From an uncultured Thermoleophilia bacterium (GTDB lineage Bacteria; Actinomycetota; Thermoleophilia; UBA2241): a DNA stretch of 64,000 nucleotides. A program made the position numbers and the translations under genes. The DNA is taken from NCBI GenBank assembly GCA_963715985.1, contig CAVQSP010000011.1, positions 128,001 to 192,000 on the forward strand, given 5' to 3'. This document shows positions 1 to 64,000 of this stretch, one piece after another; position 1 is the stretch's first letter, and every line of letters begins with the position of its first letter. The notes under the pieces were generated by a model, which saw only the letters and a program-made list of their open reading frames with translations, was not told the origin of the DNA and made no database searches.

Positions 1-370
1 CGTTCTCGCGCCACGGGATCACGAAGCAGCGCACGTCCACGTCGGGGAACGCGTTCTCGAGGAGGGAGCGCACGCGCTGCAGATCGCGCGCCAGCAGCTC
101 GCGCTGATCGAAACCGAGCCCGCCCAGCGCGCGCTCGTAGGCGGCGCAGTCCTGATGCGAGACGAGGTAGATGGTGCGGATGCCGTGCACGTCCATCTGC
201 GTGCGCACGCAGTCCAGAGCCACGCGGCGCTCGTTGCCCGGCCGCGTGAGCACCAGCGGCCCGCCCGGCACGAGCAGGCGGTCGGCGCCGGGCTCGCCCT
301 CCTGCTCCTGAAGAGCGGCAAGGGCGTCGGCCACACGGCCGTCGCTACAGGCGATGAAGAGCGCGTTCAC
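1..370 (-). CDS. beta-class carbonic anhydrase-like protein (3' end outside window; absent from ORF track)
   Basis: Manual translation from GTG at 370: MNALFIACSDGRV...LLVPGG...YLVSHQDCAAY; CxDxR and HxxC zinc motifs. Confidence 0.7.
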   Translation of the reverse strand, partial: MNALFIACSDGRVADALAALQEQEGEPGADRLLVPGGPLVLTRPGNERRVALDCVRTQMDVHGIRTIYLVSHQDCAAYERALGGLGFDQRELLARDLQRVRSLLENAFPDVDVRCFVIPWREN

Positions 371-526
371 GAGGCGGAAGTATGCCAGATGAGCGCGCCC
401 GGTACTACTCGGCTCGCAAGAGCCGGATGCGCCGCGGCCGCGGGACCGCGCTCTCTGCGGGCGCGTCTCCGGCGGGTCGGCCCGAATGGCCGCCGCCCCG
501 GGCCGTTGCTAGACTGAGGGCTCCGC

Positions 527-616
527 GGAGGGGTGGCAGAGCGGTTCATTGCACCGGTCTTGAAAACCGGCAACGGCGCAAGTCGTTCGTGGGTTCGAAT
601 CCCACCCCCTCCGCCA
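527..616 (+). tRNA. tRNA-Ser(TGA)
   Basis: GGAGGGG/CCCCTCC acceptor stem, CCGGT-CT-TGA-AA-ACCGG anticodon arm, long variable arm, GGTTCGAATC, CCA. Confidence 0.97.
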
Positions 617-698
617 TTTTGCAGGGGTTTTGTGTAGACCGACCGCGCCCCATCGGGCCTCGAGACCGCGAGCAGTCGCCCGTTGGTTGCCATCTCGT

Positions 699-1480
699 TC
701 AGTTCGTTCCGCGCCCAGCCTTGCTCATGGCCACCGCCAGAGCACCGTCCAGGAGCTTCACAGCCTCGTCCTGCATATCAGGAAGCACGTGCGAGTAGGT
801 GCCCAGCGTGATGCCGACGGTGGCATGGCCGAGGCGCTCCGAGACGACCTTCGGATGCACGCCCTGCCGCAGCAGCAGGGTCGCGTGCGTGTGACGGAGA
901 TCGTGGAACCGCACGTCTTTGCCCAGGGCCGTGACGGTCTTGCGCCAGCTGATCGAGAACTCGCTCGGTGACCAGGGCTGGCCCTCGTCCTCGCAGAGCA
1001 CGAGACCGCGGTCCTGGTACGCCGGTCCCTGTTCGAGGCGGCGAGCAGCCTGAGCGGCCTTGTGCTGCGTCAGAGCAGCAATCGTCGAGGGCATCAGCGA
1101 CACGGATCGCTGACCCTTCGCGGTCTTTGGAGCCTTGAACAGCAAGCCGGCGCCGGTCTCCTGAAGGTTCTGCCGCACGGCCAGTTTGCCGGCCTTGAGG
1201 TCGACATCCTGCCAGCGGAGGCCGAGGAGCTCGCCGCGCCGCATGCCAGTGCCGATGGCGAGGAGCGCCGGCAGGTGGAACCGCGTGCCTTCGAGTGCGC
1301 GCAGCAGCTCGGCACTGCCCGTCTCGTCGAGCACCCGAATGGGTTGACGAGCAGCGCGCGGCGGCCGCACAGCATCAGCCGGGTTCACCGTCAGCATCTG
1401 CCACCGCACAGCCTGGCGAAGAGACTCACGCAGTACGCGGTGATGATGGACCACCGTCTGCGCGGAGAGGCTGAGGCTCA
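699..1480 (-). pseudogene. tyrosine recombinase/integrase, N-terminally truncated
   Basis: TGMRRGELLGLRW, FHDLRHTHAT, RLGH...TYSHV catalytic motifs; integrase-like sequence begins only at LSAQTVVHHHRVL and no plausible start/RBS is present. Confidence 0.8.
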
Positions 1481-1623
1481 CAGCCTTCGGCTCCCCACCC
1501 AGCGCTTGGCAGTGATCGACCGTGACGAGTCGTCTCGTCGGGACCGCGTCGGCAACACCGGCTGCGACAGACGCGGGGGCCGGCACGTGCCGGCCCCCGC
1601 ATGACTCGGTCGTTGTTGCCAGA

Positions 1624-4600
1624 TCACCTGGAGACGTGCACGTAGCCGCCGCCGAGGACCGTCGTCGGATCGGCGTCGTCGGCCGCGCCGCCGTGCGAGT
1701 CGTAGATGAGTGCACCGTCCGCTTGCTTCCATATCTTGATGCGGAACGTCGACTTCCTCCCCGCGCCCGCCGCCTCGCCGTCGAGCGCGGAGACGAGGAA
1801 CCCGTAGGTGCCCTTACGGTTGATCCGCCCTGTGCCCTGGTAGACCACCTTAGGACCGGAGATGACCAGCGAGCTGCAGCTCGTCGAGGCGAAGTCGAGG
1901 CAGGCCGCCCAGAAGGTGAACTCGGTGGGCGCCATCCGCTCCCGGTCCTTCTTCGTCGAGTCGACGGAGAACTCGAAGCTAGCCTTGCCCTTGAGCGTCG
2001 GCTTGGCCGGGTAGGCACCGGCCGGCGACTCGATCCAGCCGCGGCCGACGGCGCTGCCCGTCGCGGTGGGCGCGGTCACCAGGCACTGCGCAGTGGCGCT
2101 GCCGACGCCGCCGTCCTTGTCGGTCACCGTGAGCGTCACGGTGTAGGCGCCGGCGGCGGCGTAGCTGTGCGAGCCGGCGACCCTGCCGGAGCCCTTGCTC
2201 TCGCTGAGCGTGGCGGGCGAACTGGTGCCGTCGCCCCAGGTCCAGACCGCGCTGTGCGTGTCGAGGGCGCCGGGGTCGCTGAAGGTCCCGCTCCAGGTGG
2301 TCTGGCTGCCGGGCGTGACGCTGCCCGCGCAAGCGCTGTTCAGCGCCACCGTGGGCGCCACGTTCAGGACGATGAGGTCGAAGCTGGCGGTCGCGAGCCC
2401 ACCCTTGCCGTCCTTCGTAGCGATCGTCACCTTCCGCGAGTCGGCGGGGCCGTCGCTCGTCTTCCAGCTCCACGCCCAGGTGCCGTCGGCCTTCTTCGTC
2501 ACGCAGCCGACCGAGGCGGAGAGGCTGACGGGGTCGTAGTCGGGGTCGCTCCAGGTGCCCGCGTTGGTGGCCGTCTGACCTTCGCCAACGCTCACAGAGG
2601 CGTTGGCCGCGGCGATCCCGGGCGGCCGGTTCGACGGCGGACTCACCTGGATCTGCGCGTAGAGCTCGGCGCCGCCACCGACGGCGATGCGCAGGCGGTA
2701 GATGCCGCTCACCAGCACCTTGGTGCTCAGGTTGTAGATGTACTGCTTGGCCTGCGTGTCGTAGCGGAACACGGTGCCGTCCTTCGGCGCCGAGGTCGAG
2801 GTGGGGTCGAAATCGGGGCCCCAGAGGTCACCCGTCATCAGCTTCGCCAGGTGCAACACCGGCGTGAGCGTGCTCAGCGGCTTGCCGCCGCTGTCGAAGA
2901 TCTGGAAATTGACGGGCGCGCTGCCCCCATCCACGACGCTGATCTTGGTGGGGCTCAACGGCGAGAGCACGCCGGCACTCGCGAAGGGCACGAGTAGCCG
3001 ACCGTCGTGGTCGTACCGTTGCAGGCCACGTCGATCGCCGTGACGGTGAAGCTCTTGGCGCCGAAGGTCGCAGTGTCGATCAGAGCGCCGCTGAGCACCG
3101 TGCCGACTGAGTAGCCACGCCTGAGTGGGCGTCCCGCACCGACCAGTCGGCGCTGACCGCCTGGCCCTTGAGGTAGGTGGCGCCCTCCTTCGGCATGATC
3201 AGGGTGATGACCGGCGGGGTGGTGTCCATGAGGACGATGGCCGGGCCGCCGGGATCGACGACCCTTGCGTCGGTCGTGAGCACGGCGTCGCCCCGTTGGC
3301 CGTCGATGTAGTGGAGCACGATCACCGTCCGATCGGCCTCGTGGGTGATTCCGGCGCCAGTGACGCCGTCGAACAGGAACTCATACCAATGGTTGACCGG
3401 ATACGCCGTGGTCGGCCCGTACTTCCAGTAGGAGTCGATCTCCGGGGTCAGCGGCAAGTAGTGAGTGACCGTGACCACCGCTCCCGTACCGACACCTTCG
3501 ACCGCATAGCTCATGAGGCCGTACGGCATCTCGATGGTGTCGGGTGGGTCTTCGGGCGGGACGATTGCCTCGACCTCGGTCAGGTGTGTCCCCGCCGGCG
3601 ATTCGACGGTCACGTACTGTCCGTCGACAGCATTCGGCAGCGATGCGACGTTGCCTTGGTCGCGGTCGGGTACGCCGTCGGCGTTGCCGTCACCGCTGTT
3701 GGGAGCTCCATCCTCGACAGGTCCGGCGATGCCGTCGGCGTCTTCGTCCGCGAAGGCGGCGTGGTGCTCGGCGATCTCTGCGTCGGAAAGGGCCCGGACG
3801 TGGACCGCCACCTCGTCGATGGTCCCACCGAGCATGGCTTCGAACTCGAACCACAAGGAGTGAGCGCCGATGGTGAGACTCTGCCCCCAGTCGGCATCGG
3901 GCCCGAAGCCGGCGTTGATGCCGGTTTGCTCAGTAGCCAATGCACCGTTGACATAGAGACGCGTAGCGAAGCCGTTGTACGTGCCGGCCAGGTGATACCA
4001 GTTGCCCGGCACCAGCACCGGATCGGACGCAATGCGTCGGGTCATGTTGGACGTGTCCACTGACCACCGGACCCGACCGTCGTCGGTCACGTCCAGGTAG
4101 TAGTTCCACCCATTCCTCGCCAAGATGTCGCCATTCTGCAGCACTGTGCCAGAGGAGCCCTCCGCGGGGAGCTCGTCGAGCATGACCCAGGCCTCGACCG
4201 TTACCGCATTGGTCGGGTAGAAGTCCGCGTGGTAGGGAACCGTCACCACATCGCCGATCCCGTCGAAGGACAGCGCCGAGCCCGACACCCCGGTCGTCCA
4301 CGTGGCCCCGACCACAGTGCCGTCATGCCCGCGGCCCGTAGCGTCGATAGCGGTCGTCCCCTGGCCTTCGTCGAAGGGCCAGGACGCCACCGTGGCCGAC
4401 CCGACCTCTACCGTGACGGTGTAGGCGGTGGTGCCGCCGTCCTTGTCGCGGATGCGGCCCGCCACGGTGCGGACGCCGCTCGCGGTGGTCGGGAAGGTCA
4501 CGGAGGCGGTGGGGCCGTAGGCGCCCAGGCCGGAGCCGTCGCCGCAGTCGAAGGCGTACCCGAAGCCGGCCGCGGTGTCGGCGGCCGAGGGGTCGGAGGG

Positions 4601-7600
4601 AGCCGACAGCTTCAGCACGATGTCTTGGCCGGCCACCACCGAGGCCGGTGCCTCGAAGGTGGCGGTCGGGGCGACGTTGGTGATGAGCGCCGTGGTCGTC
4701 GCGGTGCCGGTGGCGCCGTGCGTGTCGGTCACCCGCAGGGCGACCGGGTAGGTGCCGTTGTCGTCGTAGGTCCAGGCGGCGGTGGAGCCGACGGCGTCAT
4801 CGAAGATGCCGTCGGCGTCGAGGTCCCATGCGTAGGAGACGATCGAGTCGCCGCTCCCCTGGTCGGGGTCGCTCGAACCCCTGCCGTCGAGCATGACGGA
4901 CCCGCCCTCGGAGGCCGCGTAGGGGCCGCCTGCGTAGGCGATCGGCGGATGGTTCGGGGGCGTCACCTCCACGGTGGCCGAGTAGATGGTGGTGCCGCCG
5001 TCCTTGTCGCGGATGCGGCCCGCCACGGTGCGGACGCCGCTCGCGGTGGTCGGGAAGGTCACGGAGGCGGTGGGGCCGTAGGCGCCCAGGCCGGAGCCGT
5101 CGCCGCGGTCGAAGGCGTACCCGAAGCCGGCCGCGGTGTCGGCGAACGAGGGGTCGGAGGGAGCCGACAGCTTCAGCACGATGTCTTGGCCGGCCACCAC
5201 CGAGGCCGGTGCCTCGAAGGTGGCGGTCGGGGCGACGTTGGTGATGAGCGCCGTGGTCGTCGCGGTGCCGGTGGCGCCGTGCGTGTCGGTCACCCGCAGG
5301 GCGACCGGGTAGGTGCCGTTGTCGTCGTAGGTCCAGGCGGCGGTGGAGCCGACGGCGTCATCGAAGATGCCGTCGGCGTCGAGGTCCCATGCGTAGGAGA
5401 CGATACTGTCGCCGCTTGCGGCGTCGATGTCGAACGAATTGCGGCCTTCGAGCGCGAATGACCCGCCCTCGGCGGCGGTGTAGGGGCCGCCTGCGTAGGC
5501 GATCGGCGGGTTGTTCGGCGGCGGAGTGACCGTGATCGTCACCGTGGCGGTGGCGCGCTGGCCGAGGGCGTCGACGGCGGCGTAGGTGAAGGCGTCCATG
5601 CCGGCGAACCCCGCCGCCGGGACGTAGGTGAACGAGCCGTCGGCGGCGAGGGAGAGCGTGCCGTGGGTGACGTCGTCGCCCAGCGCGGCGGTGAGCGGGC
5701 CGCCCTCGGGGTCGCTGTCGTTGCCGAGCACGCCGGGCGCGGGGACGGTCAGGCTGCCGGACTCCACCACGGTGTAGGCGTCGCCGGCGGCGAGGGGCGG
5801 GTCGTTGGCGAACTCGGCGTGGTGCTCGGCGATCTCGCTGGCGGACAGCGAGCGGGCGTGGATCGCCACCTCGTCGATGGCGCCGGCGAGCATCTGGCTG
5901 AGCGCGGAGCCGTAGTAGTAGGCGCCGATGGTGAGCGGGTAGCTCCGGCTGATGAGGGCGGCCGTGATGCCGGTCGCTTCGGCGGCGAGTTCCCCGTCCA
6001 CGTACAGGCGGGAGGCCGAGCGGTCGTACGTGCCGGCCAGGTGATACCAGCGGCCCGGCACGAGCGCCGTATCGGACGTGATCCTCCTGATCCCGTCACC
6101 CGTGAACAGCGACCACTGGACGTGGCCGCCCTCGATCGGGGACAGGTAGTAGCTCCACGTGCTGGCAACCCCGTTGCCGTTCAGCAGCACGGTGGCGCCA
6201 GTGCCGGCCGCGGGGAGCCTGTCGAGTTTCACCCAGGCTTCCGCGGTGACCGACTGGGTCGGCCAGAGGTCGGGGTGGTAGGGAGCGGTCACAACGTCGT
6301 TGACGCCGTCGAAGGACAGCGCCGAGCCCGACACCCCGGTCGTCCACGTGGACCCGACGACGGTACCGTTGTGGCCGCGGCCCGTAGCGTCGAACGCGGT
6401 CGTTCCCTCGCCTTCGTCAAAGGACCAAGACGCCATCGTGAGCGACGCGACCGTGATCGTCACCGTGGCGGTGGCGCGCTGGCCGAGGGCGTCGACGGCG
6501 GCGTAGGTGAAGGCGTCCATGCCGGCGAACCCCGCCGCCGGGACATAGGTGAACGAGCCGTCGGCGGCGAGGGAGAGCGTGCCGTGGGTGACGTCGTCGC
6601 CCAGCGCGGCGGTGAGCGGGCCGCCCTCGGGGTCGCTGTCGTTGCCGAGCACGCCGGGCGCGGGGACGGTGAGGCTGCCGGACTCCACCACGGTGTAGGC
6701 GTCGCCGGCGGCGAGGGGCGGGTCGTTGGCCTCACGCTCGACCACGAACGGATCCCATCCTGAATCGGAGACGTCGTCCCAGCCAATCGGGGGCTTGTTC
6801 CAAATCCTGGCCGCGTCTTGGCCTCCATGGTAGTCGTTGGGCTCGTCGGGGAGCCATCCGGTGAAGGTGACCGGCTCGCCGCTCGCCCAGACCCATGTAC
6901 CTTCGATAGCACGGTCATTCATGCCGATGTAATACTCGGTCCCGAACGTGGCGATGAGCCAGCCGTTCTCGGCCGCGTCGCTGACCGTCACGAGATGGCC
7001 GCCGAGCGAGACCGCGTAGGCTTCGGCATCGGCCCAGGGCCTGCCGTCCTCGACGAACAGGTAGTCGTGGCCGGTGGCGGGGTTGTGCTGCCAGCCCTCG
7101 GGCCGCGGCACCTGCCAGGCGACCACCGTGGCGTTGCCATCGTCGTCGAACTGCGCGGCGCCTCCGGCGATGCCCGGCACGATGTCGACCGATGGCTCGT
7201 CGGGGCCACCGGCCACCGAGAAGTCCGCCATCCACTGACCGGAGGCGTCGGCGGTGATGTTGCGCTCCGCGCCGTCGATGACGTCGAAGAACAGGTGCAC
7301 CGCGCTGTCCGGCGTGGGCACCGTCCCAGACACGCGGTCGGCAGCGACGTCGACGGACGTGACCCGGAGGTCGATCACTATGTGTGACTTCGTCGTGGTC
7401 CCGTCAGTCACGCTGACCACGTCGCCCGCTTTGATTTCGTGCTGGACGTCGAACCAGCCGCCATAGCCCACGTCGGTCCACTCGACGGCGACGAACTCGG
7501 TCGCGTAGTCGGGCGACGGCGCGGTCAGGGGATCGTCGACCGTCACCGTGAGCGTGCTGTCGGCGGGCCAGAACTTCGCGAAGATGCCGGCAGCCCCCAC

Positions 7601-8716
7601 GCCGGGGTGCGCGTCGAACGACGGCAGTGGTGGCGCCTGCCAGCCGACATTCGTGCTGTCGCCGTCTTCATCGGCCTGCGCGGCAATGCCCGTCGTGCCC
7701 GGCACGATGTCGAGGACGGCCGAAAGATCGACTATCCAGGTGCCATCGCCTGCGGCGAAGGTGGAGAACCCCCCAGCAGCATCGTTCCACAGTGAGACCT
7801 CGGTGCCGGGCGAAGCCGTGCCGCGCACCACGTCCGCGGCTTGGTCGACCGAGATCACCGCAACGGCAGTCACGGTATGCGACTTGGTCGTGATCCCGTC
7901 CGTGACCGTGACCACATCACCCGGTTTGACCACGTAGTCGAACCAACGGCCGAACCCGTCTCCACCCACCGGATACTCCTCAGCGACGATACTCGTCGTG
8001 AAGTCCGGCGAGGCCGGAGTCGTCGGATCCTCGATCGTGAGCGCCAGCGTCTCTCCGGCGGTCCACCACTGGAAGTACACAAGGGTGCGCTCGGCGTCGC
8101 GGTGGACCTCGAACGCCGGGAGCTCCATGAGCTGCAGGTCGAAAGCGGTCTGGTCGCCGTCCGCGTCGCCGATGTTGGCCCCGACATGCGTATAGGGGGT
8201 GATGTCGACGCCGATGGCGCCGAAGTCGGCCGTCCAGTCCCCGTTGCCGTCCGAGGTGACCTCGAGGCCCGGAGTCTCATCCCCAACACCGGCGTCCACC
8301 CAGAACGTCGCGCTCGGCGGCGCGGTGCCCGTCACGGTGTCCTCGGCCGGCGAGAGCCCGTCGATGGAGAGGACCGCGAGGGTGAGCTCCCTGGTGGCCA
8401 GCCCCTCAGAGACCGAGATGCACATCCCGGGAACGAGGTCGACGCCCGGCACGGCCTCGAACCAGCCGACCGCGCCGACCAGCGCGGACCCCGAGTACAG
8501 GACCGTCCCGCCCGGCGCGTCCTTGACGACGACCGTCACCGTGGCGTACGGCGTGAAGCCGGGGCCGCTGATGGTGTCATAGCTGAGGTTGCCTTCGAAC
8601 GAAGCGTCCTCCAACTGCGCGGACGCAGCCGGCACGAAGATGAGGAGCGCGGCCAGTGCCGCCACGAACGCCAGAACGTGGAGCGCCCGGCCACCCGCAG
8701 ACCACCGAGTACGCAT
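1624..8716 (-). CDS. giant secreted multi-domain surface protein (signal peptide, Ig-like repeats, C-type lectin, 2x Big/cadherin-like, 2x LamG, several PKD domains); split by frameshifts near 3104 and 2992
   Basis: ATG at 8716 after GGAGGGGG; WADAEAYAVSLGGHLVTV...YIGMND...EPND (C-type lectin), WSFDEG...WYHLAGTY (LamG), SYAWDLDADG (PKD); restoring one G at each of two GG sites joins ORFs 3080..8821 and 1624..2991. Confidence 0.8.
4427..5404. repeat. near-identical intragenic duplication of a PKD-containing module (4427-4843 vs 4988-5404)
   Basis: Direct comparison, 561-bp offset, only a few substitutions. Confidence 0.9.
5528..6730. repeat. 282-bp intragenic repeat of a Big/cadherin-like domain (5528-5809 vs 6449-6730)
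   Basis: Identical peptide ANDPPLAAGDAYT...ATATVTITV; I see two synonymous differences. Confidence 0.9.
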
Positions 8717-9574
8717 CACAAACCCCCTCCTCGCAGCGAATACGCTGCGTCCCACCCGTCGCACGCCTGCATGCGCCCGTTCTCTCTCCCTCGCGACGTT
8801 TGGCCCCCGACACCGACCCAAGGCACCGTGCGCTGTACCTCAGAAATGCGAAGACCGGCCCGCGGGCCGGTCTCACCAGTGGCTCCCCGCCGGACCGCGG
8901 TGGCCGCAGTGTTACGTTCGGCGGATCACAGCCTCCCGTATTGAGCCTTGCTCATACCAGGAGTCTCGTATCTGGTCTTTCTACCCGCTGGAGAGGGGAG
9001 TACGCCGTTCAGGTACTGTCACGCCCGCAGTTGACCGGAGCGCCGCTTTCAGTCGGTCCTGACCGGACGCTCTGTACGTGTGGGCGTAGTCCCTGAACAC
9101 GGCGGCCGCTCGAGTTACGGAGAACCAAGACCCAGGAAGAACCGCTCTCTCGGGCGGTAATCTCGATTGCAGAGTCCCCACCGTTTTCTCACGCTCGACT
9201 GCATGCGCCGCGTCGCGCCGACCTCAAGCGTGAGCCTGGCCGCCCCGGGGGGGCATCCACCCGGCATCGTGGCTCCCCCGTGCAACACCGCGTCCGTCCG
9301 CGCCGCCCCTCCCGTCGATCCGCACCTCGAGAACCGGGTACGCGGCGCAAGCGGACGTGCACGCCCGACAGATTGCACCGGCCGGCCGAGGTACGTATGC
9401 CAGGCGCCGCTCCGCCAGGGTCCGGAATCCGGTTGCCATTTGGTTGCCCAGTTGCCTGCGGCTCGCTACGGCTGGTGACAGGTGGATGAGGAAGGAAATC
9501 GCCTTGAACAGGGCTTTCTTCTGCTGGAAGCGGATACCAGCGGGAGCCTGAGGAGCAGTCTCCCGAACCTGAAG

Positions 9575-9626
9575 AACCGGCAACGGCGCAAGTCGTTCGT
9601 GGGTTCGAATCCCACCCCCTCCGCCA
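9575..9626 (+). repeat. att site: copy of tRNA-Ser(TGA) 3' end
   Basis: Identical to 565-616; no 5' half. Confidence 0.93.
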
Positions 9627-9777
9627 GAACGCTGATCGAGCCCGTCTCCCTCCTCGGGCCCGCGCGAGCGGCCGATCTTCTGGACAAGGCCGGCTCGCTC
9701 TGCACGCCTCGTCTGGGTCCGCGCGGGCAAGTCGGCTGCACCGGCGCACCCGTGCCCGCAGAGGTTACAATCAGGCC

Positions 9778-10005
9778 ATGCTGACCGCGGCACTCTTCCT
9801 CGCCCTGGCCTTGGCGGTGTTCGTGGCCGCGACCGTCGTTGCCGTGGTGGTCATGGTCGCCGTGGGCGCGAGGCGCGGCACTCGCACCCCCAACGCGGTC
9901 GATGCCGCCACGGTGTCCCTCATCAGGCGTCGCTCCCGGAGACTCGGGCTGGCCGCAAGCACGCCGCCCGGTGACGGCGAGCCCGTCTCCCGAGGGGACT
10001 CCTAG
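9778..10005 (+). CDS. small membrane protein
   Basis: 75-aa ORF with N-terminal hydrophobic helix. Confidence 0.45.
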   Translation: MLTAALFLALALAVFVAATVVAVVVMVAVGARRGTRTPNAVDAATVSLIRRRSRRLGLAASTPPGDGEPVSRGDS

Positions 10006-10211
10006 CAGCGCCGTTCCGGCCGTCCCACTGCGGTGGGACGCTCGGCCTCCAGCTGCGGTACCCAAGGCGCCGAAGACCACGGCGAGACGAATCGGAAGCG
10101 CAGGCGAGCAGCTGACGGTCTCCAGTCGCGTCAGGTCACCTCCGATACCTGCCCTTCGGGACTCGTGCACTCTGCGCCGAGCCAGTACGTTCTGAGATCG
10201 GAGGGCGACCT

Positions 10212-10292
10212 ATGATCACGTGGATGCATCTGCTTCACGACCATCTGCAGTACCTCATGAGCTTCTTCTGCGGCGGGGTCGGCATGCGCTGA
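10212..10292 (+). CDS. putative 26-aa small protein MITWMHLLHDHLQYLMSFFCGGVGMR
   Basis: GGAGGG SD before ATG at 10212; downstream hairpin ~10346-10379. Confidence 0.35.
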   Translation: MITWMHLLHDHLQYLMSFFCGGVGMR

Positions 10293-10443
10293 GCGAAGCG
10301 CGCCGCGGCGGCTGCGGAGCGGCCCGCCGCGCGCGAGACCACCAGGCGGCCCGTTCGGCAGCTCGCTGAGGGGGCCGCCTCCTTCGTGCAGTGCGGTCTG
10401 GCCTGCCTGATCCCCGAAGCATCGGGCTGCGCAGGATCGCGGC

Positions 10444-10812
10444 TCATTCCTCCGGCGGGCGCGGGTAGAAGACCACCAGGAGGATCGGAGTCGCGATCGC
10501 GAGCACCAGCAGGATCCCCGCGGGAAGCAGCGCGTGGTCTTCAAAGACGACGCGGTACGCGATGGCCAGCGCGGAGAGCGCCGTGAAGACGATGAGCACC
10601 TGGACCATGAGGCGCTCACGCCACGGATCGCGGGAAGCCCTCAGCGCGCCGAGGCCCAGTGCGAGCAGCGCCGCGGCGAGCACCTTGCCCGACGTCGTGT
10701 CCGCCAGGTCGCCGGCGCTGCCCAGGGCGAAGGCGAGCGGGATGGCGATGACCACGGTGCCGACGGCGTACACCGCGAGCAGCAGCCTCGTCACCGTGTT
10801 CCGTTCGGGCAT
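10444..10812 (-). CDS. four-helix membrane protein
   Basis: GGAGG RBS, ATG at 10812, four hydrophobic segments. Confidence 0.7.
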   Translation of the reverse strand: MPERNTVTRLLLAVYAVGTVVIAIPLAFALGSAGDLADTTSGKVLAAALLALGLGALRASRDPWRERLMVQVLIVFTALSALAIAYRVVFEDHALLPAGILLVLAIATPILLVVFYPRPPEE

Positions 10813-10981
10813 CGTTTGCCTCCAGTCCGGCTCGGCCTGCACCGAGAGCGCCGACGGCAGGAGTCTATCGTCGCCGGAACGGCGACGGGGGCGGCGGGTC
10901 CTCAGACCCGCCGCCCCCGTCGCACATCAGCACTCGAGGCGGGCGGCCGGGCGCCTCAGCGCCTCGCGCCCGCGGCGACCG

Positions 10982-12310
10982 TCAGAGCCGGGAGAAGTAC
11001 TTGCGGATCTCCCAGTCGGTGACCTGCTCGCGGTACTCGTACCACTCGTTGAGCTTGTTGGTCACGAAGCGCTCGAAGACGTGGTCGCCGAGCGTGGTGC
11101 GCACGAGCTCGCTGTTCTGCGTGGCGCTGATCGCCTCGAACAGGTTGTTGGGCAGCGAGCCGAGGCCGTGCGTCTCGCGTTCGTCGGCGGTCATCTTGTA
11201 GATGTTGGGCTCGACCCCGGCGGGGAGCTCGTAGCCCTTCTCGATGCCCTCGAGGCCGGCGCTCAGCATGACGGCGAACGCCAGGTACGGGTTGGCGGCC
11301 GGGTCCGGGTTGCGCAGCTCGGCACGCACCGTGCTCTCCTTGCCCTGTACGTACAGGGGCACGCGGATGAGGGCGGTGCGGTTGCGGTGCGCCCAGCTGA
11401 TGTACACCGGTGCCTCGTAGCCGGGCACCAGGCGCTTGTAGCTGTTCACGTACTGGTTGAGCACCGAGGTGAACTCGCGCATGTGGCGGAGCTGGCCGGC
11501 GATGAAGCCTTTGGCGATGTCGCTCAGGTGGTCCGGGTCGGTCTCACTGAAGAAGGCGTTGCTCTTCTCCCGGAACAGGCTCTGGTGCACGTGCATGCCG
11601 CTGCCGTTCTGGCCGTGCATGGGCTTGGGCATGAAGGTGGCGTGCACGCCGTTGTGCGCCGCGACTTCCTTCACGATAAGGCGGATGATCATGACGCGGT
11701 CCGCCATCTCCAGGGCCTTGTCGTAGTGCGGGTCGATCTCGTGCTGCGACGGGGCGACCTCGTGGTGGCTGGCCTCCATGTGGATGCCGAGCTTGTCCAG
11801 GGTGCGCATGGTCTGCTTGCGCAGGTCGTTGCCGAGGTCGTCGGGCAGCACATCGAAGTAGCCGCCCTCGTCGGTGAGCTCGGGGTACTCGGCGTCCTTG
11901 AAGTAGAAGTACTCCAGCTCGGGGCCTATGTAGAAGTCCAGACCCAGGGCCTTGGCGCGCTCGAGCTGGCGGCGCAGCACCCAGCGCGGGTCGCCCTCGA
12001 AGGGTCTGTAGTTGCGGTCCAGAACGTCGCAGAACACGAACGCGGTGCGCTCGCTGCCCTGCGACCAGGGAAGGACGTGGAAGGTGCTCCAGTCGGGCAT
12101 CGCGACGATGTCCGACTCCTCGATCTCGGCATAGCCGCTGATAGACGAACCGTCGAAGGCGGCCCCGCTCTCGATCACGCTGTCGAGCTGGCGGTCGGGG
12201 ACCTCGACCATCTTCAGGTTGCCGAGGATGTCCGTGAACCACAACTGGATGTGCTTCACGTTCTCGTCTGCGACGACCTTGCGGATCGCGGCCTGATCAT
12301 CAGTGCTCAT
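10982..12310 (-). CDS. glnA: glutamine synthetase type I
   Basis: FDGSSI, GPELEYF, HHEVAPSQHE, FMPKP...NGSGMHVHQSL, KRLVPGYEAP, ELRNPD motifs. Confidence 0.95.
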   Translation of the reverse strand: MSTDDQAAIRKVVADENVKHIQLWFTDILGNLKMVEVPDRQLDSVIESGAAFDGSSISGYAEIEESDIVAMPDWSTFHVLPWSQGSERTAFVFCDVLDRNYRPFEGDPRWVLRRQLERAKALGLDFYIGPELEYFYFKDAEYPELTDEGGYFDVLPDDLGNDLRKQTMRTLDKLGIHMEASHHEVAPSQHEIDPHYDKALEMADRVMIIRLIVKEVAAHNGVHATFMPKPMHGQNGSGMHVHQSLFREKSNAFFSETDPDHLSDIAKGFIAGQLRHMREFTSVLNQYVNSYKRLVPGYEAPVYISWAHRNRTALIRVPLYVQGKESTVRAELRNPDPAANPYLAFAVMLSAGLEGIEKGYELPAGVEPNIYKMTADERETHGLGSLPNNLFEAISATQNSELVRTTLGDHVFERFVTNKLNEWYEYREQVTDWEIRKYFSRL

Positions 12311-12518
12311 CGTCATCCTCTCGGGTCGGTGGTGCGCTCCTGCGCATCGGTCGTGGGGTGAAACGCCGGTGACTCTATGTGGACGCGAGCGCGACGCCCG
12401 CGGGTGAAGACGCACGGCAGGGCCGCAGCCGGAACTGCGAGGAGAGGTGAGGAGGTGAAAGGAGCGGCCCCCGGACGGGGGCCTGCAAGAACGACTCTAT
12501 CGCGGAGCGCCACATGCG

Positions 12519-12569
12519 TCATGCGGCGGACTCCTCGAGGATGAAGGCGGTGTCGCCTGTGCTGATCAT
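12519..12569 (-). pseudogene. 16-codon ORF resembling the N-terminus of an ammonium transporter (Amt)
   Basis: GAGGAGAGG RBS then MISTGDTAFILEESAA*; lies upstream of glnA. Confidence 0.5.
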
Positions 12570-12670
12570 GCCGATCCCTCTCCTCAGAGGTCACGCTGCG
12601 TCTGTGCGATGAACCAGTATATCGCGCGCGGACGGCGGCTGCCCAGCGAGAGCGCGACGGGCGCGGCGCT

Positions 12671-12901
12671 GGGGCGGGCACGGCGTTGGGGGCGGGCACG
12701 GCGTTGGGGGCGGGCACGGCGTTGGGTTCGCGAAGGGCCATTCAAGCAACGGCACTTCCAACGGTACTTCCAAACGTGCCTTCGCTTGATACGCGCCGCG
12801 CGAACATGCCCCTCCGGCGGTCACACCGGGGCCGCGCGAACATGCCCTTCCGGCGGTCCTGCCGGTGCCCCGCGACCGCGCCCCTCTGACGGTCCTGCCG
12901 G
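12671..12901. repeat. short tandem repeats: 3x 18 bp (12671-12726) and 36-bp-period repeats (12795-12901)
   Basis: GGGGCGGGCACGGCGTTG x3; GCCGCGCGAACATGCCCYTCCGGCGGTC x2. Confidence 0.8.
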
Positions 12902-13058
12902 CGCAGCGCATGCCCACCGCCGGCATGGCCGACCTGTCGCCGGAGTGGCCGGCGCGGCTGCGGCATCCGGCCCCACGCCCGGCCAGTGCTGAGCGCCTGG
13001 TCCGTCAAGGTGCCGCCGTCCGCCTGGCGGTCAGCTGGACTGCGTGCCGCCGCACGCT

Positions 13059-13076
13059 TTGTGACATTCTGCACAA
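13059..13076. promoter_or_regulatory. palindromic operator, Rex- or CRP/FNR-like
   Basis: TTGTGACATTCTGCACAA in an AT-richer patch upstream of the CODH/ACS cluster. Confidence 0.55.
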
Positions 13077-13197
13077 TGATTGCGGCCTGAATATCCGTCC
13101 TGTACAGTGTTTTGCAGCTTCACCGGGCGCCTCCGCCGCCGTCGCGCGGCCGTGAGGCGCCTCTCATCCATTCGCATCACTTGACAAGGAGCGGTCG

Positions 13198-13521
13198 ATG
13201 GAAGAGCTGGTTCTCGCGGTGCCGGGCCTGTGGGCCGATCACCACGTGCTCACCGTGCGCGACCTGCTCAGGCAGGACGAGGCCGTCAAGGTCGTCACCG
13301 TGAGCGCCCTGGAACGCAGCGTGACGCTGGCGTTCGACCCTGCCCGCACCGACCCTCAGCGTATCGCTGCGCTGCTCGCGGACGGCGGGTACGCGACCGG
13401 GCCGGCCGAGGAACCTGACGCTCCCCCCACGAACAAGCCCGCCTGGGCGACGGCCGGGGTGCGGGTCACCCGCACCAACGCCGTCGACCTCGCGATGTCC
13501 GGAGACCACCGCAAGTACTGA
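13198..13521 (+). CDS. HMA-fold protein with His-His in place of CxxC (candidate nickel chaperone)
   Basis: AAGGAG RBS; VPGLWADHHVLTVRDLL...VTLAFDP...LADGGY matches the HMA pattern. Confidence 0.65.
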   Translation: MEELVLAVPGLWADHHVLTVRDLLRQDEAVKVVTVSALERSVTLAFDPARTDPQRIAALLADGGYATGPAEEPDAPPTNKPAWATAGVRVTRTNAVDLAMSGDHRKY

Positions 13522-13636
13522 CGGTCCGCGTCGTTCTCACGCTTGCCCCTCAGAAGCCAGCCGCCGCGCACGCGGCCGCAGCGCCGTCGCACCGTGACCG
13601 CGCTGCCGGCGCCCCGGCGGCAGAAGGAGACCACTC

Positions 13637-15759
13637 ATGGACGATGAGAAGAACGACGTCGTAGCGGCCGGAGCCGCCAAGAGCATCGACCCGGCGGCCA
13701 TCGAGATGCTCGCGCACGCCGACGAGTGCGGCATCGAGACGGCCTTCAGCAGGGCCGACCACATGAAGCCGTGCCCCATCGGCGAGAGCGGCGCCTGCTG
13801 CCGCATCTGCTCCATGGGCCCGTGCCGCCTGGTCGGCAAGGACGCCGAGGAGAAGACGGGCATCTGCGGCGCCGACATGGGCACGATCGCCTCCCGGCAC
13901 TTCGCGCGCCAGGTGGCCGGGGGCGTGGCCGCGCACAGCGACCACGGCCGCGACATGGCCATGACCCTGCGCGCGGTGGCCAAGGGCGAGGCCGCCGGCT
14001 ACACCGTCAAGGACGAGCAGAAGCTCCACTCCGTGGCCGGCTACATGGGTATCCCCACAGCCGGCCGCGAGGTCAACGAGATCGCCCTGGACGTGGCCGA
14101 CAAGGCCCTCGAGCAGTTCGGTCAGTCACACGGCGAGATCATCTACACCAAGCGCGCCACGCTGAAGCGTCAGGCCAAGTGGCGCGAGCTCGGTCTCACC
14201 CCTCGTGCCATCGACCGTGAGGTGGTCGAGATCATGCACCGCACCCACGAGGGCGTGGACCTCGACGCCGAGAACATCCTCAAGAGCGCGCTGCGCTGCT
14301 CCCTGGCCGACGGCTGGGGCGGCGCCATGCTGAGCACGGACATCAGCGACATCCTCTTCGGCACGCCGTCGCCCCTCGCCAGCGAGGTCAACCTCGGCGT
14401 GCTCAAGTCGGACCAGGTCAACGTCATCGTGCACGGGCACGAGCCCACGCTCTCGGCGATGCTCGTGGAGGCCGCCCGCGACCCCGAGCTCATCGCCGAG
14501 GCCCGGGCTGCCGGCGCCGAGGGCATCAACCTCGCCGGCATCTGCTGCACCAGCAACGAGATCCTCATGCGCTACGGCATCCCGGCGGCCGGCAACTTCC
14601 TGCACCAGGAGCTGGCCGTGCTCACCGGCGCCGTCGAGACCATGGTCGTCGACGTGCAGTGCATCATGCAGGCCCTCGGACCGCTCGCGCAGCGCTTCCA
14701 CACGCAGCTCGTCACCACGTCGCCCAAGGCCAAGATCCAGGGTGCGGTGCACGTGGAGTTCGACGAACACCGCGCCCCCGAGACGGCCCGCGAGATCGTG
14801 CGCATGGCGATCGCCAACTACCCCAACCGCGGCCCCATCCACATCCCCGACTTCCACGAGCCGCTCGTGGCGGGCTTCAGTCACGAGTACCTCAACTACA
14901 TGCAGGGTGGCTTCCACCGCGGCTCGTTCCGGCCGCTCAACGACGCGATCATCGCCGGCCGCATCCGCGGACTCGCCGGCGTCGTCGGCTGCAACAACGT
15001 GCGCGTCACGCAGGACGAGGGCATCGTCGACATGATCAAGCGCTTCATCGCCGACGACGTCATGGTCGTGGTGACCGGCTGCGCCGCCACCGCAGGCGCC
15101 AAGGCCGGCTACCTCAGTCCCGAGATCCTCGACCACGCCGGCCCCGGCCTGCGCGAGGTCATGGAGGCCATCGGCATCCCGCCGGTGCTGCACCTGGGCT
15201 CCTGCGTGGACAACTCCCGCATCCTCACGGTGCTCACGCAGGTCGCCACCGAGGGCGGCCTCGGCGAGGACATCGACGACCTGCCGGCGGTGGGCCTCTG
15301 CCCGGAGTGGATGTGCGAGAAGGCCATCGCCATCGGCACCTACTTCGCCGCCTCCGGCGCGCACGTCATCTTCGGCGTGAGCAGCCCGGTGAAGGCCTCC
15401 AGCGAGGCCACGCGGCTCATGACCACCGGCTGGGAAGCGATGGTGGGCGGCGACCTCGAGTTCATCCCGGACTGGGACGAGATGTACGCGCGCTCGCTCG
15501 AGCTCATCGACGCCAAGCGCGAGGCCCTCAAGTTGCCGCAGTACGACCCGGCTCAGTTCGGCGCCAGCGGCGACTCGATGTTCTTCGCCGCCATCAAGGA
15601 GTACCTGGCCGAGAAGGCGGCGGAGCAGGAGCGCGGCCTGGAGACGGTCGGCTCGCCGGTCTACCCGCTCGCCGAGGGCCACTCCCACGACCCCGGCGAA
15701 CGGGCACCCGCACGACGCACGGCGGCGACGGGCACGCGCACGGCGAGGGGGAGGCCTGA
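13637..15759 (+). CDS. cooS: anaerobic Ni-Fe carbon monoxide dehydrogenase catalytic subunit (AcsA/CooS); frameshift near 15700
   Basis: CCRICSMGPC, HGHEP, GICCT, DVQC, GCNN, TGCA, GSCVDN, PEWMCEKA; the likely stop is the TGA overlapping the acsB ATG at 15759. Confidence 0.93.
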
Positions 15760-18045
15760 TGTCGCGCTACATCGCCACGCGCGCGATCCGCGGCGCCAAC
15801 ACCATCCTGGCCGAGGCCGAGACCCTCGTGAACGAGGCCGTCGAAGAGCTCGGCCCCGAGACGCCGGTGGCGTTCACCAACACCGCCTACTACCTGCCGG
15901 TGGTGTACGCCTTCACCGGCGTCAAGGTGCAGACGCTCGGCGACCTGCAGGGCGTCATCGCGCGCGCCAAGGAGCTCGTGCACCCCGTGCCGGCCAGCCA
16001 GTTCTGGCTGCCGTACCTGGGCGAGACGCTGGACAGCGGCGTGGCCACCCTCTTCGCCGAGGAGGCCATCGAGGGCGTGCGCTTCGCCCGCCACCAGGAG
16101 CCGCAGATCCTGCACCTCGACCACGCCGGCAGCGACGGCGAGCGCTTCACCGGCGGCGACCTGCTGGTGCACGGCGACAAGATGAAGCTCAACGGCCCCA
16201 TCGACGACATCCAGCTGCGCGCCTGGGGCATCCAGCTGGTGGACGGGCGCATGCCCGGGTTCTGCGCCATCGTGGGCTGCGCCAAGAGCAACGAGGTCGC
16301 CGTCAAGATCGTGCGCGAGCTGCAGAGCCGCGGCATCCTCATCTTCCTCAGCGGCAACGTCAACGGGCGCAGCATCATCCACCAGCTGCAGGAAGAGGGC
16401 ATCCAGCTCGGCTACGACACCTTCACGGTGCCGTTCGGCGTGGACACCATCTCCGCCGTGTACGCGCTCGGGTTCGCGGCCCGCTCGGCCCTCACCTTCG
16501 GCGGCATGGAGCCGGGCCAGGCGCGCGACATCATGCTCTACAACAAGTACCGCGTGTTCGCCTTCGTGCTGGCCCTCGGCGAGGTGGACGACCTCAAGTA
16601 CGCCACCGCCGCCGGCGCCATCAGCTTCGGCTTCCCCACCATCGCCGACACGCGCATCCCGCAGATCCTGCCCACCGGCGTGACCACCTACGAGCACGTC
16701 GTGAGCATGCCGTTCGACGAGATCCCCGGCGCCGACGACATGGAGAAGACGGAGAAGCTCATCCAGCGCTGCATCGAGGTGCGCGGCGTCAAGGTGCGCA
16801 TCGCCAAGGTGCCCATCCCGGTGAGCTACGGCTCGGCCTTTGAAGGCGAGCGCATCCGCAAGGACATCATGTACGCCGAGTTCGGCGGCAAGCGCTCGCG
16901 GGCCTTCGAGTTCCTGCGCATGCGCCCGGCCGACGAGGTCGAGGACGGCAAGATCACCATCAACGGGCCCGACATCGACACCATGGAAGAGGGCGGAGCG
17001 GCCCCGCTGGGCATGGTCGTCGACGTCAGCGGGCGCAAGATGCAGACGCGACTTCGAGCCCATCCTCGAGCGCCAGTTCCACTACTTCATCAACGGCGTG
17101 GAGGGCATCCAGCACAACGGCCAGCGCGACATCGCCTGGACGCGCATCAGCAAGGGCACCTTCGCCAAGGGCTTCCGCCTGGAGCACTTCGGCAAGGTGC
17201 TGCACGCGCGCATCCACGAGGTGTTCGGCAACATCGTCGACAAGGTGCAGGTGCACCTCACCACCGACGCCGCCGAGGTGGACGAGCTCATCGAGGTGGC
17301 GCGCGTGGCCTACGCCGAGCGCAACGAGCGCATCGCCACACTCACCGACGAGTCGGTGGACACCTTCTACTCGTGCCTGCTCTGCCAGAGCTTCGCGCCC
17401 AACCACGTCTGCGTAGTGAACCCTGAGCGCGTGGGCCTGTGCGGCGCCTACAACTGGCTCGACTGCAAGGCCTCCTTCGAGATCAACCCGACGGGGCCCA
17501 ACCAGCCGGTGCCCAAGGGTCTCGTCATCGACCCGGTCAAAGGCGAGTTCACGGGCCCCAACGAGTACATCCACCAGCACTCCAATCAGACCGTCGACCG
17601 CGTGACGTTCTACTCGTGCATCGAGTCGCCGATGACCTCATGCGGCTGCTTCGAGTGCATCATGGTGCTCGTCCCCGAGGCCAACGGCTACATGATCGTC
17701 AGCCGTGAGGACCCCAGCATGACCCCGTGCGGCATGACGTTCTCCACCCTGGCCGGCACGGCCGGCGGCGGCATGCAGACGCCCGGCATGATGGGCATGG
17801 GCAAGTACTACCTCACCAGCCACAAGTTCATCTCCGGCGACGGCGGCATCCGCCGCGTCGTCTGGCTGAGCTCCAACCTCAAGGAGAGCATGCGACCGGC
17901 CCTGGAGGAGATCTGCGAGCGCGAGGGCGTGCCCGGGCTGCTCGAGCAGATCGCCGACGAGACCGTCGCCACCACCGTTGAGGAACTTCTTCCCTTCCTC
18001 GAGGAACATGGGCATCCTGCCCTGACCATGGATCCCATCTTCTGA
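15759..18045 (+). CDS. acsB: acetyl-CoA synthase; frameshift near 17049
   Basis: LVDGRMPG, GSAFEGERIRK, then DFEPILERQFH, YSCLLCQSFAPNHVC...GLCGA, MTSCGCFEC in the next frame. Confidence 0.93.
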
Positions 18046-18070
18046 ACCCTCGAACGTCTGGAGCGCGCAG

Positions 18071-19033
18071 ATGAGTGCAGTTGAGACCCCGGTAGAGAAG
18101 TGGTCCGGCGCCGTGCGTGAGATCACGCTCGGCAGCAGCTATGGAGGCGGCACCCGAACCAGCACGGTGACGGTGGGCGGCGAGACTGCTCTGCCGTTCC
18201 TCAGCTTCGAAGGCGCCATGCCCAACCGTCCTGCGATCGCCGTCGAGGTCACCGACGTGCGCCCGGACGACTGGTCGCCCGAGCTGCAGGCGACGTGGGG
18301 CGACCTGCTCGGCGACCCGGCCGCGTGGGCGGCGGCAGCCGTGGAGAAGGGCGCCGACCTGATCGCCCTGAGCCTGAGAGGCTGCCACCCGGACAACGGC
18401 GACCTCGACCACACGCACGCGGTGCAGGTGGTCGAGCGTGTGCTCGCGCACGTGGGCGTGCCGCTGCTCGTGTACGGCCCCGGCGTGGCCGACAAGGACA
18501 ACGACGTGCTCGTGGCGGTGGCCGAGGCCACCAAGGGCGAGCAGCTGGCGCTGGGCGTCTGCGAGGAGAAGAACTACCGCACCATCGTGGCCGCCGCCCT
18601 CGGCAACGGCCACACGGTGATCGCCGAGACGCCCATCGACGTGAACCTGGCCAAGCAGCTCAACATCCTCATCTCCGACATGGGCCTGCCGCTGGAGCGC
18701 GTGCTCATGGACCCCAACACGGGCGCCCTGGGCTACGGCATCGAGTACACCTACTCGGTGATGGAGCGTCTGCGCCTCGCCGCCCTCATGGGCGACGCCA
18801 TGACCCAGCAGCCCATGATCTGCCAGGTGGGCAGTGAGGCGTGGCGCCAGAAGGAATGTCGCGCCACTGAGACCCCCGACGCCTGGGGCGACCTCGCCAC
18901 CCGCGGCGTGGGCTGGGAGATCAGCACCGCCGTCACGCTGCTGCAGTCGGGTGCCGACATCCTCCTGCTGCGTCACCCGTCCTCGGTCGCCGCGGTGCGC
19001 GGCGCCATCGACGACCTCATGAAAGGGGCGTGA
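18071..19033 (+). CDS. acsD: corrinoid Fe-S protein small subunit
   Basis: VGGETALPF, PIDVNLAKQLN, LGYGIEYTYSVMERLRLAAL. Confidence 0.95.
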   Translation: MSAVETPVEKWSGAVREITLGSSYGGGTRTSTVTVGGETALPFLSFEGAMPNRPAIAVEVTDVRPDDWSPELQATWGDLLGDPAAWAAAAVEKGADLIALSLRGCHPDNGDLDHTHAVQVVERVLAHVGVPLLVYGPGVADKDNDVLVAVAEATKGEQLALGVCEEKNYRTIVAAALGNGHTVIAETPIDVNLAKQLNILISDMGLPLERVLMDPNTGALGYGIEYTYSVMERLRLAALMGDAMTQQPMICQVGSEAWRQKECRATETPDAWGDLATRGVGWEISTAVTLLQSGADILLLRHPSSVAAVRGAIDDLMKGA

Positions 19034-19036
19034 CCC

Positions 19037-20386
19037 ATGGCCCTGTCTGGACTCGAGATCTACAAGCTGCTGCCCAAGACCAACTGCAAGGAGTGCGGCT
19101 TCCCCACCTGCCTGGCCTTCGCCATGAAGCTGGCGCAGAAGGGCACCGAGCTGGACAACTGCCCCTACGTGAGCGATGAGGCCAAGACGGCGCTGGACGC
19201 CGCCTCGGCGCCGCCCATCAAGCTCGTCACCATCGGCGCCGGTGAGCGCGCCTTCGAGATCGGCAACGAGGTCGTGCTGTTCCGCCACGAGAAGACCTTC
19301 TACCACCAGCCTGGGCTGGTGGCGCGTGTGGCCTGCGACGACCCGCAGCTCGCGGCGAAGGCGGCGGCGGCTTGCGCCTATGAGGTCGAGCGCGTCGGCA
19401 TGATCCTGCGCCTCGACGGCCTCGCCGTGGAGCACACCGCGGGTGACGCGGCCGCGTACGCCGCGGCGGTGGCCGCGGCCCGCGCAGCCGCCCCCGGCCT
19501 GCCGCTCGTGCTCATGACGTCCGACGCGGCGGCGGCCGACGCGGCCCTCGCGGGCGGCGCCGCCGCGGAGAAGCCGCTCCTGCACGCCGCCACTGCCGCC
19601 AACTGGCAGGCCATGGCCGAGGTCGCCGTGAAGCACGGCGTGCCGCTGGCCATCAACGTGGAGAACGGCGATCTCTCAGGGCTGGCTGAGCTCTCCGCCC
19701 AGGTCACGGGCGCCGGTGTGGAGGACCTCGTCCTCGACCCCGGCACCGGCACTCTGGGCGCGGACCTCGCGGCCTTCACCCAGCTTCGCCGCCTCGCCCT
19801 CAAGAAGGGCGCCCGCGCCCTCGGCTACCCCATCTTCGCCCTCTGCGGCGCGGACACGTGGGAGCTGGAGCTGGCCCGCGCCTCGCAGGCGATCGGCAAG
19901 TACGCCGGCGTCATCGTGCTCGACCACACCGAGCCGTCCGTCTACTACGCGCTCATCACGCTGCGCCAGAACCTGTACACCGACCCGCAGAAGCCCATCC
20001 AGGTGGAGCCCAAGCTCTACGAGATCGGCTCCCCCACCGCCGACAGCCCGATCATGATCACCACGAACTTCTCGCTCACGTACTTCTCCGTGTCCGGCGA
20101 GGCGGAGGGTGCGGGCATGCCGTCGTGGCTGCTCGTCGCCGACAGCGACGGCCAGTCCGTGCTCACCGCCTGGGCGGCCGGCAAGTTCGACGCCGAGAAG
20201 ATCGCCAAGACCGTCAAGGACAGCGGCATCGAGAACATGGTGAACCACCGCAAGCTGGTCATCCCCGGCCACGTGGCCGGCCTCTCCGGCGAGGTGGAGG
20301 AGGAGCTCCCCGGCTGGCAGATCATGGTGGGCCCGCGCGACGCCGTGGACATCCCCAACTACCTCAAGACGGTCTGGAGTGCGTGA
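19037..20386 (+). CDS. acsC: corrinoid Fe-S protein large subunit
   Basis: LPKTNCKECGFPTCLAFA...CP, YTDPQKP, TTNFSLTY, SVLTAWAAGKF. Confidence 0.95.
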   Translation: MALSGLEIYKLLPKTNCKECGFPTCLAFAMKLAQKGTELDNCPYVSDEAKTALDAASAPPIKLVTIGAGERAFEIGNEVVLFRHEKTFYHQPGLVARVACDDPQLAAKAAAACAYEVERVGMILRLDGLAVEHTAGDAAAYAAAVAAARAAAPGLPLVLMTSDAAAADAALAGGAAAEKPLLHAATAANWQAMAEVAVKHGVPLAINVENGDLSGLAELSAQVTGAGVEDLVLDPGTGTLGADLAAFTQLRRLALKKGARALGYPIFALCGADTWELELARASQAIGKYAGVIVLDHTEPSVYYALITLRQNLYTDPQKPIQVEPKLYEIGSPTADSPIMITTNFSLTYFSVSGEAEGAGMPSWLLVADSDGQSVLTAWAAGKFDAEKIAKTVKDSGIENMVNHRKLVIPGHVAGLSGEVEEELPGWQIMVGPRDAVDIPNYLKTVWSA

Positions 20387-20448
20387 GATCAGGTGAGCGT
20401 GTGTCTGTCTGAAGCAGCACCAGTCGTGACCGGCGCCGAAGGGCAGCG

Positions 20449-22428
20449 ATGAACGAGGCGCCGGTCACGACCAGCCGTACGGCCATGGCCACCATCACCT
20501 TCACGCCCTCGGGCGAGACGGTGGAGGTGCCGGCCGGCACCAGCCTGCTCGACGCGGCCATCCTCTGCGAGCTGGACGTCCCGGCGCCGTGCGCCGGGCA
20601 GGGCCGCTGCGGCCGCTGCCGCGTGCGCGTGCTCAGCGGCGACGTGGAGCGGCGCAGCAACGCCGGCCTCGAGACGGCCGAGATCCTGGACGGCTGGGCC
20701 GTGGCCTGCCAGACGTACGCCAGGGGCTCGGCCGAGGTGGAGGTGCCCGACCGGCGCAAGGAGAAGGTGCGCCCGCACGGGCACGCCGTGGCCGAGCCCG
20801 AGTCGCTGCCGCTCAGCTGCGACTGGCGGCAGAACCCGGCGGTGCGGACCTTCGAGCTCGAGATCGACCCGCCCACGCTCGACGACCAGACCAGCGACTT
20901 CGACCGCCTGCGTCGGGCGCTGTCGCAGCAGTACGGTCTGGAGGAGATCCGCGCCGAGCTGCCCATGCTGCGCAGACTCGGCAAGGACCTGCGCATGTCC
21001 AACTGGAAGATCAGTGTCACGCTCGAGATGCGCGACTGGGTGTACGGCACGTACCTGCCGCCGCGCCTCATCCGCATCTACCCGGGCGCCTTCAAGCACC
21101 AGAGCATGGGGCTCGCCATCGACCTCGGCACCACCTCGGTGGTCGTGTACCTGCTCGACTTCGGCAGCGGCCGCGTGGTCGACTCGGCGAGCGCCTACAA
21201 CAAGCAGATCTCCTGCGGCGAGGACGTCATCAGCCGGATCATCTACGCCAAGCGCAAGCGCGGGCTGGACCGCCTGCAACACCTCGCCGTGGAGACCATC
21301 AACGAGCTGCTCTCCGAGTTGCAGACGCGCAACGGCATCGAGCTCTACGAGATCCACGAGATCGCCGTGGCCGGCAACACCACCATGATCCACCTGCTGC
21401 TGGGCCTGGACCCGCGCTTCCTGCGCGAGGAGCCGTACATCCCCACCATCGCCTCGGCGCCCAAGCTGGTGGCGGGCGAGCTGGGGCTCAACGCCAACAT
21501 GCTCGCCCGCGTGCACGTGCTGCCGTCGGTGGGCAGCTACGTGGGCGGCGACATCACCGCCGGGGTCATCTCCTCCGGCATGTACGCCACCGACAAGCTC
21601 ACCCTGTTCATCGACATCGGCACCAACGGCGAGATGGTGCTGGGCAACCAGGACTGGCTGCTCTCGTGCGCCTGCTCCGCCGGGCCCGCCTTCGAGGGTG
21701 GCGGCGTCGTCCACGGCATGCGCGCCACCGCGGGCGCCATCGAAGACGTCTTCGTCGACGACGCCACGTGGGAGCCCTCCTTCAGGACGGTGGACGACGC
21801 CCCGGCCGTGGGCATCTGCGGCAGCGGCCTCATCGACCTCCTCGGCGAGCTCTTCGTCACCGGCCTGCTCGACAAGTCGGGGCACTTCGACCTGGAAGCG
21901 GCCACGGCCCGCGTACGCGTGCGCGACGGCGTGCCCGAGTACGTGGTGTGCCGCGCCGGTGAGGGTGGGGCCGCCAAGGACATCTGCCTCACCGAGTCGG
22001 ACGTCACCGGTCTGCTGCGCGCCAAGGCGGCCATCTACGCCGGCTACATGGTGCTGTGCCGCAGCGTCGGCGTAGAGCTGGGCGATGTGGAGCAGTTCCT
22101 CATCGGCGGCGCCTTCGGCCAGTACCTCAACGTGGAGAAGGCCATCCGCATCGGGCTGCTGCCGGACCTGCCGGTCGAGCGCTTCCACTTCCTCGGCAAC
22201 ACCAGCGCCCAGGGCGCCTACTCGGCCCTCCTGTGCGTCAACATGCGGCACGACGTGCAAGACGTGGCCGCCAAGATGACCTACCTGGAACTGAGCGCCG
22301 ACAACAGCTTCATGGACGAGTACACGTCGGCGCTCTTCCTCCCGCACACCGACCTGAGCGTGTTCCCGACCGTGCAGGCTTCGCTCGCCAAGCGCACCAC
22401 CGGTACGGCGCCGCAGGACAGCCCCTGA
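20449..22428 (+). CDS. acsV: ATP-dependent corrinoid reductive activator (ASKHA, RACo/RamA family)
   Basis: N-terminal 2Fe-2S CAGQGRCGRC...C; DLGTT, DIGTNGE, CSAGPAFEG, GICGSG. Confidence 0.9.
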   Translation: MNEAPVTTSRTAMATITFTPSGETVEVPAGTSLLDAAILCELDVPAPCAGQGRCGRCRVRVLSGDVERRSNAGLETAEILDGWAVACQTYARGSAEVEVPDRRKEKVRPHGHAVAEPESLPLSCDWRQNPAVRTFELEIDPPTLDDQTSDFDRLRRALSQQYGLEEIRAELPMLRRLGKDLRMSNWKISVTLEMRDWVYGTYLPPRLIRIYPGAFKHQSMGLAIDLGTTSVVVYLLDFGSGRVVDSASAYNKQISCGEDVISRIIYAKRKRGLDRLQHLAVETINELLSELQTRNGIELYEIHEIAVAGNTTMIHLLLGLDPRFLREEPYIPTIASAPKLVAGELGLNANMLARVHVLPSVGSYVGGDITAGVISSGMYATDKLTLFIDIGTNGEMVLGNQDWLLSCACSAGPAFEGGGVVHGMRATAGAIEDVFVDDATWEPSFRTVDDAPAVGICGSGLIDLLGELFVTGLLDKSGHFDLEAATARVRVRDGVPEYVVCRAGEGGAAKDICLTESDVTGLLRAKAAIYAGYMVLCRSVGVELGDVEQFLIGGAFGQYLNVEKAIRIGLLPDLPVERFHFLGNTSAQGAYSALLCVNMRHDVQDVAAKMTYLELSADNSFMDEYTSALFLPHTDLSVFPTVQASLAKRTTGTAPQDSP

Positions 22429-22444
22429 GACGGAGGCCCGCTGA

Positions 22445-23220
22445 ATGACCACCACCATCGCCGTCGCCGGCAAGGGAGGGACGGGCAAGACCACGCTGGC
22501 CGGTCTGCTCATCCGCCGGCTGGCGGAGGACAAGACCGGCCCCATCCTGGCCATCGACGCCGACCCGGCCAGCAACCTCAACACCGTGCTCGGCCTGCCG
22601 CTCGAGAAGACGGTGGGCGACGTGCGCGAGGAGACCGGCGAGAAGGCGCGCGCCAACCTGCTCGAGGCCGGCATCGCCAAACGCGACCTCCTCGACTACG
22701 AGATCAACGCCAGCGTCGTCGAGGGCGTGGGCGTCGACCTGATCGCCATGGGCCGCCCGGAAGGTCCGGGCTGCTACTGCGCCGCCAACAGCATGCTGCG
22801 CGGCATCATCGACGCCATCGCCGACAGCTACCCTATGGTCGTGATCGACAACGAGGCGGGCCTGGAGCACCTCTCGCGGCGCACCACGCGCGACGTGGAC
22901 GTGCTGTTCATCGTCAGCGACGCCACCGTACGCGGCCTCACCACCGCCGGCCGCATCGCCGCGCTCATCACGCGAGCTGGACACCAAGGTCGGCAAGCAC
23001 TACCTCATCGTCAACCGCGCCGCGGATGGTCTGACGCCCGAGCTCCGCGCGGCCATCGACGAGCACGGCCTGGACCTTCTGGCCGTGCTCCCCGACGACC
23101 CGCAGGTGGCGGCGCTCGACGCCGCCGGCCGCGCGATCGTCGACCTGCCCGGGCGACAGCGCCATGGCTACCGCCATGGGGCCCGTCGTCGACACCGTGC
23201 TCGCCCAGTCGAAGAAGTAG
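22445..23220 (+). CDS. cooC: CooC/AcsF nickel-insertion ATPase; frameshifts near 22970 and 23150
   Basis: GKGGTGKTT, DADP, GPGCYC, DNEAGLEHLSR; continues in shifted frames to TAG at 23220. Confidence 0.88.
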
Positions 23221-23229
23221 GAGGAACCG

Positions 23230-24150
23230 TTGCTCATCATCGGTGAGAACATCCAGATCCTCTCGCCGCCCATCAAGGCGGCCATCGAAGCCCGCGACAA
23301 GGGCCCGATCCAGGACCTGGCGGTCAAGCAGGTCGAGGCGGGCGCCGGCATCGTCGACCTGAACATCGGGCCGCAGAAGAAGCACGGTCACGAGATCATG
23401 CCGTGGATCGTGGAGGCGGTGCAGGAGGTCGTGGACGTCCCGCTCTCGCTGGACACGACCAACTTCGCGGCCATGGAGGCGGGGCTGCAGGTGTGCAAGA
23501 AGCCGGCCATGCTGAACTCGGCGTCGGCCGACCCGGACCGCCTGGACAGCGTGATGCAGCTCGCCGCCAAGTACAACGCGCGCGTCATCGCCCTCACCAT
23601 GGGCGTGGACGGCATCCCCACCACCGCCGACGGGCGCGCCGGCATCGCCATGGAGGCGCTGCTGCCGTCCGCCGAGGCCGCCGGCCTGCCGGTGCAGGAC
23701 GTCTTCCTCGACCCCCTGGTGCTCACGGTGACCTGCAACCAGGACGTGGCCAGGGAGTCGGTCGAGGCCATCCGCATGTTCAAGATGATGGCCGACCCGG
23801 CGCCCACCACGGTGGTCGGCCTCAGCAACGTCAGCAACGGCTGCCCGCCCGAGACGCGTCCGCTCATCAACCGCACCATGCTGGTGATGCTGATGGGTGC
23901 GGGTCTGGACAGCGCCATCGCCGACCCGCTGGACGCCACGCAGAACGCCTGGATCCGTGTGATCGAGGAGCGCGACGACAGCACTCCCCTGGGCAAGCTC
24001 ATCGTGGCCATGTACGACGCCACCGCCGCCATGGAGGATCTCGACCCCGACCTGGTCGACAAGAGCGATCCCGAGCAGGTCGACGTGTACAAGACCTACC
24101 GGATGCTGTGTAACGACGTCATCTACGCGGACTCGTACCTGCGCATCTGA
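23230..24150 (+). CDS. acsE: methyltetrahydrofolate:corrinoid Fe-S protein methyltransferase
   Basis: IIGENI, LSLDTTN, DPLV, GLSNVSNG, LINR...GLDSAIADP pterin-binding motifs; cluster context. Confidence 0.9.
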   Translation: MLIIGENIQILSPPIKAAIEARDKGPIQDLAVKQVEAGAGIVDLNIGPQKKHGHEIMPWIVEAVQEVVDVPLSLDTTNFAAMEAGLQVCKKPAMLNSASADPDRLDSVMQLAAKYNARVIALTMGVDGIPTTADGRAGIAMEALLPSAEAAGLPVQDVFLDPLVLTVTCNQDVARESVEAIRMFKMMADPAPTTVVGLSNVSNGCPPETRPLINRTMLVMLMGAGLDSAIADPLDATQNAWIRVIEERDDSTPLGKLIVAMYDATAAMEDLDPDLVDKSDPEQVDVYKTYRMLCNDVIYADSYLRI

Positions 24151-24213
24151 GGGCTCGCGGGAACGCCGGCGCCGTGCCCGGCACGGTGCGGGGGACGGCG
24201 CGCACGCGACGCA

Positions 24214-24258
24214 GACGACGAGGGGCGCCGGGTCACAGACCCGGCGCCCCTCGTCGTC
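24214..24258. terminator. long hairpin between convergent genes
   Basis: GACGACGAGGGGCGCCGGGTC-ACA-GACCCGGCGCCCCTCGTCGTC perfect inverted repeat. Confidence 0.8.
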
Positions 24259-24279
24259 AAAGTGTGCGCACGGACGGGC

Positions 24280-24453
24280 TCAGACCGCCGCGCCGGCGTC
24301 GACGTCGTCCGCCGGAGGCGTGTAGCTGCTCCACGGGTCGGTCTTGTCGCCGCCCCAGCCGCAGCAGCCGCCGTCGCCCTTGAGCATCTTCCAGGCGAAG
24401 TAGCCGCCGACGCCGAGCAGCACGATCGCAAGCAGGAACAACAGTTTCTTCAT
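24280..24453 (-). CDS. small single-pass membrane protein
   Basis: GGAGG RBS; MKKLLFLLAIVLLGVGGYFAWK...GGCCG. Confidence 0.65.
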   Translation of the reverse strand: MKKLLFLLAIVLLGVGGYFAWKMLKGDGGCCGWGGDKTDPWSSYTPPADDVDAGAAV

Positions 24454-24637
24454 TCGAGTCCCTCCTCCCTTCGGTGTGTGCATCATACCCCGAGCGCAGC
24501 GGTTTAGGCCCGCGGAGGGCCGAGGCAGGCGTGCGCGGAAGGCCGACGCAGGTGTGTTCGGCGCGCCGGTGCCCGGCTCGACACCCTCTCTGCCGGGCTG
24601 GCGCGTGCGCGACGGGCTCCCGTAGGCTCGCGCCGCC

Positions 24638-25069
24638 ATGTGGGTGAGCACACACGTCCTCGCGGGTCTCGCCATCGCCGCCGCCCTCGGCGGGCCGTGG
24701 TGGCTCGTCTTCATCCTCGTCATCCTGGCGCACGTGCTGATGGACCTCATCCCGCACTGGGACTACACCGTGTCGCGGCACCCGCTGGCCTTCGGCGTCC
24801 TGGACTTCGTCGCGAGTCTCGCCGCCTGGCTGATCGCCTGGCTCGTGCTCGGCATGCCCTTCTGGATGGCGTTCATGGGTCCCATCAGCGGCGCCCCCGA
24901 CTGGGACGTGCTGATCGCGGAGATCCGCCGCAAGCCCGAGATCCACTACTTCCCCAGCCACGTGACGAGCTTTCCGCACGGCAAGTCGGGACCGCTGTGG
25001 GGCATCAGCGTGCAGGTCGCCATCATGGTCGCCAGTGTCGCCGTGGTGCTGGCTCTGCGGCCGTATTGA
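24638..25069 (+). CDS. membrane protein, possibly a metal-dependent hydrolase
   Basis: THVLAG, HVLMDLIPHWD, APDWD motifs; hydrophobic. Confidence 0.65.
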   Translation: MWVSTHVLAGLAIAAALGGPWWLVFILVILAHVLMDLIPHWDYTVSRHPLAFGVLDFVASLAAWLIAWLVLGMPFWMAFMGPISGAPDWDVLIAEIRRKPEIHYFPSHVTSFPHGKSGPLWGISVQVAIMVASVAVVLALRPY

Positions 25070-25203
25070 GGGCCGGGACCGGCCGAACGTCCCCATTTCC
25101 CTCTGCGAGGAGTAGAGTCGCGGTGGGCGCAGTGGTGGGGCGCCGCAGCGGCGGCGCCGGCCCCTCGCGCCCGCACAGACGAGAGCGTCGAAGAGGAGGG
25201 GCC

Positions 25204-25662
25204 GTGGCACAAGACTTCGTCATCAAGGAGATCCCGGACCAGCAGGCGCTGACGGTGAGGAAGCGCGTGAGCATGGCCACTATCGGCCAGGCCATGGGCG
25301 AGGCGTTCGGAACGATCATGGCCCACGCGGAGGCGAGCGGCGCGCAGTACGCCGGCCCGCCGTTCTGCTACTACCCGGACGAGATCGGTGAGCAGTTCGA
25401 CGTGGTGGTGTGCTTGCCCGTGCTGCCCGGAGCGACGGCCGGACCCGGCGTGGACCTGGAGACCGTGCCGGGCGGCACCGCGGCGAGCACCGTGCACGTG
25501 GGGCCGTACTCGGCGATGGAGCCCACCTACGCGGCACTTCAGGAGTGGGTGACGGCCAACGGCAAGCGGCCCGCCGGGCCGCCGCGCGAGGTCTATCTCA
25601 ACGACCCCGCAACGGTGCCGGCGAGTGAACTCCTCACCGAGATCATCTGGCCGGTCGCATGA
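25204..25662 (+). CDS. GyrI-like small-molecule-binding protein
   Basis: GAGGAGG RBS, GTG at 25204; HVGPYS...PREVYLNDP...TEIIWPV. Confidence 0.85.
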   Translation: MAQDFVIKEIPDQQALTVRKRVSMATIGQAMGEAFGTIMAHAEASGAQYAGPPFCYYPDEIGEQFDVVVCLPVLPGATAGPGVDLETVPGGTAASTVHVGPYSAMEPTYAALQEWVTANGKRPAGPPREVYLNDPATVPASELLTEIIWPVA

Positions 25663-26285
25663 GCCCTCTCGACCTCGTGCGGCAGCTCAAGCCGCTGTAC
25701 GCGCCGTCGGCCAAGCATCCCTCCATCGTGGAGGTCCCCGAGCTCACCTTTCTGATGCTGGACGGGCGCGGCGACCCGAACACGTCGGAGCAGTACCAGG
25801 ATGCCCTGGGGGCGCTGTACGGCATCGCCTACACGCTCAAGTTCACGCGCAAGAAGGCGGACGCCGAGCGCGACTTCAAGGTGGCGCCGCTCGAAGGCCT
25901 CTGGTGGGCCGACACCGAGCGGCCGGACCTGGAGGAGCTGCAGACGGCGCACGACGCCTGGAACTGGACGATGATGATCGCGCTGCCGGACGACGTCACG
26001 GCCGCCGAGATTGCCGCCGCCGGGGAGGCGGCGGCGCGGCGGCGGCCGTCACCCGCACTCGGCCTCGCACGCCTCCAGCGCTTCGACGAAGGCATGGCGG
26101 CGCAGATCATGCACGTCGGCCCGTACTCGGCTGAGGCGCCCACCATCGAGCGGCTGCACGCGTTCGTCGCCGAGCAGGGCTACGAACTGCGGGGGCGCCA
26201 CCATGAGATCTATCTCGGCGACCCGCGGCGCACGGCGCCGGAGCGACTCAAGACGGTGATCCGGCACCCCGTGCGCGAAGTGTGA
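25659..26285 (+). CDS. GyrI-like domain protein
   Basis: DGRGDPN, PLEGLWW, HVGPY, HHEIYLGDPRR. Confidence 0.85.
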   Translation: MSPLDLVRQLKPLYAPSAKHPSIVEVPELTFLMLDGRGDPNTSEQYQDALGALYGIAYTLKFTRKKADAERDFKVAPLEGLWWADTERPDLEELQTAHDAWNWTMMIALPDDVTAAEIAAAGEAAARRRPSPALGLARLQRFDEGMAAQIMHVGPYSAEAPTIERLHAFVAEQGYELRGRHHEIYLGDPRRTAPERLKTVIRHPVREV

Positions 26286-26313
26286 CGCGCGCGGGCGCAG
26301 CCTGCGGGCTACG

Positions 26314-26472
26314 CTAGCGCCCGCGGCGCCAGAGCACGACGGTGAACACCGCGCCGCCGCCGGCGACGGCCAGCATGAACACGGCGAAGGCGGTGAGGCC
26401 GACCACCCAGAGGGCCGTCGCCACGGCGAGGTCCAGCGCCGCGGCGACGGCCATGAGCTGCCACACCCTCAC
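26314..26472 (-). CDS. small membrane protein
   Basis: Two hydrophobic helices; GTGA overlap with the upstream peptidase stop. Confidence 0.45.
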   Translation of the reverse strand: MRVWQLMAVAAALDLAVATALWVVGLTAFAVFMLAVAGGGAVFTVVLWRRGR

Positions 26473-27833
26473 CGCAGAAGCTCCAGCGCGAGACGCTCCG
26501 CGAAGAGCGCCTGGAACCCCGCGTCGCGCACGCTGATGCGCTCGTCCACGTTGTGATAGCGCTCGGTGACCACTTCGTAGCCCTCCTCGATGTGCGGCGC
26601 GAAGTTGTACGCCACCACTCCGGGGAACCCGGCGCGGAACCAGTTCGAGTCGGTGAACCCCACCGAGTGACTGTTGGCGAGCCGCGCCCCGGGGACGTGC
26701 CGCTGCAGCAGCCTGCGCATGGCCTCGGAGAGCGGGGTGGGAAACGGCGAGGCGTTGCCCCTCACGGCGTGGCCGATCCACTCCAGCTCCCAGGCCGCGT
26801 CCACGCCCGACAGGGCATCGCGCACCTCCGCCTCCACCTCACGCTTGTCGTGTCCCGCGAGCATGCGGCAGTCCACGCACACCTCCACGCGCGTGGGGTA
26901 CACGTTCACAGCCTCGCTGTTGGAGTGCACGATGGTCGGCGAGAAGGCGAACCCATAGAGCGGCTCGATCATGTCGGCGAGCCCGGGGGCGAGCCGCGAC
27001 AACTCCGCGAGCGCGAGCCGCGCGTGCGCGGGGTCGCGCAGACGCCGGCGCAGGCCGGGGTCGTCCACGAGCAGCTCCACCAGGTCGGCGGAGGAACCGT
27101 CCACGACCACGGGCAGCTCGTGCGCCACGAGCGCCTCCACGACGCGGGCAGCGGCCACCACGGCGTTGCCGGACGCAGCGGCACCGAGGCGTGGCCGCCC
27201 ACGCCATGGACGACCAGGCGGAACTGGGCCGTGCCCTTCTCCCCGCTCTCCAGCAAGGTAGACGGGCGCCCCGTCGTGCAGCACGTAGTGCCCGCCGCCC
27301 TCGTTGACCACGTAGTCGGTGCGGATCAGGTCCGGACGGTGCTCAACGAGCCAGCGGGCGCCGCACACCGAGCCCTCTTCCTCGTCGGCGGTACAGGCGT
27401 ACACCACGGTGCCGGCGAACGGCGCCCCGGCGGCCGCCAGGCGCCGCACGGCCACGGCGTGCGCGGCGACGAGGTTCTTGATGTCCACGGCGCCGCGCCC
27501 CCACACGTAGCCGTCCTTGATGAGCCCCGAGAAGGGCGGCACCTGCCACTCGGCAGGGTCGGCCGGCACCACGTCCTCGTGCGCCAGGAAGAGCAGCGAC
27601 GGCCCCGGCCGGCTGCCCGGGAGGCGCAGCACGAAGCTGCGGCGGTGATCAGGCTCGCCCACGATCTCGCCGTGCAGGCCGGCCTCGGCGAACCAGGCCG
27701 CCATGAACTCGGCCACGGCCGTCTCGTTGCCTGGCGGGTTACTCGTGTCGATCTGGATCAGGCGGCTGAGGAGCTCGCTGGTCTCGCGCTCAACCTCCGC
27801 CGTCACCGCCGCGTCGATGCCGACGACGTCCAT
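26469..27833 (-). CDS. M20/M25/M40 metallopeptidase; compensating frameshifts ~27253 and ~27175
   Basis: DTSNPPGNE, HEDVVP, GRGAVDIK, ADEE, YHNVDE; GEKG...GGHASVP lies in an alternate frame. Confidence 0.85.
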   Translation of the reverse strand: MDVVGIDAAVTAEVERETSELLSRLIQIDTSNPPGNETAVAEFMAAWFAEAGLHGEIVGEPDHRRSFVLRLPGSRPGPSLLFLAHEDVVPADPAEWQVPPFSGLIKDGYVWGRGAVDIKNLVAAHAVAVRRLAAAGAPFAGTVVYACTADEEEGSVCGARWLVEHRPDLIRTDYVVNEGGGHYVLHDGAPVYLAGERGEGHGPVPPGRPWRGRPRLGAAASGNAVVAAARVVEALVAHELPVVVDGSSADLVELLVDDPGLRRRLRDPAHARLALAELSRLAPGLADMIEPLYGFAFSPTIVHSNSEAVNVYPTRVEVCVDCRMLAGHDKREVEAEVRDALSGVDAAWELEWIGHAVRGNASPFPTPLSEAMRRLLQRHVPGARLANSHSVGFTDSNWFRAGFPGVVAYNFAPHIEEGYEVVTERYHNVDERISVRDAGFQALFAERLALELLR

Positions 27834-27852
27834 CTGTGACCCCTTTCGTGCG

Positions 27853-29205
27853 CTACAGCGTGCGGGCGAGCGAGCCCATCGGATCCCACGGCGGCAGCAC
27901 GACGGGCTCGCCGTCCAGGAGCGCGAGCACGTCGGCCGGCACGAACTGCCGGTCCACGACCACCTCGAACATGTACTCCTCGAACCAGTCGTCGCTCATC
28001 ACGAAGTAGCCCTTCTCGCCGTACTTCTTGCCCCACGAGTTCTCCACGCGCCACTTGAGCGGGCGCCCGGCCTCGTCCAGATCGGCGCCCGTGAGCACCA
28101 TGGCGTGCGTCATGGCCGAGTGGCCGTAGGCGACGCGCTCGGCCTTGTCCGCCACCGGCGGCACGCCGTAGATGGCCTCGAAGTCGTAGAGGCGGGCGTC
28201 GAGGATGCCCTGCTTGGTCGACCGCATCTTGCCGACGTCACAGCCGAACCAGACGGGGCGGCCGGCCAGGATCATCTCCACGGCCGCCCTGCGGAACGTG
28301 TCCATCGGCACGTTGAGGTAGCGCACCATGTCGCCGCCGCGCACGTTGCCGAGGTACTGCACCGTGTACAGGCGGCCGAACGGCTTGTCCTCGGTGGGGC
28401 AGTTGATCAGGCTCACCACCGAGTCGAGGTCGAAGCCCACGTAGCGGGCGAAGAAGTCCTGCGGCGTGACCACGCCGTCGCGGTGGAAGACGTCGTCCTT
28501 GTCGCGCCACTGCCACACGAACTCGTGCGGAGGGCGCCCAAGGTGGATGGCGAGCACGCGGTACATCGCCTCCAGCATCTCGTCCTTGCGGGCGCGGAGC
28601 GCGGCGGCGGGCTCGCCCGCCGCGTGCCGGCGACGCAACTCGACCGCCCACTCGCGCAGCAGCGTCGCGACGACGGCGTTCATGGCGTTGGTGCTGCCGC
28701 TCGAGTCCGTCTCCGGCATCACGCTCTTGGGCACCACGCCGTACTTGCGCACCAGGTTGGCGAACATGTCCCACTGGCCGCCGTCGCTGATGGGGTCCTG
28801 CAGCAGGAACCAGACGAGCCTGCCGTCGGCGGGCTCGTCCGCAATCTCGATCATCGTCTCGAGGAAGTAGTTCGACTTCTCCAGCTTGTCCCAGAACATG
28901 AGGTGGTTCTGCGAGAGCTCGAACCCCTCGAGGCCGAGGTGGCGGCCGGCCTCCTCGCGGAAGAGGTTGAGGCCGGCGAACAGCCAGCAGCGGCCGCTTT
29001 GCTTCTGGTCGGTGACCGGGCCGGTCTTGATGAGATGAGAGAAGGTCTGATCGGCGCGCACCACCGCGTCGCGGTCGCGCGCCACCTTCTGCAGGTCGTT
29101 GGCCGTCACCGCGTTCAGCAGCAGGCGGTTCCTGGGCTCGCGCGCGAAGGCCTTGTCGTAGCGGCGCACGGCGGCGGCGGTCACAGCGCTGGCGGGTCGG
29201 GTCAC
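27853..29205 (-). CDS. pepC: aminopeptidase C / bleomycin hydrolase (C1B)
   Basis: QKQSGRCWLFA, DGGQWDM, THAM, VENSWG, WDPMG. Confidence 0.93.
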   Translation of the reverse strand: MTRPASAVTAAAVRRYDKAFAREPRNRLLLNAVTANDLQKVARDRDAVVRADQTFSHLIKTGPVTDQKQSGRCWLFAGLNLFREEAGRHLGLEGFELSQNHLMFWDKLEKSNYFLETMIEIADEPADGRLVWFLLQDPISDGGQWDMFANLVRKYGVVPKSVMPETDSSGSTNAMNAVVATLLREWAVELRRRHAAGEPAAALRARKDEMLEAMYRVLAIHLGRPPHEFVWQWRDKDDVFHRDGVVTPQDFFARYVGFDLDSVVSLINCPTEDKPFGRLYTVQYLGNVRGGDMVRYLNVPMDTFRRAAVEMILAGRPVWFGCDVGKMRSTKQGILDARLYDFEAIYGVPPVADKAERVAYGHSAMTHAMVLTGADLDEAGRPLKWRVENSWGKKYGEKGYFVMSDDWFEEYMFEVVVDRQFVPADVLALLDGEPVVLPPWDPMGSLARTL

Positions 29206-29440
29206 GGTGCTCCTTCGGAGTCGGCAGCCGGTCCGGCGGCGGCGAAGGCGTCGCCCGCGCCGCCGCCGGACCCAACTCTACCCCGTCTCGCTCCTGGACT
29301 TCAGCGCGCATGCCTCGGCGGCTACTCGCTCACGACGCGGATGCCGGCGGCGTCGACGCCCGTCGCGGCCGCGGTTCACACGGGCGCGAGTCTTGGGGTA
29401 CACTGTGGCACCGCGGCGCCCTGAGGCGCCCGGCACGTGC

Positions 29441-29533
29441 GGAGAAGTGGCCGAGTGGCTGAAGGCAACCGCCTGCTAAGCGGTTAAGGGGTGTCAAACT
29501 CCTTCCCGGGTTCGAATCCCGGCTTCTCCGCCA
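29441..29533 (+). tRNA. tRNA-Ser(GCT)
   Basis: GGAGAAG/CTTCTCC stem, ACCGC-CT-GCT-AA-GCGGT, long variable arm, CCA. Confidence 0.97.
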
Positions 29534-29580
29534 GTCTCATCCCCCCTCCGCGCACCTCCTCTCCCCGTCACGGAGACGCG

Positions 29581-30060
29581 ATGATCCCGACCGCAGGCTC
29601 GCCCCACTCACACCAGATCGTCGACCTGCGCGCTGTCACCCCCCAGAACTGGCGCGCCTGCGCCGACCTCGAGGTGACCGCCGAGCAGACCGCCTGGGTC
29701 GCGCCGGTGACGCGCTACCTCTGCCTCTGCCACTACGGCGACATCTGGAGCCCGCTGGCGGTGTACGAGGACGACGAGGTCGCCGGGTTCGCGATGTGGG
29801 CCGTCGACCCGGCCGACCTGAGCGGGTGGATCGGCGGCCTCGTCATCGACCGCCGCCGCCAGCGGCGCGGCCTCGGCCGCGCCACCGTCCTCGCGCTGGC
29901 GGAGCGCCTGCGCGCGACGCACGGCTGCCGCTCCTGCGCACTCAGCTACTCCCCGGACAACACGGCGGCCCGCGCCTTCTACGCCTCCCTCGGCTTCGTC
30001 GAGACCGGCGAGATGGAGGACGACGAGGTGGTCGCGCGCCTCCGGCTCGACGGCCCCTGA
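29581..30060 (+). CDS. GNAT N-acetyltransferase (spermine/spermidine acetyltransferase-like)
   Basis: IDRRRQRRGLGR, LSYSPDNTAARAFYASLGF. Confidence 0.85.
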   Translation: MIPTAGSPHSHQIVDLRAVTPQNWRACADLEVTAEQTAWVAPVTRYLCLCHYGDIWSPLAVYEDDEVAGFAMWAVDPADLSGWIGGLVIDRRRQRRGLGRATVLALAERLRATHGCRSCALSYSPDNTAARAFYASLGFVETGEMEDDEVVARLRLDGP

Positions 30061-30178
30061 GACGCGGCCTGAGACCGCGCCGAAGGCGGCCCGGATGGCC
30101 GCGCCCGAGGCGCCGCCCGGAGCCGCCGCTCCCCCGGTTCAGCCCGTCGCCGTTTTCGGGTATACTCTCCCTCCGCGT

Positions 30179-30256
30179 GCGCACGTAGCTCAGTTGGATC
30201 AGAGCGTCGGTCTACGGAACCGAAGGCCGCAGGTTCGAGTCCTGCCGTGCGCGCCA
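30179..30256 (+). tRNA. tRNA-Arg(ACG)
   Basis: GCGCACG/CGTGCGC stem, TCGGT-CT-ACG-GA-ACCGA, GGTTCGAGTC, CCA. Confidence 0.97.
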
Positions 30257-30585
30257 CTTCTTTCCTGCACATCATGTGTTTCGTCGATGCCGTATCCCCT
30301 TGACGAGACAGCGGCTCCGCGTGATTCGTACTCCCCTTGTAGTCCCTCTGTCGTACAGCTCAGGCACATGCTTTCCACTGTGCCTCCGGCAGGTGGGTGT
30401 CAGTTCAGAACGCGGCTCCGGCTCCCGCGCGACGGTGGCTCCGGTAGCTGTGCCACAGCCCTGAGGTCTCTCAGCCGGCGTCAGCCCTTGCTCGATAGCG
30501 ACCCTGCAGGAGCCGGTCAACGCCAAAGCCTATCGCCTGCGGCGCTCCGGGCAGATTATAGTCCGGGGACAGGCGTGGAGGGACC

Positions 30586-30830
30586 ATGATCGCCGCAGCG
30601 TGCGGACCGACGACTCATTGGGCCGGCCGGACGATCACCCGCGAGGGCGAGGTCTTCGTGCGCGAAGGCCACGACCCGTCTCGGCTGCCGGGTTCATCGA
30701 GTGCGACAGGCAAGCGCCTGTTGTCTGGGTAGACGACGGGCCGCGCCACGCTGCGTACCGGGTCCCAACGTGGGCTCGCCGTGAGCAGCCGCCTGTCAAC
30801 GAGCGACCAAGTCGTAGATCGACGCCGTGA
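30586..30830 (+). pseudogene. frameshifted homologue of the N-terminal domain of 33419..34279
   Basis: GGAGGG RBS; MIAAACGPTTHWAGRTITREGEVFVREGHDP / VSAAGFIECDRQAPVVW. Confidence 0.55.
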
Positions 30831-30843
30831 GCATGACAACGAC

Positions 30844-31070
30844 ATGACTGCGCATGTCGACACCGCCATGCACCAGCTCGTGGTGACGGGCCCGCAGCGC
30901 GATCGGCTCTACCAGCATTTCGGTCGCCTCTTCTGGGGGCGGGATGGGGTCGAAGTCGTCAAGGACCGCCGCGTCGCCGAGCGACGGCGGGACCGCTCGA
31001 AGACCCTGTCGAGCGCCGCTCGCACGAGCGTCGCCGCGCCGCGCCGGATTGGGCGTTCCCGCCGTCCTGA
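30844..31070 (+). CDS. small Arg-rich protein with DRR/ERR repeats; frameshift ~31008
   Basis: LYQHFGRLF...VEVVKDRRVAERRR / VERRSHERRRAAPDWAFPPS*. Confidence 0.5.
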
Positions 31071-31266
31071 AGGCGCCGTCTCCCGACCGCTCCCATGCAG
31101 GCGCACGGATTCGGTGCGCAGACGGGTTGCAGAGCGGCTCTCCGGAGGCCTCGCGGAAGGCGCGCAGGACGGGCGCAGCACGACGAAACGGCGTCGGCAT
31201 TGTCACCCCTGACAACGTTGGCTATGCTCCGAGCGGCCGAGCCCTGCGAACACCCTAGAAGAGAGC

Positions 31267-31728
31267 TTGGTGGAGTCGGCTGCACCACTCAGACTGCGCG
31301 GACGCGACCGGCGGCGAACCCGCCGGTTCGTCTTGGTCGAGCGACGCTCGGGGTTCGAGCGGCGATGGACGCTGCGCCGCACGCCGTTCGGCGTCGCACT
31401 CGACGCATCGCTCGCGTACCTGCGCGATCACCAGCCCGCGCTCGTGGCGATCCTGGCGCTCGCCAATCTGCTCAGCCTGCTTGACCTCGGGCTCACCTCG
31501 ATCGCCCTGCGTCTCGGCGTCGCCGAGGTCAACCCCGTCATGCGGCACTTCTTCGAGGCCGGCGCCACGCAGGCGGCGGCCGTCAAGTGCTGCCTCGTCG
31601 TCGCCGCGTCCCTCGGGCTCTGGACGCTGCGGCGCTACCGACGGGCGCTGATGACGGCGCTCTTCTTCCTCGCCCTCTATGGCGCGGTGGTGCTCTACGA
31701 GTTCGTCGGCCTTGCCTGGCTGAGCTGA
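31267..31728 (+). CDS. DUF5658-like membrane protein with N-terminal DRR/ERR motifs
   Basis: NLLSLLDLGLT...GVAEVNPVM...VK pattern; DRR, ERRSGFERR. Confidence 0.7.
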   Translation: MVESAAPLRLRGRDRRRTRRFVLVERRSGFERRWTLRRTPFGVALDASLAYLRDHQPALVAILALANLLSLLDLGLTSIALRLGVAEVNPVMRHFFEAGATQAAAVKCCLVVAASLGLWTLRRYRRALMTALFFLALYGAVVLYEFVGLAWLS

Positions 31729-31768
31729 CGCAGGCCCTCGGGTCACGCCGCGCGCGACCGGCACGCCT

Positions 31769-31990
31769 CTAGGTCGAGACCAGCTTCTCGAAGAGCGCCT
31801 TGGCGAACTCGGTCCGCATCCCTTGGGCGAGCGCCAGGGAGACGTCGAACGCCTCGTCGCACAGCAGCCCCATCTGGAGGTCGATCTCGGAGATGCCGAG
31901 CGCCTCCCGAGCGCTCTCGAGCTCGACGCCGGAGGCCACCTGCCGGAGCAGGCGCTCGCGCTGTTCGCTGGTCATCACGTGGCGAGTCAC
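31769..31990 (-). CDS. small hypothetical protein, possibly HTH-like
   Basis: 73-aa ORF with GC-biased codons. Confidence 0.45.
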   Translation of the reverse strand: MTRHVMTSEQRERLLRQVASGVELESAREALGISEIDLQMGLLCDEAFDVSLALAQGMRTEFAKALFEKLVST

Positions 31991-32102
31991 CCCACCGCCG
32001 GCGCATGTGACCGTTGCGAAGGAGGCGGATGGGGGACTGCCGCGGAGGCCGCGGAGAGCGTAGTGTGAACGTCGACAGAAGAGGCGGACTCAAGGGAGCC
32101 CC

Positions 32103-32366
32103 ATGACTGAGCCGATTTGCGCGAGCTGTCCATGGTGGCAGCGGCATCCTGACCGCGTGCGCTGCGAGGCCGTGACACCGGGCGGCCCGGCGGTGGAGGA
32201 ACGCACGCCGAGCGAGGGCGGCGAGTGTCGCAAGCTGCCGCCGCTGCACGTCCTTCTGGACGATGGGTCCGGCGGCCTGACGGCCGGGCACACCTTCCCG
32301 GTCACGGACGCCGAGACGTGGTGCGGCGAGCACCCGGACCGCCGCCGCAGCACGCCTTCGTCCTGA
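32103..32366 (+). CDS. small Cys-rich hypothetical protein
   Basis: AAGGGAG RBS; CASCPWW...GECRKLPP...FPVT...WCGEH. Confidence 0.65.
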   Translation: MTEPICASCPWWQRHPDRVRCEAVTPGGPAVEERTPSEGGECRKLPPLHVLLDDGSGGLTAGHTFPVTDAETWCGEHPDRRRSTPSS

Positions 32367-32987
32367 GTAGCACCGCCGCCTACGGCAAGCCGGCCGTCGG
32401 CGCGGGGACAGACGAGCACCGGCCCAGGCGTCGACAAGCGGCCGGCGGGATGGAGGCGTCCGACCACTCCGCCCCACCGGCCGCTCAGTCACCATACAGC
32501 GCCTCGCGCGCGTGACAGGGTGACGATGGGGGCGCCTGGGCGACGATGCCCCAGACGCCAGCGGCCCTGCTCCGGACCGCTGCGCTGGACTCCTCAGCCA
32601 TGCCGCCACCCCAGTCCTCGGCACAGACGGATGCGAGGACCGTCTGTACGCAGTCTGAACTCCGCCCGTGCTCCCACCGTGCGCCGACAGCACCGGACGG
32701 CCTCGGCACACGGAACCGAAGGCCGCAGGTTCGAGTCCTGCCGTGCGCGCCACTCCCTCCTCCGTACCCAAGCACCCGTCCGCGTCTGGCCGCAGTCCGC
32801 CCGCACGTCGGCCGCCGCCGCAAGTCCCGGGTCTTCGGCCCCGCCATCGTGCCCCCCTGTCGCGACAGCGTTCCGGGCGCAGGCGGGCGTGGCCTATACT
32901 CGCGAGGACCGCGACACGACCTGGAGACGCCGCAGGGCCCGTCCCCAGCCCGCCGAGAACGACCACCGCTCTCAGAAGGAGGCACAG

Positions 32988-33362
32988 ATGCCGATCACAC
33001 CGATGTCCGAGCTCGTCGAGGTCTGGCTGTGGGAGCCCGACGCGAAGCGTGAGCCCTTCGCTCACGAATCTCGACCGCTGGAGTACATCCCGGCCGCGCC
33101 GCTCCCCCGGAACGGGGACATCATCCACCTGCCTCCGAACCTCACCGGCGACACCACGGAGCAGGCGTTCGGCTACGGCGGCACGCGTACGCCGTTCAGG
33201 GTCATGGAATGCTCGCACGTGTACTCCAGGGAGAAGGACGAGAAGCTCGACGTCGGCAGCCTCATGCCTGCCGTTTACGTGAAGACCCTCATCTTCGTCG
33301 AGCGTCTCAGCCCCAAGGAGTTCTACGATGACCGTGGCTGGACTCGGGAACCGGGGGTGTGA
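32988..33362 (+). CDS. hypothetical protein
   Basis: AAGGAGG RBS, ATG at 32988, typical codon usage. Confidence 0.7.
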   Translation: MPITPMSELVEVWLWEPDAKREPFAHESRPLEYIPAAPLPRNGDIIHLPPNLTGDTTEQAFGYGGTRTPFRVMECSHVYSREKDEKLDVGSLMPAVYVKTLIFVERLSPKEFYDDRGWTREPGV

Positions 33363-33418
33363 GCGGCGCCCGCAGCGAGTCACTTCACATACCCGCCGGC
33401 GGCCGCGCCGGAGGGAGG

Positions 33419-34279
33419 CTACTCCAGCAACTTCGCCTTCATGGCCGAGAACTCGGCGTCTGTGATCGAGCCGGCGAGGCGTAATGCCGTGAGCCGTTCC
33501 ACCGCCGCATCCACGGCAGGTCTGGGCACCGGCCGCGGGCCCGGCGCAGCGCCCGTCTCCTCCGCCGGCGCGGCCTCCGTGACCACCGGCCCGAGGAGCG
33601 CGCGGAACTCGGCGTCCGAGAGCGAGCCCTCGGCGTGCTGCGTGGCCAGCCGCTCGACCTCGTCGATCATGCCGGGAGCCGGCGGTCCGTCCGCCGGACC
33701 GGCGAACGGCACGCCGGCCAGGGCGAGGACGGGCCCGACCGCCGCACGTACCTTGTCGGGGCTCATGCGATCGATCGCGTAGGTCGCGCCGCCGCCCGCC
33801 TCGGGGCACGCCACGAGGAACGTGCGGTCGATCGATCCCTTCGCACCGAGGCTGACGTTGCCGACGCTCACTGTGGCGACCACCGGTGACGTGGCCACCT
33901 GCTCGCCGAGCACGCGGACGCCGGCGAGGCTCGCCATCCTGAGCGAGGCGACCACGCTACCGTCGGCGACCTGGATACCGACGTACTCGGTGGTGACCCA
34001 CAGTCTGCCGTCGACGGCGGCGCCGAGCTCAGGCGGACCGCAGACGTAGTGCGCGCGGTCGAAACAGCAGGCGACCGGCGGAGTCGCGCCCGGCTGCGCG
34101 AGCGAGCCGACCCAGGCGCGCGTGCCCTGCATGGCCCAGACGAGTGGCACGGCGCGGTCGAGGGCGACCACCTGGGCGGCGGAGACGGGCCCGGAGCCCT
34201 CGAGCACGAACTGACCGTCCTCGTGCGTGATCTTCTTGCCGGCCCACCCTGTGCCCGGCCCGAACGTCGCCACAAGCAC
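33419..34279 (-). CDS. hypothetical protein with two C-terminal SHOCT-like motifs
   Basis: Own RBS (AGAGGGGGAG) and GTG at 34279; VERL...GSLSDAEF and VERL...GSITDAEFSAMKAKLL. Confidence 0.7.
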   Translation of the reverse strand: MLVATFGPGTGWAGKKITHEDGQFVLEGSGPVSAAQVVALDRAVPLVWAMQGTRAWVGSLAQPGATPPVACCFDRAHYVCGPPELGAAVDGRLWVTTEYVGIQVADGSVVASLRMASLAGVRVLGEQVATSPVVATVSVGNVSLGAKGSIDRTFLVACPEAGGGATYAIDRMSPDKVRAAVGPVLALAGVPFAGPADGPPAPGMIDEVERLATQHAEGSLSDAEFRALLGPVVTEAAPAEETGAAPGPRPVPRPAVDAAVERLTALRLAGSITDAEFSAMKAKLLE

Positions 34280-34326
34280 GGCTCCCCCTCTTCCCCTTCG
34301 GCTTCCGCCGTGAGACGGCGCCGTCC

Positions 34327-34693
34327 TCAGGCGGGCGCCGGCCACTCCTGCGAGCTCGCCCAGGCTGCTCAGCACAGCCGCGAGCGCGTCGTGGTCGAGC
34401 TCGTAGAAGGTCCACTTGCCGCGCACCTCCTCCGTCACCAGGCCCGCTTCCTTGAGGACGCGCAGGTGATACGAGGTGCGCGACTGCCCCAGCCCGAACT
34501 GCTCCTGGAACTCGCACACGCAGATGCCGGCCGGCGTGCCGGCGCCGGGGACCTTGCGCGTGCAGGGATCCGCGAACGCACAGCAGTCGCGCCCCGCTGC
34601 GAGGATGCCGATCATCTTCAGGCGGATGGGGTCGGACAGAGCCTTGGCGACGCGCGCGAGCTGCGTGACGTCCGCGGTCTCGACTGGCATCAT
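34327..34693 (-). CDS. ArsR/SmtB transcriptional regulator (stop apparently lost to a 1-nt insertion)
   Basis: KALSDPIRLKM, ICVCEF, QSRTSYHLRVLKEAGLV...RGKWTFY. Confidence 0.85.
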
Positions 34694-34731
34694 GCCTCCC
34701 TCACAACAAATCCCGATGATTTGGTCTTGAC

Positions 34732-34747
34732 ATCAAGCTCTTCTGAT
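34732..34747. promoter_or_regulatory. putative ArsR operator
   Basis: ATCAAGCTCTTCTGAT between divergent arsR and arsM, overlapping a TTGACA hexamer. Confidence 0.55.
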
Positions 34748-34791
34748 GGGAGCATCATACCATCAAAACGTGATGTGGGAGAGTGGGAGCC

Positions 34792-35664
34792 ATGAGCGAC
34801 GACACGATGATAGGCGAGAGCACGGACCTGAAGGAAGAGATCCGCGAGCGCTACGCCGAGCGGGCGCGGGAGGTCACCGAGTCGGCGCGTCCCGCGAGCT
34901 GCTGCGGTCCGTCCGCCACTGCAGCCTCCTGCTGCGGCGCCACGGAGGTCGTTCCCAACGACGAGTTCGCCCACGGGCTGTACAGCGTCGAGGAGACCGG
35001 GGAGCTGCCCAAAGAGGCGGTGCTCGCGAGCCTCGGCTGTGGCAACCCGACCGCGCTGGCGGAGCTGCACGCGGGCGAGGTCGTGCTCGATCTGGGCAGC
35101 GGCGGCGGCATCGACGTGCTGCTCTCCGCCCGGCGCGTGGGCCCGACGGGCAAGGCCTACGGTCTCGACATGACCGACGACATGCTCGCCCTGGCGCGCG
35201 AGAACCAGGCCAAGGCCGGCGTCACCAACGTCGAGTTCCTCAGGGGCGAGATCGAGGCGGTCCCGCTCCCCGACGCGTCGGTGGACGTGATCATCAGCAA
35301 CTGCGTCATCAACCTCTCGCTCGACAAGGACAAGGTGCTCGCCGAGGCGTTCCGCGTGCTCAGGCCCGGCGGCCGCTTCGCGGTCAGCGACATGGTCTTC
35401 AGAGGCGACCTCAGCGCCGTCCCCGACGAGATCATGCGCAGCGTCGAGATGTGGGGCGGCTGCATCGCGGGAGCGCTCGAGGAGCGCGACTACATCGCCC
35501 GCCTCGAGCGCGCCGGTTTCGTCGACGCCGAGGTGGTCCAGACGCGCGACTACCGGGAGAGCTACGGCGCCGAGATCGAGCAGCAGTGCGGCGCCTCGAT
35601 CCCGGCCGACGTCAACCTCATCGGCGCGTTCATCCGGGCGACGAAGCCCGCGACGGGCGCCTGA
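34792..35664 (+). CDS. arsM: arsenite S-adenosylmethionine methyltransferase
   Basis: SCCG x2, SLGCGNP, LDLGSGGGID, ISNCVINL, WGGCIAGA. Confidence 0.93.
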   Translation: MSDDTMIGESTDLKEEIRERYAERAREVTESARPASCCGPSATAASCCGATEVVPNDEFAHGLYSVEETGELPKEAVLASLGCGNPTALAELHAGEVVLDLGSGGGIDVLLSARRVGPTGKAYGLDMTDDMLALARENQAKAGVTNVEFLRGEIEAVPLPDASVDVIISNCVINLSLDKDKVLAEAFRVLRPGGRFAVSDMVFRGDLSAVPDEIMRSVEMWGGCIAGALEERDYIARLERAGFVDAEVVQTRDYRESYGAEIEQQCGASIPADVNLIGAFIRATKPATGA

Positions 35665-35882
35665 GCGCGGGCCGGACCGGCATCCTCCGCCGTCTATCGC
35701 GGGCCTGGAGTCCCTCGTGGCTTCACGCCCGTTGATCATCGACCCCGGGGATCCCCGCTCTGCAGGCGGCTCACAGCTCACGCTGCGCCTCGAATCTCGT
35801 GGGGTGCCATCGCTCCAGGCGCTCCCCGTCCTGGGAAGACGGCCAAGCTTCTGCTCTCTGCCGTGACGCCAGCGTGACAGGC

Positions 35883-36112
35883 CTAAGTCAGCCTGGATGT
35901 CTCCATGACCGGGCGCATCTCCCTGCAGGGGATGCAGCCGTTGGAGTCGAGCTCCACGAACGTCACCATCGCCGTGCCGTTCGAGCGCCCGCAGATACGG
36001 GAGAGACGGAGGACCCGCCCGCGCTGCCGCAACCGGCCAGCGCGATGACGCCCGCCAAAGCGACAGCGAGCGTTGCGAGGACGCGCAGGCCGGTCGCGCG
36101 CCTGCGGGTCAT
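35883..36112 (-). pseudogene. lipoprotein thioredoxin fragment
   Basis: Lipobox LAGC, then after a frameshift VTFVEL..NGCIPCREMRPVM, then an early stop. Confidence 0.6.
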
Positions 36113-36363
36113 CCCTGCGCGGCCAGCGCCGTCGTGATCATCGAGGTCACCTCAGCCTGCGACGGCACCTTGCCGCTCATCACGACCTTGCCGTCGATGA
36201 CCAGGGCCGGCGTCGACATCACGCCGTACGCCATGATCTTCGGGAACTCCTCGACCTTGACGAGCTCGGCGTCGTCGATGCCGAGGTCGCGTACCGCCGC
36301 CTCCGTGACGGCCATGAGCTTCTGACAGTTGGCGCAGCCTGAACCGAGGATCTCGAGCTTCAC
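36109..36363 (-). CDS. small redox-active disulfide protein (thioredoxin-like)
   Basis: ILGSGCANC, YGVMSTPALVIDG. Confidence 0.9.
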   Translation of the reverse strand: MKLEILGSGCANCQKLMAVTEAAVRDLGIDDAELVKVEEFPKIMAYGVMSTPALVIDGKVVMSGKVPSQAEVTSMITTALAAQG

Positions 36364-36376
36364 GGGTGTCTCCTTC

Positions 36377-36766
36377 TCATCTATGACGCGTTACGTTTCG
36401 CGGGCGGTTGACGGTGACGGCGCAGGCGCTGCCCGCCCGTTCGAGGTCCGGCGGCGCGCTGCGCAGCCGCTCCACGTAGGCCAGGAACCCCTGGAGGTCG
36501 CCGTCGAAGCGCTCCCAGTCGATGGAGTAGTAGGTGCGCGTACCCTCGTTGCGCATCTTGACCAGCCCGGCGCTGCGGAGCAGCGCGAGGTGATGCGAGA
36601 CCAGCGGCTGGCTCTGGTCCAGCGGCCCCGTCATCTCGCAGACGCAGCGCTCGCCGCCCAGCAGGAACTCGATGATCTGCGCGCGTAGGGGGTTGCAGAA
36701 CGCCTTGAAGAAAGGCACGAAGTCGACAATGCTGCCGACCTCGGCCGGATCGCGGGCGATCTTCAT
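36377..36766 (-). CDS. ArsR/SmtB transcriptional regulator
   Basis: FKAFCNPLR, ERCVCE, SQPLVSHHLALL. Confidence 0.9.
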   Translation of the reverse strand: MKIARDPAEVGSIVDFVPFFKAFCNPLRAQIIEFLLGGERCVCEMTGPLDQSQPLVSHHLALLRSAGLVKMRNEGTRTYYSIDWERFDGDLQGFLAYVERLRSAPPDLERAGSACAVTVNRPRNVTRHR

Positions 36767-36767
36767 C

Positions 36768-37883
36768 TCAGCTCCTCGGTGGGTCGCAGGCGACCTCGTC
36801 GACGCCGGCGGCGACCGCCGCCGGCACGGGTTCGTCGGTCATGTGCCAGTACTTGCGGCCCATCCACAGCGAGACGTTGACGAGACCGATGAGCACCGGC
36901 ACTTCGACGAGCGGGCCGATCACGCTGGCGAAGGCCTGGCCCGAGTTGAGGCCGAACACGGCGATGCTCACGGCGATCGCGAGCTCGAAGTTGTTGCTCG
37001 CGGCCGTGAACGAGAGTGTCGCCGTCTTGGAGTAGTCGGCGCCGATGCGTCGTCCCATGTAGAAGCTCACGAAGAACATGATCACGAAGTACAGCAGCAG
37101 CGGGATGGCGATGCGCACGACATCGAGCGGTAGTTTGACGATGAGCTCACCCTTGAGGCTGAACATCACGAAGATCGTGAACAGCAGGGCGATCAGCGTG
37201 AGCGGGCTGATGCGCGGGATGAACTTCTGCTCGTACCAGTCGCGACCCTTGGTCTTGAGCCCGATGTAGCGCGTGAGCATGCCGGCCAGGAAGGGGATGC
37301 CGAGGTAGATGAACACGCTCTTCGCGATCTGCCCGATGGAGACGTCGACGGCGGCGCCCTCGAGGCCGAAGAGCGGCGGCAGCTTGGTCACGAAGACCCA
37401 GGCGAAGACGCTGTAGAACAGCACCTGGAAGACCGCGTTGAAGGCCACTAGGCCGGCGGCGTACTCGGTGTCGCCCCTGGCCAGCTGGTTCCAGACGATG
37501 ACCATGGCGATGCAGCGCGCCAGACCCATCATGATGAGACCGACCATGAACTCGGGGTAGTTGTGCAGGAAGATGATGGCAAGGAAGAACATCACGAACG
37601 GGCCGATGATCCAGTTCTGCACCAGCGAGAGCCCGAGGATCTTGTAGTCGCGGAACACGTCGCCGAGCTCCTCGTAGCGCACCTTGGCGAGGGGCGGGTA
37701 CATCATCACGATGAGGCCGATGGCGATCGGGATGTTGGTGGTGCCCACCGACCAGCGCTGGATGAACTCCGGGATGCCCTGGTACGCCCAACCGAGGCCC
37801 ACGCCGACGAACATGGCGAGGAAGATCCAAAGCGTCAGGTAGCGGTCGAGAAACGAGAGTCGCTTGGTCACTCCCTGGGCCAT
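36768..37883 (-). CDS. acr3: Acr3 arsenite efflux transporter
   Basis: [44 protein letters not shown]. Confidence 0.95.
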
Positions 37884-37946
37884 GCCGCGTCTCCTAGTCG
37901 ATCGGCGTTGGTGTTCCTCGTGACCTTACATTGACATATGTTTATG

Positions 37947-37962
37947 GTCAAGGTAGCTTGAT
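37947..37962. promoter_or_regulatory. putative ArsR operator
   Basis: GTCAAGGTAGCTTGAT in the AT-rich divergent intergenic region. Confidence 0.55.
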
Positions 37963-37992
37963 ATAAACACCTGTCGATGAAAGGGACGCGCC

Positions 37993-38739
37993 GTGAGGAC
38001 ACTCGAGATGACTACGCCCTTCGCCGTCTTCAGTGACGTGCACGGCAACCTGCCGGGGCTCGAGGCTATTCTCGCGGACATCGAGCGCCGTGGGGTGCCG
38101 CACACGCTCTGCCTCGGCGACCTGGTCGGCTACGGCCCCTCCCCGAACGAAGTAGCCCTTCTCGTCCGCGACCGCGGGATCCCCAGCCTCATGGGCAACT
38201 ACGACCAGGGCATCGGCTTCGAGACCGGCGACTGCGGCTGCGTCTACAAGACCGACGAGCAAAGGGCCGAAGGGGCCGCCTCGCTCGCCTGGACGCAGGA
38301 GGCGGTGCGCGACGAAGTCAAGGCCTACCTGCGCACGCTCGAGGACCACTTCGTGCTGGCGACGCCGACCGGCGAACTGCTCGCCGTGCACGGCAGCCCG
38401 CGGCGCATCAACGAGTATCTCTTCGAGGACCGGCCGGCGTCCGCCATGGAGCGCATGGCCCGCGAGTACCCGTACCCGGCCATCCTCTTCGGCCACACGC
38501 ACGTGCCCTACGCGAGGCCTGTCGGCCAGACGACCTTCGTGAACGTGGGCAGCGGCGGCCGCCCCAAGGACGGCGACTGGCGCGTCTGCTACGCCGTCGT
38601 CGATCCCGCGCAGCTGGGGACGCCCGGCTTCGTCGAGTTCGTGCGCGTCCCCTACGACTACGAGCGCCTGCAGCGCGACCTGGCTGCGACGCCGCTGATC
38701 ACCAGCTTCGCGGCACCGCCACCCGCGGCGCAGGAGTGA
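37993..38739 (+). CDS. metallophosphoesterase
   Basis: SDVHGN, GDLVGYG, GNYD, HGSP, GHTH, NVGS. Confidence 0.9.
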   Translation: MRTLEMTTPFAVFSDVHGNLPGLEAILADIERRGVPHTLCLGDLVGYGPSPNEVALLVRDRGIPSLMGNYDQGIGFETGDCGCVYKTDEQRAEGAASLAWTQEAVRDEVKAYLRTLEDHFVLATPTGELLAVHGSPRRINEYLFEDRPASAMERMAREYPYPAILFGHTHVPYARPVGQTTFVNVGSGGRPKDGDWRVCYAVVDPAQLGTPGFVEFVRVPYDYERLQRDLAATPLITSFAAPPPAAQE

Positions 38740-38745
38740 TCCGCC

Positions 38746-39916
38746 ATGAGTGAGCACGCCCTCGAGGTCAAGCAGGCCGTCCCGGCAGCCGGGGAGGCTG
38801 GCCGCGCCGGCCGCCGTGCCTACGTGTGCCTGCGACTCCACGCCCGCGTCGCCGGCGGAGGGCGCGGACGCCGCCGCCTCGCGGCGCAGGCTCACGCGGC
38901 TCTGGATGCGCCTGCCCATCTGGGCGCGGCTCGTGCTCGGCGTTGGCGCCTGGGCGCTCGTCTACCACTTCTGGCTGCCGTTCGTCGTCTGGCTCTTCCA
39001 CGGCGTCCTGCACGTCCCCGACACGCGCTGGGCCTCCGCGCTCGAGTTCTTCGTCTACGACACCGTCAAGGTGATGCTGCTGCTCACCCTCGTCGTCTTC
39101 GGCGTCGGCGTCGTGCGCTCGTTCTTCAGTCCGGAGCGGACCCGTGCCCTGCTGCGCGGGCGCCGCGAAACAACGGGCAACGTGATGGCCGCGAGCCTCG
39201 GCATCGTCACGCCCTTCTGCAGCTGCTCGGCGGTACCGCTCTTCATCGGCTTCGTCGAGGCCGGCATCCCGCTCGGCGTGACCTTCTCCTTCCTCATCGC
39301 CGCACCCATGGTCAACGAGATCGCGCTGGTGCTGCTGTACGGGCTCTTCGGCTGGTGGGTCGCGGCCCTCTACCTCGTCACCGGCCTCGTCATCGCCATC
39401 GTCGCCGGCTGGGTCATCGGCCACCTCGGCATGGAGCGCTACATCGAGGACTGGGTGCGCGAGGTGAGGATGGGCGAGGCGGCCGCGGGTGAGGAGTTGT
39501 CCTGGGCGCGTCGTATGAGCTACGCCTGGCAAGCCGTCAAGGACATCGTCGGCAAGGTCTGGCCCTACGTCGTCGCCGGCATCGCCGTCGGCGCCCTCAT
39601 CCACGGCTATGTCCCTGAGAACTTCATGGCCGGCATCATGGGCGCCGACGCCTGGTGGAGTGTCCCGCTCGCCGTCCTTCTCGGCATCCCCATGTACTCG
39701 AACGCCGCCGGCATCATCCCCATCGTCGAGGCGCTGCTCGAGAAAGGTGCCGCCCTGGGCACCGTGCTCGCCTTCATGATGGCGGTCATCGCGCTCTCGC
39801 TGCCCGAGACCATCATCCTCAAGAAGGTGCTGAAATGGCCGCTCATCTTCACCTTCCTGGGCGTGGTGGGTGTCGGCATCATGTGCGTCGGCTTCCTCTT
39901 CAACGCCGTGCTCTGA
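38746..39916 (+). CDS. ArsP-like (DUF318) permease; probable frameshift ~38800
   Basis: TPFCSCSAVP, APMVNE, GIPMYSN, ALSLPE. Confidence 0.88.
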
Positions 39917-39937
39917 GTCGAGGACGGGGAGCGCCGT

Positions 39938-40741
39938 GTGGACACGCTGACCACCTTCAGCGACCGCCGCGAGTTCGAGCGTGCCGTGGCGCTGCTGCAG
40001 CGGCTCGGCCTTGCGCACGAGGTCGTCTCCCCCGAGCCCGGCTTCGCGAGCGTTGGGACGCCGGCCCTGGCGTTCTCGGCCGAGGCGCGGGCGAGCTTCC
40101 TGGAGGGCGGCGGGGTCGATATCGTCGACGCCGGCTGGGTCGACTACCGGCTGCCTGCCCAGGCCGTCCCCGAGGAGCCTCCGCGCGAGTTCGTCGAGGA
40201 TGTCGTTGGCAGGGTCGCGATCGTCGTCCTCGCGACCTGCATCGCCGATGCCGCTCGCCTGCGCCTGATCGCGCACTTCTCCGGCGACGTGGCGGAGGCC
40301 CTGCCGTACCTCAACGGCGAGCTCCTCCAAGGCTCCTACGTGCCGGCGATGCCGGTCTTCACCTACATGGACGGCCACCGCATGGTCTCGCTCTTCCGCG
40401 ACCGCATCGGGATCGCCAAGGCCGACGACATCGTCGACGCCTGGGCCAGCCTGGAGCGCGTGCGTTGCCTCGTCAACGACGTCTGGGCGCGGCGCGCAGA
40501 GATCACACCCTCGACGGAGACGCGCCGCCGGCCGCCGGCCCTCGAGATCTACAAGCGTCTGCCGGGCACCAACTGCAGGCAGTGCGGCGAAGCCACGTGC
40601 ATGGCCTTCGCCTGGGCGGTGTGGCGCGGCGACGCTGAGCCCCGGGACTGCCCGCCCGTCTTCGAGGGCGAGCGCGCAGATCTCAAGGATGCGCTGCTCG
40701 CCATCTGTGCCGGTCTCGGGCTGGGGGAGGACGACACGTGA
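39938..40741 (+). CDS. Fe-S protein with C-terminal AcsC-like [4Fe-4S] domain
   Basis: LPYLN; EIYKRLPGTNCRQCGEATCMAFA...CP. Confidence 0.75.
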   Translation: MDTLTTFSDRREFERAVALLQRLGLAHEVVSPEPGFASVGTPALAFSAEARASFLEGGGVDIVDAGWVDYRLPAQAVPEEPPREFVEDVVGRVAIVVLATCIADAARLRLIAHFSGDVAEALPYLNGELLQGSYVPAMPVFTYMDGHRMVSLFRDRIGIAKADDIVDAWASLERVRCLVNDVWARRAEITPSTETRRRPPALEIYKRLPGTNCRQCGEATCMAFAWAVWRGDAEPRDCPPVFEGERADLKDALLAICAGLGLGEDDT

Positions 40742-40947
40742 CGGCGGTCGCCGCCATCACATCGCCGTCCCCGGTCTTCTGAGCCCGCCGGCAGCGGAGG
40801 CCTCCACGATCCATGTACTGCTTCCATGAAGAGCGGACCAGATGATCAGCAGGCGTTGATGAAACGGGCCGCGGCGTGCCTCTCGAGACGCCGCTGCGAA
40901 CACGGTCCTCGACCTCGTCGCGAGGACGTCTCCCGAGGAGGGGCGCC

Positions 40948-41358
40948 ATGACCACGCTGCATACACCACCGGACTGGGCCTTCGAGTTCCACGGCCATCG
41001 CTGCCCGTTCATGCCCATCGGCTACCGCATGGGCAAGCTGGCCATGGAGCGCCTGGGCGTCGGAGGCGGCAACTTCGTCGTCCCCGCGCTCGTGTGGCTC
41101 GGGCTCGACGCAAAGCGCGCCGCCGGCACCACCGCCTTCGTCGTCGTCTTCGCCTCGTTCACGGGGTTCCTCGGCCAGGCCTCCGTCGCCTCCATCGACG
41201 TGGCACTGCTCGCCTGGACCGCCGCGGCCTCGATCATCGGCGCCCTCATCGGCTCGTGGCTCATGCACCGCAAGCTGCAGGCGGCGCAGGTCAAGACGTC
41301 CATCGGCGTGCTGCTCTTCTTCATCGCCGCCACGATGGCGTGGAAACTGCTGACGTGA
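40948..41358 (+). pseudogene. in-frame chimera: FmdE N-terminus + TauE/SafE exporter C-terminal half
   Basis: [17 protein letters not shown]...LGV | [10 protein letters not shown]...AAGTT. Confidence 0.65.
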
Positions 41359-41418
41359 CCGAGCGAAATGGATCGGCCACAGTGACTGATAGGACAGTGC
41401 GACGAGAGGGAGGCGACT

Positions 41419-41760
41419 GTGCAAGCGCGAGCTGAGATCGATCCCGGCACCTGCGGCTTCACGGCGGTGGTGACCGCCAGTGTGGAGGGAGGGCGGAAGG
41501 CTCACTTCACCATCGAATCGCAGTGCGAGCACGTAGCAGTGCTGGCCGCGGCGCTGGAGGAGCACGAGGCGTTCGACGCCTACGATGAGATGGACTGGCG
41601 CACGGAGAGCCCGCTCCACACCCTGATGAGGGAGAGCCTCAAGGGGTCCTACGCCTGGTGCCCGGTCCCGCTGGGTCTGCTCAAGGCCATGCAGGTCGCT
41701 GCTGGCCTCAGCCTGTCCGATTCGATGTCCCTCACTGTGACCTCCGGAGAGACGACGTGA
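41419..41760 (+). CDS. small Cys-containing conserved protein (DUF6951-like)
   Basis: IDPGTCGF, SQC, CPVP..LLKA..VAAGL. Confidence 0.65.
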   Translation: MQARAEIDPGTCGFTAVVTASVEGGRKAHFTIESQCEHVAVLAAALEEHEAFDAYDEMDWRTESPLHTLMRESLKGSYAWCPVPLGLLKAMQVAAGLSLSDSMSLTVTSGETT

Positions 41761-41824
41761 CCGTCTGCGCGACAGACCGCCGACCGCCGGCCGAGACCAC
41801 CACGACAGCCGAAGGAGACTCACG

Positions 41825-42163
41825 ATGAGCGATGCTCTGCAGCCGAACCCCATGGAGATCATGCGCGGCGCCGCCCCCGAGGGAGCACGCACCTACCTTG
41901 AGCACCGCGCGGCCATCATGGACAACCCGGAGCTCCAGGCCGTCCCCCTCAAGTACAAGCTCCTCGTGGGCATCGGCGTGGCGGCGGCGCTCCAGTCGAG
42001 CACATGCACCGTCCAGTGGAGCAAACAAGCGGTGCAGGCCGGCGCCACGAAGGAGGAGATCGTCGAAGCCATCCTCGTCTCGCGCCTGATGAAGGCGGCG
42101 ACCGTCAATGACACCGTCGCCGACGCGCTGGTGTGGCTGGCCGAAGCGGAGTCGCGTGACTGA
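41825..42163 (+). CDS. carboxymuconolactone decarboxylase (CMD/AhpD) family protein
   Basis: KYKLLVGIGVAAAL...C...AGATKEEIVEA. Confidence 0.85.
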   Translation: MSDALQPNPMEIMRGAAPEGARTYLEHRAAIMDNPELQAVPLKYKLLVGIGVAAALQSSTCTVQWSKQAVQAGATKEEIVEAILVSRLMKAATVNDTVADALVWLAEAESRD

Positions 42164-42301
42164 GGTCCTGTCCATGACGTCGGACTGCGGCAGCTGGTTC
42201 GCAAGCGTAGACTCGGCTGGGCGGGCGAGTCCGCCGAGGCGCAAGCGGATCAAGAACGTCGCCCGCGCGGCTGGACTCTACGACACAGGAGGGCGAACAG
42301 G

Positions 42302-42556
42302 ATGACAGCTGCACATGAAGCGGGCCAGGACTTCGTATGGGGTCCGACCCTGGACGAGTCGGCGTGCCGCGAGGACTGCAGCACCTGCATCGACTTCTGT
42401 CAGAACGGCGTGTACGACTGGGTCGACGGTCGCGTGCGCGTTGTGCAGCGGAGCGCGTGCATGGAGGGCTGCTCCCACTGCGCCACGCTCTGTGAGGCGG
42501 GTGCGCTGACGTTTCCCTCGCTCGAGGAGCTGCGCGCCGCCCGACGGACGAGCTGA
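42302..42556 (+). CDS. 2x[4Fe-4S] ferredoxin
   Basis: CREDCSTCIDFC and CMEGCSHCATLC. Confidence 0.85.
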   Translation: MTAAHEAGQDFVWGPTLDESACREDCSTCIDFCQNGVYDWVDGRVRVVQRSACMEGCSHCATLCEAGALTFPSLEELRAARRTS

Positions 42557-42561
42557 CAGCT

Positions 42562-43711
42562 GTGGAGCATCCCGACGCCGACCGCCTGCGCAAGGTCTAC
42601 GTCGAGCCCACCAACGCCTGCAACCTCGCCTGCACGACGTGCGTGCGCCACGCCTGGGACGAGCCTGAGGGCTTCATGGCGTGGGAGACCTTCGCGGCGA
42701 TCGTCGATGGGCTCGCGGAGGCGCCGGCTGAGAGGCCCGCCGGCACGACGGCGGGCGAGCAGGGCACGGTCGCATTCATGGGCCTCGGGGAACCGCTCCT
42801 GCACCCGCGCATTCTGGACATGGTGCGGCTCGCCAAACAGCATGACCTGCGCGCCGAGGTCACGACCAATGCGCTGCTGCTGGATGAGCGGATGGCAGCG
42901 GGCTTCCTCGCCGCCGGCCTCGACCAGCTCGTCGTCAGCATCGACGGCGCCTCCGCGGAGGCCTTCGGCCGCGTGCGCTCCGGCGCCTCGCTCGAGCGCG
43001 TCGTCGAGAACGTGCGCCGGCTGCACGACGCGCAAGGCCCCAACTACGGGCCGGGCACGCGCATCGGCGTCGAGTTCGTGGCCATGCGCTCGAACGTGGG
43101 CGAGCTGCCGGGGCTCGGCCGGCTCGCGGCGCAGCTCGGCGCCACCTTCATCGTCGTCACCAACGTGCTCGCCTACACGCCCGAGCTGCAGGCTGAGACC
43201 CTGTACGACCACCGCGCCAGCTCTCTGAGTCGGCGCCGAGACCTCGGCGGCGCCGCGCTGGCAGTTGCCGGCTTTCGACTGGGACGAGGAGGTGGGCGCC
43301 GCGCTCGGCGAGGCGCTCACCCGCTCCGGCCCCGTGTCGTTCTTCGGCGCCGACCCGGAGGACACCCGCAGCCGCTGTCCCTTCGTGCAGGCCGGCGCTT
43401 GCGCGGTCGCCTGGCACGGTGGCGTGAGCCCCTGCCCGCCGTTGCTGCACACGTACACCTGCTTCGTGCGCGGCCGCGAGAAGAGGATGACGCGCTGGGA
43501 GGTCGGACGGCTGCCGGACGAGCCGCTGGCGGCGATCTGGGCGAAGCCAGACTACACAGCCTTCCGTGATCGTGTCCGCAGCTTCGACTTCCCTCCCTGC
43601 ACCGACTGCGGCTGCGAACTCGCCGAGGCCAACGAAGAGGACTGCCTCGGCAACCCGCACCCCACGTGCGGCGACTGCCTGTGGGCGCGCGGCATCGTGC
43701 GCTGCGCCTGA
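42562..43711 (+). CDS. radical SAM/SPASM protein, tungsten-oxidoreductase maturase-like; frameshift ~43230
   Basis: CNLACTTC, GLGEP; C-terminal CPF...SPC...CTDC.C...EEDC...CGDCLW...C in ORF 43265..43711. Confidence 0.8.
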
Positions 43712-43833
43712 CGCCGCGACACCTCGCCCCTTGACCGGCCGCCGTGGTGGCATACCGTCTAGGCGACATGGTCCGCGCTTCGCCGCGGCGACGGCCGCCG
43801 GCGCGACTCATTCGGACCGCTGAAGGATGGCGC

Positions 43834-46095
43834 ATGCGTTCCGACCCGCGCAGCCGAGAGACGAATCAGGGTGACGCGCGCAGCCCCGTGGTCCTGCGGG
43901 CGCTGCGCGAGGGCCGCGACGCCCTCGACGAGCGCGAAGCCAAGGCGCTCCTCGCCGCCTACGAGATAGGCACGCCCCTGGGCACGGTGGTCCACTCGGC
44001 CCAGGAGGCCGCGCAGGCCGCAGAAGCGTTGGGGCGGCGCGCCGTGTTCAAGGCGCTGGGCCCGGACATCCAGCACAAGAGCGACGCCGGCCTCGTGGAC
44101 CTCGACGTACACGACGCCGACACGGCGCGGACGGCCTACCACCGCATCGTCGACCGCGGCGCGGGCCGCGCCACGGGCGGCGTCCTGGTGGAAGAGTGGG
44201 TACCGCACGAGCGCGAGTTCCTCGTGGGCATGCGCCGCGACGAGCAGTTCGGCCCCGTGGTCGCCTTCGGCCTCGGCGGCATCTTCACCGAGGCCGTTGC
44301 CGACGTCTCCTTCGCCCTGCCGCCCCTGGACGACGACACCTGCGCCGAGATGGTGGACGGCCTGCGCACGCGGCAGCTGCTCGGCCCCGTGCGCGGGCTG
44401 CCGCGCGTGGACATGGCCCGGCTCACGCAGATCATCCGGGCCATCGCGCGGATGGCGCAGGACAACCCGGAGATCGCCGAGATCGACGTCAACCCCCTGC
44501 TGGTCGCCGGCGGCGACCTGGTCGCCGCCGACGCGCTGGTGATCCTGCGGCCGCCTGGGGCGGCGAGCGAAGACGCGGCCGTCGGCGAGGGCGAGGCGAC
44601 GGACACGCTGCCGCCTCGCCGCCGCGACCTCGAAGCGGTCTTCGAGCCGCGTTCCGTGGCCGTGATCGGCGCCTCGGAGGACGCGACCAAGTGGGGCGGC
44701 TCGGTGCTGCGCAACCTCATCGACGGGGGCTTCGCCGGCACGCTGTACCCGGTGAACGGTCGGGGAGGGAGCGTCCTCGGATTACCGGCCTACGCCGCTC
44801 TCGCCGACCTGCCCGAGACCCCGGACCTCGCCATCGTGGCGCTGGGCGGCGCGCACGCCGCCGAGGTGGTGGCAGAGGCCGGCCGCCTCGGCGTGCGCGC
44901 GGCCATCGTGATCGCCGCCGGGTTCGGCGAGGCCGGCGGCGAGGGCGAGGGGCTCCAGCGTCAGCTCGCCACCGAGGCCGGCCGCAGCGGCGTCACCATG
45001 GTCGGCCCCAACTGCATGGGCGTGCTGTGCACCAGTGCCCGCCTGAGCGCGATCGGCTTCGTGAAGCTGCGGCCTGACCCCGGCCCGCTCAGCGTGATCT
45101 CGCAGTCCGGCAACATCGGCACCCAGCTCCTGATGAGCGCGGAGCGCCGGGGCGTGGGCGTGGAGAAGTTCGTCAGCAGCGGCAACCAGGCGGCCACCGA
45201 CGCCAACGACTTCCTCGAGTACTTCGCCGGCGACCCGGAGACCGGGGTCGTGATCATGTACCTGGAGAGCGCCGGCGACGGGCGGCGGCTCTTCGACCTG
45301 GCGCGGGCGACGACGCCGCGCAAGCCGGTCATCGTGCTGCGCGGCGGGCTCAGCGCCGAAGGCCGGCGCGCCGCGAGCTCGCACACCGGCGCGTTGGCCG
45401 GCTCCGCGGAGGTCTTCGCGGCGGCGGCGCGGCAAGCGCGCGTCATCACCGCCGCCGACCCCGACGAAGCTCTGGACGTGGCCGCGGTGCTCGCCTACCT
45501 GCCGCGGCCGGCCGGCCCCCGCGTGGCCGTGGTCACGCTCGGCGGCGGCTGGGGCGTGCTGACCGCGGACGCCGTCGCCGCCCACGGACTGCAGCTCGCC
45601 GAGCTCCCGCCGGACGTGCTGGCCGCGGTCGGCGAGCACCTGCCTCCGTTCTGGAGCCACGGCAACCCTGTGGACCTGGTGGCGACGGTCGCGCACGGCG
45701 TGCCCGAGCGCGTCATCGAGCTGGTCGCGCGCAGCGAGGCCGTGGACGCCGTCCTCACGCTGGCCCTCATCGGCAGCCCCAGCAGCGGACGCGCCGGGCA
45801 CGGCGTCGCCGGCGAGTCCGCGGCGGACGGCGCGTTCCCGGAGCTCAACGCCAGAGAGAAGGCGCTCCTCGCGCATGTCGCCGCCGTGATGGACGCCACC
45901 GGCAAGCCCGTGATCAGCGTGCCGCTGACCCCGCTGGACCGCTCCGTCTTCCCCGGCCTGGGAGGCTTCGCGCCGGTGCTCCTCCCCACCCCGTCCGCGG
46001 CGGTGCGGGCGCTGGCGGCGGCGACGTGGTACGCGACGCGTGTGGGCGCCGCCACACCCCAGCGCCTCGACGCCGGCGGGCCGCCGCGCCGCTAG
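43834..46095 (+). CDS. ADP-forming acetate/acyl-CoA ligase (ATP-grasp + CoA-binding fusion)
   Basis: HKSDAG, FGPVVAFGLGG, DVNP, VAVIGAS, GPNC, SQSG, SHTGALAG, NPVD. Confidence 0.9.
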   Translation: MRSDPRSRETNQGDARSPVVLRALREGRDALDEREAKALLAAYEIGTPLGTVVHSAQEAAQAAEALGRRAVFKALGPDIQHKSDAGLVDLDVHDADTARTAYHRIVDRGAGRATGGVLVEEWVPHEREFLVGMRRDEQFGPVVAFGLGGIFTEAVADVSFALPPLDDDTCAEMVDGLRTRQLLGPVRGLPRVDMARLTQIIRAIARMAQDNPEIAEIDVNPLLVAGGDLVAADALVILRPPGAASEDAAVGEGEATDTLPPRRRDLEAVFEPRSVAVIGASEDATKWGGSVLRNLIDGGFAGTLYPVNGRGGSVLGLPAYAALADLPETPDLAIVALGGAHAAEVVAEAGRLGVRAAIVIAAGFGEAGGEGEGLQRQLATEAGRSGVTMVGPNCMGVLCTSARLSAIGFVKLRPDPGPLSVISQSGNIGTQLLMSAERRGVGVEKFVSSGNQAATDANDFLEYFAGDPETGVVIMYLESAGDGRRLFDLARATTPRKPVIVLRGGLSAEGRRAASSHTGALAGSAEVFAAAARQARVITAADPDEALDVAAVLAYLPRPAGPRVAVVTLGGGWGVLTADAVAAHGLQLAELPPDVLAAVGEHLPPFWSHGNPVDLVATVAHGVPERVIELVARSEAVDAVLTLALIGSPSSGRAGHGVAGESAADGAFPELNAREKALLAHVAAVMDATGKPVISVPLTPLDRSVFPGLGGFAPVLLPTPSAAVRALAAATWYATRVGAATPQRLDAGGPPRR

Positions 46096-46314
46096 GCGCC
46101 GGCGGCGTCCGGCGCGGGCTCAGCGGCGGCGTCCGTACTCCGCCGGCGCCTCCGCCGACCGTTTGGGCAAGGCGGAACGTCATCGCACCCTCAGCCTCAG
46201 AAGGACCACCTGACGACCTCTGGCTCGAGCCACATGGCAGGCTTCGTATTCGACCCTGCGACAGCGTTGGGGTCGCGGCCGGGATGAAGCCGCGCCGGGT
46301 GTGCACTACCATGG

Positions 46315-47604
46315 GTGAGCTTCGTCCTCCGGCAAAGGACCTGTGTGAGACGCTGGATCTCGAGGAGTGCCGCCACGACGACGACCCTGGCCACAGTGGT
46401 CGTGGCTGCGCTCGTCGGCGTGGCCGGGCTCGCCGCCTGCGGGCACGCCGACATCGTCAAGTCGAGCCGCAGGACGCCCGACCCCATCCACATCGGCGCG
46501 ATCTACTGCCTCACGGGCACGCAGGCCTCACTGGACAGCCCGTCCCTGGACGGGGCCCGCCTGGCCGTGGACCGCATCAACTCGGCGGGCGGCCTGCTGG
46601 GTCGCCGCGTGGAGCTCTTGGAGCGCGACGGCCAGTCCAACGCCGGCATCGTGCGCTACGACGCCCAGACCCTCGCCGCGCAGCACGTCACCGCCATGCT
46701 CGGCCTCAGCGACAGCGACCTGGTGCTGGCCGCGGCTCCCGTGGCGGCTCACAACTTCATCCCGTTCGTCACCAGCGGCGCCACATCACCCCAGCTTCCC
46801 GAGGACGTCCCCAACTGGCTCTTCCTCGCCTGCTTCGGCGACAACGAGCAGGCGGCCGCCGGGGCCGAGTTCGCGGTCACCGAGCTGGGCACCCGCCGCA
46901 TCGCCATCCTGTACGACGACGAGATGGACTACACGCGCCTGCTGGCCAGGTACTTCACCAGGAGCATCGAGGCCTACGGCGGCAAGGTCGTCTTCGTGCG
47001 CGCCTTCCACAGCGGCGAGCGCGACGTCACCGAGCTGATGGCACGTGACGCACAGGAAACGGAGGCAGGCGGCACGGCGGAGGTGGGCAGGATGCCTCTT
47101 CGCGCCCACCTCATCTACCTCGCCGCCGGCCCCGGGGACGCGGGGCCGCTCGTGCGCAAGCTGCGCGCCGCCGGCTATGGTCAGCCGATCATGGGCGGCG
47201 ACAGCTTCGACAACTCGCGTCTCGTGAACGCCGCCGAGGGCTCCGGCGGCGGCGTGTACTTCACCACCCACGCCGCCCTGGGCATGCCACACAGCACGGC
47301 GGCCATGCGGCGCTTCTCCACCCGCTACACCTCAGCCTACGGGCGCGCCCCCGAGAACGCGTTCGCGGCCCTGGGCTACGACACCGTCAATCTCGTGGCC
47401 AAGGCGATCCTGCGGGCCGAGTCGGCCGAACCGCAGAAGGTGCGCGACGCTCTGCTCCAGATGCACGCCTTCAACGGCGTGACGGGCGCGATGAGCTACG
47501 CTCGCGACAGCTTCGTGCCGCGCAAAGAGGTGACGATAGTCGCGGTCGGCAACCAGGCCGAACTGGCGGCGCAACTCACGCCCGTCTACATGCCCAAGCC
47601 GTAG
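46315..47604 (+). CDS. branched-chain amino acid-type ABC substrate-binding lipoprotein (start uncertain)
   Basis: LAAC lipobox, IGAIYCLTG, INSAGGLLGR, GYD, GVTG. Confidence 0.8.
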   Translation: MSFVLRQRTCVRRWISRSAATTTTLATVVVAALVGVAGLAACGHADIVKSSRRTPDPIHIGAIYCLTGTQASLDSPSLDGARLAVDRINSAGGLLGRRVELLERDGQSNAGIVRYDAQTLAAQHVTAMLGLSDSDLVLAAAPVAAHNFIPFVTSGATSPQLPEDVPNWLFLACFGDNEQAAAGAEFAVTELGTRRIAILYDDEMDYTRLLARYFTRSIEAYGGKVVFVRAFHSGERDVTELMARDAQETEAGGTAEVGRMPLRAHLIYLAAGPGDAGPLVRKLRAAGYGQPIMGGDSFDNSRLVNAAEGSGGGVYFTTHAALGMPHSTAAMRRFSTRYTSAYGRAPENAFAALGYDTVNLVAKAILRAESAEPQKVRDALLQMHAFNGVTGAMSYARDSFVPRKEVTIVAVGNQAELAAQLTPVYMPKP

Positions 47605-47703
47605 GCACGGCGCCGGGTCGCGCAGCCAAGCTGGTCCGCGCGCCCGCATGGGCAGCCAGCCGCTCCGCGCATCCGCGCCCGCGCCGCACGACCCCGGCCG
47701 GTC

Positions 47704-48390
47704 TCAGTTCCTGTTGCCGCCGAAGATCGCAAGGAAGTAGATGAGCTGCGCGATGCTGGCGAGCGCGCCGGCCACGTAGGTCATGGCGGCGGCCGTGAGC
47801 GTCTGCCGCACGCCGGCCGCCTCTCCGTCGGTCACCAGCCCGAGCTCCTGCAGCTGCGCCGCCGCGCGCCGCGAGGCATTGAACTCCACCGGCAGCGTGA
47901 CGAGCTGGAAGAGCACCGCGAAGGCGAACACGATCAGCGCCACGGTGATCAGGCCGGCGAACTGGAAGATCAAGCCGGCGATGAGCAGGAAGAACCAGGC
48001 CTGCGAGCCGAAGGCGGCCACAGGCCACAGCGCCGAGCGCACGCTCATGGGCACGTAGGCCTTGGCGTGCTGGATGGCGTGCCCCACCTCGTGCGCGGCC
48101 ACGGCCGACGCGGCCACGGAGCGGCCGGCGAACACGGGCTCGCTGAGGAAGACGGCACGCGTGCGCGGGTCGTAGTGGTCGCTGAGCGGGCCCGCTTTGG
48201 ACGGCTGCACCGGCACGCTGCTCAAGCCGTTACTGTCGAGGATGCGGCGCGCCACGTCGGCGCCGCTGAGGCCGCTGGCCACGGGCAACCGGCTGTTCCG
48301 GCTGAACGTGCTCTTGAGCCACGCCTGCACGGCGAAGCCGACGATCATCGGGACGAGGAAGCAGATCAGGTAGAGGTCGAACGTACTCAT
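47704..48390 (-). CDS. neutral zinc metallopeptidase (YugP-like)
   Basis: LSDHYDP, AHEVGHAIQH, TLPVEFNAS, AAAMTYVA. Confidence 0.9.
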   Translation of the reverse strand: MSTFDLYLICFLVPMIVGFAVQAWLKSTFSRNSRLPVASGLSGADVARRILDSNGLSSVPVQPSKAGPLSDHYDPRTRAVFLSEPVFAGRSVAASAVAAHEVGHAIQHAKAYVPMSVRSALWPVAAFGSQAWFFLLIAGLIFQFAGLITVALIVFAFAVLFQLVTLPVEFNASRRAAAQLQELGLVTDGEAAGVRQTLTAAAMTYVAGALASIAQLIYFLAIFGGNRN

Positions 48391-48542
48391 GCTGCGGACT
48401 CACCTCGCGTCAGTGTCGCGTACGGCGCCAGTGGGGCCGGGTCGGGACGTACTATACCCACGCCGCGAAAAAGGGCGCGGGGCTGCGCGCCCGCTGAGGG
48501 CGGCGTGTTCCGGTCGAGCCGTATTGGGGGGATGATGAGGTC

Positions 48543-49007
48543 GTGGGCGAACTGCACTTCCCCAGACACGAGTACTACATGCGTCTCGCTCTGCGCGAGG
48601 CCGAGCGCGCCGCGGATCACGGTGACGTGCCCGTGGGCGCCGTCATCGTGCTGGACGGCGAGGTCATCGCCGCCGGCGGCAACGAGCGCGAGCTGCGCAA
48701 GAGCCCCCTCGCACACGCCGAGATGATCGCCATCGAGACGGCCGCCAGGTACATGGGCAGCTGGCGTCTGCTCAACACCGTGCTCTACGTCACCATGGAG
48801 CCGTGCCCCATGTGCGCCGGCGCCATCGTGCAGGCGCGCATCCCGCACCTGGTGTACGGCGCCGCCGACGAGAAGGCCGGCGCCGCCGGCACGCTCTACA
48901 ACGTCTGCCAGGACCCGCGCCTCAACCACTGCCTCGAGATCACCAGCGGGGTGCTGGCCGACGAGGCCATCGACCTCCTGCGCGCCTTCTTCGAGGCGAG
49001 ACGCTGA
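48543..49007 (+). CDS. tadA: tRNA adenosine(34) deaminase
   Basis: [18 protein letters not shown]. Confidence 0.92.
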
Positions 49008-49010
49008 TCC

Positions 49011-49955
49011 GTGTACAACCTGCGCGCGTTCGCGGAACCGGGACAGGTCGAGGAGGTCGTGGCGACCTTGGGAGCGCTGCCGCAGGTCCGCCACGTCGTG
49101 CTCGGGGGTCTCACCGCCGACAGCGGCAAGATGCTCGTGACGGCGGAGGTGGAGGCCGCGTCGGTGGACGAGGCGTTCGCGGCCTTGCGTGTGGCCGGCG
49201 TGCCCGTGGCCGACCTCTCCGTGCACCATGTCGACTACGCGCACCCCGTGGAGCGTGAGGAGATCGACCCGGGCACCCGGGAGCACGACGGCGCCCTCGT
49301 GTGGGCCGAAGTCGCCGACGCGGCCGTGGAGAACGTGGGCCTGCGGCCCGCCTACCTGGCGTACATGACGGTGGCCGGCGTCATCGCCGCCTTCGGCGTG
49401 CTCGAGCGCAGCTCCGTGCTCATCGTCGGCGCCATGGCCGTGAGCCCGGACCTGCTGCCGATGTCGGCCGCGTGCGTGGCCGTCGTGGCGCGACGGATGC
49501 GCCTGCTCGGCGAGTCGCTCGCCACGCTCGTCCCGGGTCTGGCGCTCGTCGTCCTCACGGCCTTCGTGCTGACGAGCGCCCTGCGGCTCTCCGGCCAGAT
49601 CTCGCCGGCCCACGACATCAGCTCCGGCGTCATCGGTGCCCTGGCCACCGTCAACATCGCCACGGTGGGCGTCGCCATCGCCGCCGGGGTGGCCGGCATG
49701 CTGGCCTTCGAGACCAGGGCCAGCTACGCGGTGGGCGTCGCCATCTCCGTGACCACGATCCCGGCGGCGGCCTACATCGGCGTGGCCGCCGGGCTCGAGC
49801 AGTGGGACGGCGCCAAGGGCGCCGTCGAAGTCCTGCTCGTCAACCTCGCGATGCTGTTCCTGGCGGGCATCGTCACCCTCGCGCTCCAAGCCCTGTACGA
49901 ACGACGCCGCGGCCACCGGGCACTGCCCTCACGGCACTCGGGCCGTCGCGGCTGA
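49011..49955 (+). CDS. DUF389 family membrane protein
   Basis: IVGAMAVSP, AGVAG, GVAISVTTIP. Confidence 0.8.
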   Translation: MYNLRAFAEPGQVEEVVATLGALPQVRHVVLGGLTADSGKMLVTAEVEAASVDEAFAALRVAGVPVADLSVHHVDYAHPVEREEIDPGTREHDGALVWAEVADAAVENVGLRPAYLAYMTVAGVIAAFGVLERSSVLIVGAMAVSPDLLPMSAACVAVVARRMRLLGESLATLVPGLALVVLTAFVLTSALRLSGQISPAHDISSGVIGALATVNIATVGVAIAAGVAGMLAFETRASYAVGVAISVTTIPAAAYIGVAAGLEQWDGAKGAVEVLLVNLAMLFLAGIVTLALQALYERRRGHRALPSRHSGRRG

Positions 49956-49976
49956 CCCACCCGACGAGGAGAGCAC

Positions 49977-51320
49977 ATGCACATCGACGACCTGCGCGCC
50001 GAAGTGGCACGCCTCATGCCGCGCCTGCGCGCCGACCTCGACAGGCTGGTACGCCTGCCTTCGGTGGCCTTCCCCGGGTTCCCCGAGGAGCCGGTCCTGA
50101 AGGCCGCGGACGCGGTCGCGGAGCTGTTCCGCGACGCCGGCATGCCAGAGGTCCGGCTCGTGGACATCGGCGGCGCGCCGCCGGCGGTGTTCGCGGCGCG
50201 CCCGGCTGCGCCCGGCGCGCCCACCGCCCTGCTGTACGCGCACTACGACATCCAGCCGGCGGGCCCCGAGGATGCCTGGACGAGCCCGCCCTTCGAGCCC
50301 ACAGAGCGCGGCGACCGCCTCTACGGCCGCGGCGCCGCCGACGACAAGTCCGGCATCGTCATGCACACCGGCGCCCTCACGCTGCTCGGCCCAGGCTCGC
50401 CCGTGGGCATCAAGGTCCTCATCGAAGGTCACGAGGAAGTCGGCGGCAGCGGCATCGAGGACTTCGTCGCTCTCAACACGGACCTGCTGGCCGCAGACGT
50501 CATCGTGATCGCAGACGCCGGCAACTACGCCCTCGGCGTGCCCACGCTCACCACCTCCCTGCGCGGCATGGCCGCGCTTGACGTGCAGGTCGAGACCCTC
50601 GAGGGCGCCCTGCACAGCGGCCTCTTCGGCGGCCCGGCCCCGGACGCGCTCATCGCCCTCTCGCGGATGATCGCCACACTGCACACCGACGCGGGCGACG
50701 TGGCGGTGGAGGGACTCGGGACCGTGCCCTACGACGGCGCCCAGTACGACGAGGCCGCCTACCGCGCCGACGCGGCGATCCTGCCCGGCGTGGACCTCAT
50801 CGGCGGGGGGACGGTGGCCGAGCGCCTCTTCGTGCGCCCGTCGATCAACGTCATCGGGCTGGACGCGCCGGTCGTGGAAGGCGCCGCCAACGCCCTCGTG
50901 CCCAGGGCACGGGCGCGCGTGAGCGTGCGCGTCGCGCCCGGCCTGGACCCGATCAAGGCGCAGGAGGCGGTCACCCGGCACCTCACGTCCGTGGCGCCCT
51001 GGGGCGTCAAGGTGACGATCACGCCGGGCACGATCGGCGAGGGCTTCCTCGCCGGCGCCGGGGGCCCTGCCTACGCGGCGGCGAGTGACGCCCTCTCCGC
51101 CGCCTTCGGCCGCGACGTCGTGCACTTCGGCGGCGGCGGCTCCATCCCCCTCGTGGCCGCCTTCCTCAAGGCCCAGCCCCACGCGGAGCTGATCCTCTGG
51201 GGCGCCGAGGATCCGCAGGCCCGCATCCACGCCCCCAACGAGAGCGTGGACCTCGGCGAGCTGGAGCGTTGCGTGCTCGCCGAGGCCCTGTTCCTGGACG
51301 GGCTGGGCGAGAAGTGGTAG
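49977..51320 (+). CDS. M20 family dipeptidase
   Basis: YAHYDIQP, GRGAADDK, EGHEE, HSG.FGG, GGSIP, HAPNES. Confidence 0.9.
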   Translation: MHIDDLRAEVARLMPRLRADLDRLVRLPSVAFPGFPEEPVLKAADAVAELFRDAGMPEVRLVDIGGAPPAVFAARPAAPGAPTALLYAHYDIQPAGPEDAWTSPPFEPTERGDRLYGRGAADDKSGIVMHTGALTLLGPGSPVGIKVLIEGHEEVGGSGIEDFVALNTDLLAADVIVIADAGNYALGVPTLTTSLRGMAALDVQVETLEGALHSGLFGGPAPDALIALSRMIATLHTDAGDVAVEGLGTVPYDGAQYDEAAYRADAAILPGVDLIGGGTVAERLFVRPSINVIGLDAPVVEGAANALVPRARARVSVRVAPGLDPIKAQEAVTRHLTSVAPWGVKVTITPGTIGEGFLAGAGGPAYAAASDALSAAFGRDVVHFGGGGSIPLVAAFLKAQPHAELILWGAEDPQARIHAPNESVDLGELERCVLAEALFLDGLGEKW

Positions 51321-51458
51321 CGCGCGGCGGGGCTCGAGAGGCGCTCCGCGCGTGCTCCGGGACGTGCAAAGTGGAGGCGGGGCGTCCCGGTTCTCCCCCC
51401 GCGCCCCTCTGACGTATACTGTTCGTCCGCTCTCAGGGCGGGCGTCGCCGGGCATCAC

Positions 51459-51551
51459 GGAGAGGTGTCCGAGTTGGCTTAAGGAGCGCGACTGGAAATC
51501 GCGTGGGCGGGGTTACCTGCCTCGTGGGTTCGAATCCCACCCTCTCCGCCA
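51459..51551 (+). tRNA. tRNA-Ser(GGA)
   Basis: CGCGA-CT-GGA-AA-TCGCG anticodon arm, long variable arm, CCA. Confidence 0.97.
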
Positions 51552-51595
51552 TTTCCCCCTCCACGGGGGAGCCGGCGACCCTGAGACCCCCTCGC

Positions 51596-51690
<95 letters not shown>

Positions 51691-51999
51691 GCAGGGCTTC
51701 TTATGGCCAGTGCTGACATTTCTGACGCCCTCTCGGGGGCGTCTTCTGCTGGTTTGGGGCCGGTTTTGGGGCCATTTCATCGCGACTTCTGCAGCTCCTG
51801 GAGTGCTTGAGCGACGGGGCTGCTGCCGCCGTGAGGGTCGAGAGTCCGAGGTGACGGAGGCCGCGCTAGTGCGATGACGGGCTTAGGACGACCGCGCAGG
51901 AGCTCCCGAGACCCAAGACCAGGATGCGCCATATCGAGACGCTTCTAAGGCAATCCAAGGCCTGTATTCTGGAGGAAGGTGGCCTCCCGACACGCACCT

Positions 52000-52145
52000 T
52001 CCTGAGACTCCATGACCGCGGCCTTGCGCTTCGCCTTCCTAGCGCTGTACCTCGTCCGGTACGTCCGTCATGAACGCCACCTCCTCCGCACTCATGATGA
52101 GCACGTCGTCTTGGTGGCTTCAAGAATGAGGCAGCAGGATACACT
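52000..52145 (-). pseudogene. possible IS transposase N-terminal remnant (DUF1153-like)
   Basis: GGAGGAGG RBS; MTDVPDEVQR then (W)KAKRKAAVM after removing 1 nt. Confidence 0.35.
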
Positions 52146-52275
52146 TCAGCATGCCCGCCTCGGCCGGGCCGTTGGCGCACTTGTGGAAGCCGGTCGCTGG
52201 TTGAAGGCTCTGCACCGCACGAGCCCGGCGGATCAGACACTCGAGACCCACCGACATGAATCCAGTCAGGAGGAC

Positions 52276-53337
52276 CTAGGCAGGTAGACGGTCTTGCCCC
52301 TCCTCCAATGAGTCGGAGGGGAGGGCCGGCGCCTGTTCGGCAGGGGCTTCCCCATCAGGGGTACGCCTCCGCCGCAGCCACGAGACCAGGTCTTCCAGGG
52401 CGCCGACGAAACCCTGCGGCATTAGCTCGATTGACACCGCAATCATGATGCCGAGCACGATCATCCTGTACTCCTCGAGGGCGTTCAGGTACTGGTTCAC
52501 GAACGTGAACAACAGTGCGCCGACAACCGCCCCCGGATACCGAGCAAGTCCACCCACGAAGAGCATCACCATCAGCAGAATGAAGAAGTCGAGCCCAAGG
52601 GTCTTCTGAGATATGCCACCCACGTAGTGGACATAGAAGGCGCCCGCCAAGCCCGTGAAGAACGCGGAGAGTGCAAACACCATGAGCTTCACCGCGTTCT
52701 CATTCACGCCGAGGCTCTTGACCAGCGCGTCAGCATCTCGGAGGGCTGTCATAGCCAAGCCCAGCCGTGAGTCCATGATGCGGAAGTAGATCGCGTACAC
52801 ACTTATGGCAGCCAGGCCCAAGGCGGCGTAGAACCAGACAGTCGGATCCAACGGGCTGAAGTGGTAGTCCCCGATGCTGAGCCCCGGGACGCCAAAGAGG
52901 CCCGCGGAACCACCCGTGCCGATCCGGTCTCCAAAGAGAATGAACGTCGGCAGGAGCAAGACCAAGGCATACGTGACCAGCGCGACGTACGCTCCCCGAA
53001 TCCTGAGACACGGGAGTCCGATCGCTACGCCGACACCGGCGGCAATGGCCGCGCCCATCAGCATGGTCAGCCACGGCGACAGCCCGAGCTGCAGAGACAT
53101 CATTGCAGAGCCGTAGGCGCCAACGACGAAGAAGGCCACTTGGCCGAAACTGAAGATGCCGGCGTATCCCGTGATCAAGTCCCAGCCAGCCACCACAACG
53201 ATGTAGATGAACGCGAGCACGAACGTGCCCAGTGTGTAGGGGTCACGGGTGACGAGCGGCACAACCGCAAGCGCAGCGAGTCCGAGGATGCTGATGCCGC
53301 TTCGTGAACGCCATCCAGTCAGGAGACGCGATTTCAT
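52276..53337 (-). CDS. LivM-like ABC permease
   Basis: GYAGIFSFGQVAFF..GAY, LRIRGAY, GLAGAFY, GG...G. Confidence 0.9.
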   Translation of the reverse strand: MKSRLLTGWRSRSGISILGLAALAVVPLVTRDPYTLGTFVLAFIYIVVVAGWDLITGYAGIFSFGQVAFFVVGAYGSAMMSLQLGLSPWLTMLMGAAIAAGVGVAIGLPCLRIRGAYVALVTYALVLLLPTFILFGDRIGTGGSAGLFGVPGLSIGDYHFSPLDPTVWFYAALGLAAISVYAIYFRIMDSRLGLAMTALRDADALVKSLGVNENAVKLMVFALSAFFTGLAGAFYVHYVGGISQKTLGLDFFILLMVMLFVGGLARYPGAVVGALLFTFVNQYLNALEEYRMIVLGIMIAVSIELMPQGFVGALEDLVSWLRRRRTPDGEAPAEQAPALPSDSLEEGQDRLPA

Positions 53338-53379
53338 CCTTCCACTCCCACAGCTCCGCCAATCATCCGAAGCCTCACG

Positions 53380-54249
53380 TCAAGCCCATCTGCCAAGAAG
53401 CCCTTGCGGTCTCACAAGAAGCACGACGATGAGGGTGGCGAACCAAAAAGACATCGTGTAACTGGCCCCCAGCCTCCAGGTGATCAGCGCCTCACCGATT
53501 CCTAGGATGAAGGCTGCGAGTACCGCTCCCTTGACGCTCTCGAGCCCCCCCAGCACGACGATCACAAATGCCCTGAAGAAGGGGTCCCAGCCGCTGCTGG
53601 GTGAGATGAGGTAGACGGGGGCCAACAGGATGCCGGCAACTCCCGCAAGGACGGTCGAGATACCGAAGGCCAAGCCGAATATCCTGTTCAAGGGAATGCC
53701 GACGATCTGCGCCCCGATCATGTCCTGCGCGACCGCCCGCATTGCACGTCCCGACCAGGTCGAAGTCAGGTATGCCTCCAGAAGGACCATAGTGACGATT
53801 GCGCCGACCAGCATGGCCAGCGACTGATAGCCAATGACGAAACCGCCAACGCTGATCTGCCCAGTAAAGACCGGAGGCAGGGTCTTAACCAGGGGGCCGA
53901 AGACCAGCATAGCGAGGCTGTCGAGAGCCACGGCCAGCCCAAGGGTGACAATCATCGTCGTGATCTGCCATTGTGGGCGCCAGCGCAGCGGCCTTACGAG
54001 ACCACGCTCGAGCAGCATCCCTGCGACGAAAAGTACCGGCACGCTGAGGATGAACACGAGCGGGTACGGGAGTCCAAGCGCCCCGGCCGATAGCACCCAG
54101 GCGAGGTAGGCTCCCCACGTGAAGAACACGCCGTAGGAGAAGTTGAAGACGCGGGACACCCCGTAGACTAGCGCCAGCCCGATGGCGTTCACCGCGTACA
54201 CCGCCCCCAGGCCCACACCGCTGATGAGAACCTCAACTAGCTGACGCAC
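53380..54249 (-). CDS. LivH-like ABC permease
   Basis: GLALVYGVSRVFNFSYG, GRAMRAVAQD, VVLGG; GTG at 54249. Confidence 0.9.
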   Translation of the reverse strand: MRQLVEVLISGVGLGAVYAVNAIGLALVYGVSRVFNFSYGVFFTWGAYLAWVLSAGALGLPYPLVFILSVPVLFVAGMLLERGLVRPLRWRPQWQITTMIVTLGLAVALDSLAMLVFGPLVKTLPPVFTGQISVGGFVIGYQSLAMLVGAIVTMVLLEAYLTSTWSGRAMRAVAQDMIGAQIVGIPLNRIFGLAFGISTVLAGVAGILLAPVYLISPSSGWDPFFRAFVIVVLGGLESVKGAVLAAFILGIGEALITWRLGASYTMSFWFATLIVVLLVRPQGLLGRWA

Positions 54250-54286
54250 TCCGTCCCACCATCCTTCTTCAATGACGAAGGCACAT

Positions 54287-54991
54287 TCACGTTCCGAGGA
54301 GCGTGCTCCTGACCCGCTGGTCTTCCAAGGCGAGACAGGCGTCACAGGAGAGGACTATCTCGCCTTCTTCCAGCAGGTAGACGCGGCCCGCCACCTCACA
54401 AGTCTTGGCCACGTTCTGCTCGACAAGCAGGACACCGATGCCCTGGGCGTTGATTGAGGCCAGAGCCGCGAAGATCTGCGAGATCAGCTTGGGGGCCAGG
54501 CCAAGGGACGGCTCGTCCACCGCAAGGAACCGTGCATCAGACATGATGCTGCGCCCGAGCGCCAGCATTTGAGCCTCGCCCCCGGAAAGCGTCCGTGCCA
54601 ACTGCTTCTGGCGCTCTTCCAGCCTGGGGAACAGCTCGAAGACGAGCACGAGATTCGTCGAAACGTTCTTGCGCGCCTTTCGCGTGAAGGCGCCCAGACG
54701 CAGGTTGTCCAGAACGGTCATCTCCGAGAACAGATTCCGCTGCTCTGGGACGTACACGAGGCCCATCTCGACGATGCGCTGGACGGGGAGGTCAGTCACG
54801 TCCATGCCATCGAACAGGACTCGTCCAGCCTTGGCGCGTTGAAGGCCACAGACAGTGCGCAGGAGGGTGCTCTTGCCGTGACCGTTCGGGCCGAGCAATG
54901 CGACGAATTCACCTTGGCCGACCTCGAGATCCACCCCTCGGAGGACCCTGTAGTCGCCGTAGCGCTGCTCCACGTGCTGGACCTCAAGCAT
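54287..54991 (-). CDS. LivF-like ABC ATPase
   Basis: GPNGHGKST, LSGGE, DEPSLGLAP, VEQN. Confidence 0.92.
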   Translation of the reverse strand: MLEVQHVEQRYGDYRVLRGVDLEVGQGEFVALLGPNGHGKSTLLRTVCGLQRAKAGRVLFDGMDVTDLPVQRIVEMGLVYVPEQRNLFSEMTVLDNLRLGAFTRKARKNVSTNLVLVFELFPRLEERQKQLARTLSGGEAQMLALGRSIMSDARFLAVDEPSLGLAPKLISQIFAALASINAQGIGVLLVEQNVAKTCEVAGRVYLLEEGEIVLSCDACLALEDQRVRSTLLGT

Positions 54992-55739
54992 ATGCTTCCG
55001 TCCCCAAGTAGAGATCCACCACCTGCGGATCTGCCAAGACGCTCTCCGGAGGACCCTCGGTTATGGATTGGCCTTGCTCGAGAATCAGCAATCGATCCGA
55101 GAGCTCTGCTAGCCTCCTCACGTGGTGCTCGATGACCACGAAGGTGATCCCGAGCTGCAATCTCAAGCGAGTAATGAGACTCCCCAATCCGGCGGCTTCC
55201 GAGGGCGCGAGCCCCCCCATGGGCTCGTCCAGCAGGATGAGGGACGGCCCGGTCGACAGGGCTGCGGCTAGAGCCGTCAGCTTCTGTTCGTACAGATTGA
55301 GGTGTTGGGTGGCCACGCATCGCCGCGCGACAATCCCGACCAGATCCATCGCGTCCGCGACGACGTCCGCGGTCTTGCCCCCCCGGTCTCCCCTGCCGAA
55401 CAAGGCCCCGATCTCGACGTTCTCTTCCACCGTCTTGGACGCGCACAGTATGGTCACCTGGAATGTGCGCGCGAGCCCCTTCCTGCAGATCTGATGAGGC
55501 TTGAGGCCGGCGATACTCTCCTCGCGAAAGACGCGCCGGCCCTTGGCGGACAGCTGTCCGCCTATCGCATTGAAGAGGGTGGACTTGCCGGCCCCGTTGG
55601 GGCCGGCAATTCCGAACACCTCTCCCGGCCATACGCTGAAGCTCACGTCATTGAGAGCGACTATTTCGTTGAAGCGGCGGGTGACATGCTCAACGCGGAG
55701 CAGAGGATGCCCGTCCTTTCTGTCTGGAACGCTAGCCAC
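54984..55739 (-). CDS. LivG-like ABC ATPase
   Basis: GPNGAGKST, ARTFQ, LLDEP, IEH, YLG. Confidence 0.92.
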   Translation of the reverse strand: MASVPDRKDGHPLLRVEHVTRRFNEIVALNDVSFSVWPGEVFGIAGPNGAGKSTLFNAIGGQLSAKGRRVFREESIAGLKPHQICRKGLARTFQVTILCASKTVEENVEIGALFGRGDRGGKTADVVADAMDLVGIVARRCVATQHLNLYEQKLTALAAALSTGPSLILLDEPMGGLAPSEAAGLGSLITRLRLQLGITFVVIEHHVRRLAELSDRLLILEQGQSITEGPPESVLADPQVVDLYLGTEAYA

Positions 55740-55772
55740 CGGAGTCGTCTCTGACGAGTGCCAAACTGGGTC

Positions 55773-57041
55773 CTATTGCTTGATCCACGAGGTTTCAATC
55801 CAGGGCGGCATCTGAAACTCGCCAGCCTCTTCAGTGCCGAGGAAGATGAGGACGGGCTCGCCGTTCTGGATTTGGTAGAAGTGCATCGGCAGTGTGTCGT
55901 TCCCTTCAGGCACGTAGTTGCCTTCGACGAACGTGTATGTTCCGTTCACCCCCACGTAGTTAAGCGTCTTGATGGTGTCGCAGATTGCCTCGTAGTCGTC
56001 CGGATCGCCGACGGAATTGGCCGCCGCTGCCCACAACATCAGCCCGTCGTAGCAGGTACCCAATATGCTGAGGCCCGGCGGCTCGCCGTACTTGTCTTCA
56101 AAGCGCTGTACGAAGTCATCGTTCTCGGGAATCGGCAAGATGCTGTTAGTCGCGTCTCCGAGGGCTCCGATGCCTGCTTCACCCACGATGTCCGCAAACT
56201 CGGGAATGGACAGGCCGTAGCCGAGCTCAACGATCGATTGTGTGGGCTGCTGTCTAAACTGCTCCATGAAGGTCTTGAGATCCGGCGCTGCCATAACGCT
56301 CACGTTGATCACTGCTGGGTTGATGTCGCGAATCTTCGCAAGCACAGATCCCCATTCACGAGTCCCGTAGGGGAACTTCTGGAACAGCGCTACCTCCCAG
56401 CCTGCCGCCTTTGCGGCCTCCGCTATACCCTCCCCTACTCCGGTGTCCCATTCGAAGTCGGCAGCCAGAATCGCGATCTTGTTATTGGGGAAGTCGAGAC
56501 CGATGCGATTGACGATGAGGTCGAACGTGAGCTCTCCGTATGGTTTCTCCACGTCCCCGAGCATGAAGATGTTCTTGTAGCCGGCCTCCTTGACCATGTC
56601 GACTGTCAGCTGTGATCCATCGAAGTGCAGGTACGGTTGTGGGTACTTGCCGAAAGCCGGAATATCTGGTCCCATACCCCCGTAGCCCGTGACGTTGACG
56701 CTGACCCGATCCTTTCCGTTGAGTTTCTGAGCTGCTGCTACCAGGATCTCGGCCGATTCGTCTTTGATATCGTAGATGTCAAGCTCGAGCTGACGCCCGG
56801 CCACGCCGCCGGCCGCGTTGATGTCTGCTACCGCCATCTCCAGTCCCCGCTGCATGGTTTCGCCGTCGGCCGCATAGGGCCCGGTCAGCGGCAACGGAGC
56901 CCCGACGAGAATCGGCGTCGCGTTCTCTGATGACCCTTCAGACGACGCTGACTCCGTGCTGTCGGAGCCGCAGCCGCCGGCTACGAGCAGCGCTCCGAAA
57001 AGAGCTGCAAGAAGCACCGTGCCTGCCAATCGTAGTCTCAT
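55773..57041 (-). CDS. Liv-type ABC substrate-binding lipoprotein
   Basis: AGGC lipobox, VGAPLPLTGPYAADG, INAAGGVAGR. Confidence 0.9.
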   Translation of the reverse strand: MRLRLAGTVLLAALFGALLVAGGCGSDSTESASSEGSSENATPILVGAPLPLTGPYAADGETMQRGLEMAVADINAAGGVAGRQLELDIYDIKDESAEILVAAAQKLNGKDRVSVNVTGYGGMGPDIPAFGKYPQPYLHFDGSQLTVDMVKEAGYKNIFMLGDVEKPYGELTFDLIVNRIGLDFPNNKIAILAADFEWDTGVGEGIAEAAKAAGWEVALFQKFPYGTREWGSVLAKIRDINPAVINVSVMAAPDLKTFMEQFRQQPTQSIVELGYGLSIPEFADIVGEAGIGALGDATNSILPIPENDDFVQRFEDKYGEPPGLSILGTCYDGLMLWAAAANSVGDPDDYEAICDTIKTLNYVGVNGTYTFVEGNYVPEGNDTLPMHFYQIQNGEPVLIFLGTEEAGEFQMPPWIETSWIKQ

Positions 57042-57055
57042 AGCTACCCCCCCAG

Positions 57056-58465
57056 TCAGGCGAACCGTAGGCCGACCTTCTCGAGATTCTCCTTCCGGCG
57101 CTCCCAGAGCCGGACGTACTCATCGGTTGGCGCCAGCTCCGGCAACTCGTAGCAGTCCATGAAGCTCATGCCGAGCGGCGCCTGGCCGGCGGCGATGGGC
57201 TTCTCGTAGCGATTGAGAAGCTGCACCACCATGGCGTTGGCCTCTTCGAGGCCTATGCCTGCGGCCGCCTCGCTGATCTCGCGCAGAATCCGCGCCTCCA
57301 TGCCCGTCACGTGGTCGACTGTCTTCATCTTCGCGCCGCAGGCACCGTACAAGGCGGTCACGCCAGCAGCCGTCTGCGCGATGGCCTGAGCCGCAATCTC
57401 GTCGCAGATCATCTCGGTGCACGGCCCGGCCGCAGGGCCCACGTACATGTCCACCAGGACGGGGACGCCGGCGGCCCTCAGGGCGAGGATGCAGGTGGTC
57501 GCGAACCAGAGCGTCTGGCGATCGGTCGTGGTGCCGCTGTAGAGGCTCTGTGGGTACCAGACGAAGTTGGCCGGGTCGCAGACCACGAAACCGGCGATGG
57601 CTTCTGCCACTCCAGTGATCGCCGTGCCCTCGGCGCCACCGCTGTAGCCACCGAAAAGCGGACAGGAGCACGCCTCGACGATGTTCCCGAGGTACTTGTT
57701 GTGCATGACCTTGCTGATCAAGTCATAGTCCATCTTGAGTTCATTGAGGAAGACGACGAGGTGAGGGTCGCTGGGCCGCAGCCCGCCCGGAAAATCGCCG
57801 GCATCCTGCGCCTCACTTGTGACGCCGGACATGATGCCGACGATGCCGAGCCCCGGCTTGCCGGCGTCCTCCGCTGCCTGCCGAGTCCACAGCGCCTCCT
57901 TCTTGCAGGCGAGGATCTCGATGGGCGTGTGCGCCTTGGTGGGCACACCCAGGATGTCCTGCAGAGCGCCAGTGTGGAGACCATCGACCTCCTCCTGCGC
58001 GACGCTCGTCATGATCGGGAGGAAGTACTCCTCACTCTGCGGACAGCCATTCGGCCCCCCCTTGACCAGGGGCCGGCGAGCATCGCCGATATCTCTCGCC
58101 ACGGCCTCGACGGTTTCAGCACCGGCGCCGAAGAGGTGCGTTGAGGGGGCGCGCCTCAACGCGCTCTCGATCTCGTCACGGGTGATCGAGATGGTCGTTT
58201 CCGTGCTGATGTTGTAGAGGCCCACGCTGGCCAGTAGCTCCACGGCCGCCTCAAACACACGCTTGGCCATCTGCAGGTCCTGCAGGACGACCTCATCTGG
58301 GTCGAAGCGGATCTGGTACTCCTCTTTGAGCTCACGGAGTCTCGCCGGAAGGATCCTGCTGTCGAACTCCTTCTCCGGCACGCTCTTCCCGCCTGTTGAC
58401 CTCAGGTAGAAGTCGGCGACGTTGTCAATATGGTCGTACGAGGATTTCTCGACGTCGATAGCCAC
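57056..58465 (-). CDS. MtmB-family (monomethylamine-type) corrinoid methyltransferase, pyrrolysine-free
   Basis: GGPNG.P, AGKPGLG, LNELK, P.FGGY.GG, AGPCTEM, TGMEAR, F.DCY match MtmB as I recall it; no internal TAG; start placed at the GTG 8 nt after AGGAGG. Confidence 0.88.
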   Translation of the reverse strand: MAIDVEKSSYDHIDNVADFYLRSTGGKSVPEKEFDSRILPARLRELKEEYQIRFDPDEVVLQDLQMAKRVFEAAVELLASVGLYNISTETTISITRDEIESALRRAPSTHLFGAGAETVEAVARDIGDARRPLVKGGPNGCPQSEEYFLPIMTSVAQEEVDGLHTGALQDILGVPTKAHTPIEILACKKEALWTRQAAEDAGKPGLGIVGIMSGVTSEAQDAGDFPGGLRPSDPHLVVFLNELKMDYDLISKVMHNKYLGNIVEACSCPLFGGYSGGAEGTAITGVAEAIAGFVVCDPANFVWYPQSLYSGTTTDRQTLWFATTCILALRAAGVPVLVDMYVGPAAGPCTEMICDEIAAQAIAQTAAGVTALYGACGAKMKTVDHVTGMEARILREISEAAAGIGLEEANAMVVQLLNRYEKPIAAGQAPLGMSFMDCYELPELAPTDEYVRLWERRKENLEKVGLRFA

Positions 58466-58477
58466 GTTCACAGCCTC

Positions 58478-59149
58478 CTAAGCCTGGAGTGACGAGATGC
58501 CGCGCACTTCCAAGGCCATCGCCTCAGCGAGGCGAGCTGCACCCACCGCGTCCTCCGCCGTCCCGTCGGCCCCGATGTGCGCAGCCCACTCCGCCGTCAC
58601 GGGCGCGCCACCGACGATGACAGCGCAGTGTTCCCTGATGCCCGCCTTCGTCGCCTCATCGATGACATCGCTCATGCCCTGCATGGTGCTGGTCATGAGC
58701 GCCGAGATGCCGATGACATCGGCCTTGACCTCGACTGCCTTCTCGACGAACGCCTTCGCCGGTACATCGCGCCCCAGGTCGTGGACCTCGAAGCCGCTGA
58801 CCTCGAGAAACGAGGCCACGATGGTCTTGCCGATGTCGTGCACGTCGAACTGAATGGTCCCGAGCACGACCACGCCTTTGCGCGGTCTCTCACCCGAATC
58901 CGAGTTCTTCAACGCCGGCCCCACGACATCGACGGCCGCCTTCATAGCGTCCGCCGAGAGGATCATCTCCGGGAGGAAGAGCTCCATCCGTTCGAAGCGG
59001 TCGCCGACCTCCTTCATCCCCGGGGTCAACGCCTTGTCGACGATGTCTGCCGCCGTGATGCCGGCGTCCAGCGCCTCTCGGACAGCTTTGGCCAGGCCCT
59101 GTTCATCTCCATCGATGACGAGGCCGCGCATTCTCTCAAGATCATTCAC
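58478..59149 (-). CDS. methyltransferase cognate corrinoid protein (MtmC/MtbC-like)
   Basis: GM..VG..F...LPE cap domain; DVHDIGK, SALM, VGGAP B12-binding motifs; GTG at 59149. Confidence 0.93.
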   Translation of the reverse strand: MNDLERMRGLVIDGDEQGLAKAVREALDAGITAADIVDKALTPGMKEVGDRFERMELFLPEMILSADAMKAAVDVVGPALKNSDSGERPRKGVVVLGTIQFDVHDIGKTIVASFLEVSGFEVHDLGRDVPAKAFVEKAVEVKADVIGISALMTSTMQGMSDVIDEATKAGIREHCAVIVGGAPVTAEWAAHIGADGTAEDAVGAARLAEAMALEVRGISSLQA

Positions 59150-59363
59150 TCCCCCACCTCCGCTCTCGAGCTGCTCCACCGAGTGCGCCCCACGTGTCGT
59201 AGCGCATCCGTCCGTGAGCCGACCATAGGGACAGTGTCCGCATTGCACCACGACCCAGAGGATGCGGGTGAGCGGGGTATGTGGAGAGAATGACGAGTGT
59301 CGGCCGACGGTCAGGAGGGGGGTCATCGGCCGCCCGAGCGGCAGCCGTCTGGCGGGGGCGTCG

Positions 59364-61064
59364 CTAGCCGGTCGGCGGGGCGGTTCGACTCTTGGGAGAG
59401 ACGATCTGGTACACGACCTCGATCTCCAATGATTCATGACGGCGTCGATACAGCCTGTAGCCAACGAGCAATGCGAACGCGAAACCATAGAGACCGGCAA
59501 CGAGCAGCCACACGTGCATGGGATTGCCGCCGAGAGCGAGCCCGCTGTCCACGGCGAATCGCCAAGCCGAGAACGCGATGAAGGCGACGAACGCGCAGCC
59601 ACAGACGGTGATCAGGGGCACACGCAGAATCTCGTAGGGTGCCGCCGTTGAGTGACGGTACGTTTCTCGACGCGCATAGGGGAGGCAGGCCGCCAGCGCG
59701 CACGTGAGCGCAAAGGCCAACCCATTAAGCAGCGTCTCGGCCATGCTCAGCCGCCAGACATCTGTATAGCAGTACGCAGCAGTCGGCACGAGGCTGAGAA
59801 GGCCAAATGCCAGGACCGCGTGAAGGGGGATGCCGTCGTCACCCGACATCTGGCCGAACCAGCTCGGCAGGCTTCCGTGTCTGGACATCACCATGAGTAC
59901 GCGCGACGCAGCCAGCGGGATGTCGGGCACCCACATCCAGAACATAGCACCGAAGAACGCGAGGAGGCACAGCGCTGCGATACCCGCCGGCCACAGTTCG
60001 CCATCGAAGAACCAGAAGATTGGCAGCGTGGGCAGAGGGAGCGCTGCGGGATCAGTGAGGAACAGGTACGATCCGGCCGCAAGGACGGCGTCTCCAATCC
60101 GCGCTGTCATGAGCCAAACGACACCCGCGGACGCCAGCACGATGATGATCTCCGCACCTAACATCGTGAGTAGTTGGCTCCTGAGCCTCCCCGCATCCCG
60201 CATCTCTCCGACGTGATGGACGCTCCAGGCAGGGTAGATGAGCGGGAATGCAGCCACCGGCAGCAACGCCAGAACCTGACCTACGCCGTGGGGCCCGGCC
60301 ACGAGACGATGGCCATGCTCGCCCGCGGACCGCAGGACCGCAATCGATGTCTGCGAATCGATTATGCCTTTCGCTGGGGCCACGAGAATCATGGCAGAGA
60401 GAATCAACAGCGCAGCGCTGCCGACAGTCCAAAGAAGGCGCTGAAGTCGCACGTAGCTCTTCGGACTGCGGACATTCATGAGCAGCGCCCAAGCGATGAC
60501 GATCAGTGACAGCAGGAGCATCCCCGTGCCCGATTGCACCCAGACCCCAATCGCCTCGAGCCGGGAGGAGCCGACGAGCTGCCCCACGATGACGAACGCC
60601 GGTCCGACGACGACATTGCCGGCCAGCCAACAGGCGATGGCCATCCAGAACGCCCCACCGAATACGATGCACGCGAGGCCGACGACGGAGCCCAATGTGC
60701 TGGAGAACAGGCGGCTTTGGAAGTAGTAGTCACCGCCGCTGTGCGGCATCGAGGAAGCCAGGAACGCGTACACCGTCGCCTGGGCTCCGCAGAACAGCCC
60801 ACCGATGAGGCAAGCGACCGGGAAGCTCCCACCAGCATAGAAGGCGAATGCGGCCAGGAGAGGGATCACCAGCATGATCGCAGGGTTCATCGACATGACG
60901 TTGTACGCGAGGGCGTCGTAGGTTCCCCATGCGCGCAGGACCCGCGGAGCGCGATGGAACGCCACGACAGGCTTGCCAGCTTCGGTGCCGCTGGAGCCCC
61001 ATCTGGTGGCCTCGAACGTCGGCCCCGTTTCGTCTACGGACAGCGTCCCTGGTCTACGTGTCAT
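59364..61064 (-). CDS. APC-family amino acid/amine permease
   Basis: MPHSGGDY..SR, GEMR, SR......G.LP, many hydrophobic helices. Confidence 0.85.
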   Translation of the reverse strand: MTRRPGTLSVDETGPTFEATRWGSSGTEAGKPVVAFHRAPRVLRAWGTYDALAYNVMSMNPAIMLVIPLLAAFAFYAGGSFPVACLIGGLFCGAQATVYAFLASSMPHSGGDYYFQSRLFSSTLGSVVGLACIVFGGAFWMAIACWLAGNVVVGPAFVIVGQLVGSSRLEAIGVWVQSGTGMLLLSLIVIAWALLMNVRSPKSYVRLQRLLWTVGSAALLILSAMILVAPAKGIIDSQTSIAVLRSAGEHGHRLVAGPHGVGQVLALLPVAAFPLIYPAWSVHHVGEMRDAGRLRSQLLTMLGAEIIIVLASAGVVWLMTARIGDAVLAAGSYLFLTDPAALPLPTLPIFWFFDGELWPAGIAALCLLAFFGAMFWMWVPDIPLAASRVLMVMSRHGSLPSWFGQMSGDDGIPLHAVLAFGLLSLVPTAAYCYTDVWRLSMAETLLNGLAFALTCALAACLPYARRETYRHSTAAPYEILRVPLITVCGCAFVAFIAFSAWRFAVDSGLALGGNPMHVWLLVAGLYGFAFALLVGYRLYRRRHESLEIEVVYQIVSPKSRTAPPTG

Positions 61065-61695
61065 CAAGCAGACCCTTGCGCAGCGCCGTGGCTACGGCGT
61101 GTGCGCGATCTGAGACCTCGAGCTTGCGATAGACATTCTCTAGATGGTCCTTGACGGTCGCAATGCTCAGGAACATGAGTTGGGCGATCTGGCGATTGGA
61201 ATGCCCATCCGCAATTAGCCGAAGAATCTCGAGCTCTCGAGAGGTCAGCAGGGTCCTGTCTCGCTGGTGCTCGTCCTCCTTCAGAAACGCCTGGACGACC
61301 ACCTCGTCGAAGCGCTGACCTCCTCGAGCCACACTCCGGATTGCTGAGAGCAGTTCCTCCGGCAACGCACTCTTCAGAACGTAACCATCAGCTCCGCCAC
61401 GCACCGCGCCGAGAACGAGATCATCGTCGCCGTGAGCTGTCAGGACAATGACGTGCGGTGGAGCACGCATCGCTCGAATGTGTGACAGCACCTCGAGCCC
61501 GTTCATCCCCGGCATCTGCAGATCCAAGAGAACGAGATCTGGTGTAGACCGTGTGATCTCCTCCAAGGCATCGGGGCCGTTGCCAGCTGACCCAACCACC
61601 TCGACGTCGGCATAGCCACGGAGAAGCGCCACGAGCCCGTGTCGGACTACGTCGTGGTCTTCTACAACTAGCAGACGAACCACTGGCTCCGCCAT
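61054..61695 (-). CDS. NarL/LuxR response regulator
   Basis: VEDH, LLDLQMPGMNG, GYVLK, LTSRE...TVKDH..NVYRKL. Confidence 0.93.
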   Translation of the reverse strand: MAEPVVRLLVVEDHDVVRHGLVALLRGYADVEVVGSAGNGPDALEEITRSTPDLVLLDLQMPGMNGLEVLSHIRAMRAPPHVIVLTAHGDDDLVLGAVRGGADGYVLKSALPEELLSAIRSVARGGQRFDEVVVQAFLKEDEHQRDRTLLTSRELEILRLIADGHSNRQIAQLMFLSIATVKDHLENVYRKLEVSDRAHAVATALRKGLLDDT

Positions 61696-61715
61696 GCTTC
61701 GGCCTCCCCACGCCC

Positions 61716-63797
61716 TCAGGCGCGCTGCATCGGCACACGGGCAGCCACCACGGTGCCACCGCCGACCCTGGCTCGAAACTCCATGCTGCCTCCAGCGAGA
61801 GCGGCCTGCTCCTCCATCATAGCCAACCCGAAGTGCTGAGAGTCACTCGGTACCGGTAGATCCATGCCGATGCCATCATCCGCCACCGAGAGCACAAGCC
61901 ATGCCGTATCATCACGGGTCTCATTTCGAAGCGAGACCCAAATGTTGCGGGCCGCAGCGTGCCGCAGCGCGTTCACGAGTGCCTGGCGGGCGATCCTGTA
62001 CAGCGCACTGAGTCTCTCCGGTTCGAGATCGGGAACTCCTTCGAGAGTGCAGTCGACGCGAGACGGTCCCTCGTGATCTGCCCGGGCCGCTAGGGCCCTC
62101 AGAGCCGCCCCGAAGCCGAGCTGCTCCAGCTGCGGCGGCCTCAGGTCGGATATGACGACCCGCGCATCGTCGATTGCGCTACGAAGCACGCTCAGAGGAT
62201 GCTCCATGCTCGCCGAAGCCTCCGGACCCAGCGAGCCGCGCAAACCTTCGAGCTCGTAGAGCACGCCAATCACCGACTGCAGAACGTCGTCGTGCAGTAT
62301 GGTAGCTGCCTCCCGACGCTCATGCTCACGCACCCGGGCGATCCGCTCGACCAGGCCCTCAATGCTGGCGCGACTCTCCGTGAGATCCTTGAAGAGCCTC
62401 GCATTGAAGATCGCCACGGCCGCCTGCTCAGCCACATCCTCGGCCAACGCAAGGTCATTCTGAGCAATGTGCCCCGGCGGCTCCGACGTAAAGAGCAGCA
62501 AAGACCCGACCAGTTCGTTCTGCGCGACCATGGGGAGCAGCACCGCTGATTCCATGTAGATCTTCGAGCGGAAGCCGGGGCTGATCTGCGCACTGTAGAT
62601 CAGTTCGTCAATCGCCAGCTCCAGGTATCCGCCGGCCAGTGACTTGACATCCTGGAAGCGAAGACGAAGGCCGACCAGTTCGTCGTCCGGCTCTGAGGAA
62701 GCCACGGCAACGAAGTCTCGGCTGTCCGAATCAAGCTCGAGAAGGAGGCAGCGACTGCCTGCTATCAGCCTCGTGGCGTTACGCGCGATCTGCTTGAACG
62801 TGTGGTCAAGGTCAAGACTCCTGGAGATGGCACGCGAGACTGCATATGCGGTCCCAAGGACTGCACTGCTCTGCTGGCTGCGCGCGGAGAGGTCTTCGAT
62901 GCGTGCAAAGACCCCAAGAAGTCGGGCGGCCGTAAGTAGACTCTGCCGCTGTTCCGTGGACAGACCACCGGGCACGCGCCGACTCATGGTGAGCACCCCG
63001 TTCACCGCGCCAGCCCACGAGGAGGGAACGAGGATGATCTGGCGCGCTCCGCGGCACGAGACGGCTCTCAACGCCTCGTCACCGCCGTTGTCGTATAGCT
63101 CGAGTATGCGATTGCCCTGTACAGGTCGATAGACCTCCCGGAGGAGGTCGATATCGGGGTAGGGAAAGCCTCGTTTCCTCGTCTTCCCGTAGGCCGCAAG
63201 CAGCTCCCCTCGCTGGCGGTCGGGCGTCAGAAAGAACCCGCCGGCTTCCATCCCGATACTTCGCATGATCCATGGCAGGCTGTCAGTTAGTCCTTCGCCC
63301 AGGTCCGAGCGCGCGCCAAGGAGATCCAGGAGCAAGTCCAGCAGTCCCGTACGCTCCTGGAGGGAGATTCTGTCCTGCAGATCCAAGCGACCGACGCTGG
63401 CTGCGGCAGGCTCAAGCACGAGGCGCCACGTTCCATCGTCGAGTGGACTGAGGGCTGCGAGGAGCATCACGCCGACGCCGGCCGGCCCACGCAGCGCGAA
63501 GCTGCCCGAGGAGGCCGCGCCAGCATCCAATGTGCGTGCAAGGAACTGACGCAGTGCGACAGACCAAGTTGCGACCTGATCGGTGATCAATCGATTGGGC
63601 TGGACAGGAGGCAGAGGCGGCACAATGCCTCGCACGGCCCGCACGACGCCGACTCCATCAAGCACGATCTCAAGCCGGCCGGACTTCGCGGAGGTGCTTC
63701 CCTGATCAGGCCGATCCTGGGTCGGGGGGAAGGGACTCTCTGACTCAGGGCTCACGGCACAGCCCCACCTGTGGGAATCGCAGTGAAACGCTTCCAA
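61716..63797 (-). CDS. cytoplasmic GAF-domain sensor histidine kinase (HisKA_3 type; start uncertain)
   Basis: Two GAF-like regions, ERR...LHDDVLQ, NALRHA, DDGIG, FGL..M. Confidence 0.88.
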   Translation of the reverse strand: MEAFHCDSHRWGCAVSPESESPFPPTQDRPDQGSTSAKSGRLEIVLDGVGVVRAVRGIVPPLPPVQPNRLITDQVATWSVALRQFLARTLDAGAASSGSFALRGPAGVGVMLLAALSPLDDGTWRLVLEPAAASVGRLDLQDRISLQERTGLLDLLLDLLGARSDLGEGLTDSLPWIMRSIGMEAGGFFLTPDRQRGELLAAYGKTRKRGFPYPDIDLLREVYRPVQGNRILELYDNGGDEALRAVSCRGARQIILVPSSWAGAVNGVLTMSRRVPGGLSTEQRQSLLTAARLLGVFARIEDLSARSQQSSAVLGTAYAVSRAISRSLDLDHTFKQIARNATRLIAGSRCLLLELDSDSRDFVAVASSEPDDELVGLRLRFQDVKSLAGGYLELAIDELIYSAQISPGFRSKIYMESAVLLPMVAQNELVGSLLLFTSEPPGHIAQNDLALAEDVAEQAAVAIFNARLFKDLTESRASIEGLVERIARVREHERREAATILHDDVLQSVIGVLYELEGLRGSLGPEASASMEHPLSVLRSAIDDARVVISDLRPPQLEQLGFGAALRALAARADHEGPSRVDCTLEGVPDLEPERLSALYRIARQALVNALRHAAARNIWVSLRNETRDDTAWLVLSVADDGIGMDLPVPSDSQHFGLAMMEEQAALAGGSMEFRARVGGGTVVAARVPMQRA

Positions 63798-64000
63798 TTG
63801 CGCAGCTACTCATCGCCGTCCTCAGGGAGACGCCGCACGTAGCGGCTCGAGTCCTGGTCGCAGGCGCCGGCACCACTTATGAGGACGGGCGGAATACCCC
63901 GCCAATCCTAGGCTCACCGTGCGGTCTCTGGGTGGCCGGCGCGCAAGGAGGATCCTGCCGCCCTTCCTCAGGATTGCCGCCGAAACGACGGTCACCGGCT

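Follow-up and report, generated by a model that had tools for sequence, protein, structure and literature searches.

A tRNA-Ser-linked gene block encoding a pyrrolysine-free MtmB-family methyltransferase, a probable genomic island for cobalamin-dependent methyl transfer in an uncultured Thermoleophilia bacterium

Introduction

What does a low-GC block of ten genes do in the genome of an uncultured Thermoleophilia bacterium (UBA2241), and how did it come to lie beside a pair of tRNA-Ser genes? The block was recognised in a stretch of 64,000 nt (assembly GCA_963715985.1, contig CAVQSP010000011.1, positions 128,001 to 192,000, forward strand), referred to below as the window. One of its genes encodes an MtmB-like protein lacking pyrrolysine. 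Pyrrolysine-free MtmB homologues have long been known and were not assigned a function before an archaeal one was assayed in 2026 (PMC13044021). This enzyme, MtqB of Methanococcoides methylutens Q3c, is a tetramethylammonium/choline methyltransferase and the first of these homologues to be given a function (PMC13044021). No study of a bacterial homologue was found in a literature search.

Results

Composition and gene content of the block

The block (positions 52276-63797) comprised ten co-oriented open frames, all on the minus strand. As proposed in an earlier note made from the sequence, each belonged to the family named for it, scoring above the respective Pfam cut-off:

61716..63797, minus: sensor histidine kinase (GAF 37.3, HisKA_3 25.3, HATPase_c 45.6 bits)
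61054..61695, minus: NarL/LuxR-type response regulator (Response_reg 99.1, GerE/LuxR 65.6 bits)
59364..61067, minus: APC-superfamily permease, second importer (AA_permease_2 50.5 bits)
58478..59149, minus: cognate corrinoid protein (B12-binding_2 79, B12-binding 96.2 bits)
57056..58471, minus: pyrrolysine-free MtmB-family methyltransferase, assigned to the MtqB clade with moderate support (PF05369)
55773..57041, minus: substrate-binding protein of the Liv/Peripla_BP_6 fold (Peripla_BP_6 135.9 bits)
54984..55739, minus: ABC ATPase, LivG/UrtD type (ABC_tran 79.4, BCA_ABC_TP_C 28.7 bits)
54287..54991, minus: ABC ATPase, LivF/UrtE type (ABC_tran 97.9 bits; LivF model 228.9 bits, below its cut-off of 441)
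53380..54345, minus: ABC permease, LivH/UrtB type (BPD_transp_2 102 bits)
52276..53337, minus: ABC permease, LivM/UrtC type (BPD_transp_2 127.6 bits; UrtC and LivM models both below cut-off)

The compositional distinctness that had been claimed for the block was evident, with a GC content of 0.60-0.64 against about 0.70. Taken as a 12-kb unit (GC 0.626), it was the 10th lowest among 2056 genome windows (mean 0.700, sd 0.018). GC3 ranged from 0.65 to 0.85 in the ten genes and from 0.81 to 0.97 in 13 in-frame host genes of the same window, 12 of which had values of at least 0.92. The low-GC stretch ended no more than ~200 bases from the start of the kinase gene.

In agreement with the earlier note, neither a second methyltransferase nor a reductive activase was detected among the ten genes by profile searches of the block. 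The block is not a complete, jointly encoded methyltransferase system, which would comprise both methyltransferases (first and second), a corrinoid protein and an activase. Its description as a self-contained module had to be given up; candidates for the second methyltransferase and the activase are encoded outside it.

Acquisition at a tRNA-Ser gene

Two tRNA genes bound the left side of the block:

51459..51551, plus: tRNA-Ser(GGA), the first of the two (ARAGORN; Rfam tRNA 54.7 bits)
51596..51687, plus: tRNA-Ser(CGA), the putative integration target (ARAGORN)

Bases 51628-51687 of tRNA-Ser(CGA), from the anticodon loop to the CCA end, were repeated over 60 bases with one mismatch at C11:194485-194544 (contig coordinates; 66485-66544 if counted in the window), which is 14.8 kb from the tRNA and just beyond the window. 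The homology between the 3' part of the tRNA and the distal copy had sharp ends, the repeat occurred as a single copy between tRNA-Ser(CGA) and the next conserved host genes, cysDN, and ARAGORN found no tRNA at the distal copy.

With the enzyme of the block as a query, none of 24 same-genus and 16 same-class genomes gave a match above 36% identity, no orthologue was found in the same-genus genomes, and the left flank was present in all 30 same-genus genomes. In the three relatives examined, cysDN followed the tRNA after 0.4-5 kb, compared with 46 kb here. None of the 12 Phage_integrase matches of the genome fell within C11:179.6-194.5 kb, and Pfam and PHROGs scans of the distal frames revealed nothing beyond a weak transposase match. 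The transposase-like gene (DDE_Tnp_1 19.9 bits, below cut-off) was located between the kinase gene and the distal repeat, inside the far end of the island, and had a host-like GC content. Among the marks of tRNA-integrated islands, a distal direct repeat and absence from relatives in which the flanks adjoin were found, and an integrase gene inside was not.

The block is a horizontally acquired unit, as had been suspected; the tRNA repeat, GC3, the lack of a same-genus orthologue and the cysDN spacing in relatives all bear this out. It is fairly probable that a genomic island of ~14.8 kb, with the ten genes as cargo, has inserted into tRNA-Ser(CGA) at its 3' end and provides the front end of cobalamin-dependent methyl transfer, the likeliest substrate being of the choline/tetramethylammonium type.

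The MtmB-family enzyme and the MtqB clade

The enzyme matched Pfam MtmB (PF05369) with 378.5 bits (cut-off 25) over profile positions 3-450 of 450, and the solved MtmB structure 1l2q with E 1.1e-82. It probably acts as the substrate:corrinoid methyltransferase (MT1). A true pyrrolysine-dependent MtmB was rejected for this gene, which has no internal stop or in-frame TAG and encodes valine at the Pyl202 position (X of 1l2q).

The enzyme shared 40% identity over 456 residues (E 2e-114) with the archaeal protein P0061. We take this protein as MtqB of strain Q3c; its identity to the homologue from strain AM1 is 78%, in agreement with PMC13044021. In a quick IQ-TREE analysis of 69 sequences, hand-picked from the 243 used for FastTree, the subfamily of the enzyme had an SH-aLRT of 99, with the Methanosarcinaceae pyrrolysine-free clade holding MtqB as its sister. 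The union of the subfamily, P0047 and this MtqB clade had an SH-aLRT of 84, i.e., moderate support, and both groups were nested in the sister group of pyrrolysine MtmB. The corresponding clade in the FastTree phylogeny of all 243 sequences had a support of 96. The placement of the enzyme in the MtqB clade is thus moderately supported; within its subfamily it fell in the high-GC branch.

Fifteen conserved signature columns were common to the subfamily and the MtqB clade and absent from pyrrolysine MtmB. Just past the former pyrrolysine site both carried G-[IV]-M-S, where the pyrrolysine enzymes carry G-P-E-T; M212 and S213 were kept in at least 90% of both pyrrolysine-free groups, the pyrrolysine enzymes having E and T. 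A further 45 columns were conserved across all three groups compared. Three columns were conserved in each pyrrolysine-free group but differed between the subfamily and the MtqB clade (C187/A, A222/F and G333/N), one of them in the active-site loop region.

The corrinoid protein and the neighbourhoods of related enzymes

The open frame of the corrinoid protein extends to 59602, with the likely start at a GTG at 59149 preceded by GGAGG. Its translation contained the motif DVHDIG (DxHxxG, cobalamin binding), as expected of a cognate corrinoid protein, and scored 212.6 bits with TIGR02370, just short of the cut-off of 215.3. The gene lay directly upstream of the enzyme gene with a 6-base gap, the same arrangement as in loci L174-L179, and its product was 55-67% identical to corrinoid proteins upstream of the high-GC relatives of the enzyme.

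The neighbourhoods of pyrrolysine-free MtmB genes, a check put forward in the earlier note, revealed a co-conserved core. Among the relatives' loci with enough flank, 21 of 25 had a corrinoid-protein gene directly upstream of the enzyme. The gene directly downstream encoded the same binding protein in 13 of 26 such loci; for other MtmB-family genes this was so in 0 of 107 loci. In 13 of the 14 low-GC loci, the enzyme was followed by the binding protein together with the ABC genes. As none of the 12 other loci of the high-GC branch had the binding protein, the pairing of enzyme and binding protein in the island is a mosaic, which may be recent.

Several of these loci also contained genes linked to choline or other methylated amines: a pyrrolysine-type MttB downstream of the enzyme (L104, L111), a choline sulfatase (L101; 649 bits, cut-off 433), CutC-like glycyl radical enzymes (L019, L099, L101) and weakly BetI-like TetR genes (L019, L098, L101). 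An aldehyde:ferredoxin oxidoreductase was present in L099 and L111. None of the choline-linked genes occurred within the island.

Sensor, regulator and transporters

No family match was obtained in a profile search for the first ~320 residues of the kinase, and its alignment with paralogues started at residue 144. The host has two more kinase-regulator-permease trios whose permeases are paralogues of the APC permease (37-38% identity); one of these trios adjoins a pyrrolysine MtmB gene.

The remaining transport genes have the composition of a Liv/HAAT-type ABC importer (a binding protein, two BPD_transp_2 permeases and two ATPases), and none of them passed a Liv or urea transporter equivalog model. 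The start of the LivH/UrtB-type permease is probably further in, because the frame overlaps the preceding gene by 59 bases. The LivM/UrtC-type permease was 43-49% identical to permeases adjoining relatives of the enzyme. For five binding proteins encoded downstream of such relatives, the island binding protein was the best match in the genome (239-285 bits; next best 119-130), and its own best solved relative was 3h5l, an uncharacterised protein (E 1.7e-44). In a same-class genome, an orthologous importer follows an aldehyde dehydrogenase, with no methyltransferase near.

Methyl metabolism of the host and candidate partners

Candidate second methyltransferases and activases were encoded elsewhere in the genome:

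20449..22428, plus: RACo/AcsV-type corrinoid activase, acs cluster (RACo_C_ter 331.7 bits; AcsV model 666.5 bits, below its cut-off of 800)
23230..24150, plus: AcsE-type methyl-THF:corrinoid methyltransferase, acs cluster (Pterin_bind 67.4 bits; NF005719 246.7 bits, below its cut-off of 259)
C7:10010-11797: second RACo-type activase, in a pyrrolysine methylamine cluster
C13:415400-416275: second MeTr-type methyltransferase (288.9 bits, above the NCBIfam cut-off of 259)
C11:12263-14435: further second methyltransferase/activase candidate

The acs-cluster genes confirm that members of the AcsE and AcsV families occur in the window, both below the cut-offs of the AcsV and NF005719 models, respectively. 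The suggestion that they serve the block stands to the extent that they are candidate partners from outside the island; they are not the sole ones, as the additional RACo-type activase and MeTr-type methyltransferase indicate.

The genome contained 89 MttB-family matching stretches (11 with in-frame TAG), eight MtmB-family matches (two with TAG) and 21 corrinoid-protein matches. The view that the block confers methylotrophy is not tenable for a host so equipped. At tRNA-Ser(CGA), three methyl-transfer modules were located within 46 kb. The Wood-Ljungdahl genes invoked earlier were present: besides the acs cluster, the host carries an ADP-forming acetyl-CoA synthetase, formyl-THF synthetase (FTHFS) and methylene-THF reductase (MTHFR). 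An intact pathway is an assumption, since acsB is split over two reading frames in this assembly. The host is methylotrophic and probably acetogenic.

Discussion

From the observed gene content, acquisition marks, clade membership and conserved neighbourhoods, we infer the following route, in all its reactions and uptake steps as well as in its substrate and host partners. The cytoplasmic GAF kinase and the LuxR-type regulator would switch on the island genes, and the APC permease and the Liv-type importer would take up a methylated amine. The pyrrolysine-free MtmB homologue would then transfer one N-methyl group to the Co(I) form of the corrinoid protein encoded just upstream, from which a host MeTr-type methyltransferase encoded elsewhere would pass it to tetrahydrofolate. 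Oxidised cobalt would be re-reduced by a host RACo/RamA-type activase, also encoded elsewhere, and methyl-THF would enter the host Wood-Ljungdahl pathway.

By analogy with MtqB, the substrate is most likely a choline- or tetramethylammonium-type quaternary amine. The earlier proposal of an unknown methylated compound, an amino acid or amine, is thereby changed in that membership in the MtqB clade now provides the lead. The identity to MtqB of 40%, the moderately supported sister grouping, the three columns that differ between the two groups, the lack of choline-linked genes in the island and the uncharacterised nearest solved structure of the binding protein speak against a choline-type compound. 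We regard it as possible, though less likely, that the same architecture and mechanism serve another small N-methylated substrate (an N-methyl amino acid, dimethylethanolamine, or a methylated amide or urea) taken up by the Liv/Urt-type importer, which is near to what had been proposed earlier. The distance from MtqB fits this alternative, as does the aromatic residue F211, conserved in the MtqB clade and replaced by alanine throughout the subfamily. The importer permeases score about equally on urea-transporter and Liv models, the fold of the binding protein is, judging from entry names, best known for amino acids, urea and amides, and the orthologous importer of the same-class genome has no methyltransferase nearby. 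However, according to PMC13044021, primary, secondary and tertiary amines donate methyl groups poorly to the MtmB fold when pyrrolysine is absent, and the pyrrolysine-free relatives characterised so far all use quaternary amines; the choline sulfatase, CutC-like lyases and pyrrolysine MttB adjoining relatives of the enzyme likewise point to the quaternary type.

That the island is in decay and its genes have fallen out of use seems very unlikely: the missing integrase and the weakly scoring transposase-like gene before the distal repeat would suit it, but the ten frames are all uninterrupted and match their profiles over the full length, though many other genes are split in this assembly, and the catalytic-loop and cobalamin-binding motifs are retained. 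Still more improbable is a misjoin at the tRNA, be it through chimeric assembly or a contaminant in the bin. It would account for the abrupt GC change there and could be suspected from the estimated contamination of the bin (7.29%), but the block sits within a 698-kb contig, its left flank is shared by all 30 same-genus genomes, and the 60-base repeat is the expected trace of site-specific integration. Because three relatives carry cysDN shortly after the tRNA, and their post-tRNA genes recur here in order farther along the same contig, a chimeric contig, which the earlier note had named as grounds for abandoning its proposal, is argued against.

Integration at tRNA-Ser(CGA) and a choline-type substrate are thus the preferred reading. 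It would show that cassette capture at a tRNA gene can broaden the diet of an uncultured bacterium that is methylotrophic and probably acetogenic, and would bear on the turnover of choline-type compounds in anoxic soils and sediments, where methanogens compete for them. With a corrinoid protein, a soluble binding protein and a sensor encoded alongside this bacterial enzyme, its substrate is accessible to simple assays of binding and methylation. More speculatively, the bacterial pyrrolysine-free MtmB branch might act on a substrate distinct from that of MtqB, either a small methylated amine or an amino alcohol, for which a dedicated Liv/Urt-type importer has co-evolved with the enzyme, and the tRNA-Ser(CGA) site might serially collect methyl-transfer cassettes. 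If true, the former would add a new substrate class to the MtmB fold, and the latter would mean that the substrate range of methylotrophs grows through island capture in pyrrolysine-using, Wood-Ljungdahl-carrying bacteria.

Comparison with known systems

Like tRNA-integrated genomic islands, the block abuts an intact tRNA, is marked at its far end by a direct repeat of the 3' portion of that tRNA, is of foreign composition and has relatives without it; unlike them, it has no integrase gene and contains a transposase-like gene of host-like GC within its far end.

Pyrrolysine MtmB (structures 1l2q and 1nth) aligns with the island enzyme over the full length, but the latter has no in-frame TAG and its G-P-E-T is replaced; two TAG-containing copies occur elsewhere in the host.

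The proposed route resembles the MttB-superfamily quaternary-amine systems (MtgB/MtgC/MtgA of Desulfitobacterium; MtcB and MtpB of Eubacterium limosum), which feed the Wood-Ljungdahl pathway through a first methyltransferase lacking pyrrolysine, a corrinoid protein, a second methyltransferase linked to THF and an activase. Their first methyltransferase belongs to the MttB family (PF06253), whereas that of the island belongs to the MtmB family (PF05369).

The closest parallel in the MtmB family is MtqB/MtqC of M. methylutens Q3c, with the same fold, no pyrrolysine, valine at the pyrrolysine position followed by G-I-M-S, and a place in the same clade in both the IQ-TREE and FastTree phylogenies. 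The corrinoid-protein gene is again directly upstream, with the second methyltransferase and activase encoded elsewhere. The two differ in that identity is 40% and the phenylalanine conserved in the MtqB clade is alanine in the island enzyme. As the host is bacterial, unlike that of MtqB/MtqC, the methyl acceptor should be tetrahydrofolate and not coenzyme M. The predicted system of the island is tRNA-integrated and comes with a two-component system and two importers, namely a dedicated ABC transporter and an APC permease.

Gene content of the island

The ten genes at 52276-63797 on the minus strand are separated by short gaps or overlap; only the corrinoid-protein gene is preceded by a longer gap, of 214 bases. 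All ten products scored above the Pfam cut-off for their own family.

Genes of the island in transcription order (all minus strand; families from Pfam)
Gene 1: GAF/HisKA_3 histidine kinase
Gene 2: NarL/LuxR response regulator
Gene 3: APC-superfamily permease
Gene 4 (58478-59149): corrinoid protein with a DVHDIG motif
Gene 5 (57056-58471): MtmB-family protein, full-length, without an internal stop
Gene 6 (55773-57041): Peripla_BP_6 binding protein
Genes 7 and 8: two ABC ATPases
Genes 9 and 10: two BPD_transp_2 permeases

A methyltransferase and a corrinoid protein form a textbook pair. In the NCBIfam scan, no equivalog model was passed by any of the ten proteins and no model matched the MtmB-like protein. 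The Rfam scan of 51000-64000 revealed no riboswitch, two tRNAs being the only matches above the threshold, and the promoter/terminator scan gave no promoter-like and three terminator-like sites, which was not above shuffled sequence.

Integration at tRNA-Ser and continuity of the contig

Directly past the tRNA-Ser pair (51459-51687), the GC content dropped from about 0.71 to 0.60-0.64, and it climbed back no more than about 200 bases from where the kinase gene starts. The ten island genes had GC3 values of 0.65-0.85, compared with 0.81-0.97 for 13 host genes of the window that were read in frame (at least 0.92 in 12 of them), and the GC of the island block ranked 10th from the lowest among 2056 genome windows of 12 kb. 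A search with the left flank revealed that the 3' part of tRNA-Ser(CGA), 60 bases from the anticodon loop to CCA, recurs with one mismatch at 194485-194544 of C11, the contig holding the window, 2.5 kb beyond the window end. The homology ends sharply on both sides, ARAGORN found no tRNA at this distal repeat, and there were no further copies before the host cysDN genes. The stretch that separates the kinase gene from the distal repeat contains a frame of 346 residues whose GC resembles that of the host. Its transposase similarity is weak (DDE_Tnp_1, 19.9 bits, under the cut-off), copies of it occur elsewhere in the host genome and in two relatives, and it is followed by about 1.3 kb without any match. 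No integrase gene was found inside the island and nothing matched in the PHROGs scan of its distal frames.

With the island enzyme as the query, matches above 36% identity were found in none of 24 same-genus and none of 16 same-class genomes, and the matches at or below 36% all fell on paralogues, TAG-containing MtmB genes among them. The left flank was found in all 30 same-genus genomes. The low-GC block is thus foreign DNA integrated at the tRNA, and the compositionally distinct, acquired block of ten co-oriented genes described in the earlier note was borne out by coordinates and Pfam cut-offs as well as by GC, GC3, the tRNA repeat and the absence from relatives.

In three fetched relatives, genes of the cysDN region were located about 0.4, 2.4 and 5 kb past the tRNA and matched C11:225857 or C11:233541 onward. 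Because the relatives have both landmarks within about 0.4-5 kb, the roughly 46 kb between tRNA and cysDN in this genome represent variable DNA, of which the island is the tRNA-adjacent part. This restored far-side collinearity in three relatives argues strongly against a chimeric join at the tRNA, a possibility raised in the earlier note. At least 20 sequencing runs matched, the 20 listed each with a share of at most 0.17 and none of them an RNA run. When Logan contigs of four runs were compared with 50800-53200, coverage was limited to the tRNAs and sections of the left flank, with no contig across the junction and none over the island.

The outer 31 kb of the variable stretch had a GC near that of the host and were missing after the tRNA in the three relatives. 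They encompass two further methyl-transfer modules.

Methyl-transfer modules in the outer part of the variable stretch
Module A (within C11:194545-225800): pyrrolysine-free MttB gene and Opp-type ABC importer
Module B (within C11:194545-225800): corrinoid-protein match, URO-D-like match and TAG-containing MttB gene

Such modules appear to collect at the tRNA-Ser site, which would make it a hot spot. Separately, a further island linked to a tRNA may occupy 527-8821 of the window: tRNA-Ser(TGA) is followed there by a gene for a tyrosine-type integrase (699-2018, minus strand), and beyond it lie very large surface-protein genes, one frame of which comprises 1913 residues and encodes lectin, cadherin-like, PKD and laminin-G domains. 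At 9597-9626, 42 kb upstream of tRNA-Ser(GGA), 30 bases repeat the 3' end of that tRNA with 97% identity, and similar copies occur in relatives.

Methyl metabolism of the host

The host genome bin is 4.35 Mb long in 22 contigs, 88.8% complete and with an estimated contamination of 7.29%. It contained eight MtmB-family matches (two with TAG), 21 corrinoid-protein matches and 89 MttB-family matching stretches, many of which are pieces of split frames and 11 of which carry one TAG. A second RACo-type activase on contig C7 adjoins a TAG-containing dimethylamine methyltransferase gene, two MtaA-like genes (C11:12263-14435) and a corrinoid protein lie near the start of C11, and a stand-alone MeTr-type methyltransferase on contig C13 (C13:415400-416275) passed the NF005719 cut-off of 259 (288.9 bits), under which the AcsE of the window remained with 246.7 bits. 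The acs cluster of the window encodes CODH, ACS, AcsD, AcsC, a RACo/AcsV-type activase, CooC and AcsE; an ADP-forming acetyl-CoA synthetase is also present in the window, and formyl-THF synthetase and methylene-THF reductase are encoded in the host genome.

As predicted from this gene content, the host was already a versatile methylotroph before the island. Given so large a repertoire, the island adds one substrate, with several host partners on offer. The earlier interpretation, in which a self-contained module conferred methylotrophy, was therefore only partly right: the cassette relies on partners encoded elsewhere in the host and is not the source of methylotrophy. The island is a real, acquired cassette, predicted to serve uptake and demethylation and dependent on these host partners. 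In PMC10805028, Actinobacteriota MAGs are described as expressing pyrrolysine-type mttB and mtbB; the literature search on Thermoleophilia and pyrrolysine found nothing relevant.

The acsB gene (15759-18045) consists of two overlapping frames with a switch near 17,040, between which the CdhC profile is split, and the CODH frame upstream of it (13637-16843) stays open for about 450 codons beyond its Prismane domain. Either an assembly indel or a true frameshift could account for this pattern. Many other genes of the host assembly are likewise broken into adjacent stretches in different frames, examples being members of the MttB family, a glycyl radical enzyme and an APC permease (C14:98520-100156); like the split in acsB, these may be sequencing errors. 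Because the adjacent-piece pattern fits assembly indel errors, split genes are not callable as pseudogenes without reads.

Neighbourhoods of the enzyme's relatives

The ten island proteins were compared by tblastn with 155 fetched loci, which were counted where the flank was sufficient, with the subfamily boundary set at 44% identity.

Genes beside relatives of the island enzyme (corrinoid protein directly upstream; binding protein directly downstream; APC permease downstream)
All subfamily loci: 21/25; 13/26; 4/26
Low-GC subfamily loci: 11/15; 13/14; 0/14
High-GC subfamily loci: 10/10; 0/12; 4/12
Other MtmB-family loci: 51/107; 0/107; 0/107

Co-conservation was thus confirmed, with the corrinoid-protein gene upstream of most subfamily members and the binding-protein gene downstream of half of them, as against none of the other loci.

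Frames of 13 longer loci, chosen by length and GC3 so that some real genes were missed, were scanned with Pfam and NCBIfam. In the low-GC loci L104 and L111, MttB genes that are split at the pyrrolysine position come after the ABC genes. The high-GC loci L019, L099 and L101 have a CutC-like glycyl radical enzyme after or near the methyltransferase; these enzymes scored 729-736 bits on the CutC model (cut-off 1050), and their best solved match was CutC. L101 also encodes an activase and a choline sulfatase (649 bits, cut-off 433), and for the TetR regulators tested in L019 and L101 the sole NCBIfam match was BetI at 55-59 bits, far under the cut-off. Both L099 and L111 encode an aldehyde:ferredoxin oxidoreductase. 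Collectively, these neighbours point to choline-type compounds, with trimethylamine as a predicted product; none of the choline-linked genes lies inside the island. The high-GC loci L019:4735-7197, L099:11097-12245 and L101:7492-12429 may represent an undescribed route combining demethylation with C-N cleavage of choline-derived compounds.

A small SnoaL-like protein adjoins relatives of the enzyme (L103:13124-13537, L110:4234-4761 and L019:995-1477); its gene is located between the binding-protein and ATPase genes in two loci and is absent from the island. The host itself has a CutC-like glycyl radical enzyme in two frames at C21:72055-78117, with a sulfatase gene nearby.

Mosaic make-up of the island

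The enzyme of the island and its corrinoid protein belong to the high-GC branch of the subfamily, and the binding protein and ABC genes have relatives (36-46% identity) only beside enzymes of the low-GC branch, so the island is a mosaic. Five binding proteins of the relatives' loci had the island binding protein as their best match in the host, with 239-285 bits against 119-130 for the next one. Among 400 other genomes of the phylum, the island binding protein gave two matches at E 1e-50 or better; the neighbours of these two importers are aldehyde dehydrogenase or regulators, with no methyltransferase, and the aldehyde dehydrogenase upstream of one of them passed no equivalog model. The ESM Atlas search with the binding protein returned generic Peripla_BP_5/6 clusters only. 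Reading a ligand from alignment to LivJ or other solved binding proteins was rejected because the similarity was too low. The corrinoid protein shared 42% identity with the MtqC-like protein of L174 and 45-50% with host corrinoid proteins; being no closer to the former than to the host's own, it does not help to place the enzyme-corrinoid pair.

The kinase-regulator-APC permease trio has two host homologues of 37-53% identity (C14:677251-684140 and C4:103082-106918). Since the C14 trio lies in divergent orientation next to a TAG-containing MtmB-MtmC pair, the sensor and APC permease of the island are suggested to deal with a small methylated amine, and the three trios may form a family of methylamine-responsive two-component systems.

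Relationship of the island enzyme to MtqB

The island enzyme gave a full-length alignment with 1l2q, a solved monomethylamine methyltransferase (E 1.1e-82), in which valine takes the pyrrolysine position. At E 1e-20 or better, 59 proteins were recovered from 5.8 billion protein clusters (7999 candidates scored); four of them shared 75-82% and 41 shared 47-60% identity, the other full-length ones reaching at most 40%. A scan of representative genomes (one per species, 185,579 species) with a single protein had yielded 70 pattern matches, none of them confirmed, and was redone with an alignment, revealing 378 stretches that encode a relative. Among the best 80 of the 378, which were retained, only three MAGs exceeded 38% identity, labelled Thermoleophilia (60%), Armatimonadota (56%) and Dehalococcoidales (54%).

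The four top-scoring matches to the island enzyme in 101 Methanosarcinaceae genomes had no stop (37-41% identity, 328-371 bits), and the TAG-containing MtmB genes of the same genomes scored lower, up to about 304 bits. Tblastn matches spanning at least 400 query residues, reduced to 243 by collapsing identical sequences, were placed in a FastTree phylogeny. The island subfamily (69 leaves, support 100), eight Methanosarcinaceae pyrrolysine-free sequences (support 100) and the sequence P0047 formed one clade with support 96, the nearest other group being 26 TAG-containing sequences. Within the subfamily, the low-GC and high-GC branches were separated with support 100. In a quick IQ-TREE run on 69 rows (64 hand-picked from the 243 and five named proteins), SH-aLRT was 84 for the group uniting the subfamily with P0047 and the MtqB clade, 90 when five further pyrrolysine-free sequences were included and 99 for the node joining those pyrrolysine-free groups with the pyrrolysine enzymes.

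In 15 columns, the subfamily and the MtqB clade share a residue that is conserved at 90% or more in each of them but not in the pyrrolysine enzymes. Both groups have G-[IV]-M-S immediately behind the former pyrrolysine site, versus G-P-E-T in pyrrolysine enzymes. Three columns were conserved within each group yet different between them, one being alanine 222 in the island subfamily and phenylalanine in the MtqB clade.

A function was first reported for a pyrrolysine-free MtmB homologue in 2026, namely for MtqB of Methanococcoides methylutens Q3c. According to that source (PMC13044021), MtqB uses tetramethylammonium (37 nmol per min per mg) and choline (42) to methylate cob(I)alamin, is weak with monomethylamine (11) and is inactive on trimethylamine and glycine betaine. 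The cluster member P0061, identified by exact look-up as a Methanococcoides methylutens protein, was taken as MtqB because its 78% identity to the strain AM1 homologue equals the figure stated there for MtqB (PMC13044021). The substrate of the island enzyme is probably a quaternary amine. Sharing 40% identity with P0061 over 456 residues (E 2e-114), the island enzyme is a putative bacterial version of the MtqB type, itself defined only recently.

Follow-up and report, generated by a model that had tools for sequence, protein, structure and literature searches.

A pyrrolysine-free MtmB-family gene, mtxB, with a predicted remodelled pocket and a putative role in N-methyl amine:corrinoid methyl transfer

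The gene mtxB, found in the 64,000-nucleotide stretch of DNA analysed here (the window), encodes a full-length member of the MtmB family without an in-frame TAG codon and is located directly behind mtxC, a gene for a corrinoid protein. Its product is probably (at about 0.6) an MtqB-like, pyrrolysine-independent N-methyl amine:corrinoid methyltransferase, the donor of which is most likely an amine resembling choline or tetramethylammonium. MtmB homologues without pyrrolysine were orphan enzymes until 2026, when MtqB became the first with a function (PMC13044021).

Gene, fold and pocket of mtxB

The open reading frame of mtxB comprises 471 amino acids if started at GTG 58471 and 469 if started at GTG 58465, with zero internal stops. 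The latter start is likelier, since AGGAGG is located 8 nt upstream of it and the resulting length equals that of a 469-amino-acid database copy (P0002); an earlier note on this DNA had ended the gene at the same position. Residue numbers given below refer to the 471-amino-acid frame and are to be lowered by 2 for the 469-amino-acid protein. The Pfam MtmB model PF05369 is matched from profile position 3 to 450 of 450 (E 5.8e-113, 378.5 bits, cut-off 25), which bears out the earlier description of a full-length MtmB-like frame lacking TAG. Fused mtxC-mtxB proteins were absent among the proteins of 826-2355 amino acids, and all 59 near-length database matches are 302-478 amino acids long. Compared over 360-411 codons with L088 and L087, its orthologues from metagenomes, mtxB has dN/dS values of 0.09-0.11 and is under purifying selection.

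In its AlphaFold2 model (pLDDT 89, pTM 0.91) the product is predicted to be a TIM barrel superposable on the solved MtmB, and Foldseek placed the model on 1NTH with TM 0.91/0.94 and an rmsd of 1.9 A over 459 columns. The HMMER alignment with MtmB of Methanosarcina barkeri (1L2Q/1NTH; E 1e-82) sets AGKPGLGI-V-GIMSG of the mtxB product against AGRPGMGV-X-GPETS, by which Pyl202 corresponds to V211 and Glu205 to M214. DPHLVV is aligned with DSHEVS (Glu229 to L238) and EACSCP with MDEQMP (Glu259 to C268, M261 to C270), the M. barkeri chain numbers being counted off the printed alignment. The same replacement of pyrrolysine and three glutamates by Val, Met, Leu and Cys had been proposed in the earlier note, the alignment of which is hereby reproduced; the codon read-out also agrees with the GTC it had given for the pyrrolysine site, whereas the location of the frame on the minus strand had been left unstated.

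V211, L238 and C268 are located on three consecutive barrel strands of the model (210-211, 237-240 and 265-269, DSSP), and the pocket is predicted to be remodelled and non-acidic. The sequence contains M214, C268 and C270, its Met and Cys aligning with archaeal proteins of the L062 type (see below), and the aromatic residues W305, Y306 and Y310. Glu205, Glu229 and Glu259 of MtmB are said to touch the pyrroline ring (Hao et al. 2002/2004). All three are invariant in five aligned TAG-containing MtmBs, including the two copies of the host genome, and all three are replaced in mtxB; their retention had been named beforehand as an outcome that would speak against a new function. Both marks of a pyrrolysine-containing MtmB, the in-frame UAG at the Pyl202 site and the three glutamates, are therefore missing. 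Terms for a role of these glutamates do not occur in PMC9842639.

The mtx operon, its island and its host

The features of the locus are compiled in Table 1. The start codon of mtxC (GTG 59149) is preceded by GGAGGTG, and its product reached 212.6 bits with the NCBIfam model pyl_corrinoid and 209 bits with the MtbC-like one, both under the cut-off; the DxHxxG motif is present as D-V-H-D-I-G. An N-terminal extension of mtxC, as in the mechanical 374-amino-acid frame reaching to 59602, was rejected, its first ~140 amino acids being rich in Ser, Arg and Pro, free of domains, overlapping with the permease gene and apparently non-coding. The TAG stop of mtxC is located two codons 5' of, and in frame with, GTG 58471, 6-12 nt before the start of mtxB, which is translationally coupled to mtxC.

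Table 1. Features of the mtx locus and of its surroundings in the window.
Feature	Coordinates	Strand	Basis
acs cluster with RACo and AcsE	15759-24150		
Two tRNA-Ser genes (GGA, CGA), left island edge	51459..51687	+	ARAGORN
Two BPD_transp_2 permeases of the LivK-type importer	52276-53337, 53380-54345	-	Pfam
Two ABC ATPases of the LivK-type importer	54287-54991, 54984-55739	-	Pfam
LivK-type substrate-binding protein (Peripla_BP_6)	55773..57041	-	Pfam; begins 14 nt past the mtxB stop
mtxB, pyrrolysine-free MtmB-family methyltransferase	57056..58471	-	ORF call, Pfam and structural alignment
Val211 codon GTC at the Pyl202 position	57839..57841	-	Alignment to M. barkeri MtmB and codon read-out
mtxC, cognate corrinoid protein, ~223 amino acids	58478..59149	-	Pfam B12-binding_2 and B12-binding
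APC-superfamily permease	59364..61067	-	Pfam AA_permease_2, E 2e-13
LuxR/NarL-type response regulator	61054..61695	-	Pfam Response_reg and GerE
GAF-domain histidine kinase	61716..63797	-	Pfam HisKA_3 and HATPase_c

Two transport systems are encoded beside the pair. The APC permease might bring the methyl donor into the cell, and a paralogue of it (37% identical) is encoded ~3.3 kb from the host's pyrrolysine-mtmB cluster. On the other side, the genes for the ATPases and permeases of the LivK-type importer, four in number, together span 52276..55739 (minus strand). Its binding protein gave weak NCBIfam matches to LivK and UrtA; the best solved relative, 3H5L, is named a putative branched-chain amino acid ABC transporter, and the closest solved relatives in general carry amino-acid or urea names. 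Generic names alone were returned by the ESM Atlas for the APC permease and the binding protein. LivK-type binding proteins usually take amino acids, urea or amides, and choline and betaines are usually linked to transporters of the BCCT or OpuA types, which differ from those of the mtx operon; both points count against a choline-like donor.

The operon is part of a 12-kb island with a GC content of ~0.60-0.63, compared to ~0.72-0.76 outside, which is at least 0.70 again near position 64000. A search of 40 related genomes gave no orthologue of mtxB, the best remaining match being 36% identical, and the entire 12-kb operon appears to have been gained by horizontal transfer. The search for direct repeats flanking the island yielded nothing but tRNA-like fragments, the order of which was inconsistent, so no att site is assigned. 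Genes for a methylcorrinoid methyltransferase or an activase are absent from the island, a further point against the proposed function.

The host is an anaerobe of Thermoleophilia-like type that decodes pyrrolysine and carries a Wood-Ljungdahl cluster; a brief literature search found no report of pyrrolysine in Thermoleophilia. Among the sequencing runs listed as containing this DNA none is of RNA, and the shares are 0.14 or less. Two TAG-containing MtmBs (scoring 664 and 662 bits with the family model), tRNA-Pyl and PylS are encoded in the same genome, so mtxB is very unlikely to be the host's monomethylamine enzyme. The genome also holds 29 corrinoid-protein matches, 89 MttB-family matches, a split MtmB-like gene (C14:620367-621708), a second RACo and several MtaA-like genes, the latter two elsewhere than the acs cluster.

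From these genes a route of the methyl group can be proposed. The donor, most likely a quaternary or tertiary amine that already carries a positive charge and is of the choline, tetramethylammonium or methylated-ethanolamine type, would be taken up via the APC permease and/or the LivK-type ABC system and would bind in the barrel pocket, with Val, Met, Leu and Cys in place of pyrrolysine and the three carboxylates. Its methyl group would be accepted by the MtbC-like mtxC protein, which is translated together with that of mtxB, in the Co(I) state. Relaying the methyl group and keeping the cobalt reduced would fall to enzymes from other sites of the genome, a methylcorrinoid methyltransferase and an activase of the RACo/RamA type, and the methyl group may finally enter the Wood-Ljungdahl pathway, the acs cluster of which is located in the same window.

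The bacterial clade, MtqB and the nature of the donor

At least 80 bacterial sequences make up the clade that includes mtxB. Among 81 clade sequences, counted without de-duplication, residue 214 is Met in 80 and residue 238 is Leu in 77, and the pyrrolysine position is occupied by Leu (61), Val (8), Glu (7) or Thr (4); the substitutions of mtxB are thus hallmarks of its clade. The clade comprises 52 rows in the FastTree tree and 24 rows in the IQ-TREE tree (SH-aLRT 99), and it is the sister of a 6-row clade without pyrrolysine (support 94 in FastTree, SH-aLRT 88 in IQ-TREE), a grouping of moderate support in the trees. Four of these six rows stem from Methanosarcinaceae-family genomes, two from an unknown source. 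The MtmBs with a TAG codon group separately (support 100).

MtqB of Methanococcoides methylutens Q3c (ACT9XH_RS04775) is described in PMC13044021 as methylating cob(I)alamin with tetramethylammonium and choline, and weakly with monomethylamine (11 vs 37-42 nmol per min per mg). The paper places the gene downstream of the pyrrolysine operon, divides the MtqB branch into one bacterial and one archaeal half, and surrounds the docked quaternary amine with sulfur-containing and aromatic residues (conserved Met and Cys); a metal is not mentioned in its available part. The archaeal sister clade (L062, L063, P0065) is probably MtqB, an assignment made by gene context; in the accessible portions of PMC5748143 and PMC6498239 neither the sequence nor the gene identity of MtqB is given. 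Members of the archaeal clade are 73-80% identical to each other and 36-41% identical to mtxB. At L081, an MtbC-like corrinoid gene is located directly upstream, as with mtxB, while for a second type without pyrrolysine in the same archaeal genome no corrinoid gene was found within 4 kb. Proteins of the L062 type occur in just 5 of 81 family genomes, among the matches listed. In genome G011 the archaeal-clade gene is located ~2 Mb from PylS, unlike the placement published for MtqB.

Subclades of the bacterial clade differ in their pocket motifs (A-C-S-C-P, A-C-C-x-P-M, A-C-M-G-G-P and A-N-I-G-G-P), each of which tracks the type of neighbouring gene. Of the 25 loci of the clade with upstream DNA, 22 carry mtxC directly 5' of mtxB, and LivK-type orthologues (37-48% identity) flank mtxB in 13 of 32 loci from several phyla. 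APC permeases (26-29% identity) were found 3' of mtxB in L002, L088, L090 and L108; L088, the nearest relative with downstream DNA, has the permease alone there, and both importers together were found only in the C-S-C subclade locus, among the loci examined. Four loci carry a CutC-like glycyl radical enzyme after the mtxC/mtxB pair (729 bits with the CutC model, cut-off 1050), two an aldehyde:ferredoxin oxidoreductase, one an iron alcohol dehydrogenase and two extra MttB-family genes. These neighbours point to a C2 amino-alcohol backbone and an aldehyde-forming C2 metabolism in the relatives, which may not carry over to the mtxB subclade because the pocket motif varies by subclade and tracks the neighbour type.

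Against an amine of the choline or tetramethylammonium type, a corrinoid methyltransferase of the same kind with a class of donor new to the family (for example an N-methyl amino acid, a small N-methylated urea or amide, or some other zwitterion that the LivK-type protein would bind) has to be weighed, which we consider unlikely. The recurrence of the LivK-type system across phyla, the names of its solved relatives, the variable motifs, which suggest several specificities, and the promiscuity of MtqB reported in PMC13044021 argue for such a donor; however, the pocket of mtxB (V211, C-x-C) is the most MtqB-like of all bacterial subclades, L088 lacks the LivK-type genes downstream, and the C2 context of the related loci fits an amino alcohol. 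A new substrate for mtxB is possible, and it may be, though this is less likely than not, that the GIMSG clade comprises several specificities, with the C-S-C subclade demethylating a novel corrinoid methyl donor by direct involvement of the cysteine pair. More specifically, the cysteines together with another ligand might bind a metal activating a neutral O- or S-methyl donor, as in the zinc-dependent methanol and methylthiol methyltransferases. Metal binding by this motif, already considered in the earlier note, seems improbable at the level of the clade even though both cysteines are modelled on or just past the barrel strand at the Glu259 position and C-x-C recurs in the probable MtqB group (four of its six rows have C-M-C, one C-M-A and one C-M-S). 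C268 is present in 51 of 81 clade sequences and C270 in only 9, which leaves a family-wide metal site unsupported by residue conservation, although the C-S-C subclade by itself may bind one; a third conserved ligand was not identified. The activity of MtqB on quaternary amines and the description of its pocket, which names no metal in the available text of PMC13044021, point the same way, and a cationic amine would need no Lewis acid.

Pyrrolysine-independent demethylation of monomethylamine by mtxB is highly improbable. Such a role could draw on the low monomethylamine activity of MtqB quoted above and on the permease paralogue near the pyrrolysine-mtmB cluster, but the genome contains the two TAG-containing MtmBs with the complete pyrrolysine machinery, and the three acidic residues invariant in those enzymes are all lost in mtxB. 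We give hardly any credence to the view that the gene is an inactive, decaying paralogue. The catalytic pyrrolysine is indeed missing and a split MtmB-like gene exists elsewhere in the genome, yet the frame of mtxB is intact with low dN/dS, which speaks against the degeneracy allowed for in the earlier note, the pocket residues are near-invariant across the clade, coupling to mtxC and the transporter genes is tight, and the AlphaFold2 model is confident.

Comparison with known systems

With its intact mtxC/mtxB pair, two candidate importers and a sensor system on one transferable island, the mtx locus is a clean bacterial test case, and the host, having true pyrrolysine enzymes as well, allows a comparison of both forms within the same cell. 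The substrate can be approached directly through the LivK-type protein, a conserved companion of mtxB whose ligand can be screened. In the sister loci, the linked CutC-like and aldehyde oxidoreductase genes point to an anaerobic pathway by which bacteria may use choline-type amines while avoiding or modifying the formation of trimethylamine. Should the substrate turn out to be just choline or tetramethylammonium, mtxB would be an ordinary extension of MtqB to bacteria; a novel donor, if true, would add to the methylotrophic substrates of anaerobic sediment bacteria.

Pyrrolysine-containing MtmB of M. barkeri (1L2Q, 1NTH) shares with mtxB the full-length Pfam family, the TIM barrel and the corrinoid partner, but differs in its UAG codon and its three glutamates, the two proteins being 34% identical in the Foldseek alignment. 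The gene order also differs, with C before B in the mtx locus and B before C in the host's own pyrrolysine-mtmB loci. MtaB, the zinc-dependent methanol methyltransferase, is likewise a TIM barrel with a corrinoid protein as methyl acceptor, and the metal of its active site is bound by cysteines. Among the hits listed, none matched MtaB in sequence or fold, and the cysteines of mtxB are not conserved across its clade.

In the MttB superfamily without pyrrolysine (MtgB, MtpB, MtcB, MtyB and others), loss of pyrrolysine accompanies a switch to a charged quaternary amine with a corrinoid acceptor (PMC13044021). This is another family (PF06253), and the mtxB model gave TM values of 0.46-0.57 with MttB and MtgB at 12-14% identity. 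Type 1 mlp gene clusters were dropped as a related system, the current version of PMC10418091 being without MtmB.

The closest counterpart of mtxB is probably MtqB. Both are MtmB homologues without pyrrolysine with an MtbC-like corrinoid gene immediately 5', and both, with the probable orthologue L062 standing in for MtqB, have Val at the pyrrolysine site, G-I-M-S, D-x-H-L and C-x-C, the last within G-C-M-C-P in L062 and A-C-S-C-P in mtxB. The nearest probable characterised relatives thus carry the same substitutions, and the usual corrinoid partner is kept, which leaves the new chemistry proposed in the earlier note without support; its statement that MtmB homologues without pyrrolysine have no assigned substrate is outdated by the tetramethylammonium and choline activities of MtqB (PMC13044021). 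Unlike MtqB, mtxB has a putative substrate only and a bacterial host, so its downstream methyl acceptor would have to differ from coenzyme M, and its operon includes an APC permease and a LivK-type ABC importer.

The mtxB gene, its protein and predicted fold

Read from its first GTG, the pyrrolysine-free gene mtxB encodes 471 amino acids, to which all residue numbers refer. A further GTG, at 58465, is preceded at a distance of 8 nt by AGGAGG and fits the 469-aa database copy P0002, which makes it the likelier start, as placed in the earlier note. An internal stop codon is absent along the whole frame and Pfam MtmB covers the protein end to end (E 5.8e-113), confirming the full-length MtmB-like ORF without in-frame TAG described there. 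The replacement of Pyl and nearby glutamates by Val, Met, Leu and Cys, proposed there, was reproduced with HMMER against M. barkeri MtmB (1L2Q/1NTH; E 1e-82). In an AlphaFold2 model (pLDDT 89), which superimposes on 1NTH with TM 0.91/0.94 and an rmsd of 1.9 Å, V211, L238 and C268 fall on three consecutive barrel strands.

Features of the window and of the host genome (contigs C4, C13 and C14), with mtxB residues aligned to M. barkeri MtmB by HMMER
Feature	Location	Strand	Remark
mtxB ORF	window 57056-58471	minus	471 aa from GTG
Pyl202 to V211	window 57841..57839	minus	GTC codon
Glu205 to M214			
Glu229 to L238			
Glu259 to C268			
Met261 to C270			
acs cluster	window 15759-24150		Wood-Ljungdahl
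AcsB	window 15759-17426		
Two corrinoid iron-sulfur protein (CFeSP) subunits	window 18071-20386		
RACo activase	window 20449-22428		
AcsE-like methyltransferase	window 23230-24150		pterin-binding
tRNA-Pyl	C13:555126-555198		
PylS	C13:559328-560053		
mtmB	C14:682146-683495		one TAG
mtmB	C14:690446-691795		one TAG
Split MtmB-like gene	C14:620367-621708		two adjoining pieces, profile positions 5-157 and 158-450
APC permease paralogue	C14:677275-678795		37% identical to island permease; ~3.3 kb from Pyl-mtmB cluster
APC permease paralogue	C4:103082-104614		

Host genome, island and operon

RpoB of the host genome (4.35 Mb in 22 contigs, each of 69-71% GC; 88.8% complete, 7.3% contaminated) is nearest to records of Actinobacteria (95%) and Thermoleophilia (87-90%). 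Besides the pyrrolysine genes, tRNA-Sec, 29 corrinoid-protein matches and 89 MttB-family matches were found, 13 of the latter with one in-frame TAG and five with one in-frame TGA. This Thermoleophilia-like actinobacterial MAG of ~70% GC appears to decode pyrrolysine. TAG-containing mtmB also occurs in five genomes of the same genus and one of the same class. A single literature search for pyrrolysine together with Thermoleophilia yielded just one paper, on an unrelated subject. The Pyl machinery, the methyltransferase and corrinoid gene counts and the acs cluster mark the host as an anaerobe that specializes in methyl groups and possesses a Wood-Ljungdahl pathway. The split MtmB-like gene may be a frameshifted paralogue. 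The two paralogues of the island APC permease suggest a methylamine-permease-like family.

The island harboring mtxB (window 52276-63797) starts right after two tRNA-Ser genes, its operon genes having a GC content of 0.59-0.65 versus ~0.70. A search of 40 related genomes, 24 of them from the host's genus, detected no mtxB orthologue; the best other match was a Pyl-MtmB with 36% identity. TAG serves as stop codon in five of ten island genes, but in the genome as a whole it ends 19% of the 1416 long ORFs called with confidence (p ~0.03, rough binomial estimate), which fits a foreign origin. Horizontal acquisition of the whole cassette is the simplest reading.

All operon genes lie on the minus strand, in the order GAF histidine kinase, LuxR-type regulator, APC permease, mtxC, mtxB and importer genes (LivK-type binding protein, two ATPases, two permeases). 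The corrinoid protein MtxC (real length ~223 aa) contains the DxHxxG motif. mtxC ends in a TAG that shares its reading frame with the mtxB GTG at 58471, only two codons further on (window 58469-58480), and read-through in a pyrrolysine-decoding cell would join both proteins. Such an in-frame junction has a chance of 1 in 3 and is out of frame in two other loci (L001, L003); no fused homologue was found among the database homologues searched.

Neighbouring genes across the clade

In 32 loci of the bacterial non-Pyl clade, compared by tblastn with the operon proteins, mtxC is located immediately upstream of mtxB in 22; in seven others the contig lacks upstream sequence, and in three there is space for the gene yet no match. 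Next to mtxB, 13 loci encode a LivK-type binding protein with its ABC system, four an APC permease and another four a CutC-like glycyl radical enzyme; no neighbour was detected in the other 11, mostly on short contigs. The pocket motif varies with this neighbour: A-N-I-G-G-P is accompanied by the radical enzyme or APC permease, A-C-C-x-P-M and A-C-M-G-G-P by the ABC system, and A-C-S-C-P by an APC permease in L088 and by both transporters at mtxB. Among the longer loci, L090 and L103 encode aldehyde:ferredoxin oxidoreductase, L103 also an Fe-alcohol dehydrogenase, and L097 and L103 additional MttB-family proteins.

The radical enzyme gene is the next one after mtxC and mtxB in a MAG of Thermoleophilia (L001:4735-7197) and in three metagenome contigs (L091, L092, L093). 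Since its product scores 729 bits against the CutC model, whose cut-off is 1050, with CutC as nearest solved relatives, it is CutC-related, yet not CutC. Taken together, the neighbouring genes suggest as substrate a methylated C2 amino alcohol that would lose its methyl groups one by one before cleavage to an aldehyde, which is compatible with choline-type donors; the evidence stems from sister subclades and may not transfer to that of mtxB.

Family placement, methyl donor and comparison with MtqB

A word-indexed search returned 59 proteins (45 full length, 47-82% identity), and an exhaustive search of cluster representatives 745 MtmB family members at E ≤0.001. FastTree (142 rows) and IQ-TREE (52 rows) gave the same placement: mtxB belongs to a subclade of 4-5 rows nested in the bacterial clade (52 rows, support 97, and 24 rows, support 99, respectively), which is sister to six non-Pyl proteins (support 94 and 88), four from Methanosarcinaceae-family genomes plus the database proteins P0065 and P0068. 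TAG-containing MtmBs, including both host copies, form a separate clade. A second, long-branched non-Pyl type (L067, L068, L169; 29-34% identical to mtxB) is common in the Methanosarcinaceae family and adjoins Pyl mtmB in some genomes. In one genome of this family (G011), the probable MtqB gene lies far from PylS, and no corrinoid gene was found within 4 kb of the second type.

We infer that the six sister proteins are probably MtqB, because an MtbC-like corrinoid gene lies immediately upstream in locus L081, the type is listed in just 5 of 81 family genomes, its members share 73-80% identity, and the other non-Pyl type has no corrinoid neighbour; the distance from PylS in G011 counts against this assignment. 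According to a 2026 paper (PMC13044021), the non-Pyl MtmB homologue MtqB from Methanococcoides methylutens Q3c methylates cob(I)alamin with choline (42 nmol/min/mg), tetramethylammonium (37) and, weakly, monomethylamine (11), so that the earlier premise of no assigned substrate for such proteins is outdated.

With a probability of roughly 0.6, mtxB encodes an MtqB-like amine methyltransferase for a donor of the choline or tetramethylammonium type. A cationic N-methyl donor would make the pyrrolysine adduct unnecessary; it would be held in a hydrophobic, sulfur-containing pocket, and Co(I) of MtxC would take the methyl group, with a methylcorrinoid methyltransferase and activase encoded elsewhere in the genome passing it on into C1 metabolism. 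Everything that follows donor binding is proposed from the protein families concerned. A donor of a class not yet known is unlikely, and metal-assisted conversion of a non-amine donor considerably less probable. Among 81 clade sequences (duplicates kept), position 211 is Leu in 61, Val in 8, Glu in 7 and Thr in 4, position 214 Met in 80, position 238 Leu in 77, and position 268 Cys in 51, Asn in 20 and Ala in 8; Cys at 270 occurs in nine. As the cysteine pair is not clade-wide, the idea of a CSC metal site finds no support as a conserved feature. Monomethylamine as donor has similarly small odds, as has decay of mtxB, against which dN/dS values of 0.09-0.11 versus the two closest metagenome orthologues argue; by this measure the gene is not decaying. 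Overall, the new chemistry once envisaged was rejected, and mtxB is a good candidate for substrate discovery.

The MtqB branch comprises one archaeal and one bacterial half, and the docked amine in MtqB is ringed by Met, Cys and aromatic residues, both according to the same paper (PMC13044021). In the probable MtqBs, the Pyl site is occupied by V, Q or I, and four of six rows read C-M-C-P; since V211 and C-x-C are shared with them, the pocket of mtxB is the most MtqB-like among the bacterial subclades. The gene order at L081 likewise matches that of MtqC/MtqB as described in PMC13044021.
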